A stretch of DNA of 64,000 nt, taken from Guillardia theta CCMP2712. Taxonomy: Eukaryota; Protista; Cryptophyta. The stretch is from assembly GCF_000315625.1 (NCBI RefSeq), contig NW_005434658.1, positions 401,139 to 465,138 on the forward strand, given 5' to 3'. The notes beneath the pieces were generated by a model. That model was not told where the DNA came from. It worked only from the letters and a program-made list of their open reading frames with translations, and did not search any database. This document shows positions 1 to 64,000 of the stretch, one piece after another; within the stretch, counting starts at the first letter, position 1, and each line of letters starts with the position of its first letter. Made by a program: the position numbers and the translations under genes.

Positions 1-1349
1 CCTCCTGCCGGACCCGAACAGGAGGCTTGCGACTCCTTATCCAGCTGAGATGGAGCTGAGCTGGGATTGTGCCAAACCCGTTGGGCCCGGCAACAGTCCC
101 AGTCTCTGCCACTTTCTCAACCCAGAAGAGATCAAACCCGTTTCCCTGTGGTCAACTTTCAGTCTCACAAAACCGTGACGCGGCATGGCCTCCAACCTGC
201 AGCAACGCAAAAACCTGCCACAGTTCACCCCAAGTCTTGAGCCTCTTTGAGACGTCATCGAGGTGCAGCTCTAGCAGGATCTGAGCAGAGATCAGCCCAA
301 AATTACGAGTCGCTGCGCAGCATACCTGGTCGACCTGATGGAGGACAGACGTCGGCTCTGACTGGAAAATCTTCATCATCCCATCCCACTCGCATCCTAA
401 CAAGCTTCAGATCCGAACATGTCTCCGAGAGGCCCTTACCATTGCAGTCGAACTTGAGGAGGTCCACCTGACAGCCGGAGTGCTCGGTGGTCCGAGCAAA
501 CAAGCACAACTCGGGCTCTGTTGACTTGATCAGAGTCTGAAGGCCGTCCACCCTCTTGGAAGTTGCCTGGAGCACTGATAGGTCAGTCTGAAGCAGAGCA
601 AGTAAAGAAGCGCACTTCATAGATCATCGACTGCGCCATCCAGTTTGACCCTCCAACGATCCTCCACCCTGGGCCAACGGCTGCGATGTCGTACCCAGGG
701 TGCAGCTTCGAGTTGTACTTTTCTTTGACGTTGTCTGTCTTCTCTAATTTGAACCTCTTGAGCTTCACAGATGCGCTCTCCTCCCCGCTCCCAAGGCCTT
801 GGTTGTGAAAGTTGACCTGGAGAACGGATCAGCTCCATAGCAAGCGGCACAGGCCGGATCGGTCACCCATCCTTCGAAGTGGGTGGAGTCCTGACTAAAG
901 TCGTTCTGGAAGAACTCGACTTGGTGGTCGAACCCATCAACCTTGCAGCCAAACTTTCTTGCAAGCTCGATCTCAAACGATGGGTCCAGCCCTATCCCCA
1001 CACTCAGCACCCTACAGTCTACCTGTACCAGTCCCAGTGACGAGAAGCTCTGCGATGAAGTGACGCCGACTTGACTGAGCCTGTTTCCTAACGGCCCATC
1101 AAGACATACCATCCACCCCTGATGCCCTTCCGCCCCTATTCTCATCGGCCGAAGACAATCGTACATGACCTCCCCGTTCAGCATTCGCTGCAGCAAGACC
1201 TCTTCGACGGACTTGTGCGTACCCATGGACACTGAGATGCTCCCTGCGTTCGACGCGATGAGAATCGCGAGTACGACGTTTGACAGGAGAAGGACAGCTG
1301 CTGCTGTCTTGAACGAGATCTGCAGCTTGTGATTCATCAATGTCTGCAT
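1..1349 (-). CDS. METTL24-like (Methyltransf_22) SAM-dependent methyltransferase, type II membrane-anchored; multi-exon, 3' end runs off the window
   Basis: N-terminal hydrophobic anchor (AAAVLLLSNVVLAILIA). Family-like motifs RIG..GHQGWMVCLD, CRVLSVGIGLDPSFE, GCKVDGFD, LLKFDC, QILLELH, spread over GT-AG spliced exons. Last exon (GFDLFWVEK...LSWIR) is open to position 1. Confidence 0.7.
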
Positions 1350-1584
1350 CCTCCTACGAAACGACAGGCAAAACGTCAGACTTGCATAGCAAGGGCAGCA
1401 GCAAGCAAGCTGGTGGAGAACGCGAGTGAGGACATCTGCATGTGGTCAACTCACTTGGGCAGGTCTGTTTCAGCCTCCTCCATCTCCCTCCTCCTCCTCA
1501 GCCATCGCGTCGAGTCACGCACCATCCCCTTCGATCCTGCTTGTCCCACCATCCTGACTGTCGGGGACCCCACAGACCCTCACT

Positions 1585-1800
1585 GACACGGGAATTCTTG
1601 AAGCCCGGGCGCCCCGGGCCGGCCGCGGGCCCGGACTGGGCAGCACCGGCAGCGGCTCCGCCGCCGCTGCGCAGTCAGGCGGCCAGGTTCTGTGAACTAG
1701 ACTGCGGCTCTGAGTCAGCCGCCGGGCGAGGTCGGATGGCGGCCGGACTGCCGCCAGGCTGCGGCCGTGAGACCGTGGCTGCCGAGAATGTAGTTTACTG
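1585..1800. other. GC-rich intergenic island rich in CCGG/GGCC/TGAGTCA words
   Basis: Non-coding, dense short palindromes (cccggg, ggccggcc, ccgcgg, tgagtca). Same composition as other islands in the window. Confidence 0.6.
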
Positions 1801-1972
1801 AAACTTTATTCTCTCCAGGTTGGACCTTGAAAGAAGGCATGCAATCAAATTGTCCTTCTGCAACGACTGCCCCCGCGAATACTGGAAAATTCTCAAGCCA
1901 TCGAAACCTGCAAGATCAGTAGGCCGTTGGCAAACGGTGACGGTGCACAGTAGTAACACGCGTGTGCTGATG

Positions 1973-2986
1973 TTAGAGGACTACACCATGCTTCTTCGCG
2001 GCTTCCTCGATGATGCTCTTGTGAGAGGCGTACAGCTTCAGATCCGGGACGATGTCCATCCAGCATACCGCCCCTGCGTCATCTCCCGCTTCCAGCTTAA
2101 TCTCCGCTGCTATCGAGTCGTCCACGTGAAAGTTCATGGCGACCGTCTCCATCCATGCGTTGTCAGTGTTCCTGGGATCGTCGACGTAGCCCTTGAAGAT
2201 CTCGATGCCATGGGCAAACATCTCATCGATCTTAGCCATGATCTTGTCTGCCTCCTCCTTCGACTTGCTGTTCAGGTCCATGGCTTCCTCCCCGAACTCT
2301 CTCTTCAGGGTCAGAGACACCGTCTCTCCGGCCTCTACCATGCCTCCTGGGATCGCCCATCCTCCTCCGTCCTTCCTCTTGATGGCGATGAACTGCAGTT
2401 TGCCCTCGAGGAATCTCGTGACGATTGGATCCGCGGCATGATTCGGGCCCCACCTGCCTAGGAGCCCCCGGCCTGTCATCCCAGTCCGCCCGACGGGATT
2501 CAACGGTCTCCCAGTCTCTTTGTCGATCTTGTACTCGCCCGTGAAAGACTGCCTGTCAATCTTGCCGTCGATCTTGTTGAAGGAGATAGTGGACGCGTCC
2601 TGGCTGTCAGCCCATACGGGTCCAGCAAGAACCGATGTGGCAGTGTACTCCACGGGCTGGTAGTCACTCCAAGGCTTGTCGAACTTGACATGCTCGTCGG
2701 GCACGTGGGCTCTCTTCACTTCTGAGCCGGGATAAGAGAGCTTCTCCACGGCATCATCCAGACCCCTGGCCTTGTAGTGTAGCATGCGGCAGATGGAGGC
2801 TGTCCTGGAACCTGAAAAAGGCAAATGAGATGTGAATGCGAAGGTGCAAGTTCTGCTTCTTGACACTATCTTATCCTTGATCCCCCATCCGAACGCAACG
2901 TTGCCGATCGAGAGGGAGCCCACCACCAAACTCCTCCAAACCACTTGCTTCGTCACAGCAGCAGCGCGGCAAACACAGGGAGGCAT
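1973..2986 (-). CDS. NUDT9: ADP-ribose pyrophosphatase, NUDT9 family (Nudix hydrolase)
   Basis: [41 protein letters not shown]...LKREFGEEA Nudix box, [28 protein letters not shown]-terminal extension and start are uncertain. Confidence 0.93.
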
Positions 2987-3169
2987 GACGTGGAAGGGTC
3001 GAGCAAGCAGGGGAGAGCTAGCAGGGAGCTGTTTCCATCAGAGGCATGTGCTCTCAGCCTTGTCTGCTGCTCTCTCCCTTCCTCCTCGGCAAAGTTGCGA
3101 TGATGCCATGACAGGTCACTGGTACCCGCAACTTCGGCGAAATTACTCATCAAGGAAGTTACAGTAGAT

Positions 3170-3230
3170 AAATCCGTTACACAACCGTTGAGTTAGAAGT
3201 TAACACTGTCGTTATGAATCCGTTACCATT
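3170..3230. promoter_or_regulatory. Cluster of CCGTTA/CCGTTG (AACGG-core, Myb-like) sites in the divergent NUDT9 / ependymin-like promoter
   Basis: ccgttac at 3174 and 3220, ccgttg at 3185, cgtta at 3210. A similar cluster lies at 43929-44003. Confidence 0.4.
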
Positions 3231-3339
3231 GGCATCATGCACAGTTTGTGTGGAGCGGTGAAGAGCCGCGATAGCGCTGGACGCGCATGTTGAGTCGAAC
3301 GTCTCCTCCTCTCTCATAGTTTCATCCTCCATCTACATC

Positions 3340-4119
3340 ATGCTTCCTCGCTCTTCAGCGCGTTCCCTGAGCGTCTACCTGGCTGTCTTTGTCCTCTCCT
3401 GCTCCCATGTCCTTACCGCGAACGATGACGATGCGGATGGAGGCGGAAAGGTCAAGCTCAAGTTCTCGTATCCTCGAAGGGTACCGAGAGTTTCTATGTC
3501 AACAATCAACAGCATGAACAAGCTCATGCCGCCCAAGCCAGCGAGTTGGCCGACCGCGTTCAGCATCAAGTTCAGAACAAACATTACCCAGGGCTCAACC
3601 AAACAGCAGAGGGAGGGACTTTTGTGGTATGATGCGAGCCAAGGTCAAAGGATTTTTCACCAGAGAGGAAGTTCTGAGTGTGTACAATATTACAAGACGA
3701 AGGAAAACTGCTCGCTGGTATTCAACTCAGAAGGAATGTACGCTCTGGTGTCAAGCTCCTCCTCCTCGTCGTCGTCGTGCTGCCTGGACCTACCCAACTT
3801 CCATGCGCCGAGGCCCAACTGGACACAAACGAAGCACACCTTTATCGAGACTAAGAAGATCAATGGCAGGATGTGCCATGGATTTCGCTATGCCGAAACT
3901 TCGTTTTCGCGCAGCCATGCTGCTAAAGGACATGTGTACTGGCAGGATGTCAAGACGGGGCTGCCTTGCGCATTCATGTTTGACGATTCAGACTTTGATT
4001 GGTACTTTGACGTTACCTCGGTCTTGTACGGACCGCAGGACGCAAAGCTCTTTGCTGTGTCTGCAGAGTGCATCTCTCAAAAATGTTCCACAGACGCGTC
4101 CCGGTCCTCTGTCGCCTAG
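3340..4119 (+). CDS. Secreted ependymin-related (EPDR-like) protein
   Basis: Intronless 259 aa ORF with signal peptide. WPTAFSIKF, G.LWYD, conserved Cys incl. CCL..P...PRPNW, ING..C..F, YWQDV..GLP, F.V...C pattern. Confidence 0.55.
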   Translation: MLPRSSARSLSVYLAVFVLSCSHVLTANDDDADGGGKVKLKFSYPRRVPRVSMSTINSMNKLMPPKPASWPTAFSIKFRTNITQGSTKQQREGLLWYDASQGQRIFHQRGSSECVQYYKTKENCSLVFNSEGMYALVSSSSSSSSSCCLDLPNFHAPRPNWTQTKHTFIETKKINGRMCHGFRYAETSFSRSHAAKGHVYWQDVKTGLPCAFMFDDSDFDWYFDVTSVLYGPQDAKLFAVSAECISQKCSTDASRSSVA

Positions 4120-4283
4120 TGGGAGGCTGCGAAGGAGAACTTGGGCTTTCATTCAGAAGTTCAAATCATTGGAAAAAATAAATTCTTGTTGAGTCTCAGC
4201 ACAGCAACTTGATCGGACCGCAACATGAAAAAACTTTCTGTTTGTCGAAAACTCTTCTTGAAATTATGGAATGTTGCTGGCCG

Positions 4284-6138
4284 CTACTTTGAAAAGAAAT
4301 TGAAAGGCCAGAGGAGCGAGCCTCCCCTCCTAGTATCACCTTCCGCCGCCTTCCCCTGTCCTCCTCCGCTGCCCAAGATCGGAGATAGCCCGATGCTCGT
4401 CGAGATCTCGTCCAACGTCCGCACTACCTGATCTGCCGTCGGCCTGCGCCTCCTGACAGGGACAGGTCAACCACTCAGCTCACACCTACAGCCAGTTGTA
4501 CCTGTCCGCATTCCAGCACTTCTCAATGAGCTGTCTCAGTTTCCGTGGGACGCTCTCGAACGGTTCGACGTCCAGAGGAGGCCTCCTCCCGTCCTGCGCA
4601 AGGAGGTCAGGGACCAGGAATCGCACTTGGTGTACATGCTCCACCTGCCAAAAGATCGGCAACATGCCGTCCAGATTTGGCACATCGTGGAATGGGATGT
4701 CACCAACGATGAGCTCCCACATCAGCAGCCCGAGACTGGGTCATGACGTCAGCACAGCTGGGACGGGAGCTTCAGCGTTCTACACCTGAACACATCGCTG
4801 GCTGGCGTGCATTTCCCTTGCAAGAGGGTCTCGGGGGCGATGTAGGGGTACGTCCCAGCCTTGCCTACCTTGGTGGTGGCATGCCCCACGGTCTGCAGAC
4901 TAGGATCCGTCCGGAGAGCAGCTAGGCCCACGTCGCAGAGCTTGCAGACGATGGTCGAAGGCTTCCCGGATGTGAGCTTCTCGGACAGGAGGACGTTCTC
5001 TGGCTTCAGATCCCTGTGGACGATGCTGACGAACTTGTTGGTCCCAAAGACGTCATGCTCAGGAGCATGCAGGCCGCGTAATGCCATGGCGACTTGTCGC
5101 ATGATCGTGAAAGCGAGAGGGAGAGGGAGCCTCTGACCTGGCGGTTACGTCAGCTCAGGGATCATGGATCAGCAAGGGGCGATCAATGACGTGCCTTTGC
5201 GCTTCATCACCAGCAGGTTGTCGCGGAGGCTTCCTCCTTTCATCAGCTCCATGCATATTTGCACGACGATCTTCGCATCAGCTTGATCATGTTGCAAAGA
5301 GAAGCCGTAGAAGTCAACGACGCCACACTCTGGCCTCTTGGAGAGGTAGTCCAACACCTTGAGCTCGTGTAGCCAATTCTTGAAGAAGTTGGTCTGCCTT
5401 TCCCCCATCCCGGCGATGAAAGAGAAAACCTTGCATGCACAAGGACCGTTCTGCTGAGACCTAGATGACGAGCAGGAAGGCCGGGGAGCGTCTGCTTCAT
5501 AGACTATCGCGAACCCCCCGGCTCCTAGTTGCCGCTTCTTCTTGATAGCAGCGTGCTCGATGGTGGGATTCGGCAGAGTGCCAATTCGATTGTTGAGCCT
5601 GAAATCGCAAGTATGAGGGAGACAGGAACGAGGGGGGAAGGCCATACCCGGCTGTCAGTGCATCAAACTCGTTCTGGTCGTCATAGTCCTCGCTTGCCCA
5701 CAGCGGCTCTCCGTCCTGAGGGCACTCCTGCGCCAGCAGCGACATCTGGGAAGGGGTCAGGGCTCCTTTTACAGCCTCCATGGCAGGTACCTTTGTGTTG
5801 CGATGCCTTTCCCGCCAGAGCATCCGAGGGGAGAGGAGACACGCAACAAGGCAGGCCAGCACGCCATCGAAGCAGCCATTGCCGGTGTCCCGCCGTGCTC
5901 CCCCCCTCAGGCCCAGGCGCAGGGGGGCCGTCGTGCGTGAAGGACAGCAGGTTGCGCCATGAGAGGACGGAGAGAGATCCTTGACATGAGGATGACGGAC
6001 ATGGTCATGCAAGTGAATGCCGCAGACAGAAACAGCAAAGGATACGCAGAGGAAGGCAACGAGCCTGACCTCTCCCTTGCGCCTGATGTCGTGCCTAGCG
6101 CCGTACAAGCCGCATCTCGTCATAGAGGGGCTCGTCAT
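4284..6138 (-). CDS. Ser/Thr protein kinase (TKL-like) with N-terminal signal peptide and LRLGLRGG leader; multi-exon
   Basis: LGAGGFAIVY, CACK, alphaC Glu (LHELKVL), IVHRDLKPENVLL, CDVGLA, GTYPYIAPE, SDVF, MWELIVGDIPF, CWNAD.RRRPT. Stop TAG at 4284-4286. Confidence 0.88.
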
Positions 6139-6414
6139 GCTCCCTGTGGCCCGTCTACCCCCTCAATCGCATCCTCACGCTTCTGCCGATGAGATCTGCA
6201 TGGAAGGAAGTGCCGCTCAACCGCTCGTCCCTCGCCCCCTGTGCATTCTCGCCACCCTCTCCATCTGAGAGCTATGCTGCATTGTGGGATATCATATTTT
6301 TACTCAACTGTGGACTAGGAAAAGATGGCAGAGGGAAAGGACTGCCATTCATCGATGGATGGCAGAGGAGGAAGGAAGGGAAGGAGGAGAGGGATACAGG
6401 GCAAGAGAGGAAGC

Positions 6415-6485
6415 TGAAGGGAGCACAGGGAGGAGGGCTTGTTGAAGGGAGCACAGGGAGGAGGCTTGTTGAAGGGAGCACAGGG
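6415..6485. repeat. 2.5 copies of a 27-28 bp tandem repeat (tgaagggagcacagggaggagg(g)cttgt)
   Basis: Read directly, in the divergent kinase/VAC14 intergenic region. Confidence 0.85.
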
Positions 6486-6544
6486 TCCTTGCGAGAGAGA
6501 GAGAGGAAGGGGGAACGAAGGCAGAGGAAGGTCGAGGTGTGAGT

Positions 6545-9526
6545 ATGTTGAACCATCCCCTTCAAGAGAACCTCATCCCAGCGGCGACTCTCAGGAATCT
6601 CAGCGATCGGGTATATGAGAAGAGGAAGGCGGCAGCTCTCGAGATCGAGAATCTCGTCAAGGAGCGCATGGAGAGTCCGTTGGGGGGGCGGCAAGACATT
6701 GAGAGGATCCTCACCGTCCTCGGCAACGACTATGCGCTGTCCAGCCAGGCAAACCTCCGCAAGGGAGGTCTGATCGGGATGGCAGCAGCGGCGCTCGGGC
6801 TGGGAGCAGATGCATGGAGGTAGTCTGAGCATGGCATGTTGTCTTCGGCAGCTCATGAGAGTGTAGGTGGTTGACCTTGTTGCTACCCCCCATCCTCAAC
6901 TGCTTCATGGATCAAGACAGCCGTGTCAGATATTACGCCTGCGAGGCCTTGTACAACGTGGCCAAAGTGACCAAGACGAGGATCTTGAATCATTTCAATC
7001 AAGTCTTCCGAGGGCTGTGCCAGCTGTGTGCAGACGCTGATCAAGTAATGGACGTGGTGCCATGGTGGGTTGCCTGACAAGTCCGCAGGGGGTGAAGAAC
7101 GGGTCGCAGCTTCTTGACCAACTCCTCAAGGTCTACTTGCTCGCACATCATGCGGCGCTCACCCGTGCCGTAGGACATCATCGCAGAAAGCACCTCCTGG
7201 AACATCTCGGAATTCATCCCGGTCGAGCAAGTTATGTGTTGTGAATGTGACGAGTTGACATGCAAGTCACCAGGTCTTGAAAGAGCACCTGGAGCACACG
7301 GGCAGCTACGTGCGGCACTTCCTCCTCGGTTGGATCGCAACGCTGCAGTCCATCCCTCATTTCGAGATCCATAAGGTTCAGTGTTTCCTTGCGGGGTCTG
7401 GTGCGGGTGACGGGCCTGGCTTGCAGTACCTCTCTGAGATTCTCTATGGTGTAATCATTATGTTGGATGATGACAACAAAGAGATCAGACAGCAGGCCGA
7501 TAGGTGACGTCGGCAAGACATTCTTTGTTGATTCCTGTCTAAAGCCTTGGTTCTAGTGTATTGTCGCACTTGCTGCGAACTTTGCAGTCTTCAGAAGGTG
7601 ATGCTTAGAGGTTTGCGGTGTTTAAACTCAGATTTGTGGATTGTTCAGATATCAATTACAATCATATCATGCCTGTTCTTGTAAGATGCGCCACGTTGTC
7701 TCCACCGAAAGAATACGGAATGAAGGCGGTAAGTTTGGATTGAACGTCTTGCTCTGCTCCTCCAAAGGGTCAAATTGAAGCATTGGTGATTATGCCGAAT
7801 GTCATCAGAACGAGTCAAGTGCGTCGTTGGATCAATACTCAAAGAATGAAGGTGAAATCTTGCTAATGAAGTCTATACCCCCGACTGTCTGGCAGACCTG
7901 GTCAACCGAGTCGCTTTGATGTGGATCGTGCAGCTCATGGAGAAAGGAAAGAAGAGGGTAGAAGACCAACATCCGTGTCCTGCGCAATATTAACGATGAT
8001 GCTAGATTCTTCCCTTTACCGGCGAGCTTGTTCGGATGCTGCTGATGGTGACCGGTTCGGATGGTTGGTATGATTCTCACTGGTGTGAAGGCGGAGGAGA
8101 GCAGCGACAAGGTCAGGGAGTTGTCGAGCGAGATCGACGACGCTCTCCGGCAGCTGCTGGAGGAGGAACAGAGAAGAATTGAGAGCCCCAAAGGTGAGGA
8201 AGAAGGATTGTCATCTAGGCTGATACGCTGAGATGCATCAGCAACCTCTGGACCGACTGTTGAGGTCGGGGGAGGATTTGACATCGTGGAAGTTGCGAGT
8301 GCTGTGATAGCATATCTGAAAGCTCCGCTGGTAGCTAGCAAGGCCTCTTGCTGGTGTAAGATGATGACGCGTCCAGGTGGGCAGCAGGCTGAAGGCCCTG
8401 TCGTGGTTCGATCTGCTCGTCGACATGATGGAGACTTGCCGGGCTGACCTCAGGACCAACCTGCTCGCTGCTCTGATTCACGCGCTGCACGATGAAGAGT
8501 CCGAGGTCAGAGAGGGCCCGCATGTGATCCGCCCTTGTGACGGGGAAGCAGGTGGTTTCCAAGTCCCTGAGGATCCTGCGGAAGCTGTCCAACAAGGGAT
8601 GGGGAGATGTGCTGCCCATGATTGTCAACGCCATGATCCAGTTCTTTCAGTCAGATCCCGCCATTCTTCAGGTGAGATGCCCTGAGTGCTCTACATGAGG
8701 GGTGAAGACGCACCTCTTCCGCACAGGAGAGGAGCGGAAAGATACTGAGAGAGCTTTCCGTCATCTTGGACTCTGAAAGCGTGTACCTGGAGTTCGCCAA
8801 GGCGCTGGACGGGAAGGAGGACGACCTGGGCTCGAGGATCATCGTTGAGAAATTGACCATCATCCTGCTATCAGTGAGTGCACGTCGAGCTCCCCTGACT
8901 TGAGACTTCTGACACGTCCTCAAGGTACCCGAGCTCTCTCCCTTCAGGAACAAACTCATCGGTTCGAAGCCCAAACTGCTCTCGCAACAGAATCTCAGCA
9001 TCGAGAACGAGCAAGGTCGGGCCCTGGCGTCCCGCGCTGAAGGAGAGTTGGATCTCTTTGCTTCCCTCCTTCCAACCTGGATGCACGTACCGGCATGCGC
9101 TCTTGCTCTCAGCCTGCTGGCTGGCAAGTACGAGCAGTCGTACGAGCTGGTTGTGGAGATGGGGGATAGGATGCGAGACCTTCCTGGGGAAGAGACCATC
9201 TCCATCCTCATCCAGTTGGATCAGCTTGTGCAGCTCATAGAATCCCCGGTGTTTGCTCCCATGAGGATGCAGCTGCTCGAACCGGCCGAGGTGGGTCGAC
9301 CCTTCCATCATCTCTCGCCATGCTGTACTCACTTCCTCCCAGCACCCGTACCTGATCAAGACCATGTTCGGGATCCTGATGCTCCTGCCTCAGAGCGAGG
9401 TGAGCCGTCTGACCGCGGCTGATGCTGTGCTGAAGGGTTTGCTCTATCCAGGCCTTCGACATCCTACGAAAGCGTCTCAAGAGTGTGCCAGCCCTGGCGA
9501 TGCTGGCGTTGTACAGACCGAAGTGA
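6545..9526 (+). CDS. VAC14: VAC14 homolog (PIKfyve/FIG4 scaffold, HEAT repeats); many short introns
   Basis: LSDRVYEKRKAAALEIE, ANLRKGGLIGMAAAALGLG, DQDSRVRYYACEALYNVAKV, LIQLDQLVQLIESPVFAPMRMQLLEP, MFGILMLLPQS.AF..L..RL. 3' end approximate. Confidence 0.95.
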
Positions 9527-9620
9527 AGAAGATAACCAGATGCAATCCTCCTGCTTCATCATCGAGCTTGCAATCGTCTTTCCCTCCCTCCCTCCCTCCC
9601 TCCCTCCCTCCCTCCCTCCC

Positions 9621-9720
9621 NNNNNNNNNNNNNNNNNNNNNNNNNNNNNNNNNNNNNNNNNNNNNNNNNNNNNNNNNNNNNNNNNNNNNNNNNNNNNNNN
9701 NNNNNNNNNNNNNNNNNNNN
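9621..9720. other. Assembly gap (100 N) after a (CCCT)n tract
   Basis: N run. Confidence 1.
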
Positions 9721-9996
9721 AAGGCATCGCAGGGGTGGGGTAGTCATTTTTCCCACAAAGAGAGCATTTAGTGCAAGGGGTGTAGAATCATTCGCTGCTG
9801 CGCTCTCCCCCTCCCCCCTCCCACGCCCCCGGCCTCCCGCCCCTCCCTCCGTCTCTCCTTCCCAAACTCCTCCTCCTCCTCCTCACAATCTGAACCTTCT
9901 ACATCCAGGAAGTCATTGCTCATCACAACTCCTTTGCGGTTCCCTGGACCCTGCTTTCTTAGCTTCTTCAGTCAGTCTCCTTCTCCGTCTTCTGCC

Positions 9997-10974
9997 ATGC
10001 AGCTGTACATGGATTTGATCTGGCTGATCGTGAAGCAAGAGTCAATCTGCGATCACCGCCTCCTCAACTTCCAGCAAGTTCAAGACTTTCTCGTGGCTCA
10101 TTTCCCTGACCGCATCGTCAAAGTGTTCCTGCGGGAGCCTTCTCCTCCCACCTACGATATGATGTTGGCCAACGAGCGACTCATGTTCAAGGAGTGCGAC
10201 ATGAAGATCTTTCCTTGCTGGCAAGGCAGAGGTAGAGTTAGGCATCAAGGCGGGTGGATCGAGTACTTGTGGGCGAGGACAAGCGTGCTTCCTATCTCCA
10301 GTAGCCTAGTTCCTCGCCTTTACCCCGAGGGGTCTCTTAAGCTTGCAAACAGTCTTGCGAGGCTGGCCGACAACGTCGTCACGCTGCATGACCAAGGAGT
10401 TGCCTATCTGAGCTTGTCTAGCGTCTACCTCTGCGTGTGTGAGGACACGTTGGACTTCTGCCTTGTCGGAGCTGAATATGTTCAGAACCTGGGGAGGGAC
10501 TTGGAACTGAGCTACGAATATCCTGACTGCGACGATGCAGCGTTTCCAGAGAGCTTCCGTGAGAGGTTGGAGCGCATGATAACGAAGAGGAGTGGTATCC
10601 TCGTGATCGAGCTCAAGCGCTATGCCCTTTGCTCCATCTTATGGAGGGCGATCGGAGAATGCACGGCGCACTTCTCGGTAGACGTCAAGACGCTGCTGAA
10701 AGGAGCTCTGTGCATGGCGCAGCGACCGGCAGCTTGCTGGACCCTTCTGAACCTCATGAGGAAGTTTCTTGCGCAGGAAGAGGCTCAGGAGAGCATCGAC
10801 CGCTGCTCTGCTTTCTTCGACAGGACGAAGATGCTAGCTTACATGCACTACTATTATCGAGCCGTTGCCTGCAAGGGCAGCATGCAAAGCAGCAGGCTGG
10901 GGCTCTTTGAAGAGAGCCTTGCAATCTTGATAGACCTTGACAGTGTGCAGAACAGAATCGAAATGCCTCTGTGA
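9997..10974 (+). CDS. Intronless hypothetical protein with a degenerate protein-kinase-like fold (putative pseudokinase)
   Basis: IVKVF (beta3 Lys), ANERLMF (alphaC Glu), LHDQGVAYLSLSSVYL aligning with LHxxGIVHRDLKPxNI, FCLVGAE in place of KLxDFG. First ATG at 9997. Confidence 0.55.
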   Translation: MQLYMDLIWLIVKQESICDHRLLNFQQVQDFLVAHFPDRIVKVFLREPSPPTYDMMLANERLMFKECDMKIFPCWQGRGRVRHQGGWIEYLWARTSVLPISSSLVPRLYPEGSLKLANSLARLADNVVTLHDQGVAYLSLSSVYLCVCEDTLDFCLVGAEYVQNLGRDLELSYEYPDCDDAAFPESFRERLERMITKRSGILVIELKRYALCSILWRAIGECTAHFSVDVKTLLKGALCMAQRPAACWTLLNLMRKFLAQEEAQESIDRCSAFFDRTKMLAYMHYYYRAVACKGSMQSSRLGLFEESLAILIDLDSVQNRIEMPL

Positions 10975-11268
10975 AACTGAACCTCGAAAGCAGAGATCAA
11001 CTTTTGTTTCGAATCCTTGCTGTTGAATTCCGATAGGTGATCTCAACCCGACTCTCTTGTATTCATAAAACTCTTGCTAGACTAGAATAAAATCTCAAAA
11101 ACGTTTGAAATATCTCGGAAACTTCAGTGAGATGCTAGGAAGTTGCAAGGTTGGTTCATTCCTTGCTGTTGGAAAACTCATCACATGCAAGTCATGACAA
11201 GTCACTGCCGCAGAGGACCCGCCCCAAGGAAGACAACTGAGAGGAATCGAAGAGAGGAATCGGCCTCA

Positions 11269-11368
11269 ATCGAACCATGGTTCTTGTTTATTTCCTTAAT
11301 TCATATCAAAGTAATCAAATCGAACCATGGTTCTTGTTTATTTCCTTAATTCATATCAAAGTAATCAA
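11269..11368. repeat. Perfect 50-bp tandem duplication
   Basis: atcgaaccatggttcttgtttatttccttaattcatatcaaagtaatcaa x2. Each copy contains the 12-bp palindrome GAACCATGGTTC. Confidence 0.95.
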
Positions 11369-11467
11369 CATCCTTGCTTGCCGACGAGACACGTCGCAAT
11401 TAGTGCTAAAGAGCGGATTATGTAATCCCTGTTCTACCCCTATTCACAATTCGAAACCCACCGCCGG

Positions 11468-12194
<727 letters not shown>

Positions 12195-13775
12195 ATCCTG
12201 AGAGGGATGTGGAATGCCTGCACGACAACTCAATCGCTCATCCGGCACGAGTGCATCCTGGACAAGAGGACGCGGTAATTGCTCTCGAGCGCTGTGATCC
12301 TAACCCATCATGAAAAGTGGGGAGCAACTAGGTTTCTGACATGAAAGCTCGTACGGCAGGACACCAAGTATACGTCTACAATGTACATCTCATCCCAGTT
12401 CGACAAGGCATTTCATCCTCTCCTCGTCTCCCCTGCTCGCCCATGACGCCAGGCTTCCTCTATCTCTTTCCACTTCATTATGTTCAGTCTCCTGCCCTTC
12501 ATCCTCTACCATGAACACTTCTCACCGCGCGGACCCTCCTCCCCGCTCATATCCTTCCATTTGACAGACTCTTGCAGCACTGAGATCGGACACTGACTCG
12601 GGCGACAGTACGGTGACCGGGCCCGGCCCGGGGCCGGTGCCCGGGGGTGGAACTACTTGACTGCTAAGTCTGTCAGTCTTGTTTTGCCCCTGTTCTGGAT
12701 GCTTTTCTGCACTTTTCGATTCTTCAGTCATGCTGCTTGCAGTCACACGGTGTGCTCACTTACTCGACCGTGTTTTGCAACCTCAGTAGGAGAGGTTGTT
12801 AACCTACTACGGTTCGCAACTTACATTTCCAGAAAGGGTCGGGGGCCTCGCCTCGAGAGTGTTGAGAAGGATTCCTGGGCAAGGTCTTTCGCTGTGCCCC
12901 TCGACCCCGCCCATGGGACATTCAAACAGACGGGCTCGTTGGAACTTTACATGCATGACCTCGCGACTCGTTCGAAGCAGTGCTTCCTGCGCTGGGCAAC
13001 CTCATCAGCCCACTGATACAGGGACGGCGATGTGAGATGCTCTGCTGCTATGCTGGGGAGGAGAGACGAAGGCAGTGACTCAGCAACTCGCTGTCTGTTG
13101 CCATGAACAAGATCGCGCACATTTGCATGGAGTACGGAGTTGAAGGTCTAGATGAAGAATCTTTTATCATGCATGCCAGTCGCAGGAAAGGAAATCAAAA
13201 CAACGTCAGAGCACTCAGCGGCAACATCGATACCGACTTTTACAGCACTGCTGCTTTCAACGCAAACAATCGTACCCAACAAACCCAAATCCTCACACCC
13301 ACGTTCCGACTGTCGAAGCCTTACTCGCCGACATGATGCGCGAAAACGAGACACAAGACGGTCACGCAAGCATGTGCACCAAGACGGGATCCTTGCTCTG
13401 CCTCCCCCAAGTCCAAGGTTGACTAGACTTGCCTGTTCACGGGTTCTTGGTTCAAGGCACTGAGGGACAGGGCCGCCTCCCCAAGCCTATCGGATGCGTG
13501 GCAAGGTTGAGCTGGCTGTAAGGTAAGGCGACTCCCCAATCTTCCACAGCGTCATCCCCCCAACAAGTGACTTCTTCGAGCCCCATCCTGTAGCGGGCCC
13601 GTGAGAGAGTGACCGAGTCAGTGCGAGTCGACCGCCGGGCCGTGGGGCATCGAGGCAGAACGCCGCCATCAGGTCGGGCCCGATGAGGGCGGTGAAGCCT
13701 TCCTATTTCACTGCATCACACCCGATTGAATGAACCAGTAGAGACGGAGACGAGATGGCCTCGTTGCGGGGAGCG

Positions 13776-15467
13776 TCAGACCTGCGGGCAAGGGGTGCCG
13801 CCCTCGTTCGATCGCCTCTCTTCCATCTCCAGTCCTCGGAGGAGAAGGTTCAGCCTCTCAAAGGTCCCCATCACCAGCTCGTACTGCCCTCCAGCTGATC
13901 GCGCGGCGTCAGGGTGGTACAACTCGCTCTGGATGCTTTGCAAGGCAGAGGAGACGTGCTTCCAGCCTGCAAACGTCCTCTCAGCCGCCTGCTCTGCCTC
14001 GTGCTCCGCGGCAGCACTATCGTCAGCTACAAGATGCTCTGCACCATTGACCTCTGCATCCATCTCCCTGAGAAGAGCCTCCATGTACTGCTGAGAGTCG
14101 TCGTCGTCTGCGTGCTCGAACTCGCGCACATCCTCCGAGTCAATGTCATGGATCCCGCTCTCGTGGATCGCCGCCATGATGTCCTCCTCTTCCGCACTCG
14201 GGCCGCTGACTGCCGGCTGCAGTCTCGCTTTCTCCTGGTTGGGGAACCTGATGCCAATCTCTGCCTTCTTCAAGCAGTCCAGGATCACCTGCGGGCTGAT
14301 AGCGTCCCATGCCGCCTTCACGAACTGTGCTGCGTCCAGCAAGTGTGCTGGGTGCCCGAACTTCACACCCGCCACCCCTCGCCGCAAAGTCTTGGCAGCC
14401 GCCTTGAGCTTCTGGACTTGGTTCTGGTCCATGGAATGGAAGCTCAGGACCTCCTTGAGGTAGAGGTACTTGTACTTCTTCTTCAGGGCGGAGATGACGC
14501 CCTGATGGAAGTACTCCCTCTGACCTATCCCACTCGGAGGAAAGACGAGGACCCGGACCCGGTCTCGCTCGACGGGCTTCGAGAATCGTCCTTGTGAGTT
14601 GAAGATGAGGAGCAGGACTGAATGGTTCGTCCGCTGCCTCACTGCCGGCATGAAAACTTCCTCATACCACTTCGAGCACACTTCCTGATCCACCCACGCT
14701 CTTCGTTGTGCCAAATACGGGATGGGCCACTGCCTGTGTTGGATGCAGGCTGGCTCGACGGCCCTTCCCACCATGGCGCACGGGATCTTGTGAGAGCCCG
14801 TGGAGTTGGAGCATGCGATTAGCGTCACTCGGTCCTTGGCCTCCCCAGCGCTACCGCCGTCGTCCTCCTGCATGGCGCGGAAGTACCTTGGGAGGAGGCG
14901 AAAGAAGAGTCCCGTCTCGTCCATGATGTACACGTCTTCGGGGGAGTACCCAGAGACTACCTTGTAGAGCCTCTGGAGGTCTTCTCCCTCCTGCACGTCC
15001 TTCCTCTCCGGCTCCCTCACGGCATCGCGCGAAAGAATGTTCTGTAGGTTCCTCCTTCTCCTGAAGTTCGACAACCACTTCCAAGACGCCCTGAACGTCC
15101 CCGCGGCGCCTTGCTGTGCTGCGATCTCCACGGCCTTAGCCTTCACCTGCGCAGCGGACACCTCGATGCCCTTTCTCTGGCACTCCTGTATCCAGTCGAA
15201 GAGCTTGTCCTCCATGGCAGGGAAGGAAGGGTTCGATGCCCGGAAGGTCTTGGCTCTGGTGGAATCGGGCAGGTTCTGAACGCGGTTCCGGATGGCGTCC
15301 TGCTGCTTCAGCGTCTTGATGATGGACACGTGCGACACGCCATACTCCCGCGCGATGGCCCTCTGGCTCTTCCCAGAGGAGCCCTGCAACTTCTCAATGA
15401 TCTCCATCCTCTCCACGTCATTGAGACGGCTCCTCCTCCTCTCCTTCTCGTTCCCTCGGTCGGACAT
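13776..15467 (-). CDS. Pogo/Tigger transposase-derived protein (CENP-B N-terminal HTH + Tc5 HTH + DDE_1-like domain), catalytic triad degenerate
   Basis: SQRAIAREYGVSHVSIIKTLK, EDKLFDWI, FRASWKWLSNFRRR, VYIMDETGLFF, KDRVTL..CSNSTGSHK, Y.AQRRAWVD. Intact, intronless 563 aa ORF. Confidence 0.88.
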   Translation of the reverse strand: MSDRGNEKERRRSRLNDVERMEIIEKLQGSSGKSQRAIAREYGVSHVSIIKTLKQQDAIRNRVQNLPDSTRAKTFRASNPSFPAMEDKLFDWIQECQRKGIEVSAAQVKAKAVEIAAQQGAAGTFRASWKWLSNFRRRRNLQNILSRDAVREPERKDVQEGEDLQRLYKVVSGYSPEDVYIMDETGLFFRLLPRYFRAMQEDDGGSAGEAKDRVTLIACSNSTGSHKIPCAMVGRAVEPACIQHRQWPIPYLAQRRAWVDQEVCSKWYEEVFMPAVRQRTNHSVLLLIFNSQGRFSKPVERDRVRVLVFPPSGIGQREYFHQGVISALKKKYKYLYLKEVLSFHSMDQNQVQKLKAAAKTLRRGVAGVKFGHPAHLLDAAQFVKAAWDAISPQVILDCLKKAEIGIRFPNQEKARLQPAVSGPSAEEEDIMAAIHESGIHDIDSEDVREFEHADDDDSQQYMEALLREMDAEVNGAEHLVADDSAAAEHEAEQAAERTFAGWKHVSSALQSIQSELYHPDAARSAGGQYELVMGTFERLNLLLRGLEMEERRSNEGGTPCPQV

Positions 15468-15833
15468 CTCTCACACTTCACCCGCCTCCTCCGCCCCCGC
15501 TCGAACCCTCCGCTCCTGCTCTCTGCGACTTGTTCTGAACCACGCCCTCCTCTCCACCTTGCCAGGCAGCCTGCCCCTGCCTTGCTTGTTCTTGACCAAC
15601 CTCTGTTTCCCACGTAGCCTCTAACTTCTTGTCTTCTACTCCCCCCCCTTGATGCTACCTCTCTCCCTCCTCTCCTCTCTCCCTCCTCCTCTCCTCACTC
15701 CACCCCTCCTTCCACCTGCTCCGCTCTGCCCTCGCTCTGCCCCGCCATGATATATTCGCAGCCCTTTTTAGCCCGGCTGCCCCCAACGTTCCCCTACCCT
15801 GGCAGCCTTTCCCTGTGACTGGAGCCGTTGACC

Positions 15834-18800
15834 ATGGCGGAGGGGCGAAGCCTGGACTTCCATGCGACGAGCTCGCTGAATCAGGCGCTCATGGCGAAGC
15901 CCGTCTCCTATGCCAAGGACAACCTTGGGAACAGGGAGGCGCTCGACAAGGCGAAGCACAGGACGGAGGTCGCGGACATGGGTTGGAGGGAGCGGAAGGA
16001 GAAGGAGCAGGCGGAGTCAGAGGTGAGGTACCTCACGAAGACAGCATGGCATATTGGCAGCGGGTACAACTATGGCGTCGGATTCACCGACCAACATGGT
16101 TGGAACTCCATCGGGAGCAACCTTGGCGCCTCGCCTCCTCGGCTGTACGAGTATGCCGGGCTGACAGTGAGGGAGTTCACCAAGACGAGCGGGCCGTTCA
16201 TGCAGGATCAGAGGAAGGATGAAAGGATAGGAGACATGCTGGTGAGCAAGCAGGAGAGGCATGAAACAGCGAAGATGAACACATCGAAGAACATCAAGCT
16301 GATCAACGAGTTCCTAGAGCCCTACGTGGTCGAGTACATGAACCGTGTGAAGTACAAGCTGAAGGAGGACGAAGGAGCGATCGAGGAGCTCTTCATGCAG
16401 CTCAACGATGAGTTCCTGACCAGTATCGACATGGCGAAGATCCAGGGGATCTGGGTGGAGTACCAGGAGCACAGCTCTCTGCGGGAGACCTGGATCGCTG
16501 AGTTCGAGGAGCAGACGGAGCAGTTGGAAATTCAGAGGGGAGCCCTGGTGCAGAACGAGCTCAAGTCCCTGGGCATAATCCTGCTTGACATCGCGCATGA
16601 GCTGCGGGGGCCTATAGAGCGCTACCTGGAGGATGAAGCGTACAAGCAGAACCATGTCATCTTGAACAACAGGAGGGCGTATGCTGATATCATCCAGCGG
16701 CTGAGGGTGCACGAGATCGAGAGGGACAAGAAGGCGAGGAGCAGGTGGGAGCTGCGCAAGGTAGCATGGTACGATACTCTCCATGACCGGGCGGTGGCCA
16801 AGTGCAAGGCGACGCTGGAGAGCAAGAACTACTCGCAGCCCAAGAAGCGCGACACGCTGTACGGGGCCCTCAGGTCCCAGCAGACGATCTTGTTCGAGAG
16901 GCGGCTGAACATGTGGATGGACTTGCAAAGCCTTGTCCCTCCCTCCCTCACCGTCGACAAGGCCAAGACCTGGACCGAGCAGCTGCAGTCGCTGGACGCG
17001 GAGCAGGAGCTGGAGATCAAGCAGCGCTGCGGGGCGATCAGGAAGTTCGAGATCGAGCACTTCGAGGAGAGCAGGAAAGTTATCGAGAGCATGAAGAAGG
17101 AGCTGAAGGGATATGCCGAGATGACGGACGCTGAGATGCCCTCGGAGCAGGAGCTGCAGGAGACCTCGGCGGAGTTCGAGGCGTTGATCACCAAGAGGAA
17201 GGAGGTAAAGGGGCTGCTTTCACCGGGGAGATATGGGAGGAGGAACGACGCTGGTTGCGAGCTCCGGTTCCTCAAGACGAGAGTGTGGTGGAGTGCTTGG
17301 CGGGAGGGGAGGAGAGTGAGGAGATGACGTGCAGCTGCTGACATGTTTGCGGCAGCTGGGATTGGAGGCCGTGCGCCAATGTTCGGAGACTCTTGTGCTA
17401 CAGCTGGAGTACGTGAAGACCCCAGGGCTCGAGCTGGGGAGGTTGATCAGCGTAATTGCAAAGATTTGCGAAGATCAGGATGAGAAGGTGAGGAGGGGGG
17501 GGCAGGGGGGGTAGAGGAGAGGAAGTGCTAGTGGATTGGTGGGGGGGAGGAAGAGGAAAGTGAAAGGGAGGTGGTTCAGGACAGGGAAGAGATTGAGGAG
17601 GGGAGGAGAGGGACGAAATCGGGAGGTGGAGAGGAGGAGGGAGGAGGAGACAGTCGAATGTCTCACAGCCGCTGCGCAGGTGAAGCAGATGAGGGTCGGG
17701 CACACGTCGGAGATGGAGAGGCTGAAGGAGGAGAACGCGAGCTCGGAGATCAAGCTGGAGGACGAGTTCGAGTACTGGATGACGCAGATGCGGCAAGATC
17801 AGAGCGCCGAAAGCCTCAAGGAAAAGCTGCCCCTTGCCCTCGATGCCCTCGACAAGATCAAGGGGTGAGAGCACGAGGGGGAGGGAGGGAGGGAGGGGGG
17901 AGGGAGGGAGGGAGGGAGGGAGGGGGACGGGGAGGGGGAGGGGGAAGGGACTCGACGGGTTGGANNNNNNNNNNNNNNNNNNNNNNNNNNNNNNNNNNNN
18001 NNNNNNNNNNNNNNNNNNNNNNNNNNNNNNNNNNNNNNNNNNNNNNNNNNNNNNNNNNNNNNNNGGGGCTCGACGGGTTGGACCTGCCTTTTGTAACTTG
18101 TGCTGCGTGCTTTGAAATGTTGATAGTCAGAGGGAGTTCCTTGCTGCTCCCCTGATATCCTCCTCAACCCAATTTTGTCTCTTTCCCCCTCCTGTTCTCC
18201 TCCTCGCTTCACTGCCCCTCTATGTTGCTCTGGTCCCCTTCCTCCTCCTCCTCCCCCTCCCCCTCCTCCTCCCTCTCCATCCTCCCCCTCCCCCTCCCCC
18301 CTCCTCCTCCACCTAAAATTCGTCTCCCCGACTCCTTCCTGCTGCGTCACAATCTTTCCCCATCCTCTGCCTCCTTCGCTCGCTAGCTGAATCGACTTTT
18401 TCCTCCTCGACGTCCCTCACGCCTGGTCGTGCAGGGAGTATCGGCGGTACTACGAGGCAGGGATGGAAGAGACGAGAAACTTCGAGGAGAAGATGAGAAG
18501 TCAGCTCGAGGAGATCGACGGGCTGATCTTGACGCGACTGGCCCTGTCCAACGAGGTGGTTGAGAAGGAGGAGGAGAAGGAGGAGGAGAAGGAGGAGGGC
18601 GAAAAGGAGGGAGAAGACGACGAATCCTTCCTCCTCGACGATGACGAGGTACATCCCCTCTCACCTGCTGCGTCAAAACCCTTCTCCCCTCCTCACAGCA
18701 TCTCCTGTCCTTCTTTCCCTCCTCTCCCCCCTTCTGCATCTCCTCCCCTTCTCCTCTCGTCCTTCGTCTCCTGCTGCCCTGCATGTTTCTCCCTCCCCTG

Positions 18801-21800
18801 CACATCCTCCCTCGGCTTCCTCCTCCTGCCCTCCCGCTCACTCCCCGCAGGCGGCAGTAGGAGAAGAGTTTGAGTACGTCACACTCGAGTCGAGCAGGAG
18901 GATCTTCGTGCAAGACCGTACCGTCCCCACGCATGCTCACCATGGCGTTGGAATCCTTGAGATCCCGCGCAAGCTGCCGCAGGAGATTGAGGAGGAGGCA
19001 AGGCTGGCGGAGGAGCGAGCGCAGCAGGAGAGGGAGGCAGAGGCAGAAGACCCTGAGCCAGAGGCTCCCAAGCCCGAGGAGGAGGAGGAGGAGGAGGAGG
19101 GCGAAGGAGGCGAGAAGAAGCCCAAGGTGAGGAAAAAACGAATCTGATTGCAGAGAAGGGGGGAGAGGAGAGGAGAGGAGAAGAGAGGAGAGAGAAGGAG
19201 AGGAGAGGAGAGGAGAGAGAAGGAGAGGAGAGGAGAGCAGGTTTCTGATCCTCCTCCTGCTGCAGTTCATCGCGAACGCCATGGAGTCTCCTCTCAACCC
19301 CTTCTCTCCGTGGGGGAACGAGCCTCTGCTCGAGGTCCTCGAGATTCCCGTCGCCTCCATCGTTGCGGTGAGGAGGACGCAGAGGAGGGGCCTGCTGGAG
19401 TACAAGAGCAGGCACGACAACGAAGTAAGACAGGCTCCTTGCTGTTGCCAGCTCCTCTGACACTTCCTCCCTCCTCCCTCCTCCCTCCTCCCTCCTCCCT
19501 CCTCCCTCCTGCCTCCTCGTCCGCCTCGTCCTCCTCTTGCTCTCCCTTCCTTTGCCCACCCCGTCCTCTGTTTCCCCCACGTGCTGGCCTCCTGTCCCTT
19601 GTCAACTCTCCCTTCACCTCACCTCCTCCTCCCCCCCTCCCCCCCCGCTCCCTTCCCCTCCTCTTCCCCTCGTTGCAGGCGTTGAAAGTGACGGACGAGA
19701 CGGTCAAGTCGGAGCAGGAGAACTTGACGGTCGAGCTCGACGAGCGGCTCCGCCGTTGGGCCCCCAGACCCGGGCAGGCGGAAATGGACGTGTACGAGGT
19801 CAGAGACACTCAGCTGATGCAGCACGAAGCCAGGAAGGACCGGCACATCGGCGCGCTCTCGATGCGAGCTGCCGCCCAGCAGGCAAGCCAGCTCTTTCGC
19901 AGCTCGTGGAGGGGCAGGGGACTGACACGTTTCCTCTGCTGCAGACTCAGTTCTCGTCGATGATCGCAGAAGCTGAGAACGCGCTGCTGGAGCATCGGGA
20001 GGCGCAGAGGAACAGGGTGGAGAGCCTGTCGCAGGCTACTAACACCTCCCAGCTCGCCAACTACCAGCGGCTGGCGAAGCTGGAGTACTCGAGCTTCCTG
20101 GAGGCGGCGGGGGAGAGGTTGGAGAGGCTGCGGGGGTTTGCCGGAGAGGCTCTGCAGGGGCTGAAGAAGATGAACAAGCAGTTCTTGGACAGGTGGGGGA
20201 GGAGCAGGGGGAGGAAGACGGGAGGTGGAGGTGGAGGGAGAGAGGGAGGGCGATCTGACGAGCATTTTTCTCAGCTGCCTTGTCTTCGAGGAGCTCGGGG
20301 GCCCAGCGGGCAAGGGAGGGCTCTACAACCCAGAAGAGGTCGCAGCGTACCGCCTGTACCTGGACGAGCTGGACGCGGATGCTGCTGAGCGGCAGCTGGA
20401 GTGGATCAAGTACGGGGAGCAGCTGCTGGAGGGGCACAAGAAGGCTGCTGAGGAGGAGCTGGAGAAGTTCCAGGGGTCGATAGCGCACGTGGAGACGGAC
20501 ATCAGGTTGCTGGAGAGCGTGGACAAGGAGATCAGGACTTGTTCCCTCATGCAGCAGCAAGAGGTACAGCGGTGCGAGGCCAGGATGGAGGCGGTGGAGG
20601 GGAAGCTGGTGGAGCTGGAGGGGCTGTGTGCTGGGGCTCCGCTCTCCCTGTCCGAGAGCTACAAATCTATCAGGCTGGAGGACGAGGAGGAGGAGGAGAA
20701 GTACCAGCAAAGTCCCCTCTCCCTCCGCCTCCTCGTCTGCCTCGAGTCGATTCGCTGGCGGACGCTGCAGATGGTGAGGTACACAGAGTGCCTGCAGTCG
20801 AATATCCAGCTGGAGGAGGTAGAGCTCGTTCCTTCACAGCAGCTGCCCCAGCCCGACGTGCCTGAGGAGCTGAAGGAGCTGATGGAGGAGTCGGAGTACC
20901 TGCAGAAGCTGAAGCCGATCCTCTGGCCCGAGAAGGAGGAAGCGGAGGGCGGGGAGGAGGAGAAGGCAGAGGAGGAGGTTCCGAAGGAGGAGAGCCCAGC
21001 TGAGAGGTACGCGGAGGTGCTGAAGTCGCGGGAGGCAGTGGAGGAATTGGAGGGGACGTTCAAGGAGGCGATCGAGAAGATACAGGAGAGGCAGCGGGAG
21101 GTCCTTCAGCAGCTCGTGTCCAGCTACTTCGAGGAGCTCGGGGACAGAGAGATCACGAGGAAGGCCGGGGCTGCCGCGACGACGAGCGAGCGATACATAC
21201 CCGACAAGCCTGAGGACTTCACGGCCAAGAACGAGGCGAGGCTGACGGAGCTCAAGGAGAGCGCCATGCTAAACATGCAGAAGAAGGTCTGGAAGAGGGA
21301 GAGTAGGAGGGAGGGGGCAAGAAGCAGGGGAGGGAAATACAGAGAAAGACCAAGGGAGGGAGGAGAGGAGGAAGAGGGGAGGAGAGTGCAGGGGAGAGGG
21401 GAGAGAAGGTAAGAGATGAGGCAAGGAAGGAGCAAGGGAGGCGAGGGAGGTCCCGTTGGACCTGTTGGACCTGTTGAGTCTGTTGGCAGGTACGAAGCTT
21501 GAGGTCGATAGTGGCGAGGATCTCAACGGCCATGGGGAAGGTGCCCAACGCCTTCTTCCAGAACATCGCAGAACGTGCAAGGAGGAGGTCGAGGATGCTG
21601 CGGAAGTCGGTGGAGGCGAGATTCGCGGAGGAGAAAGAGAGATGGACGGAGCTGAGGGAGGAGAACAGCGTGAAGCTGAAGCCCTCCCTTGGGAACACCA
21701 ACGCCAGGACGGAGCTCGACGCGCTGTGCGCGGTTGAGGAGGAGAGGCATCGGCGGGCGATGGAGGTCACGGAAGAGAGCATGTTCAAGAGCATCAAGAT

Positions 21801-22873
21801 CGAGTCGGACGAGAGCTGGAGCTTCTTCTGCGAGATCGTGCATGCAACCCGAGCCCTCCTCCTCCTCTACGACACCATCGTTCAGCCCGCAGACCTTGTG
21901 CCGACGGACGAGGACGTCATAGCGGTCCGCAAGAGCCTCCTGAGCAATATGCGGGAGCACGCGAAGATCAAGGAGGGGACGGCGGGCAGGGAGCTGCCGG
22001 AGGGGAAGGCATTTCCTGTCAAGTCCTGGAAGGGGATCCAAGTGGGGGAGTTCGGAGCCAACGCTGTCCTACAGCTGGTGCATGCTATAGAGAGAGACTC
22101 TTCCATCACATCGAAAGGTGACTCTTCCTCCTCCCCTCCCCTCCATCTCCTCCACAATCACCTCCTCCCGCTCTCCCGACACCCTCCTTCGTCATTTCAT
22201 CAACAACATCGTCCTCCGCGTCCGCCTTCCCCACCCCCTTTCCCTTCTTGTCGCCTTCCTTACCCCCTCCCTTGCCCTTGCCCTGCTCTCCCTCTGCTCC
22301 TTGGCGTCTCCTTACCTCGTGGGGCTGCAGAGCTCCTGTCGAAGATCCGCACGGAGCCCGGGGAGGAGCTGCAGGCAAACGACTCCATGAATCATGCCGT
22401 TGCCTTGAAGATGAGGGATCGGAACTACACGCAGTTCCGTCTCTACTTCATCACCCAGGTGAAGAGGGAGGAGAGAGGAGGGAGGAGGAGGTGAGGTAGA
22501 GGAGGACGAGGAGATGAGAAGGGGACAGGAGTTGGAGCATGACTGGGAGGAGAGGAGAGCGGGTTAGAGGGTAAGAGGTGGATAAACAGGAGATGGCGAG
22601 GAGGCGATGATGTGGAAGGGAGTTAGGAGGTAGAATGGTAAACTGGAGCGAGGGAGGATGGAGACCGGAGGGAGCAGACTGGGAAGGTGTAGGGAGTCGA
22701 TCAGGAGAGGGTCCATGGGGGGAGGGAGGAGGGGGGGATCGCCTCGTTGCTTCCTGTGGTAAGGAGGATGGCAGGTGGAGAAGATTCTGCGGGAGTACAG
22801 CTCTGTGACAAGAGAAGAGAAGAGATGGGCGCTCAACTGGTCATCTCTAGTGCAGTCGTTGAAGAACTCATGA
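15834..22873 (+). CDS. CCDC180: CCDC180-like ciliary coiled-coil protein (DUF4455/DUF4456-type); multi-exon, spans an assembly gap
   Basis: ERYLEDEAYKQNHVILNNRRAYA, RW..R...W....HDRAV, WAPRPGQAEMDVYEVR..QL..H, GGLYNPEE, LKPSLGNTNARTELDALC..EEERH, C-terminal EEKRWALNWSSLV. Stop at 22871-22873. Confidence 0.78.
17965..18064. other. Assembly gap (100 N) within an intron of the CCDC180-like gene
   Basis: N run; ctcgacgggttgga is present on both flanks. Confidence 1.
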
Positions 22874-23127
22874 TAGATCGTGAGGAGGAGGATATCATCC
22901 TCTTTCTCTCTGTGTGATACTGATGAAAATCAAAACAAGAACATCGGCAACAGCAGCAGCAGCAGCAGCAAGAACAATACAATCATCAACAACAAACAAC
23001 AACAACAACAAACAACGAAAGACGAAGCATGTTCGTATGAACTTCGAGCTGTCAAAACCACGAGCCATGGCTCTGGCACATCTCTACCTCTTCGCCCCTT
23101 TTACTGCCTCACTCTTTCGGTGCTTTT

Positions 23128-24798
23128 CTAGCGTCCGTTGAATCCACTTCTTGACCTCCCGGCCCTTTGACAGCAGCGGGTCAAAAGTCTGTTGAAACAC
23201 GTCCTTCTGTCCTGACTGCGAGAACCCTGGCATGCAAGCTCGTGAAACCCTTCCAACCTCTCCTCCCCTCGAGACGTACCCAGTAGAAGCATTCCGACTG
23301 CCAGCACCGTGGGAGGGATGACTCTCATCTGAGAAGGGGGGTTAACAGGGCTACAGCAATCCAAGCAACCTGCTTCACCTTGCACCAGAGGGCAACGAGC
23401 ATGTTCTGACTCCCCTCTGCCTCGTCCTCGGGAGAGAGCGCTACCGCTTCGTCAATCTCGTCCTCCTTCGCCGCCTCATCCTCTCCCTCCCGGAGAGGAT
23501 ACGGCATGAAGTAGATGTCGTAGAACTTGATGTCCCCGTACTTAATGAAGAAACGGTTGTTTCCGTCCCGCTGCGATCATGGACCTCTCCGTTAGGGACA
23601 GGTCGACCTTTGGGAGTCACTTACATGGAGTATGCGATGTACCTTGTACTTGGCCGCATCAGTCCCCATCCCCTGCGTCCCGTCACTTGCCCTCCACAAC
23701 AGGAACGGAATCACCTGCTCTCGGATCTGACCATCGAACACTGACCCTCGCGCGCAGTAGAGCATTCGATCCTGCTGCTTGTCCGTGAGGAGGGAGGCCG
23801 TGGCATGACACATCCCCCTCCCATCCATCACTCGGCTCATGGACTCCATGACCTCGCGCATCCCTTGCACAGCCAGGATGCAACCTGCAATCAGGCAGGC
23901 TGTCTCCTGCGCTTCCTCCCCCTTGCCGGCAGCGCTGGACGAGAGGAACTCAAAGTTCGATTCCCTGCAGAGCAGTGAGCGCAAGGGAAGTGGAATAAGG
24001 AGGCAGGAACCCGAGCAGCCTTCGTATCTGGACATGATTGGAATTGTCGGGATCGAAGGCTCGCAAACATCCCAGGATGCAGGAATGGTTGTTATCCTGG
24101 CCTGACTTCGAGCTCGGGTACTTGCTTTGCGCAGTGAGCATGGAGATGTTGACATGCGAAACAACGTCGAAGTTGAACAACTGATAGGACAGAGGATTAC
24201 CCCTGTAGAACTTTGAGCGGAACCTCTCTCCCAGCATGCCCGTGGCTTCCCTGGCTACCGAGGTCTTGAGGAAGCTGCTCTGCATGGAGGAAGATTCGAA
24301 ACACTTAAACTTGGGGTGACTGAGCTCGGAGAAGAAGAGCGTCGAAAACGATTCCCCGCATGAGAATCTTCCCAGGATGGATGCGACGGACGGGCAGGTA
24401 AGATCTGCTGTACACACTGACAAGCCTTCCAAGGAGAGTTGGAGGTCGTCACGAACGATCTCGAAGCCCTTGGTCAGGCAAAGTCGGTCGGTGATCCACT
24501 CTTCTCTATGAATGTGCATGGCGCTCTGCTCCTCCCCGAAGGTGATCGACTCACGAGACCACATGGTCTCCATCCTCTTCCTCGCCATCGAGGGATCGAA
24601 AGCACCCTCACTCCTGCTCGACGATTTTTCTGTTTCCCCTCCCCCCCTTAGAGCCAGTGGTCGGTACAAGCTATGTGACTTCTCAGCTTCCAAGTGACTC
24701 CTTCTCGTCCCTTTGTCTGTATCGACCATTGCGATGAACCTTCCTGTGCATCCTCCCATCAGCATCAGCCCCGCCATCGCCGCACACAGCTTCGCCAT
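23128..24798 (-). CDS. Hypothetical protein with signal peptide and PLALRGG leader; multi-exon, 3' end uncertain
   Basis: MAKLCAAMAGLMLMGGCTG signal-like start, long open first exon, downstream GT-AG spliced exons with host-like codon usage. No recognisable domain. Confidence 0.55.
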
Positions 24799-24829
24799 TC
24801 CTGACCCGCCAATCCCGCCCATCTGAGTT

Positions 24830-25500
24830 CGGAACTCTCTTTCAAGTCCCAGTGCCCCGGCCCGCCTCAGGCTCCTTTCCGTGTCGATCAGAATCACTGA
24901 CTGACGGATCGGATCGCCGAGTACGGTCACCGTGCCCGGCCACCGGGTGACTGCTGCCGGGCGGCCGGCCGGGCCGCGGCCGGCCCAGTACGCCGACGGT
25001 AGCCTAGCAGTACCCTACTGTCCGGCGCCGGACCCGGACGGTCACGATCGGACGGTCCGCCTCCGGGCCCGGGCGGTGAGGTGTGCCACCTTCAAGGCTT
25101 GACCGTTCAACCGTTTATTCGAAGTTGTCCAGGTATCCTTCGAAGCTTCAACCTGAGTCCGATCACAGCGAGCTGGCCGGTTGGGCCGCCGACACGGTGA
25201 GCCACCCGGAACGTTTACCGTAGCTTTCAAGTTTAGCCACTCAACTGGCAACCCCGGTAGTCACTGAGGTGAGTCCCCGGCGCCCTTTCCAAGTTCCGAA
25301 GTTCGTGACCGTGACCGTGCACGGCATGCCAGGGGGCGGCCCGCCGGCCGCCGGGTCAGTGAGATGTCGGACGGACGGCACCGGACGGTCCGCCGCGCGA
25401 TCAGAATGATCCCGGCGGCGCCGGAAGTCGCCGGAAACTTACTTAGTTACAGGCTAAGTTATCCGGATGATCCGAAGGGTCCCCTCCGGCGGCCTAACAC
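24830..25500. other. Large GC-rich island of short palindromes and micro-duplications
   Basis: ggatcggatc, cgtgaccgtgaccgtg, ccggccgggccgcggccggccc, repeated cggacggtc, aagtt/aactt words. Confidence 0.65.
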
Positions 25501-25713
25501 TGCTGAGTGCCGTGAAAGAGTTTTGGATGAATGTTTTGTGCTTCTGCAACATATCGTGGCAAGAAACTTGAAGCAAGTTATTCGCAATCTGTATTCTTGA
25601 TTGTTATACTCTCACATGGCAACCACTCAGATGGGTTCTGATTCCCATGTCTGAGATCTTGGTCTTATCTGCGACTCGCACGCTTCATCATGTTCTCAGC
25701 GAGAATCACGTTC

Positions 25714-26348
25714 TCAGCGATATGCTGCACGTGCATACTGACCAGCGAATTGCCCTTCATATCCATCCACTGTAAGGCTACTATCAGTCTCTGCCAACAT
25801 CCATTCATGTTGATTGCCTTGAACAGCCTCTCCAGGCTTTGCCGTCCCTGTCGCTACCTCCCCGTCCTGTGCTGGCACCTTGACACGAGCTCTCGTTACA
25901 CAGGAGGGTCTACAAGCAACAAGAACAGCACATACAGCGATAGGGATGTCGCTGTTGTTTGTTGTAGGCTGCGTGAAGTACTGCGCCGACTCCAGCTGCT
26001 GTCGTGCTCTCACCTGACGCCTGCCAGCTTGTCAGGAATGCATACATGAGCACAGATCATGACACAACCATCTCCGTATGTACCAAATCAACCCGATAAT
26101 CGAAAATACGGAAGTGGCGACCCCTGGAGAAGCAGCAGGCATCAGCCTGTGGGAGCGCAAAGGGCATACAAAACTGCTTACTTACCCAGGATGATGGACA
26201 TGTAGGGGGAGTCGAATGTGAAGGGACCATCTTCATCCCCGGAGGATGACGTGGTGCTACCACTGCTACTTCCAGCTGTGAACTTGGCTCCTCCTCCTCC
26301 TCCTCCTCCCTTTCCCCTCAACGTCAGCGTCTGCTCCAAGCCGTGCAT
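25714..26348 (-). CDS. Small single-pass membrane protein (spliced; missed by the ORF track)
   Basis: Spliced reading MHGLEQTLTLRGKGGGGGGG...DGPFTFDSPYMSIILG|VATSVFSIIGLIW|RQVRARQQLESAQ... with canonical GT-AG introns. The TM segment is followed by basic residues. Both ends uncertain. Confidence 0.5.
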
Positions 26349-26989
26349 CGTTGAATCTGGTGACTAATGTGTACAATTTTATCGAGGAAAAAAAAAGAAT
26401 TTGAAAGTTGGTGTTGCAATGTCGTCCCGTGGTTCTAATTTCAAATTGATACATATTTTTTCATGAAATAATTGAATTTCCAAATTCTCAACAAGAGGAA
26501 CGATCAGGCTTCTTCTGGGTGGGGTAGGAAGACTAGGGGGTAATAAGAGGTAAAATCAGGGGGTAGGGGTTCATATCTTTGGCCTCTATACGGGTTGCCA
26601 GCAGCGACCGCTGTTGCCTGATTTGATTTGACCACAACAAATTATGACCACGGGTCAAAACATAGTGCCCTTCAACTTGTGTGTCCTCGTACTGATTTTT
26701 AACTTAATTTTGAGTAAAGATTCACAATTGAGTCAAGTTCCCGGCTGGCCCATGATAATTCAACTGAGTAACCTCCTCGACTCTAAAACCCTAACCGTCC
26801 GTCCGAACAGCCTGGGCCTGACTCAAGTTTCACGGTCCGGGCCTCGCACTGATTTTTAACTTAACTTTCAGTTTGCCGCCGCGCTGCCAGCCTGTGCCAT
26901 GGCACTGGCAGTGGCCTGAGTGCCGGCCCGGGTCCCGGGTACGGTCCCGCCGGCAGCCTCGCCTCGAGTCACTGACTCGTGAGTCGGGC

Positions 26990-27140
26990 CGCGGCCAAGG
27001 AGTGGGGGGGCAGCAGCATATGCGAGCACGAGCGGCAGCGATCGCAATGCAAGGACTGCGGGGGCCGCGCAGCAGCATATGCGAGCACGGGCCGGGCCGG
27101 GCAGCGATCGCAATGCAAGGACTGCGCGGCGGAAGAGGGA
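26990..27140 (+). pseudogene. Degenerate 54-nt repeat encoding a CxxCGGSSICEHxRQRSQ Cys/His (zinc-binding-type) motif
   Basis: Copy 1 KEWGGSSICEHERQRSQ intact apart from C>W. Copy 2 is interrupted by GC-rich insertions. A partial third copy (CKDC) follows. No start codon; flanked by GC islands. Confidence 0.65.
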
Positions 27141-27864
27141 GCAGAAGCGAGGAGCCGAGCACACTACACCAGCACAGACTACTACAACCACACGCTTGCC
27201 TTGCTGTCGTCAGGGCCTTATTCTAGCTTCCAGAAGAGAGTAAGCCGTGCTCGCCGGTCACCGGAAAGTCTCCGACTGGCGACGATCTGATTGCCTCAGC
27301 CTACGCCGGGGGAACGGTTGGGAGCCTCGGAGGTGGGGGAGGTGGGGGGATTGGTCCGAGTCTGAGATCATGCGGGCGCGGGTGACTCAGGGAGTGTGAC
27401 TGGAGGTGGGGAGCCCGGCTGGGAAACTTCAAGGCTTGCAAGCTTGCATGCTGCCAGGATGCGATATGGCTGCTCCTCTCCAAGATGACCAGGTCGACGA
27501 GGAAACGTCTTGTGCACCGAACCGCCCGTCGGCTCCTCAAGAGTCCGTAGAGCATCAACTACCTATGAAGGACGAGTCGCTGAGCTAACTGGCACAGCGG
27601 CAAGCCTACGGGCCGGGCCCCGGCGGCCGCGCAGTGGCCGCCGCCGGTGGCACCGCCGGGGCACTCAGGCGGATCCGATGATCGCCGCCGGGATCGGATG
27701 CCAGTAACTGAGTGGCACGGGTTCCGAAACTTCATTCCGAGTTCGGGTGACGCCGGGCCGCCCCCGCGAGGCTGCTCGGGCGGCCGCGGACTTGGAGTTC
27801 TGGAGCCTCTATTTGGAGTTTAACGATATGATACAGTATGTTGCAACATGGTGTTATCGCCAAG

Positions 27865-27917
27865 GCAACATCGTCTGTCAGTAGACATCGCTGGTGCCTA
27901 CTGACAGACGATGTTGC
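27865..27917. repeat. Perfect 20-bp inverted repeat with 13-nt loop overlapping a stop codon
   Basis: gcaacatcgtctgtcagtag (27865-27884) / ctactgacagacgatgttgc (27898-27917). Confidence 0.95.
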
Positions 27918-30805
27918 GGAACGTTATGTACTGCTTGTGAAAGTACTTCTTGACTTCAAAGATATCTTCCGTTGTCACCTGTGTGTCTGTTCAGAGCTCT
28001 TCTCTCTCTGCCTTCCTGCCTCCCTGCCTCCCTGCCTCCATAGCCACCCTATTATTTCGTTCTTTCCCTTTCGATTTCCGACTCTGTCACACCTCCCTGA
28101 AGTTTCAATGACCCCGTCGTATCCCTCCCTCCTCTCACTTTCACTCGTCCTGTCGACTTGCATGGAGCTCTTACCTGGATCTCACAAATGTGCTTTATCA
28201 ACCCTGGAGTCTCTTTCCATCGACAAACAGGAACGACCTCCAAACCTCTCGGGAAGTCCTTCAATTTCCATCCCATCTGAGACAAACTTCACACCCTTGA
28301 ATTGAGCCCACACTGATCGCACCTCTACGTTGACGCAGAGATCGCGATAGCCTGCGCTCTCGCGCGCGTCATACTTTGGATCAAACCTGTCGAGGACTGT
28401 CAATTGCGCGCTCAGCCTCTGGACTCCTCACCGATTCTTGATGCTTGTGATGTTGAAAAGTTTCTTCGTGTCCCCCTGCCACCAGATATCACGTACAGCA
28501 ATCGAACCCGACATTGCAGTATCTCAACAAGCTCCCTTACCTCTTCTTCCTCCTCCTTCTCGTCAACAACTCCATTTCGACCAATCGTGCTGCAGTCGAG
28601 CAGTCTTTGCAGCCACGAGTTGAGCTCCGACATGCTCTTCACTATCACGGTAGAGCGCACAAGGTCTGTGAGGTAGGAAGGGTCCCTGCCGTAGGAACGA
28701 ACTACCTTCTGCATTGCTCTCGAGATCTTTTTTAGTCTACCCTCGTGAACGAATCCAACAACATTCCAGCTCTTGATGAACATCTGGAAGAAGGGGCTGA
28801 TCAGCTGTGCCTTCTCGTACATGCTCTCGATGTCCTGCGAGGACTGCAAAATTTTCCCTTTGCTCGAGAAGCGCTGTCTCTGCACCTTGTGCCGATGCCA
28901 TGAGGGGCGAAACTTCTTTGCTGCCTTGAAAATCATCTGGAGCCTGGCTGACACTCGGCGCGACTTGGATGCCAGATCATCGATCATCTCCCTCTCTGCT
29001 TTCAATGCGCTTCTCCAGACCTCCTCTATCTTTGTGGTCTCAAGAGCCATGCCTCCATGAGCTTGCTTCAGCATCTTCTGATACCGTATCAGGATAAGAG
29101 GAACTAGAGTAATGATTATCCCCCCGTAAACGCGAAAGAAGGTCTTGGCCCAAACGCTCCAGCTGCTGTTCAAAGACATTGTGTAGAAGATGTATCCACC
29201 TTGAGCCAGGTACACAATGACCCAGATGTACCTCTGTACAAGATGGCCCGACAAGAACACACATAACACAGAGAAGGATGCGGTAAGACTGAATCTACCA
29301 TTGCACGCGCTGCCGATTCCTCCACCTGCATACTTGCATTGCACGTAGTCGCTGATCCCTGACGTCAAGTACAGCATTGCTCCCAGAAAAACTATTAAGG
29401 AGATGAGCCTCTTAGCTAGCAGAGGACTTTCCCTTAGCGCCAAGTACATGCTCAGAGGCACCCCAACGGCCCACATGACGTTGATGGCAGGATCAAGGAC
29501 TCGGGTGATTCGTAGCGTCTTAGGGATGTAAGGCTTTCTCTCGTCAGGCTGGTACACCCACCTTGCGTCCGAGAACAGGTGGGCGAGCTGAAAGTATGCA
29601 AAGGAGGCATAGAGGCTACTTAGACCGAGCATGGCCAACTGAGTCGGGAGCTTCAGTATGCCGGTCTCGATGCAGTTGGTGGTCATCATGGCAAGGATCC
29701 CATCGGCCTCTATGTCCTTGTACCGGTAGAGCTGCTCCTTCAGGGGCCTCAGCCGCTTGTCGTGGGAGAGGGTGACGTGTGCTTCCCCTAGTTTCTGTGT
29801 GATGCTTTCATCCAGACACATTGCCTCCATCGCTGTTGCCGCACGCAGCAAGCAGCAGCCTGCCCTCGCATTACAGCGCCGACATCTGCTTGGGGTCGCC
29901 TCGGAGGGACATTGTTGATGGCTGAATGCCGACAGGCTCTCGAGTATCGAGCCCTTGAAACCATGCTTCTCAAGGATGTCAGAAACTGCGCCTCCGCAGC
30001 AGGTGTGCTTCAAGTACCTTTCCACTACCCTCTTCACATACTTTCCAAACGTCACTGGCAGTCGATCCTTGACCATGCATGCACACGCGAAGGCATCTTC
30101 ATCCCTTGACTTGTGCTCCACAAGACAGGGTTCTTCAAACACACAGCATGACGTATAAAAGATTGTCATCCCCCCAATGCCATCCCCTCCATACAGGATC
30201 GCTCTGACCGTATCCTTGATCGACCACCGCTGAAGTCTTTCAAAGATCTCCGGGTACTCGCCTGCTCCTATGAGGCTCAACTCCCTTGCTGCTGACTTGC
30301 ATGTCTTCAGCGAGGCTCCGAGGCTCAATCCCTCCATCGCCTGCCTTGATAGAAGCCATCTACTCCCCTCTGACACGACCACAGGCACTACTGCCCTTAT
30401 CTGCGAAAGCTTGCGATCATCCCTGTAGATCAGGTACAAGGCAACAAGCAGCTCTGCGAGGAACTTGTCCTGCCTGTCCTGGTCCTCCTCAGGTCGGACC
30501 CTTGCAAGCTCTTCCAAAGTCTGTCGCCCGCCCAGGTGCTGAAATATCGGAACAAATACGAGAGATTTCGCAAGCTCACGGGCCCAGCCAGACTCCTTGC
30601 CAACCCATGCATCTCGCGCGTTTTTGCTGCAATCTCTGCAGGCCAGGCAATCCCAGGAAGCCATCAGCTCCGCTTGAAACAGCTTGATGTACCGGTAGGC
30701 TGCTGGCTCCAAATCATGTAGAGTATCCCTGAGCTCAAACGTGCACCCGCTCCCCCAGTAGACGATGCGGAGATGGTTTGAGCAAGGAGTTTCGTCATTC
30801 CCCAT
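27898..30805 (-). CDS. TIR-like domain + ~6 TM helices + RelA/SpoT-synthetase-like nucleotidyltransferase domain
   Basis: N-term: LAKSLVFVPIF...QDKFLAELLVAL...IRAVVPVVV. Six hydrophobic segments. C-term after splicing: GRLKKISRAMQKVVRSY, LTDLVRSTVI, IKNRF, AGYRDLCVN, HICEIQV, H..Y..FRN. Stop at 27898. Confidence 0.7.
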
Positions 30806-31169
30806 GGCTCGGACCACTGCAATTTAGCAACGACCGAACTTTCCGAGATGCGATTCAGAGTACCCTTGCTTGGGCGTGAGGGGATTAAATATCATAGATC
30901 GAGATTTTGAGGAGGAGAGAGAGTGCTACACTGCACTTGTTTCTCTTCCTCTGCTCTCCGCTCTCCGCTCTTGATCTCGAGCTCTGCTTCGCTGCGTTTC
31001 TACCCCCACATGTCGTCAGTTCGCCATCTTCGCCTCAACAAATCCGAGCAAAACAACGTCCATGTCCAAGAACTCTACAAAAAAATTCAATTTGAGTATG
31101 TAAAATAGAACCAATCGATGAAATTTCAATGACAAAGATTGAATTTGAAATAAGTTCAAAGGCTTGTTA

Positions 31170-31500
31170 ACTTCCACTCGAGGGTCAGTCTGAGGCGGGC
31201 CTGTCACGAACTGTTCCGCCAGCCTGGCAGCCCGGCCCCGACCGCCGCGGGCCTCACGGCGGTCGCTCACGGCGGTCGCGCGCTTCGGTTTTATTTTCCG
31301 AAGTTCGTTATTTCGGCTTTATTTCAGGCTTCGGACTCTCCACACTTTGATTCAGGCTAATCCTTTCAAGTAGCACGGTCAGCCTGATAATCGCACGACC
31401 CGGGCCTGCGAGGCCCGGGCTCCGAGTCGGACACCGGCGGGCCCGGCCGCGCCTCGCCCGGTACGCGCCCCGGCGGGTTCAGTTGAAGAATCCCGGCAAT
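31170..31500. other. GC-rich intergenic island with micro-duplications
   Basis: ctcacggcggtcg x2, cccgggcctgcgaggcccggg, ccgaagttcg. Lies between the TIR-like gene 5' end and the GlnRS 3' end. Confidence 0.6.
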
Positions 31501-31510
31501 AGCTCAATGG

Positions 31511-32690
31511 CTATCCGATGGGGCAGCTCTTGAGGGTCTTGCAGGACAGCGTCCCCTCCTTACACTTGGCCATGGCTGAGGGAGAAGGATGAGAGGAGGT
31601 GGAGGAAGAGGAGAGGGTGAGGTGAAGCAGGGGTGAGGTGAAGCAGCTCAAGCTTACCGTCCTTGTAAGTGGCTACTCCCTCCGCGTTGAGCTTGAGGTC
31701 CGGAGCCACGTTGGGCCAGACCTTCTGCTGGGCCTGGGAAGAGTCAGGCACCTTGAACAGCTTCTCCCTCCCCTCCCCTCCCCTCCCCTCCTCTTATTCC
31801 ACCACCACCACCAACACCACCAACACCTCCTCCTCCTCTTCCTCCTCCTCCTCCTCCTCCTCCTCTGCTGTACTGCCCTCCTCCCCTGTCCTGCTTCCTG
31901 CTTCCTGCTTCCTGCTCCTCACCTTAGACTTTAGGACTTCATCGGGCTGAGGCTCTCCGAACCTGCGGTAAGAAGAGGGACAGCAGACGGTGAGCGGGGA
32001 GGGCGCGAGACTGACGTCTTACCCTTCGAAGGTGATACGCTGACCCACAGCCGCTCCTGCAGGAGGCTCGAGGAGCTGCATGGGATCTTGAGAAGAGAAG
32101 GAGGAGCAGGAACAGAGGAGCATGTATGAGAAGAGCAGGAGGAGAGGAGGATACCTGAACGAGCCCCTGCGAGTCGTCGGAGCCGCAGAGCACCATACCC
32201 TCGGAGACGATGCCTCTCATCTTGGCTGGCTTGAGATTGCAGAGGACAATGCACAGACGATCCTGTTGCAGTCTCGTCAGAGGGAAGTAGGACTCGTAGA
32301 GTACGCGAGCATGTCGAGGGGAGACGAGGGGAGGGGGGTTGGGAGGATAATGGAGGAGGAGGAGGAGGAGGAGGAGTTAGGTACGAGGAGGGGGAAGAGA
32401 AGGTTCAAGGAGCAGGAGATGAAGGCTAACAGAAGGAAGGAAGGGCAGAGTTAACCTGCATCTCCTCCAAGGGGATGTGCTTTGCTAGCCCGCTGCAGCA
32501 AGGTTCATCCTCCTGCACCTCCAACCTCCTCCTCGCTCGCTACCTCACGATCGTTCGCGGTCCGGTCTCATCCCCCACATCGATGCTCTCCACGTAGAGG
32601 GCGTCAGCATCGGGATGCTTCTCTGCCTTCACGATCTGTGAAGCCCCTTAGAAGATGCAAGAAGCGAAGCGGAAGACTCTATTCTCCTTG

Positions 32691-32743
<53 letters not shown>

Positions 32744-35700
32744 GTATCCCCTTCATCCCTCCTCCCTCTCCCCCTTCCAACATTTGCGGGCTCCTCTCCA
32801 CACCTGTATCGTCACTTACCCTCCCCTTCCTGCTTTTCCCCTCTCCTCTCCAATTCTCCCTTCTTCGCCCCTGGCATCCTCTTCGTCCCCCTCCACCCCT
32901 TCGTTACCTTTCCAACGCGGATGTCCAAACGTCTCACGTCCTCCAGATCGGCTGCTGCCGCCGCCGCTGCTGGTGGCTGCGCTTGCTGCTGCGGCTTCGA
33001 GTGCATCAGCATCGACGTGAGGGAGGAAGGGGCATACCTTGCTGTCAGCAGCAGGAGCAGAGGAAGAGGAGGAGGAGGAGGCCCAGTTGTCGCGGAGGGT
33101 GACGACCCTGTTGAACACCAGCGAGCCGGGCTTGCTGTCCTCTGTGTCCGTGACAAAGTAGCCCATCCGTTCGAACTGGAAGTGCTTTCCTGCCTCACAG
33201 TCCTTCACGGAAGGCTCGACGAAGGCTCCCTTCATGATCTTAAGCGAGTCAGGGTTCAAGTCCTTGAGAAAGTCTCCATCCTCGTGCTCCTTCCCTGGAG
33301 CAGCAGCGTTGAACAGCCGATCGTACACCCTCACCTGAATCCAGTCAGCTCCCGTCTCCTCCTCCCCGCCCCTTTCCTTCCTTGTTCCTCTCCTTATCTT
33401 CTGCTCCTACTTATCCTCTTCCCCGCACCTCCTGCTCCTGCTCTTTGCCTGCTCCTCCCCTTCCCCCCCGCTCTCCTCGCTCTCATCCTCCTCCTCTTTG
33501 CCTCCTGCTCGTACCTCACAGGGGATCGCAGACTCCTGTGAGACCCAGTGTATGATCCCCTTGACCTTCTTCATCCCCTCAGGCGTAGCTCCAGCTCTCG
33601 TGTCCGGGTTGTACGTGCAGCGCAGTTCCACCACCTTCCCCTCCTTGTCCTTGACGACCTCGTTGCAAGTGACCACGTAGGCAAACCTGAGCCTCACATC
33701 GCCCCCGGGGGTCAGCCTGAAGTAGCCCTTGGGGGGATTTTCGTTGAAGTCCTCCCTCTCGATGTACAGGGAGCCACTGAAGGGGAGCTGCCGGATCCCG
33801 AGCTCGGGCCTCTTGGGGTGCGAGTCGACCTCGAACATCTCTACCTTCCCCTCCGGCCAGTTGGTGATGGTCAGCTTGACAGGATCCAGCACGCCGAACA
33901 CCCGAGGGGCATCGTCCTCCAGCACCTCCCGAGCACAGTCCTCGAGCACGGACATGTCGATGTTGTTGTCGGCCTTGCTGATTCCGATCCTCTCGCAGAA
34001 GAGCCGGAGGGCCTCGGGAGTGTATCCCCTCCTCCTGATGCCGGAGATCGTCGGCATCCTGGGGTCCGACCAGCCATGCACGTGCTTTCCTTCCACCAGC
34101 TGGATCAGCTTCCTCTTGGAGAGCACGGTGTACTGGAGGTTGAGGCGCGAGAACTCGGTCTGCTGGGGGGGAACGCCCTTCGACAGGCACTCGATCAGTC
34201 CGGAGTCCCTCAGCTCGTCGAGCACCCAATCGTACAGGGGGCGATGGTCCTCGAACTCTAGAGTGCAGAGCGAGTGCGTGATGCCCTCGACAGCATCGGA
34301 AATGCAGTGGGCGAAGTCGTACATGGGGTAGATACACCACTTATCCCCAGTCATCACGTGCGTGGCCTTCCTGATGCGGTACAGCGTCGGGTCCCGCATG
34401 TTGATGTTCGGGCTGGCCATGTCGATCTTGGCACGGACCACGTACTTGCCGTCCTCGAACTCCCCGTTCCTCATCCTTGTGAACAGGTCCAGGCTCTCTT
34501 CTACAGGCCTGTTCCTGAACGGAGACTCTTTCCCAGGCTCAGTCAGCGTCCCACGGTACTGCCGGATCTCTTCTGCCGTCAGCTCCTCCACGTACGCCTT
34601 CCCCTTCTTGATCAGATGAATTGCCGCCTCATAGAAGGTCTCGAAGTAGTCCGAGGCATACCTCGTGTTGCCATCCCACGGATCCGCACTGTCCACAGAC
34701 CCGCCGACCAGCCATCGCACGTCCTTGAGGATGGACCGCACGTACTCCTCGTCCTCCTTCACTGGGTTGGTATCGTCGAACCTCATGTTCGTCCGCCCCC
34801 CGTACTCCTTCGCCACGCCGAAGTTGAGGCAGATTGACTTGGCATGGCCGATGTGGAGGTAGCCGTTGGGCTCAGGGGGGAAGCGCGTGCGCACGAGGCT
34901 GTGCTTCTTCTCTGCGAGGTCCCTCTCTATCATGTTGGAGATGAAGTGCTTTCGGAAGCTCCCAGCAGACGCCTCCTCCGCAGGAGCTGGCTTCGGAGCC
35001 GCCACGGTGCTCTCGGGGGCCTTAGCGGCGGGGGCCTTCTCCTCCTTGTGTCCCGTGACGGGTGGAGCAGGAGTCGTGCTCTTGACGGGAGAGGGAGTGG
35101 AGGAGCTGGAGTAAAATCCCCTCCTCCACACTCCTCGATCATCGTAGCACCCTCGCTGCCAAACGACGTCGTCCTGCTGCTGGCGAGGTAAGGAACGACC
35201 GCAAGAGCAGAGGGGGACATAACACCTGCATCCTGAGAGCGCTGAGCCGGATTGATCTCGTTGAAACCAGCGGCATTCTGAGCGAGCAGGTGACGAACAA
35301 GGTTGAAGGGGGGGAGGGGGGGGGGCAAGAGGAGGAGGAGGAGGAGTGTTCTGTTTCACCTGAAGATGTTGCCCTCCGAGCTTCTTTCCGTCCTCTTCAG
35401 AGGGATCTGACAGGCACGAGAGTCAGCGATCGCATGATTCATGCACTGCAGGACGATGATGTCGGGAGTGAGATATTACATTCGATCTCAAACCGTTGTA
35501 GGCGTTGAACGCAAAGGCAAAACCAGTTGAACGCACCCTGAAACTCCATACGTGAGCGGCCAAAGGAACAAGATCGTACTGTTGTGATGATCAAGGAATA
35601 TGGTGCGAGGAGGGTAGAGGTGAAGGTTCAGCATAACAAGAACATGAAGATGTTCAAAGGCAGGTCAAGAAGATCCTCGACACACAAACACTTCATCTGA

Positions 35701-35903
35701 CAGCAAGCACGCTGAAATCGGATTCTTCCCAGCGCCCAGCATGCAACTGGCGCGTTCACTCTGAAGGACATGCAAGGCGAGCTCGGGAGACATGGTTTGG
35801 GACGGTTCGACCTTCCGCTCTGTCTCTGCATGCTGCTCATGATCGGCGAGGCTGTCGCTGCTGCCGTCGCTATGAGAGCCATGGCGGTCCGGAGCGCTAC
35901 CAT
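31511..35903 (-). CDS. glnS: Bacterial-type glutaminyl-tRNA synthetase with N-terminal targeting leader and C-terminal EMAPII/Trbp-like tRNA-binding OB domain
   Basis: [65 protein letters not shown], then LDIRVGK.IV...[34 protein letters not shown]. 5' exons (ATG 35903) are tentative. Confidence 0.92.
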
Positions 35904-36141
35904 GCGGCCGCCTACCGCCTTTATGGGTGGAGCAGTAGGGGTGCGGGGGTAGATACGAACTTCATGAGTTCGGTACTGATCGGAGGGTAGGGGTAGTCTG
36001 ATCACCGGTGGTAAGGAAGGTCAAAATGAGGGATGGGGGTAGTTTAGCGCAGTGTAGTGGTAGTGAGTTTGAGCCTGCCTCAGAGTCCGCCTCAGAGCAA
36101 GGTGGTATGTCATTGAGGGGATGTGGTCCAGTCTTTGTGCG

Positions 36142-37848
36142 ATGCAGCGGCTCTCTCGTTGTGCTTGGGCTCGGGTCGCCGCCAGCTTGCCATGCCGGCA
36201 TGCCGGTGAGAGCAGGTCGATGCATGTCCCTTCCATGAGGTTGTCTTGCTGTGTGCGTTGCTCAGCGTTGTGATGGGTTGTGATGCTGTCGCACAGGGAG
36301 ATAACAAGCATCGAGAACATCGCGGTGATAGGAGGGGGTTCCATAGGCAGCCTGCTATCGGGCAGGATTGCTGCTGTCAGCAGAATGAGAGACCGAGTAT
36401 GGCTGCTGACGGGCTCGAGCGAACATGCTTCGGTTCATCCATCCATGCTTGTTTGGGATGGGTGACGACCTTTCCAGGCCGTGAAGGCAGTACGAGGAAT
36501 CGTTGTCAAGGAGGAGGGGACAGTGGGTACGAAGACGATGATGGGTCAAGTCCGAGTCGCAGAGTCCTTGTCAGAGGTAGAGGACCTGAAGAGAGAATCT
36601 CAGTCTCTTTACGGGTTCGGCAAACCCAGCATAGTCTTCATCGCTGTGAAACAAGCAGGGCTGCGCAAAGCAGCCGAGCAGGCAGCAAGAGTTCTGTCAG
36701 GCTCACACGGGAGCCTTTGTATCGCTGTGATGAATGGTGTTGGGCACATGGAAGTTATTCACAAGGCGTTGAGGTTTGGCACTGTTTGCCATGCCAGATC
36801 GAACTCGATCTCTTGACTTCAGTCATTCCCAGGTACCATGATGTCTCTACAACATTGATCCAAGGGATTTATTCTGGAGGAGCATACATGATGGAGCCGG
36901 GTGTAGTCGCGCATGCAGGAAGAGGGACACTGGACGTGTGTGAATATGGATCCATCGACACCGTCAGCTCTAGCCTTCTGGAGCAGGTCTCTTCGTCGAT
37001 GATGTCACAAGGAGGTTCCGCAAAAGTTTACCGCTTCACTCCAGGCTGTGCAGCTACTGAATGACAGCGGGATACCAACTCAGATCTGTCAAGACATCCT
37101 GCAGGTTGAGCGAATGACTCTGTGAGATCAATCTTGGCGGTCACACTGCTGAGCAGCGAACATGGAGAAAAGTTTGTGTCAATGCGTCGGTATCGTGATT
37201 TCCCTCTCCCTCATTGATGCACGTGACTTTGGCTTATCTCCAGATCAATGCTCTGACAGTATGCTGCGTTCAATCTCTGTTGGCTACGTGAAGCAAACTT
37301 CTCCGCAGACAATCCTGGGAGAGAAGAACGGCTTCCTGTTAGAAAATGAAGAATCCTGCGAACTCATTCGAGGTGACAACCCATCGTTCACATTGTGAAG
37401 GTTGAGCGGCACAGCAGACATAGCCAAGGAGGGCTTCCAGGTGGCATGTGCAGTGCTTGAACGAGAGAAGGGGGCTGATTCACAGGAGCTGAGGGAGTTC
37501 GTCGAAGAAGGATGGGTTGGATTGCTTGTTGCCTGTCTTTGGCAGAATAGTGACGTTGGTCGTGCGGAGCAGGAGACATGTGCGAACCTTGCGATGAATG
37601 TAGCGCGGGATACTTGTAAGAACACAAGCAGCATGCTGGCAGATGTATGGAACTTCATGCCGGGATCCGATCGACTTTATAATTCATTTTCTCAACAGAT
37701 GCTTAAAGGGAGAATAACGGAGATCGAAGCGATCAATGGCATGATTGTCAATGAAGGCCTCAAGCATGGCATCGCAACTCCCGTCAACCTGACGCTCCTG
37801 CGGTTGATTCGTTGCATGGAGAAACGGAACCAGCAGAATTCGCCTTGA
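36142..37848 (+). CDS. panE: 2-dehydropantoate 2-reductase (ketopantoate reductase, ApbA/PanE family) with mitochondrial-type presequence; multi-exon
   Basis: IAVIGGGSIG Rossmann motif, FIAVK, MNGVG, WRKVCVNASINALT, NTSSMLAD, TEIEAING, TPVN. Arg-rich leader MQRLSRCAWARVAASL. Confidence 0.9.
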
Positions 37849-38390
37849 GTCCTCAACATCTAGAGCGAGTTTGGAGGCGGCGTTCCAAGTCAACTAATTG
37901 CACAGGCTCTCGTCTCAACATAAACAATTTGTACAGTCACAGTCTGCTTGTGTCATCAAGGCAGGACGTCAGGTTTCTTAAAGCCTTGGGACCGGAGGCG
38001 ATACTCCTGACTTCCTCTCGATGGCTATCTGTGGGGGTTTGATCCCGCCTAGCTCAAGCATTGTCACTGATGTTTTCATGTTGCTTGTTGTACATCCTCG
38101 TTGATCTGTTTGCACGATCTCGACATCATATCTTCACTTGTTACCTCTACCACTCATCTTCACTCTGGTATCCACTTGTTTTCTTCACCTGTTCTTGATT
38201 TTCTTGACTACCCCACCCCTCCATTCCTTTCTGGACTGTATACAACCCCTACCTCCTCATTCCCATATCACCACCCCTAATCATTATAAACACCCACGAC
38301 ATGCGTCTGTACCCCTACCCCTCACATTCATCCATTGGACCTGGCCTGGTTCATGTCGGGGTGGTATGACCCCCATGGGGATCGACCACT

Positions 38391-38445
38391 GGGGGGGTAA
38401 ATGACTGCCTTGTATCAGGGGTACAAGGCAGTCATTTACCCCCCC
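38391..38445. repeat. Perfect 24-bp inverted repeat with 7-nt loop
   Basis: gggggggtaaatgactgccttgta / tacaaggcagtcatttaccccccc. Confidence 0.93.
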
Positions 38446-38913
38446 CCACGTGGTACTGGTGTAGGAAGGTAGGGTGGGTGGGGCGAGGTAGGGTGTGTGG
38501 AGGAGAGGAGCCGATGGCGGCTGTGGAAGGCGCAGGTCCGTCGAAGGAGGAGGGCCGGTAACGAGCCAAGGCAGCGGGGCAGAGGGCAAGACTGTTGAAG
38601 GAGGAGGCCTGCGTTGAAGGCGCAGACGCGTTGGAAGGGTTTCCGTGGTGATACTGAGCAAGAGACAGTCCCAGGAAGTACATCTTGATACCTGAGGTTG
38701 AGCAGGTTTGTGAGTTCGCCCCGACTTGTTTCATGCTGACACCGATCATGGGCACGGCAGGTAACCATGTCGTACACTTCGCGCTCAGAACAGCGTCAGC
38801 TGGAACGAGCCATGAAGGAGAGCAGGGAGGAAATGGAGAAACAAGGCAAGAAAGCCGAGCCGGCGCCGTCGGCACCTACACCAGGGAGGAAAGCTGGGAA
38901 GGTTAAAGTGACC

Positions 38914-41261
38914 ATGGTCTGCACACCTAGTCTCTGAACTTGAATGTTTCAGACCTTGCCGAAGCAAGCAGCTCAGGCGAGAACTCCTGTCGGTAAAAAG
39001 TCGGTGCCTTCGTCTGGGAAGAAGCGAGCAAGGAAGGCGGACAGCAGCAGCAGCAGCAGCAGCTCTTCAGGGAGCGAGGACGAGTCACCTGTAATACCAG
39101 ACTCTCGTGCTCTTGTCTTGACAGTCACGTGACGGGGGGGCAGGCCCAGGAGAGCTCGAGCTCGAGCGATTCCGAGGTAGAGACGAAGAAGACGATGCCG
39201 GTCAAGAAGCGAGGCCGCGCGGCCGCTGCTCCTGTGGCACGCGACAGCGAGTCTTCCTCGGAGTTCGAAGACGAGTATGACGAGGAGTTCTTCAAGAACG
39301 AGGACGACAGGAAGTGGATGATGAGCTTGAACGAGTTGGAGCGTGAGGCCATCATCTCAGAGCGTCGAGATCAGCAGACCCTTGCTAAGGAAGCCTGGAT
39401 GGTACGGCACAAGAAGAAGAAAGAGGGCTTGAACCAAGCTCCTGCTGCCAGTGCTTCCAACTCCCAGGGCATACGTGAGCCCCACGTTCCATGCTCGTCA
39501 CAGGACTGAGCAAGTTGCAGGGTCGCGAAGGGACGTGAAGCCAGTCGATGACAAGAAGCAGCAGAAGAAGGCAGCTCTTGAGGACATGGAGGTTCGCAAG
39601 ACTCAAGACCAGTCGAAGAAGGCCAGGCTCAAGGTTGTGGAAGATGATGGCGACGACGAGGAGAGGTCTCCTCGAGGTCATGAGCGAGAAAAGCAGAGGG
39701 AAGAACCACACTTCGAGAAGACTGTGAAGCCAAGGTGTCGCTCTGTGCTTGTTGCCCATAGTACGAGGTTGACTTGATTGGAAGGCATCGTCAGATTCAA
39801 GAAGAATTCCGTGATTATCCTCGAGTTGCCTACGACAAGGTCGAGGCAGCCCGTGTGTCCCGCGACAGGCTCCTTGAGTACGTCAAGTGAGTTCGTGAAA
39901 ATCTGTGTTGTGATGGCCACTGAATGATTTTGACAGTGAACCATTCTTCGGTGAATTTGTTCAGGGACTGTTTGTTCGCGTCAATCTGGGAGAAAACAAT
40001 CTGGGAGAGACACGATACATCCTCGGCCAAATCATAGGGTTGAAGGAAGTGGACAAGAAGTACGAAGGTGTTTGCTCCAAGACGAAGCGAAAAATTCCTT
40101 TGCAGAAGGTCCTTTGTGTGACGCATGCTGGTCAACAGAAGAAGTTTCAGATGACGCTTGTCTCCAACAAACCCTTCCTGAACTCCGAGGTAGACAAATG
40201 GTGCAAAGACGTCTCGATCGAGCGCGAGAAACTCCCGACTGACGACGAGCTGGACGAGCTGAAGGCCAAGTTGGAGAAGCGATGGAAGGAGGAGTTCAGA
40301 TATGATCAGGGTGTTGTCGAGCAGATCCTGCAAGAGAAACGGAAGAAAGGAAGTACGTCAGGCAACGTTGCTCTGAATAAGCTCTGCCTTCACGATGAGA
40401 TGGAGGAGGCTTGGGAGGATTACAAGCAGCTCACCGACGCGGATCCAGATAGCAAGGACAAGGCTTATCAACGTTGGGAAGATCTTAGAGAGAAGGTGAA
40501 CGAGCTAGAAAGGAAGGAGAAGGAGCAGCAAGAATCTGCGCAGCAAGGATACAAGAGTGTGAACAAGATCAACCAGAGGAACCACCTTGCGAACCGAACA
40601 GTTTCAAAGAAGCTAGAGTCATCGAGGAACATCACATGTACAAGACACTACCAACAGACCGTTTACTTTCAGTTTGGAGGGAAGGGCGAGGACGCTGACG
40701 CCCGCAAGATCGCTGAGGACGATCGCTTCAAGGGAGAGTCGCTCAACACCACAGAACCAGCAAAGAACGGGCTGAATGTTGAGGCTGAGATCGACGACGA
40801 TGACGAGGAGGAGCGTCTTCTGCTGAGCAAGAAGTCTTCTGCTTCGTCCTCGGATGCCTCCACCTCTTCCCACTCGCTGATCAAGCAAGCGCATGCTGCT
40901 GAGCAGCTCGACCTTGAGGTCCGCCTGCTGCAGGACTGCTTGCCGCCCCTGAATTTCTCGCAGATCGACATGAGCGCTCCGAAGAAGCTAGATGAGGCCC
41001 CTATGCTCTTTCGCTCAGTCAATCCTCTAAAGCCTGTGGACAACATCAAGGTCTCCCCTCGTTCCCTGGCCTGCGTCTTCGCATCCGTCCCTTCCCTGCT
41101 CTTGGCATCCGTCTCTTTCCCTCCCTGCTCTTCTCTTCCGCTCCTTCCCCTCTTTTGTTCATTTGAACCTTTTCTGTTGACTCGAATCTCTATAGGTCAG
41201 CTCCGGGAGTGGGAAGAAACTCTCTCTGGAAGACTACAAGCGGCGTCTGCAGAAGAACTAG
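38914..41261 (+). CDS. RTF1: RTF1 (PAF1 complex, Plus3 domain); multi-exon
   Basis: DRKWMMSLNELEREAIISER, RVSRDRL, PFFGEFVQGLFVRVNLG...Y.LGQI, F.MTLVSNKPF..SE, INQRN, C-terminal LSLEDYKRR. Start approximate. Confidence 0.88.
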
Positions 41262-41456
41262 AAGCTGGAGGGAGGGATGGAGGAATGGGAGGAAGCCGCG
41301 CCTGACGATACCTGGAGGAGTCGGGCGCACTACATGATGTCACTTTGAACCCTTTTTTCTTCGTTGTCTGACATTTGGTTATTACGATCAAAAATGAAAA
41401 AAATCATCTTTTTCCGATTGACTTGCTATGTACGTTGCTTCTTACAATTACATGTC

Positions 41457-43490
41457 CTAGAGCTCTTTCCGCCACAGAGTGATCTCCTGCTGCTTGAAGT
41501 ACCGACGATCCTCCTCGTCCACTAGCACGAGGTTGAGGTAGTACCTGCAGCGATCTCATTTCTCCTCTCCCCCTCCTCCCCTTGGTCCCTGCAACTCTCA
41601 CAGCCTGCCCCTCTACCTCGTTTTCACCCCCCTCCACCCCCACCCCCGTCCCTCTCCCCCCCCCTCTCTTCTTCCATCCCTCCCTCCCTCCATCCCTCCC
41701 TTTCCTCTTCTCCTCCGAGCACTCACTTCACGCTGAACTTGTTATTCACGTTACGGTAGGTGGGAGTGAGGTCAAACCCGGACAGGAACAGCCGGACCGG
41801 AACCTGCGGCAGCCGTCTTTAGTGTCGAGTCAAGGCTGCGAGTGCCCAACGTACCGACTCGCCTCGCACAGGAGCTCCGTCCATGATCTCGAACCTGCAG
41901 GAGAAGTGAGGAGCCGCAAGAGGGTTTTGAGCAGAGGGGAAACAGGGAAGTACGAGCAGAGGCAGGAGTGTCGATTATCAAGGAGAAACTTAGTCTTGGG
42001 ATGAGGAGGAGCAGGTGGAGAGGAAGGGATGGGGAGGAGATGAGTGGATACTTAGTGATAGTCTCGCTCTCGTTGTACAGGTCAGAGCCTGAGCCTGTCG
42101 ACTCGCGTTTCCTGATCTCGATTTCCATGTGCTTGATCTTTAGACGAACCTGCAGAACTTGTTAGTCTTGGCACTTTGTCAGTCCGTCTTCAGACCAAGA
42201 GGAAATAAATCTTTCCGATGACAACGTCCTGGACAGCATGTGGGTCAGGATGGGTTGGAACAGCAAGCATGGACGGGTAGGAGGAGAGATGTGGGAGGTG
42301 TGGGATATGGGAAGCGAGACGAAGCAAAAATGTACGAGGACGAGGACGAGGACGAGGACACAGGAGGAGATCTCAAACCTTTAAGTGATACTTGGAGCGG
42401 TTGTACTCGAACTCGATGTGCAGGCAATCTTCGATTCCGACCTCCATCTTGATGCTATTGTTGATCTCAGGCTGCAAAACGTCAGGGTCCCTGAAAGTAC
42501 TCGTTCGACCTTACCGGCTGATGGAACCAAGCGATGGGAAAAGTCGGCCAAGAAGCAAAAGTCAGTCAGTCTTCATCTCATGCTCCCCCCTCTGCTCTCC
42601 TCCAACCCCCGCATGCCAAGTCGTGCAATTATCTCCCAGCCCTCTCACCATCGTCTGTACGTTCTTAACCCAGATATCCTGCTCGAACACAACATTGGGG
42701 CTACCCAGGGAAACGATTCAGTCGAGAGGAGCAGGGAGGCGGGAGAGGCACCTGTACTGCCTGGCGACAGTGACTCGGAGAAAATATCTCAGCTTCACGT
42801 TGATCCCATTGTAACTATCGTACTGTGACATTCCGATCAGCAAGGGTAGACCAGGGCATAGACAGCAACGTCATCACAGCGTGACACGATACACCACAGG
42901 TCAGATAATCCTCCTCCTCCTCCTCCTCCTCCTCAACAACAACAACAACAACATCAACATCATCATCATCATCAGCAGCAGCACCATCACCATCACCATC
43001 ACCACCTCTGCCGTCTCACCTGCTTGTCTACACTAGCAAAGTCGAACTGATACACTTTCGTCTGCGTTAATTCGCCCGGAGCGTCCAAATCGCGCACAAG
43101 ATTCGTAAACTCGTGATAATTTCCATAGAACATCTCGATCATGCCGATGAATTCTATCTTGACCCCCATGTGCTCGAGCCTCTTCCCCGGGTCCAGTTTC
43201 AACGTCACCTCTCCCGCCACAGGATCCTTGTCGGTGAAAACCAGCACCTGCTCCTGCCACCAGCCTGCTTAGCGACCGAGACAAGGAAGGGCCCTCTGCA
43301 TGCAACAAGGTTCACCTGCTGACCATCCTTGTACGATGTCACTCGCTTGCGCGAGCTCTCGTCCGAGAACGTAATCGAGGGAGTGCACGCTGGTCCCAAC
43401 CCTACAAGAGCCTGCAAGCGACTGGTCAGCCGGCACAGGACGAGGTTCGTCGTCTCGACCCACCGAAGCTCTTGAGAGGAGCTTATCCAT
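41457..43490 (-). CDS. VPS26: Retromer cargo-recognition subunit VPS26; multi-exon
   Basis: [90 protein letters not shown]. Confidence 0.96.
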
Positions 43491-43928
43491 ACTAGCAAGC
43501 CAACGTGAAGCTGCTGAAATGTCAGCAGGCCAACAAGAACGTTCGTCCCTTTTTTAAAATCATGTGTTCCCTCCTACATGAACCACCTGCAACTCGGCTG
43601 ATCGCACCATGAATCTCTGATGATGTACTTCATGCCTGGATCGTTCGGAAACATGAATTCTTCCTCGCCTGGCCTACTGCTTTCCTGCATCCCCCCGCTC
43701 AAAGGAACATGAGCGAACTCCCTGCTGATTCTTCATCTACCACTCCTCTCCTCCTCCTCCTCTCCTCCTCTCCTCCTCCTCCTCCTCCTCTCATCCTCCT
43801 CCTCCTCCTCCTCTCCTCCTCCTCTCCTCCTCCTCTCCTCCTCCTCTCCCCCTCCTCTCCTCCTCCTTTCCTCCTCCTTTGTCTTCACCCCCTCCACCGC
43901 CATCCTCGCCTCGATGACACAGCAGATA

Positions 43929-44003
43929 CCCGTTACAGAAACCGTATGTAACGGCTATGTACAATCCTATAACGAGAATGTAAAAATAAACGGTTTGTAA
44001 CGA
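43929..44003. promoter_or_regulatory. Cluster of CCGTTA/TAACG (Myb-like) sites in the divergent VPS26 / 2H phosphoesterase promoter
   Basis: ccgttac, gtaacgg, taacga, aaacgg, gtaacga within 75 bp; flanked by (CCT)n on the left and (GGA)n on the right. Confidence 0.4.
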
Positions 44004-44082
44004 TCCATCACTGCAATGTTGATGAGTCTCATGGCGATAGGGATGGCGGCGACGATGTCGGGAGGAGCGGGTCAGCGAGGTG

Positions 44083-44148
44083 AGAGGAGGAGGAGGAGGA
44101 GGAGGAGGAGGAGGAGGAGGAGGAGGAGGAGGAGGAGGAGGAGGAGGA
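44083..44148. repeat. (GGA)n microsatellite
   Basis: Read directly. Confidence 0.95.
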
Positions 44149-44427
44149 GATGAACATGCAGGGAGCAAGATGTAGAAGAGGAGAGCAAGCGTAAGTAAGT
44201 AGCAGAGTGGTGAGATCCACAAGAGGGTTGGGTACAAAAAGATACTCAGTTATCATGCAAGAGAAGCACAGCACGTCGACATGCATGTGAATATGGACGA
44301 GAGTGAAGAGTTGAGGACTGGAGACGAAGAAGATGCGAGAGACGAAGAGGATTATGTAGACCATGCCTTGGCCAAGCCAAGATGGCGGATAGAGTTGAAG
44401 TTGATTTCGCTCGCAGCGGCACTCACG

Positions 44428-45555
44428 ATGGCGAGGGGGGCGACGGCGACGTCTCAGGCCGATAGCTCTCAGGTCAGCATAGAATCTTCCACAGCCTCGG
44501 GTGTTCATCGCTGGTCATGAAGGGGAAGAAAAGAATCTTCGTCTGTGTGGAGCTCTCCGACTCAGACGTGGACGCGGTGGCCCGCACCATCGAGCTGCTG
44601 CAGTGCCAGCATCCCTGGAAGCAGCTGAGGAACCACACGCGGTGGGTGAACCCCAGGAGCTCCCACCTGACCCTGCGCTTCCTCGGAGACATGGGGGACG
44701 AGGAGATCGAAACACTGAGGTCCAAGCTCGACCTGGAGCTGGCAGCACTTGGGAACCTGGAGCCCTTCCCTCTTGCAGTAAGTCATGGCTTCCGGGGAGA
44801 GCGTGGCATGAGAAGGCTGTGCAGGCTGCGTCTCTTGGGACCTTCCAGCGGAAGGCCTGCCGTCTGTGCTGTGGCTGGGGCTGACGAACGAGACGACGAA
44901 GAAACTGCAGATGGTGGAGAGATGCGTGAGAAGGTGAGCGAGGGCGTGTGCGGGGAGGAGTCTTGTGGAGGAGGAGGAGGTGGTGGTGGTGAAGGAGGAG
45001 GAAGTGGTTGTGATTGAGGAGGAGGAGGAGGAGGTGGTGGTGGCGGCGGCGGCGGTTGTGGTGGTGGTGGAAGAGGAGGAGGAGGGGGAGGAGGAGGAGG
45101 AGGAGGAGGGGAAGCATGAAGAAGTGATGGTGAAAAGGTAAAGATAAGATTGAGGATGGAGGGAGAGTGGGGGAAGGAGATGGTTGTGGTTGTGGAGAGA
45201 GGAAGTGAGTATGTGTCTGCAGGGCAGCAGGCGGTGAGGGCGAGGAAAGGTTCTCTCCGCACATCACCCTCGCGAGATTTTCCTTCAAGGGTAGGAGACG
45301 AAGGCTCCATGCGCAGGACCTGAGCTCCTGCCGCCAGGGAGGGAGCAGGATGGGCGGACGCTTCTTCGGAAGCTCCGCACGAGCAGCGGGGAAGGCGGCC
45401 AGCAGCAAGAAGACTTCTCGAAGCTCATCAGCGGGAAGGATGGCGCGATCTTGGACTACGACGTATGATGACGATGACGATGATAGACGATGACGATTAT
45501 GATGAGAGGGAGGAGGGAGGAGGGAGGAAGGGGGGGGGGGGGGGGAGGGAAGGGT

Positions 45556-45616
<61 letters not shown>

Positions 45617-45857
45617 GTTTCACAGGTTGGTTTGATGGGCGTCGTTGATAGAGTTTGCATTATGCAATCAGAACTCTCGCGAGAAGGAGCCAAGTGAGTT
45701 GGAGTGTATCCTCTCCTCCCCACCTTAGCTCTACCGCAGGTACACCCCACTGCACATCTTGAGGTGGAAGGGCGCTGCCGATGCGGACGGAAGGGAAGCA
45801 GGAGGGGGGAGAGAGGCAGCAGCGTCTTCCTCCCTCCCTCCTACTCCACCCGACTGA
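44428..45857 (+). CDS. LigT/ThpR-type 2H phosphoesterase (RNA 2',3'-cyclic phosphodiesterase); multi-exon
   Basis: RIFVCVEL, RWV...SSHLTLRFLGD (first HxT), FSPHITLAR (second HxT), C-terminal MQSELSREGAKYTPL. Confidence 0.85.
45556..45616. repeat. (ATG)n microsatellite in an intron
   Basis: Read directly. Confidence 0.95.
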
Positions 45858-48800
45858 TGGACGAGATGGTTGCCGGCATGAAGCTCTCGGCTCCTCGCAG
45901 AGGCTGCCAGACCTGCAGGCAAAGTCTCAGCAAGAGCGTTGCTGCTCTCCAGCTCCGCCACTCACCGTGTCGACGAGCTCCCGCATGTCCATCCTCCTCC
46001 TCATCAGGCCCTGCACGCTCTTCTTCCCCTCCCTGCCACCTCAGTCACAGGACGCCCCCAGCAGGACGCCAGCAGCAGCTCACCCGTCCGTGACTGACTT
46101 CATGTCTCCTCCCACGTACAGGAAGCCGCCGGAATAGAGCATGCTGTGCACGTTTCCTTCCACCGCCGCCGCGAGCTCCTTCCAGCCCATGAAGACGCCT
46201 CCCTGCATGGGAGGATGAGCTGGGGAACATGAGAGGAGGAGGGAGGCCGCTACCTGGATGACAGTCTTGGCCATGGACAGGATCTTGAGGTTGCCGGCTC
46301 CTGTATGCCGCTGTCAGAGGGAGGAGAGAGGAGGAGGGGGAGGACTTACGCTGGAAGTCTCCTCCGATGTAGATGTTGTTGCCGTCGGTGACGACTGTAA
46401 AGTAAACCTCACATGAGCGACTGCTGCCGACCTCCCTTGCACTTGCCTGCCCGGACAGTCTGGTCGAACTCTCCCAAGCTCAGCCACTTCCCAGCCGTAA
46501 AGTCCCAGCGCACGACATTGGAGAGGATCGTATCCCCTGCTCAGGCGCCGTTCAGTCAGCTCGCACTCACTCTCTCCCCAGCTGGAGTCTACCTGAACGG
46601 TAGATCGTCCCGACAACCACGAGGCCGACGTCAGCGGAGTAGGACATGTCGTTAACCTCTGCTGCCTGCAGCCCTCCTCCTATCGCCGACCACCCCTGAG
46701 CCCCCGTCAGCATCCAGCATCCATCTATCCCCCTCTCTGACGTTGCGCCTCCCTTCCTCCGCCTTTCCTCCTCCTCCTCCACCTCCTCCTCGTCCTTCTC
46801 TTTCCCCCCCTCCTCTTCCTCCTCCTTCTCGTCCTTCTCGTTCTCGTTCTCCTGCTCCTCCTCCTCACCAGTCCATCAAACACGGCAATGTTCTGCATTG
46901 TCGTATCTCCGATGCTGTTGAATCTCCCGCCCACGTAGAGGTTGTCTCCAACCGTCACGCTGCCAGCATTTCTAAATTCTCCTCCTCCCTTCCTACCCAG
47001 CATTACCTGCAGAAAACAACACCATTCACCGCTCTCCCTCCTATGAGGCTCCAGGAAGTTCCGTTCCAGAACCCGAGCCCTCCACTCTGCAAGCCGTCGC
47101 TGACTGACGTCTGCTCCTGTTGTCAACGCTGGATTTTGACAGGGGAGAGGAGAAGCGAAGAGAGGAAAGGAGGGGAGGGGAGGGGAGAGGACCAAGGAAG
47201 GACGAAGAGGAGGGAAGATGGTAGGAGAGGTTAAAGAAAGGAAGGGAGAGGGAAGGGAGAGGGAAGGGGAAGGGAGGAGAAACCTGCTGGCGGAATATGC
47301 GGGAGAACGCTCCTCCGGCAGCGATGCCGTTCTTGTACTTGCTGAGGGAGTAGACCGGGCCGTTCAGCCCTCCTCCCACTGGGAAGTGACGGACCCCATC
47401 CCACATCACCTGCAGCTGGGGTCAGGGATCCTGCCTCCTTGCAGCCACGTCACAGACCAGGTACGAAGTCTGTCTAGACTCCGAACGGAAGGTACCTCCG
47501 TACATCACCTTGCCCTGGAAGAACTCCAGAGCTCTGCCAGGTGGAGGTCAGGTGGGCAGGAGAGAGAGAGAGTGCGAGGCGGGGAGGGATGGAAGGGGGG
47601 GGGGAAGGGAGGGGGGGCAGTACCTGACGACGCCCCTCTGGCCCAGCAGGTTGCTGGCAGAGACTTCACGCTCGGCTGCTGGACAGAAGGTGTGGGAGGA
47701 GTTGCAAGAGGCAGCCGGGGGCGAGAGGCCCGGGCCGAGGGCGAGGAGGGTCATGGTGTGGTTGGCCGACGCCTCCAGGAAGCTTCCTCCAAACATGAGG
47801 TCGGCATGCACCACCCCCTCCGAATAGGTGAAGCTCCTGCCTTCCCCGCGGTAGATGACTACTCCCAGGGGGTTGGAGGAGGAGAAGGAGGGGAGGGAGA
47901 CGGTCACGGGCATCCTCCCCGGCATGGACCCGTTGGGTGCGATGCAGGTGATCATGCTGCTGGACGCGATGCGAAGGTCCAGGCACAGCTCCCTTCCCAC
48001 GTAGACCAGCGCCTGCCGGTCCTCGAAGTTGACGTAGGGGGCCGCGTCAGCAGGGAGGGAGTCAAGGAAGTTGTTGCCGATAATGGTCATGGTCCAGCCC
48101 TGGGAGCTCCTCCCTACGCAGGGGAAGATGGAAGTGACGAGGGGCATACCGAAGACTTTCAGCCGCATGTCCACCGCAGCGCTCTCGTTCCTCCCTCCCC
48201 TCTGCGTTCCGCCGGAGTCCGCGAGCACGATGCTCATGTTGAGGGTGCCTTGGTGGTTTTGCGAGAGGTTCAGATGGAGGGAGCCTGTGTCACCCGATGA
48301 GATGGTGAAGAGGTTGAGGCGTGAAAGGGGGGGAGGAGAAGAGAAGGGGAAGAAGAGCGACTGAGAGGAGGCAAGCAAGCAGGAGGGACGAGGAGGAGGA
48401 GGAGCGGGAGGGAACAGGCAGGCATCAAACCTTCGGGAGTGATGTGCGGCAACGATCCAAGGAGAAGAGGAGTGTAGTGCAGGTTGGCGATGACGAAGGT
48501 CAAGTTCTGCCACAACTCATTCGCTGGCCCCACCTGACAACAGAGAACAGTCAACGGGCGAGCATGATGACAGGAAGGAGGGGAGAGAACAGGAGGAGGG
48601 GAGGACAGCGGCTGACACGCCTCTCAGACAGAGGACATGCTGCGCTGGTTGGGCTGAAAGACCCACCGAAATGTTGGTGAAAACTTCATCGACGACGAGG
48701 TCCTGCCGGTCGGACAGGACGGCGACCAGGGGAGAGACGGCGGCGCTGGGAGGGTTGTTGACAGGGAGGACGATGATATCAAGAGAGTGGGAGGCCTCGG

Positions 48801-51800
48801 CAGACTTGCTGGCATCGAATCGGTTCTGCGATCGCAGCAGGAATGTCACGGAGGAGACGCCGTACTGGTAGGGAGCCAGGACGAAGGTCAGACTGCCTGA
48901 CAGCCCCTGGAGAGCGATGACAGGGCATCCAGTGCAGGATGAGGATGTCGGGGACGAGTCAGAGAGGAAAAGCTCCTTCCGTGTGACGCTGGTCACTACC
49001 ACAGTGAGGACGTTGGCCGTCTGCTGATCGAGCCCCCCGTCGGCAAACTGGAAGAAGCCCGTGTAGTTGTGTACCAGAGCCGCCGCCACCTCGTCCACGA
49101 TCAGGTAACTCTCAGCTAGGTCGGCAAGGGGAGGGAGGACGACGGGCGGGACTGAGACGTTCTGCTCGATGACGACGGGCGTTGTGATCGCAGGAGGCTG
49201 CACGACTACCTCCGGCTTCGCCACCACCTGCCCGATCTGAACCCGGAACGAGAACGTCGCCGTGTCCAGCCCCCCCCGTGCCCTCCCCCCGTTGTCAACG
49301 ATATTGAAGGTCAGGACGAAGGATCCGAAGCTGCCTGGGTCGAAGTCCACGTGAAGGAACCCGTTGTCGTAGTAGAAGGACTTGACCACCCCCCTGTCCT
49401 CCTCGCACACCTCCACAGCCACCGTCGTGTTCCCCACCCCCATCATCTCCGTCCGGCAGCGCGTCACGTTCGCCATCTCCATCCTGTACCAGCACGTGAA
49501 GCCCTCCTTCTCCTTGGTAAGGTTGCAGAAGGGTCCGGCCTGATACCCGCCGGGCCCAAGGGAGTTGGATGACGGATGAGTGAGGCCGGACGAGAGGACC
49601 TTGTTGAAGCAGGTATTCAAGCTCCCCAGGCACATGTTGGGTACTGAGCATGCTTGCGGGATATCGTCAGGATACCAACTCAGGCAGGAGAGGACGTGCT
49701 GGTCGAACGGCTGACCCTGGAGGATTGAGAAGGAGCTCTGCTGGAGTATGTAGGAGGGGGGGTCGTTAACAGGGAGAGAGCGGAGGATGAAGGATGCGGG
49801 ATGAGACTCCCGGAACTCAGCTGGGATGTTGTCGTCGTCGATGACTAGCTGGATCTGGACCGAGCACTCGCCGTACACGTTGGGGCTCCACTGGAAGGAA
49901 GTGACCCCGTAGTACCTCCCGTCCGGTCGCTTGAGAGTGATGAAGGTGGGCAGCTGTGCGAAGACGTCGGTTGCCGGCCTCGTCACCCCGACGATGCTGC
50001 ACGTGATGTTCTGCATCAGCTGCCACTGCGCGACCTTGGGGCTCTGCATCCACCGGACGCCGCTGGCGAAGTCGACGACCTTGAGACCGGCGTCCTCGTT
50101 AACCACCACGTCCATGAGCTGGAACATCGGCTTAAAGTTCGCTGACAGCAGCGTCAGCTGCGCCGTCTGCGTGATGTTGGAGGAGTCTGAACTGATCGCA
50201 AGCGTCTGCTCCCCTCCCCAGCTGGACTTCACATTAAAGGACAGCTTGCCGTCCTTGTCGATAGCTGGGGGGCTGGTGGCGATGGCGTTCTGATCACCCA
50301 GGAAGGAGGCAGAAAAGGAGGAGGAGCGACAGATGGGAGGCACGAGCTCGTGGACAACGGAGAGCGGAGGGATGGTCCCACAGGGCAGGTTGAAGCGAGG
50401 AGGCCGTGAGCGGACAAGGAGGGAGCGGAAGCAGGTCGTTACCAGCCGCTCCTTGGTGTAGTTGACCAAGTCCATGACGGTTGACTGCAGGAGCCTCCTC
50501 GCAGTTGGGGAGCTGCAATTCTCCAGCGTCTCGTTACAAGGAAGAGACGAGTTTGACGTGCTGTTGAGCTGACTCGAGCTGGAGTTGCTGGTGCTGTTGG
50601 AATCCACTGTGCCGTTAAAGCTCGTGGCGTTTGTGACGTTGGTCCCGTTGGTGCTGTTGAGAACGATCCTCCACGTCTCCATCTGCAGCTGATCGGTCAC
50701 GATCTCTTCGTAGCATTGCGTGTCTGACAGCTCCATCCGCACGGCCCCTGCCAGCCCGACGATCCCCTCACTGACTGACGCGTTGAGCCGCGACAGCTGC
50801 AGCGGCTGCTCGCTCCAAGTCTGCACCCAAGTGAGGTTTGACACGACGCGGCTGGAGGAGTCGAGGACGTCCTGAACTTTGACGTGCACGAGGGTCCGGG
50901 CGGTCGGGCTGACCGCAAACACGTTCCCTTGGTTGTCAATGTTGACAACTGAGACCCCTTGGAGGCCCTTGAGTGTGGAGAAGTCAAATTCGTACATGAC
51001 GAGCCCTGTGGTTAGGCTGGACAGGCACATCAGGCTGAGAGCTGGCGAGGGCTGGACGATCGTGGCGGACAGCAGCAGGCCAGCTGGCACCTTGAGGTGC
51101 GCTTCGTGGATTCTCCTCTCCGAGGACGGGACATCCGATCCGAACAGTCCCCTGTACTGGTCGTCGGTGATTGACATGAGCGCAGAGAACTTCGAAGTCG
51201 CCTTGTCCCATTGGAGGACGTGTACGAACGAGCTGCCCTCGTCCTCGCTGTAGGCTGGCGGGACGTGCGCGAGGGCCAGGTAGACGTCGCCGCGCTGGTG
51301 GAAGCAGACAAGGCTCGACGAGGCCTCTGGCAGCGCCTGAAACTCCACGAGCTGATCCTGCTCCCACCTGTATAGGGGCGACGACTGAGCCGACGACGCC
51401 GACTGGACACTTGCGAACCCAACGAGTAGAAGTGACCCCGTCGGGCCCTGGACCGTACAGGAAGTGATGTCCGTTACCCCTGTAACTGGCAACCTGTGCA
51501 CCAACCGGAACAGCCCGGCCTTCTCCCTTAGGAAGGGGTTCCAGTCTTGTTGGAACCACTCCCACACCGACGAAAGCCCGTCAGTCCGCTGGTTGTCGTC
51601 CTGGTAGGAGTTGCCGTACACTATGAGGTGCCTGAGGGTGCCCGAGGGGGCAGAGACGTTCAAATGAAGAACGGCAGACGCGCTGGACGTTGCGATGGGC
51701 TGGAAGAAGTCGAAGCCTAACATGTCCACCGTCTTGCCGCTCTCCAGACTCCTCCTCCCGTCGTTGTTCCACCGGAACACCGCAGACAACCACTCGCTGC

Positions 51801-54800
51801 CGACCGGCAGATGCTGAGGACGCAGGAAAGCGGCGGCCAGGAAGGGGATGCCGTCGATGGTGAAAGTGCTCAGGCGCTGGGAAGAAGAGGTGAGATGAGG
51901 AGAATGAAAGCAGAAGATGAAGAGAATTTGATCACCATGTTCAGAACCGTTGAGTTGCACGTGAAACTCTGGTTGGGCAAGACCTCAAAGTCGTACATCC
52001 AAGCCCACGGCCGCGAGTCCTGCCATCGCACGAGAAGAATCTATCAGCAAGGATGCAGTGACGTGGATCGTTGGCACCGAAGAAGCGTAGCATGGAGGAT
52101 ACTCTTGCGATGATATCGCTGCCGCCGGCTCACAGGTGGGGCAGGTGTGTACCACCTTGAAGTTGTTCCCGTCGTAGAGGCTGCTTTGAGGAAGAAGCTT
52201 CGTGTCAACAACCTGGAAGAATACGAACATCTGCTCCTGCACATCCCAGAGGTACACGTTGATCCCTCCGGCAGCATCGTAGGCCGACCTCAGGTCCGGC
52301 CTCAAGTCAGCGACAGCCAGTAGGCTCGAGTCAACTTGCTGCCCTCTGGTCGGCACTGTGAAGAACACCTTGGGGAGCAAGTCAGGAGAGGCTTGACTCG
52401 GGTCAGTTTCGTCTCACCACGTCCGTCGGGTGGCTTAGGTGGGTCAGATCCTGCAAGAAGACGAACTGCTCGACTTGTATGTCCCACTTGTAGATCTCGA
52501 CGCTGCCTGGCTGCATAATGTCGCTGCTGTCCGACCCGACCACCACAGCCAGCATCAACTCGCCGTTGACGCGGAACTCCCTAGTCATGCGGGTGAAGTT
52601 CATGCTGGAGTCGTGCAGGTCGAACATCCGCGGGCTGCCAGACGAGCTGGTCGTCAGCTGGAGGGCGAGGTGGGGGTTGTGCGGATGTACCTGGCATCTC
52701 TTGACCAGGGCAACGTGTTGGAGCTGTTGCTCATGGGCTGCTGGAAGCCGCTGAGGGATCGTTCTCCTTCTCTTATCCTGTCCACGTACTGCAGGCCGGG
52801 TGAGCGACAGGGCCAGGGCAAGGCTGGTGCCACGTCATCACCTGGATAGGGGAGCACCCGAGGGGGAGGAAGAAGACAGATAGCGCATGATCTATAGCAG
52901 CAGCTACGACTGCCGTCTGCCCTGAGACTGCCACCATTGCTGCCCCTCGGAGTGCGTCGACAAGCCTTCCGTCCAGGACCATCTGGTCTCGAACAGTCTG
53001 TAGAAACGAGTCGGTGATGGCAGAATCCACAATATCGATCGACGACATCAGATCATAGCATCGCATACTGACAATCTCAACATGACATCCAAATATGGCA
53101 TCTCTACAAAACTCATCCCTTCACCTGATGGAGAGTGAGCTCGCCGTTGAGGGTGTCGATGCAGAACACGTAGAGAGCATGTTCCGAGGCACTCGTGGCC
53201 AGCAACTTGCTGCTGTCCTTTGTCAAGGCCAGGGACGTCAGGGCGCCGAGGGGAACATAGTCGCTGCGATGAGGCCCATAACTGATCGGAAGGATCAGCA
53301 ACGAGGTTTTAAGACGGTACAAGGGATCGACCTGCAGGCAGCATCTGCAAACAAGTTCCCGTCCGACGGGTTACGGCGGAAACACATCAAGGTCTGATGC
53401 GAGACGGTCAGGGAGAAGAGAAAAACGGGCGGAGGAGGGACGAGGAGTAGGAGAGTGTGAAGGATACGAGAAGAAGGAAGCAGTGGGAAAGGGCAGCGGA
53501 GAAGAGAGCGGAGAGGAGGAGAGAAAGGGAGAGAGGAGGGGGAAACAGTCCAAGAACCTGTGAGCTGTAAGAGGCTACATAAATGAACCTCCCGTCATTC
53601 GACATCTCTGTGGGCGAATTCAGTGCGTTCCTGCAATCGCAAGGAGACCAACCCATGTCGACAGGGTGGAGCATGTTCACTCTGAACTCAGTCTGCATCC
53701 TGTACAAGTTGGAGAACACAGGCTTGCGGCTCCAGACGGAGGAGTTCTGCGTCAGATTCCGATGCGCGCCCAAGAGAACCCATCGTGTCCCTGAGCGCCA
53801 GAGGTCAGAGGGCCTCGTCAACAGACCCTTCCGGTCTAGTCTCACCGTTGGTCGTCCACGTTGACGCGTCGTTGACGTAGGAGGATGGGAGGAATTGGCC
53901 TGAAGCCGCCAAGTCAGAGCCAGCGAAGGCGGGCAGCACCGGCACTGACCGCTAGAAGAATCCTTGTTGAGAGTCTGCAGCGTTTGAACCCCGTTCAGGC
54001 TGGAGCCATTCCAACGGAACATGGAGGAGTTGTAGAGGGCCTCGTCTTGAGTGACAAGCAGAAAGAACGTGCCGGTTGCCTGCCAGCTCGGTGAGACTTG
54101 GGATAGAGCAGAGGGGTCAAGAGACTTCGAAGCTCGAGAGACTTGTGGCTGAGCGGGTGTGAAGGGACTGCAGCAGGAGAAACCGGCTCCTCATGGAGAG
54201 GTCGAGGTTGGTGAGCTGGTAGACTAAGGTGTCCTCGAAGTATTGGGTGAACATGAGCAGGATGCAAGTTTGCTGTGGGCAGAAGTCAGGGGACAGGGCA
54301 AGAGGAGGGGAGGCTCTAGATGACTGACGTTCACCCTGACGAACAACACGTTGGTGGCTGCGACGGTCGGAAACTGCTGGTACTCGAAAACCTGAGGTCG
54401 TGAACTTGAGCTTGACTTGTCCGAGATTCTCAATAAACAACCTCAGCGTCGAGGAGGCGATCGCCTGCCTTGTCTCTCACAGCAAACAACCTTGACGGCA
54501 CAGCATAGGTGCTCCTGCAGGACAAGGGAGGTCAAGAGGGCACGAGGATTGAGCACCATACATGTCTCGATCGTAGTAGCTCGCAAAGGCAACGAGTGAG
54601 AAATTCTGTAGGGTGATGGAGTCGACAGCGACGGCCCCCTTGGTATCGAGCTGGTAGGGACGTAGAGTGTCGACGGGCCAGAGCCTGGTCAAGGAAGGTG
54701 AGGAGCGAGGCAAGAGAGGGCCAGCAGCATCAGCACTGACCTCGACGTCGTCATGGCGATCGTCGTGTCAACAGTCTCAGTCAGCCCCGGGCAGGCGGAA

Positions 54801-57800
54801 TGGTCGGCGCCATGGCAGTAGAGCGATCGCATCGCTTCCTGCTTTCTCCCGACCACCCTCGCGCCTGTGGCCACGACGAGCCGCACACAGTGGGTGATGT
54901 TGAGCAGGAGCTGATCGATGTTGGAGCGACAGGTGCAGTTGCTGTGCGGGCTGAGGAGGGGGAGGGGAGCGGAGGGAGACAGCGAGTAGTTCGACCCGTG
55001 GGACGAAGCAAGGCGGAACCAGAACGAGACTCTTCCTGTGCCGTCCACGAAAAGCTCAGCCCTGAAGCCTTCTCCTGTCGGGTGCGTCGCTGTCACAAAC
55101 CCATCCCGCTGGCAGGTCAAAGTGCCCGAGCCCTCCCAGTCTTGCTCGACGAGCGTCACGGTGCCAGTCATCGCCGTCTCGTTGCAGGCGTCGTCCTTCA
55201 AGGCACAGCCGGGCCCGTAGAAGATCTCGAGGGATGAGCCCGGCAGGTAGTTCTGACCGGCCGACTGCACTTTGACCTCACTCAACCGCCCGTCTGTGGT
55301 GTCAAAGTCTGCTGAGAAACCTTGACCGATGTCAGCGAGGGAGGTGGCCCTGAGGGTCCCAGGAATGTACCCGACACCTTGACAAAGGTCAGCGAGATCA
55401 GGCGAGCAGGGGCAGGTCAAGTCACCAGCATCGAGGATGTCGACAAGAGAGATTGACAAGGGGCGCTCGTCTTGCGGGAACAGCGAGACTGACGCGGGGG
55501 ATACGAAGGAGAAGTCAAGGCACTCATTGAAGCTGGTCTTGCCGTTGCATCTGCAGCTGGACTGTGAGCTGGAGGTGATGAGGAGAGACCCTGTGATGTT
55601 GGTTCCGCGATCACTCGCTGCTCTGAACCTGATCTCCAGCACTCCAGACGCGTTCAGGATGTAGGCTTTGAACCCGCCTCCACCTGTAGAGCAGGCAAAC
55701 AAGTCAGGGCGGAGGGAGAGGAAAAATTCAACGAACCTGTCAACACGTCTTGCGCAGTGCAGTTCGCAATGAGCTGGGGCTTCGTGAGCGATATGATGCC
55801 CACTGATCCAACCACGTTCTTCTTCCGGCACCCTGCCCCTTCATCTGCGCAGTCATCGCCGTACACGAAGCTCAGTGTCGTGCCAGGGAACAAGGGGCGG
55901 TCAGGGAAGAAGTTCAGACTAGTCAAGGGCCCTGACGCAGAGAAGTTGCCGACGATCTGGTCGGGCAGGCCGTCGGTCAGGGAGCGGACGAGCCCGTGGG
56001 GAGGAAAGTTCAGCCCGGGGTCTGCCATCTCGTAAAAGAGGACTGGCGAAGGTCCCAGCCAGCGGTAGATCGAGCTCTGCCCGAGGAAGTTGGCAACGGC
56101 GGCGGCGCGGGGAGCGGAGAAGGGAGGAACGGACAAGAGGCTGATGCCCATGGTGCCGGGGGTTTGGACCTTTTGGACCGGAGCAGGAGGCTGTAGGAGA
56201 TCGAAGACGTTCCAGATGGTGAGGTAGTCCGACTGCCGTTCTCCCAGGGGAAAGTTCCCTAGTATCAGGATTCTTGTGCCGGACGAAAGGTCGGTCAAGG
56301 CTTGAATGGCACTGGACCCTCCGTACGCGTCCCCAAGGGGGTCTGGCAGGCAGCCGGAGACTTGCAGGCAGTCTTGAAGCCCCTTGACCCCCCAGAGCTT
56401 TGGGACGACTCGACTCATCCTCTTCATACCCTTCTTCGTCATCGTCGTCAGCTTCTCTCCCCCCGCCACATGCGCAATGAGGCATCCGGTCACGTTGGGG
56501 TACCCATTGGCGTCTGTCTGGTTTCCATTCTGTACACATCGACACCCGTGGTCAGACACGAAGAGCTCGACCTGGTCGGGGACGTTGGTGCCATGGTCAC
56601 TGACCGACATGAAGGACGTGCTGACGATCTCCGTGCCGTTGGTTATGTAGCTGGCCACGAACCCGAAGCCTTTTCCCGCTGTGTACACCTTGCCGTTGGC
56701 GGTGCAGTTGTACATGGTCGCGTTAACCCTGCGCTCGAGGTAGGTCACGGTGCCCTGCTGCCTCACGCTCCTGCACTCGGCAACGCTTGACGATGTCGCG
56801 CAGCCCTCCCCGTAGGTGACGAGGAGCTTGACGAGGTTGTTCCTCAGGCGCGGCCCGCTCTCCCTCACCGTCACCTGCGAGATGGCGTTGGAGGCGTCGA
56901 CGCTGAACTGAGCTGAGAAGTCGGGGAAGAGCAAGTCGTTGGACTTCATGGTCAGCCAGCCGTCCACGAAGCCCTTTCCCCCGTCCTCAATGATCACAGT
57001 GTCTACTGGTCCATCACCCTGGGGTACCTGGAAGGCTTCCGAGAAGGCCCAGACTGAGCTAGCAGCGATGAAGAAGAAGGAGGTGATCGAGCCGCCGGCT
57101 GAGTGCGCTAGGAAGGCGTTTATCGGGACAGAGCCGGCAGTGTCATTGAAAGCACATGGCACTGCGTTGGGAAGAGGCGGAGACGTCAGGCTGCGCAGGG
57201 CGAACGACCAGCCTGGGAGGTTGGTAGCTGATGCTTGTGAATATCTCAGGTAGAACTTCTTGTACCCACAAAATGTAGTCAGGCAAACTTTCTGCCACAG
57301 AGGCCTCCAAGTCAAGGAAGTCAGGACATTTGATTCCTCCCACACCGACAAGATCGTCTCTTTGTTCCCATAGCTCCAGGTTGGAGTAGGACACTTGAGG
57401 GTGTAGGAGTTGCCATAAGGTTCTCCAAACACGAAGCCGAGCTTGCTTCCAGTGCTGATCGCATATCCCATCGTCTCCGCGTACCTCGTCTGGAACGAGC
57501 CACCGGGGCCCTCCACTGGTACTGTGGTTGTGAATCGACACTTGTATCGCAGCGTTGACTCGAAGACCCCCTTCAGGCTGATCATAGGCGACGTCTCTTG
57601 CCCAGCCACTTCAGCATCCACGAAGTCCATGGAAGGGGAGATGCCGGGGACCTTTCCCCAGTACCTCGAAGGCTGCGATGGACTGTCTGCGAGCTTCAGG
57701 AACCTGTTGAACCTGAGGGAGACTTGGGAGGTAGACAAGGCGCCTTTCCACAGGGTCAGCATCTTGATCATGCCGACGTGGTTGTAGCTCTGAAAAGGAA

Positions 57801-60800
57801 TGGGCTTGAACGTGTTGGTGTAGTTGCCGATGGTGACGGGCACGGGGCCTGAAGCGTAACAGACTGTCGGGTCTTGGGGGTGGTAGTAAGGATAGTAGAT
57901 CGCCCCGCAGGGAGGCACGTCGCATGCAGCAGCAGTGCTGTTCCTGGTCCCCAAGTCCTTGGCTGTGACGAAAAGTTTGAGGTTGAAGCCGTCGTAGATA
58001 GCTACGATGTGGAACCATGTGCCATAGATGCACTTGCATTCAGTCGGGCTGAAGAACGAAGACAGCAAGTTAACGGCGACGCGCCGGAAGAGTCCGTTGA
58101 CTGCCCCGAGCTTCTCCGTGGCGACATCCAAGTAGAAAGAGATCTGGTTGGTTGCCAACACCTCGTAAGAAAGCATCCAGCCCTTGTTGCATGAACCAGC
58201 TTCGTTGTTCCTGTCCCCCGAGGCCGCAGCAAAGATTGTTCCCAGTGACTGCGACCCTGATGGTGCCACTGGCTTGTCGACGGTCACCCATGCTTCCACA
58301 GAGAAGGCGTGAGTAGGAAGAGCTGAATCGACGTAGTTGGTGCTGGTGACGCTCCTGATGTCGTTGGTCAGAAACAGGCCCGAGTTGAGCACCCCGTCAA
58401 ACTGGACGGCCTCAACCTCTCCATTGTTTGCAATCACGTTCAGCAGCCCGTAGTTCTCCGACCCCGCCAGCCACTCCAGGTTGTCGGGATACACCCTGCA
58501 CGTAGGGCCCATGAGCAGGAGCGAGCTGAGCTTGCTGCTGCTTGCCAGGTTCTGGAAGGTGGAGGGGAAGATCTCGAGGTCGAGGCTGGGCTCCAGGCAC
58601 GTAGGGAGGACGTAGCTCTTCCTGCGGAAGGTGCAGCCAACATCCGCCTCGCATGCCAGGCTCATGCCGTCGCTCAAGGTGAAGGTGCAGGATCCTTGCT
58701 GGCAGATCTCCCCTTCTCTATAGCTCGAGACGCTCTGGTTCCCTCGCATGCTCTGCTCAGTGAAGTCCCAGTAGCCGATGAGCTCAGCGTCAGCCGCGTA
58801 GTCGATGGGCAGGGAGGATGCGAGGCTTCGGGACAGGAAGGATCTTTCCACACAGCCGTTACCGACCCCGAAGAGACTGGGGTCATCACTTTGACCCTGC
58901 AACTGAGGGAAAGATTGCAAAACACACAGGTCAGGCGTGTAAACTTGATCAGGCGTGTAGTCGAAGACTCGCTCCACGTCCGTGCTCTTAAACCTGACGC
59001 GCTCCTCGTCATGGGCTCTTCTCGTGAGGAAACTGAGCTCCATGCCAGGAGTGGTTGAGACAGACCAGACGGACAGAGTGTCAGAGACAGCTTCAGGCGA
59101 GTAGGCGTACATCTCATCGGAGCTGAAGACAAGCTCCATGCTGTACTCGAGTCCTCTGGTGGACAAGACCTTGTCCTGAGCTCGCTGATAGAAGATGAAG
59201 TCACTCGGATTGAGGACGAACGACATGTTGGTCTCGTTGCTCGCCGTTTGATTGGACGTCAGACTGGAGGTGTTGGAACCGTTGGTTGCCAGCAGAGGCA
59301 CCGAAGAGCTTTCCCTTGCGACAAAGGCGGAGAATGAGGAGTCTAGGAAGGTGCCCTGTCGCAGCAAGGTCGCGTAGGAGGAGATCTGCCGCTCACCGAG
59401 GTAGGACATGAGCAGGATCGACTCGTTCTTACTGGAAGAGTAGCTGCTGGCCCTGACGCCAGGGACGAGCTCACAGGGCGAAGAAGGGACGAGGGAGCTG
59501 CCGATGCTGGATATTATCCTCTTGGTGTCTTGGAGTGAGATGTTAAAGTAGCCCTGGCTGTACTCCAACAGCGAGGGGCAGGATATGGACGACAGGTTCG
59601 CACTAGGCTCGAAGATGTTGTACATCACCCTGGCGACTGAGAAGGGCTGTGGTGTCTCCAATATGATGACGAGGGACTTCGTCGTCTTGTTCACTCCCGC
59701 GTACTTCCCGTTGGTCACCTCGCACGCCGCCAACTGCTCGGCGCTCACGTTCAACGTCTGGTTGCAGTAGCTCACGATGTCGTTCAGCATGCCGTCGTCG
59801 ACGAGGGTCAAGTTCATCGTTGACGACCCAGACTGGTCGGATCTGAGCTGGAAGACCAGCTTGCCGCTCCTGGCATCTACCGACGGGAGCCTGCGGAAGA
59901 GTACGGGGTTCGAGACTTCCGTGACCACGAAGGAGAGCGCCTGGACCTCGCAGAACTTGGAGCTCACGGAACAGTCTTCGTTGGGCCCGGCGGAGATGTT
60001 GGTTGCCAGTTCAAACTCCTGCAGGGTCAGGAGGCCTGGCGGTAGGACGAGCCGGTCGAAAAGGAGGGAGAAAGTGGGAGGACTGTTCACATGGCTGACG
60101 GTGAAGTTGATGTCGTGAGAGACCGTGAAGGAAGAGATCGCTGGGTACGAGAGGTCCGCGAGCGTGATCCTGATTGTGCTCGTGCCGTACTCGAAGGGTC
60201 GGAGAGCGAAGTGGAGAACACCGTTGGTGTCAACGGAGGGAGGAGGAGAAGAGAGGAAGAGCTGTGGATGGGACATCTGGAGGGAGAAGGAGTACGAGTA
60301 GGTGAGAGTCCCGTTGGTCGTCAGCAGATGTTGCGTCCTGATGTTGCTGGCGACCTGAGCGGCAGACTGCGAGGAACCTTCGAAGAGCACGACGTCCTGC
60401 ACGTCGAACGCTGCCCTCCTTGCTACCAAGATGGTGAGAGGGCGAGGGAGGGAGATGTTGGTGCCTTGTGCCATACTGTCGTCCTGCAGCAAGACCGTGA
60501 ACTGGACCACACCGTGCTTGTTGGGACTGAGCCGGAAGGACAGAGTGCCGTTGGAGTCCATCGTCGGCAGTTGAGCGAAGAGGGAGGAGGCGTCTGTTTC
60601 ATTGTCGGGGACGAGGAGGAAGGAAACCTGCTGCGTCCTGCACTCGAACTGGTCGGGATGGGCCCTGAGCTGCTGGTCACAGGACTGCTCCAACAGGGAC
60701 CCAGCAGAGATGTTGACGGCGACGCCCAGCTTGACGTGCAGGAGTTCTGAGAGGAACTCGTTCTCGCACGTGCCACCCGACAGGCAGTCAGCTGCTGTCG

Positions 60801-63800
60801 TGCAGCTCCGGTTGTCCCCCTCGAGTCGGCACTCTCCTCGACCTCTGCACTTTCCCCCTCCGGTGCACTCGCCGTCGGCGAGGCAGAGGGCGCCGTTGTT
60901 GGGGGTGGAGCAGGAGCAGACTCCGATGTCTTCGCAGGCAACATCTCCAAAGACGCTGCACATACAGCCAGTAACGCAGGTGTTGGACCCGTTGTAGTAG
61001 ACTCCTTCCTCACAAGCTCCAGGACAGTCGCTGTTGGCCCCGCAGCGAGCCCCGGCTCGAGGGCCAGACGAGCACAGCGAGTGAGAGTACTGACAGCGGG
61101 CGTAGCAGCGCCCATCGATAGGGTTCTCGACGCAGGAAGAGTCCTGCATGACTTCAAGCTGGTCGGCGACAAGGGCGAAAGTCGGGCGGAAGTTGCCGAC
61201 GAGGCGGGAGACTTGGAGGGGAGTCTTGGACGTCTCTCTGTTCCTTCCCCCGTACATCTCGCTCCCGGAGTCATGCAGTGTCACGTTGTAGGAGGCCGTG
61301 CCGTACGCCAGGTCATTGAGCTCGAAGATGAAGACTGTGTGCTTGTTGGTCTCCCCGAACGGGAAGCGGATCGACGGCCGGCCCATGTCGGGGCCCGCGA
61401 ACCTCTCGAGGCTGAACCACAGGCTCTGGTTCTCCTCTCCCCACCCTCCTGCCGTCACGTTGTCCACCAGATTGTGAATCATCAGCGTCAGGCCCGAGCA
61501 GTGGACTCGAGGGTACTGGAAGTAGACCGAGGAGCCAGAGGGCAGCCAGTCCCCGGGCCCAGCGGAGACGTTGATGGAGACTGAGACCGGCCGGTCCGAG
61601 TCGAACCGAGTGAGGAAGTCGATGACAAATACGTCAAACTTCAGCTCGGCGAGCAGGTGGGTGGTGACGGTTGACTCGAGGCAGAAGCGAGAGCACTCGA
61701 GGTCGAGGAGGACAGGCTGGTCATGCGGCATACATGCAAAGAGGCAGGGGTGGGCCTTGAGCGGGGACGACGGCAAGAAGTGAAGCTGAAAGCTCGAGCG
61801 GAAGATGGCAGCGTTGCTCTTGTTGACGCTCTGACTGCACTGAGTGACGTTGTCCTCGAAGGAAACCTTCAGTGAGGAGTTCACCGCAGACGAGGCGAAT
61901 ACGCTGGTGATCACATGCTGGACCCTCTCCTGGACTTGCTGGACCCTCTCCTGGACTTGCTGGATTGCAGCCCTCTTGGTCGGGACCCGCACAAGAAACG
62001 AGATCGAAGTCAGCAGCGAGACATTGCGAAAGTCTCCCCCTTCACAAGTCCCGTTCAGCACAGCCCCAGCTAGGTCCTTGGAGCTGCAGGAGGCGGAAGA
62101 GACGTTGTAGGAGGACGAGTACAGCGACAGGTTTCCTGTCACGTCGTTGACGAAGTGGTCGAGCTCGTGGCACTGGGGCTCAAGGGACCTCTCCTGGGAC
62201 GAGATGTCGACGCAGAACATGAGCTGAAGGTGAGAGCTGCTGGAGTTGGAGCACAGGGAGTCCCAGTCGAGTGCGGAGAAGAGAGGATCGAGGGAGAAGG
62301 AGGGTGCGTCGTTGACGCTGATGACGTGGAAGACGAACCGCGAGCTAGGAGAGCGGTTGCTCTCCCTCCCTCCCGACAACCCGCTGTCGAGCAAAGAGAT
62401 GTCGTACACGAGCTTGCCGTGGTGCTGGGGGAGCAGGGAAGCTCGGAGCGTTCCGTTGGAGTCCACGTTGATAGCCTCGGACAGGAGCTGCCCCCATCCA
62501 TCCGCGGCAGCTGGGGAAGAGGAGGCGTTGACCCAGTTCTGCCCCTGCTGGAAAGGCACCTGGTAAGACTGGAGGACGAGAAGGAAAGAGACGGTCTGTC
62601 GCTGTTCGTTGGCCGGGCCCTGGGAAATGTTGACTGCAAAACCTTGCAGGGTGAACTGGAGCCCCTCGCAGTCCCCAGCTGAGATGGCGGACTGACAGCT
62701 CTCGAGCATCGTTACCTCCGCCAAGGTCAGCTGGAAGGAGGGAGGCTGGTTGCTCCGGGTCACGTTGATGGTCAGGTTGAGCGAGATGGAGACGTTTGAC
62801 TGGTTCACCCCAGTCGGGCCGGAGTCCAGCAGGTCAACCCGGTAGAGCACGAAGCCGATGGCGTCGGGGGCAAGTATGAAGGACAGGTTGCCGCTAACTG
62901 CATCTAGCTCTGGCTCCTGCAGGATCAGCCAGGAGGGAGGCAGCTGAGCTGTAGCTGAGACGTTGGTGGGGCAGGGCCAGCAATCGCAGTCCATGAGCTG
63001 CCCGCCGTAGCAGAGAGGGCCGACGACGTCGAGGGGAGTCAAAACGAAGGTCAACTTCTGGTCCTGGTCTTCCTTTGGACCTGCGATGAGGTTGTGAGTG
63101 AAGAGATCGAGGAAGAGGATGGGGAAAGAGGATGGGCCATGGAAGGAAGAGGAGAGGAGAAAGGAAAGAGGCAAAGGTGGAGGTAGAGAGGTTGAGGCGA
63201 AGAGATGAAAGGAGGAGGAGGAAAGGAGGAGAGAGGAGAAAACGAGGAGGATGATAGAATTTACCTGCACTGATGTTCTTTGCCAAGCCCTCGATGACGA
63301 TGAGTTCGCCGGCAGGCTGGTGGGTCTCATAGACCGTGACGACGTCCTGCTGGAACTCAAAGGTAGGAGCGTCGTTGAGTGGGTCCACGACGACGGTGAC
63401 GTTGTGAGAGTACGAGCTGCCGACGAGCGAGACGAGCAGACGGCAGACGCAGTAGCTGTTGGCCGAGGGCCTGAAGGACAGGAAGGCGTCGCAAGTCTGG
63501 TTGAACGAGCAGGGCGGGACCTCCACGTGGGGCTCGACTTCGAAGCAATCTTGCAGGCAGCTCTCCGACGACTGGACGGTGTACTCGGCCGTTTGCAGGA
63601 GGCCGGGGATGAGCTTGCGGAGGTTGCCCCGCAACGTGATGTTGGTGAGGAGGTGAAAGGTCTGCAAGCTGGAGTCTTCCAGGGCTCCGACGGTGTCATG
63701 GAGGAGGACAGCGTGATAAAGCTCCTGCTCACTGTCAATCTGCTGCACCACGAGCTCACTGTAGAGGAGCTGGATCCCCGAGATGCTGATGGGAGAGCTT

Positions 63801-64000
63801 GTCAAGAACTCGAAGAACAGGTAGTCTGGCAGGTCCGATCGCAGCGTGACGGTCCCGCTGGCTAGGCCGCTCCCTGTCGTCAAGGAAAGCAGCCACGCGG
63901 GATAGTGAAGACTTTGAGAGATGGATTGAAGTAGCGAGGCCTCGTCGTAGGGCGCTGATGGGCTGCGCTGGAACTTGACCTTCCCTTCGCTCTGCACCAT
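45841..64000 (-). CDS. Giant extracellular adhesin-like protein (5' part outside window): cadherin/bacterial-Ig-like repeats, Cys-rich repeats, LamG/ConA-like domain, EAR/EPTP-like propeller repeats, IPT/TIG, C-terminal beta-propeller
   Basis: Repeated (V/L)NDAP(S/T)F...NISAGP.E..Q.L.F...P..D..G.L.F.L.P...G units. AFSVEAWV...WFHIVAIYDG. IY(R/K)W...F...Q repeats. PLVTSIFP.VG...G..MTIIG.NF. LYVGG.F repeats. Single-gene status inferred from continuous splicing; stop at 45841. Confidence 0.75.

What the first reader, a model, noticed from the sequence alone, without database searches (positions are those of the whole stretch)
27898..30805. Candidate immune/stress receptor: TIR-like domain - 6 TM - RelA/SpoT-like nucleotidyltransferase in one polypeptide
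Seen: hand-splicing four GT-AG introns extends the 801-aa ORF into a C-terminal domain with the ordered motifs GRLK..SR...K, TDLVR, KNRF, GYRD...N, CEIQV. The N-terminal region has betaC SLVFVPIF, alphaC DKFLAELLVAL (Glu codon ~30452-30454) and betaD VVPVVV. Six hydrophobic helices in between would put both domains on the same membrane face. Established: RelA/SpoT synthetase domains use GRxK..S..K / D..R / GY..H / EIQ motifs to make (p)ppGpp or related nucleotides, and TIR domains use an alphaC Glu for NAD+ cleavage in bacterial, plant and animal immunity. Inference: a eukaryotic membrane receptor coupling two nucleotide second-messenger enzymes, distinct from plastid RSH proteins (no HD hydrolase, no plastid leader). 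I know of no characterised protein with this architecture.
Basis: partly seen in the sequence, partly recalled or inferred. Interest (0 to 1): 0.88.

Follow-up and report, generated by a model that had tools for sequence, protein, structure and literature searches.

The report
Algal membrane TIR / RelV-like synthetase
An expressed gene of the alga Guillardia theta encodes a six-pass membrane protein that joins an immune-type TIR domain to an enzyme domain most like the Vibrio alarmone synthetase RelV, which hints at an undescribed membrane-controlled alarm-nucleotide system outside the plastid of a eukaryote.

Summary
Observation confirmed. The synthetase has the fold (Z 12 to RelP) and invariant K/R, D714 and E823. 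Its closest bacterial kin is not Tas1 but the signal-peptide RelV/VpEAS group, (p)ppGpp makers (58-75 bits, all motifs, against 33 for Tas1); the acceptor-site His/Asn is Cys, so the product is open. The TIR is of a type shown to make cADPR in G. theta, and E118 sits in the catalytic column, but the N-terminal half of the NAD pocket does not align and 14 of 20 G. theta TIR hits of this type lack the Glu. Best reading: a regulated membrane pyrophosphokinase with TIR/SAM as assembly switch; the two-enzyme receptor is the rival. About 14 same-architecture paralogues, relatives in other cryptophytes. No paper found on the fusion. This scan reported the family before on other G. theta DNA, calling it Tas1-like; the RelV link is new here. 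No activity is shown.

The parts
27818..31026 (-). Transcribed unit (5' UTR 31026-30806, five coding exons, 3' UTR 27897-27818); G. theta GUITHDRAFT_135605, 851 aa
   Evidence: transcript contig L053 aligned to window; identity of gene
28541..30805 (-). Exon 1, residues 1-755
30056..30766 (-). TIR domain, residues 14-250; betaC-alphaE (72-204) well conserved, betaA-BB loop diverged
   Evidence: VIA top ten all TIR, SARM1 Z 8.2; independent profile 53 bits over 72-204; pLDDT 39-64 over 1-70
30452..30454 (-). E118, in the column of the catalytic Glu of the active G. theta TIR L1IYH1 (E1141)
29906..30019 (-). SAM-like segment, about residues 263-300, eroded in this copy
   Evidence: family profile hits EphA2/SHIP2 SAM E 2.8e-4; Pfam SAM in relatives; hhalign 90.8% to SAM-bearing P0113; no Pfam hit in P0001
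29081..29650 (-). Six-helix membrane domain, residues 386-575; Cys490/Cys501 in loop 3, sequon N546 in loop 5
   Evidence: AF2 model pLDDT about 90; conservation; loops
28913..29080 (-). Helical stalk continuing TM6, residues 576-631
27901..28837 (-). RelA/SpoT-fold synthetase, residues 657-851, over exons 1-5: K692 R696 K700 R703 Y705; D714-x-x-R717-x-T719; K768-N-R-F; G782-Y-R-D-L-C787; E823-I-Q825; H839-x-x-Y842-x-x-F-R846
   Evidence: Foldseek and VIA; PDB profile hits; RelV-like hits; invariance
28476..28540 (-). Intron 1, 65 nt, GT-AG
28432..28475 (-). Exon 2 (ends in KN of KNRF)
28387..28431 (-). Intron 2, 45 nt, GT-AG, holds an in-frame stop
28323..28386 (-). Exon 3 (GYRD)
28277..28322 (-). 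Intron 3, 46 nt, GT-AG
28175..28276 (-). Exon 4 (beta-hairpin insert, HICEIQ)
27979..28174 (-). Intron 4, 196 nt, GT-AG
27898..27978 (-). Exon 5 (H..Y..FR, stop)

Best explanation
A membrane-anchored, normally restrained pyrophosphokinase of the RelV/EAS branch of alarmone synthetases. Shown: spliced mRNA, domain order, predicted folds, conserved catalytic residues. Inferred: both ends lie in the cytosol; a change in or at the membrane, or clustering driven by the TIR and SAM-like modules, is passed through TM6 and its continuous helical stalk to the synthetase, which transfers pyrophosphate from ATP to the 3'-OH of a nucleotide (my odds: (p)ppGpp 0.4, (p)ppApp 0.2, other or mixed 0.4). The output is either a signal or purine-nucleotide drain that arrests or kills the cell, most plausibly in defence or stress. 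In this copy the TIR is chiefly an assembly switch; any NAD+ cleavage is weak or secondary.
For: Synthetase fold: RelP Z 12.0, rmsd 2.8 over 149; RelQ 11.6; Tas1 9.7; SaEAS 9.4; Foldseek top 50 all RSH. K692, R696, K700, R703, Y705, D714, R717 invariant in all 16 rows that reach them and K, R, K, R, Y, D, R, N, R, G, R, E invariant in 32 family domains. D714/R717/K768/E823/Q825 match by motif the SaEAS residues D121/R124/K154/E182/Q184 named in PMC12691689. All 11 hits in 401 proteobacterial genomes are 257-282-aa RelV-like proteins, 54-75 bits, against Tas1 32.6 and RelP 27.5. RelV-type enzymes are toxic in cytoplasm, so a tethered, regulated form makes sense. TM6 runs into the stalk as one helix. 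Synthetase is the best-conserved part (52-71% against 23-58% for the TIR core). Glu lost in 14 of 20 G. theta TIR hits. Family members with no TIR hit, or with two synthetase domains, exist.
Against: No activity measured. P0001 has no Pfam RelA_SpoT hit. The syn3 His/Asn is Cys. E118 is kept in the four most similar sequences and in 43 of 45 distant TIRs, so NADase activity is not excluded. Cytosolic orientation rests on no visible signal peptide, charges and a Cys pair; loop 1 is basic, which argues the other way. No ligand, target or cytosolic hydrolase found.
Confidence: 0.5

Rival explanations
1. One reading: a two-enzyme receptor in which activation switches on both a TIR NADase (cADPR or NAD+ drain) and the alarmone synthetase.
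For: E118 is in the column of E1141 of G. theta L1IYH1, shown to make cADPR and deplete NAD+ (bioRxiv 10.64898/2026.04.20.719644). E118 kept in Hanusia and the C524 paralogue. Relatives with the whole architecture keep the full DNVLLE motif (P0107, P0113, P0114, P0125, P0126, P0129).
Against: In this copy FxSYR (betaA) and fLD..cL..G..W (betaB/BB loop) do not align; 34% of TIR-core positions are invariant in its small clade, so one kept Glu is modest evidence; the same paper notes Glu-bearing TIRs without activity. More likely true for the DNVLLE relatives than for this gene.
Confidence: 0.22
2. The domain pyrophosphorylates something other than a free purine nucleotide, such as tRNA 3'-CCA ends (as CapRel/FaRel2 do) or another small molecule, and so blocks translation or makes a new messenger.
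For: Acceptor-side syn3 is DxC, neither SxH nor GxN (PMC12226406); long beta-hairpin insert before EIQ; CapRel is among fold matches, Z 8.9; no (p)ppGpp target is established in eukaryotic cytosol (own knowledge).
Against: Sequence kinship is to RelV, a nucleotide-acceptor enzyme; CapRel scores below RelP/RelQ.
Confidence: 0.13
3. The synthetase is catalytically silent or only binds nucleotide; the protein is a scaffold or sensor.
For: No Pfam threshold reached; altered syn3; no stand-alone HD hydrolase found in the genome to remove a product (exon-limited).
Against: Donor- and metal-binding residues invariant across paralogues at about 25% overall identity.
Confidence: 0.1
4. The topology is reversed and the enzyme works outside the cell or in a lumen, like its exported bacterial kin.
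For: RelV/VpEAS and SaEAS are Sec-exported; loop 1 has five K/R.
Against: No signal peptide visible; an even helix count would put TIR and SAM outside too; loop 2 and the segment after TM6 are basic; conserved Cys pair and a sequon are on the other face.
Confidence: 0.05

Closest known systems
RelV / VpEAS exported alarmone synthetases (Vibrio; cluster B of PMC12691689)
   Same: K..RA..K, TDL.R.T, KNRF, GYRDL, ExQ and C-terminal H..Y motifs in order; best bacterial matches to the family profile.
   Different: RelV is a 259-aa single domain with a Sec signal; here the domain ends an 851-aa membrane protein, has Cys for the syn3 Asn, an acidic and a hairpin insert, and is eukaryotic and intron-split.
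Tas1/Apk1 and Apk2 (p)ppApp synthetase toxins
   Same: Same fold (Z 9.7, 25% identity), syn1 and RxT-type syn2; a phage gene after a portal gene, followed by a small ORF and an HD gene, also matches.
   Different: Sequence match to Tas1 covers only the N-terminal half; GxN syn3 absent; no PAAR or MuF domain, no immunity gene.
RelP/RelQ small alarmone synthetases; long and plastid RSH
   Same: Best structural scores (Z 11-12); catalytic Asp and ExQ.
   Different: No SxH, no HD, TGS or ACT; G. theta has two separate HD+SYNTH genes.
Protist Roc-COR-type TIR NADases (G. theta L1IYH1, S. rosetta; bioRxiv 10.64898/2026.04.20.719644)
   Same: Same TIR type by profile, Glu in the catalytic column.
   Different: betaA and BB-loop motifs not recognisable here; N-terminal TIR on a membrane protein.
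SARM1 / TIR-1
   Same: Top fold match for the TIR (Z 8.2, tied with plant TIRs); TIR next to a SAM-like segment.
   Different: Order is TIR-SAM, one eroded SAM, no ARM repeats, six TM helices and a second enzyme.
Membrane adenylyl cyclases (from memory, not tested)
   Same: Six-TM block, helical stalk, cytosolic nucleotide-messenger enzyme; tandem two-enzyme forms also occur in this family.
   Different: Unrelated catalytic fold; no such match appeared among the TM fold hits listed.

Membership tests
RSH synthetase (SYNTH) domain | RelA/SpoT nucleotidyltransferase-type fold | tested here: met
RSH synthetase (SYNTH) domain | syn1 basic residues, syn2 Asp, syn4 ExQ | tested here: met
   K692/R696/K700/R703, D714, E823-I-Q825; aligned to RelP over the whole domain, E 2.3e-5
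RSH synthetase (SYNTH) domain | Pfam PF04607 gathering score | tested here: not met
   none for P0001; 6 of 32 relatives weak, best E 0.0017
RSH synthetase (SYNTH) domain | ATP-dependent 3'-pyrophosphorylation | not testable with these tools
   needs enzyme assay
Canonical (p)ppGpp RSH (Rel, RelP/Q, plastid RSH) | syn3 SxH and syn2 AVR/GVR | tested here: not met
   DxC and RST
Long / plastid RSH | HD hydrolase, TGS/ACT domains, plastid leader | tested here: not met
   no such Pfam hit; N-terminus is the TIR, no hydrophobic leader; no signal-peptide predictor available
RelV / EAS | TDLxRxT, KNRF, GYRDL, ExQ, H..Y motif set | tested here: met
RelV / EAS | syn3 Asn (RelV GYRDLN; SaEAS N169, Apk1 N370) | tested here: not met
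   C787; some RelV-like proteins have Lys there
RelV / EAS | Single domain with Sec signal or bacterial export domain | tested here: not met
   851-aa six-TM protein
Apk1/Apk2 (p)ppApp toxins | syn2 RxT signature | tested here: met
   R717-S-T719
Apk1/Apk2 (p)ppApp toxins | syn3 GxN, PAAR/MuF delivery domain, adjacent immunity gene | tested here: not met
TIR domain | Flavodoxin-like TIR fold and homology to annotated TIRs | tested here: met
   VIA top ten all TIR; profile hits carry TIR_2 up to E 1.7e-12; independent profile E 1.3e-15. Foldseek alone found nothing significant
Enzymatic TIR (NADase) | alphaC catalytic Glu | tested here: met
   E118 in the column of L1IYH1 E1141
Enzymatic TIR (NADase) | betaA FxSYR and betaB Asp / BB-loop pocket residues | tested here: not met
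   do not align; region low confidence
Enzymatic TIR (NADase) | NAD+ cleavage | not testable with these tools
   needs assay
SAM domain | Five-helix SAM fold / profile match | tested here: inconclusive
   family-level hits; only about two helices recognisable in P0001, pLDDT under 50 at 302-327
SARM1 / TIR-1 | ARM-SAM-SAM-TIR order | tested here: not met
   TIR-SAM-6TM-SYNTH

The most novel reading that the evidence does not exclude
Cryptophytes (and probably other protists) run a receptor-controlled alarmone pathway in the cytosol, built from a RelV-like bacterial enzyme, in which some receptors, this one included, also make a TIR-derived NAD messenger: one polypeptide giving two immune nucleotides.
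Probability: 0.2. Interest if true: 0.92.

Novelty: new variant of a known kind. Interest (0 to 1): 0.72.

Why it matters
In eukaryotes, alarmone synthesis is established only for plastid RSH, with a few unplaced divRel proteins elsewhere (PMC3153485), while cytosolic hydrolases (Mesh1) are widespread. A large, expressed family of membrane-bound RelV-like synthetases joined to TIR and SAM modules would supply the missing cytosolic source in a protist and make 'do eukaryotes signal with alarmones outside plastids?' testable with one domain in E. coli. It also corrects the expectation that these proteins make (p)ppApp: their nearest characterised kin make (p)ppGpp.

Tried and rejected
Pfam, exon by exon and on P0001: nothing significant; NCBIfam nothing. 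ESM Atlas by features for the TIR: only scores of 0.76. PDB sequence search with the narrow TIR and SAM-region profiles and with P0137: nothing. Foldseek of the TIR model: no E below 0.001; the wide VIA search resolved it. Rejected: intron-retaining 801-aa ORF as the product (transcript); plastid RSH origin; Tas1 as nearest kin; contamination by bacterial DNA (introns, transcript, paralogues). Ten paper searches found no description of the fusion; most subscription papers are not searched.

Full report
Source and gene. The window is G000:C16 of an 87.1-Mb, 669-contig assembly; the protein matches Guillardia theta CCMP2712 GUITHDRAFT_135605 / XP_005836897. The long ORF is real. Full-length work used P0001, a public transcript-derived protein that the homology search returned; each exon's translation lies in it in order, and its transcript contig L053 holds the five exons exactly and back to back, with a 5' UTR from 31026 and a 3' end near 27818. 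The RefSeq model has 12 extra residues at intron 4 that the transcript lacks.

Family. The genome holds 12 long matches to exon 1 plus split or partial copies, about 14 in all, at 27-42% identity, with the same exon pattern in the 3' part. The synthetase profile gives 160 exon-level matches, a lower bound and not a copy number. Other layouts exist: two synthetase domains around a TM block (L099, L100, L106), and SAM-like-TM-synthetase without a TIR hit (L101, L102). Orthologues occur in Hanusia phi; the synthetase domain occurs in Proteomonas, Baffinella, Hemiselmis and Cryptomonas. Six more distant proteins have the whole TIR-SAM-TM-synthetase order; one is G. theta GUITHDRAFT_113953, the others come from transcriptome or metagenome contigs whose organism I could not name. 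Atlas clusters with a similar domain include ciliate and foraminiferan members (0.94; a lead only).

C-terminal domain. AlphaFold of residues 362-851 (pLDDT 87) gives six membrane helices, TM6 running on into a long stalk, then an alpha/beta domain. Foldseek's top 50 are all RSH enzymes; VIA gives RelP Z 12.0, RelQ 11.6, Tas1 9.7, SaEAS 9.4, CapRel 8.9. The basic syn1 residues, D714, R717, KNR, GYR, E823 and the final Y..R are invariant or nearly so in 32 family domains, and match by motif the active-site residues listed for SaEAS/Apk1 (PMC12691689). Among solved structures Tas1 is the best sequence hit, which suggests (p)ppApp, but that match covers only the first half (32.6 bits). Searching unsolved proteins changes the picture. 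The family profile scores two Photobacterium proteins at 58 and 66 bits along the whole domain; in 401 proteobacterial genomes all 11 hits are 257-282-aa proteins, most with a signal-peptide-like start and VKNRF / GYRDLN / EVQLH (54-75 bits). The V. cholerae RelV segment printed in the supplement of PMC12691689 is colinear with the Photobacterium protein, about 58% identical over 135 residues by my own count. RelV and VpEAS make (p)ppGpp only and are toxic in cytoplasm; SaEAS makes both alarmones. So the nearest characterised kin is RelV, and kinship does not fix the product: syn2 is RxT (Apk/EAS type), syn3 is DxC, neither SxH nor GxN (PMC12226406). G. theta has two ordinary HD+SYNTH genes that are unrelated to this family at profile level.

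N-terminal domain. A profile of the paralogues finds 55 proteins among 1.84 billion, several with Pfam TIR_2 on the matching stretch. The model of residues 1-350 (pLDDT 75; 39-64 over 1-70) has TIR domains as its ten best VIA matches (SARM1 Z 8.2, RPP1 7.8); Z 8 alone is middling, but the list is uniform and agrees with the profile. A preprint shows that a G. theta Roc-COR TIR, L1IYH1, makes cADPR and depletes NAD+ through E1141 (10.64898/2026.04.20.719644). I found that gene in the genome. A profile built only from distant TIRs aligns it over its whole length (89 bits) and P0001 over residues 72-204 (53 bits, E 1.3e-15), with E118 in the catalytic column; the FxSYR strand and the betaB/BB-loop motif do not align in P0001. 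The Glu is present in 43 of 45 distant hits but in only 6 of 20 G. theta hits; among the 15 close copies only this gene and the C524 paralogue keep it. The synthetase is conserved better than the TIR in every pair compared. I put NADase activity of this TIR at about one in three.

Middle. A SAM-like segment follows the TIR: the family profile hits EphA2/SHIP2 SAM (E 2.8e-4) and relatives have weak Pfam SAM hits; in P0001 only its first helices are recognisable. The TM block has no trustworthy fold match. An even helix count puts TIR and synthetase on one face. Cytosol is inferred from the lack of a leader, basic loop 2 and post-TM6 segment, and the Cys490/Cys501 pair and N546 sequon on the other face; basic loop 1 is a point against. 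Outer loops are short, so direct binding of a large ligand is doubtful; sensing within the membrane or through a partner is more likely (inference).

Mechanism. Most likely (0.5): a tethered, restrained RelV-type pyrophosphokinase switched on by membrane signal or TIR/SAM-driven clustering, making a 3'-pyrophosphorylated nucleotide that signals or drains purine pools. Rivals: two active enzymes (0.22), non-nucleotide acceptor such as tRNA (0.13), silent enzyme (0.10), reversed topology (0.05). A defence role rests on the domain company and on lineage-specific expansion with tandem and inverted copies; nothing in the neighbourhood supports or contradicts it.

Novelty. The parts are known; I found no paper on the fusion or on this synthetase family in cryptophytes (ten searches, see Tried and rejected; the Apk1 homologue survey is bacterial and its held supplements name no alga tested; the RSH census lists only plastid RSH, Mesh1 and unplaced divRel in eukaryotes). 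It should not be filed as RelV, Apk, plastid RSH or SARM1: each fails a defining feature. Earlier reports of this scan describe paralogues with the same architecture and call the enzyme Tas1-like; my tests agree on architecture and disagree on the nearest kin. Verdict: real, expressed, apparently undescribed architecture; new variant of a known kind; interest 0.72.

Noticed in passing
window 27865-27917 (minus strand, over the stop codon): A 20-bp perfect (23 with G-U) hairpin covers the stop codon in the mRNA: -43.2 kcal/mol, z -7. Absent from 14 paralogue and homologue stops and unique in the window scan; probably a local inverted duplication, effect on termination or 3' processing unknown.
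   Followed up: partly
L099, L100, L106 (G000 C67, C5, C206): Open frames of 1061-1498 aa with two synthetase domains around or between TM segments, in L100 and L106 both with KNR/GYRD motifs; layout recalls membrane adenylyl cyclases.
   Followed up: partly
P0004, P0008 versus P0009 (paralogue on C524); P0002 Hanusia: Transcript-derived proteins that diverge at intron 1 and lack KNRF/GYRD/EIQ, beside a fully spliced form: intron retention or incomplete splicing would give an enzyme-dead isoform.
   Followed up: no
G000 C4:1071681-1079217; C117:82721-89255; C37:146439-157864; C49:430157 and 456337: Family members in inverted pairs or tandem triples, some near-identical; the C117 plus-strand and C284 copies are split by a frame break or stops.
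   Followed up: no
L056:326-4336 (Bordetella phage PHB04): Portal gene, 493-aa RelA_SpoT protein with GYRDL motif, 69-aa ORF, HD hydrolase: an Apk2-like toxin-immunity layout whose enzyme has RelV-type motifs.
   Followed up: partly
L055:1654-3486 (Photobacterium sp. DA100): Two RelV-like genes in tandem, unannotated in the record.
   Followed up: partly
G000 C63:189353 and C33:44214 (L108, L109): L108 is the tested active TIR L1IYH1; L109 is a close paralogue with the same catalytic motif.
   Followed up: partly
window 33407-35359 minus; 13776-15467 minus; 1973-2986 minus; 15828-17327 plus; 40040-41305 plus: Neighbours: a class I tRNA synthetase with HIGH motif (Gln/Glu type, by eye), a pogo-like DDE transposase, a NUDIX protein, DUF4455 and a Plus-3 protein. 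No link to the finding seen.
   Followed up: no
window 48517-51960 minus (1147 aa) and 55654-63759 minus (2701 aa): Long open frames with no Pfam family, or only a weak LamG-like hit.
   Followed up: no
window 26979-27290 plus: Short frame with repeated Cys-rich units (CEH..QRSQCKDC type) just downstream of the gene.
   Followed up: no
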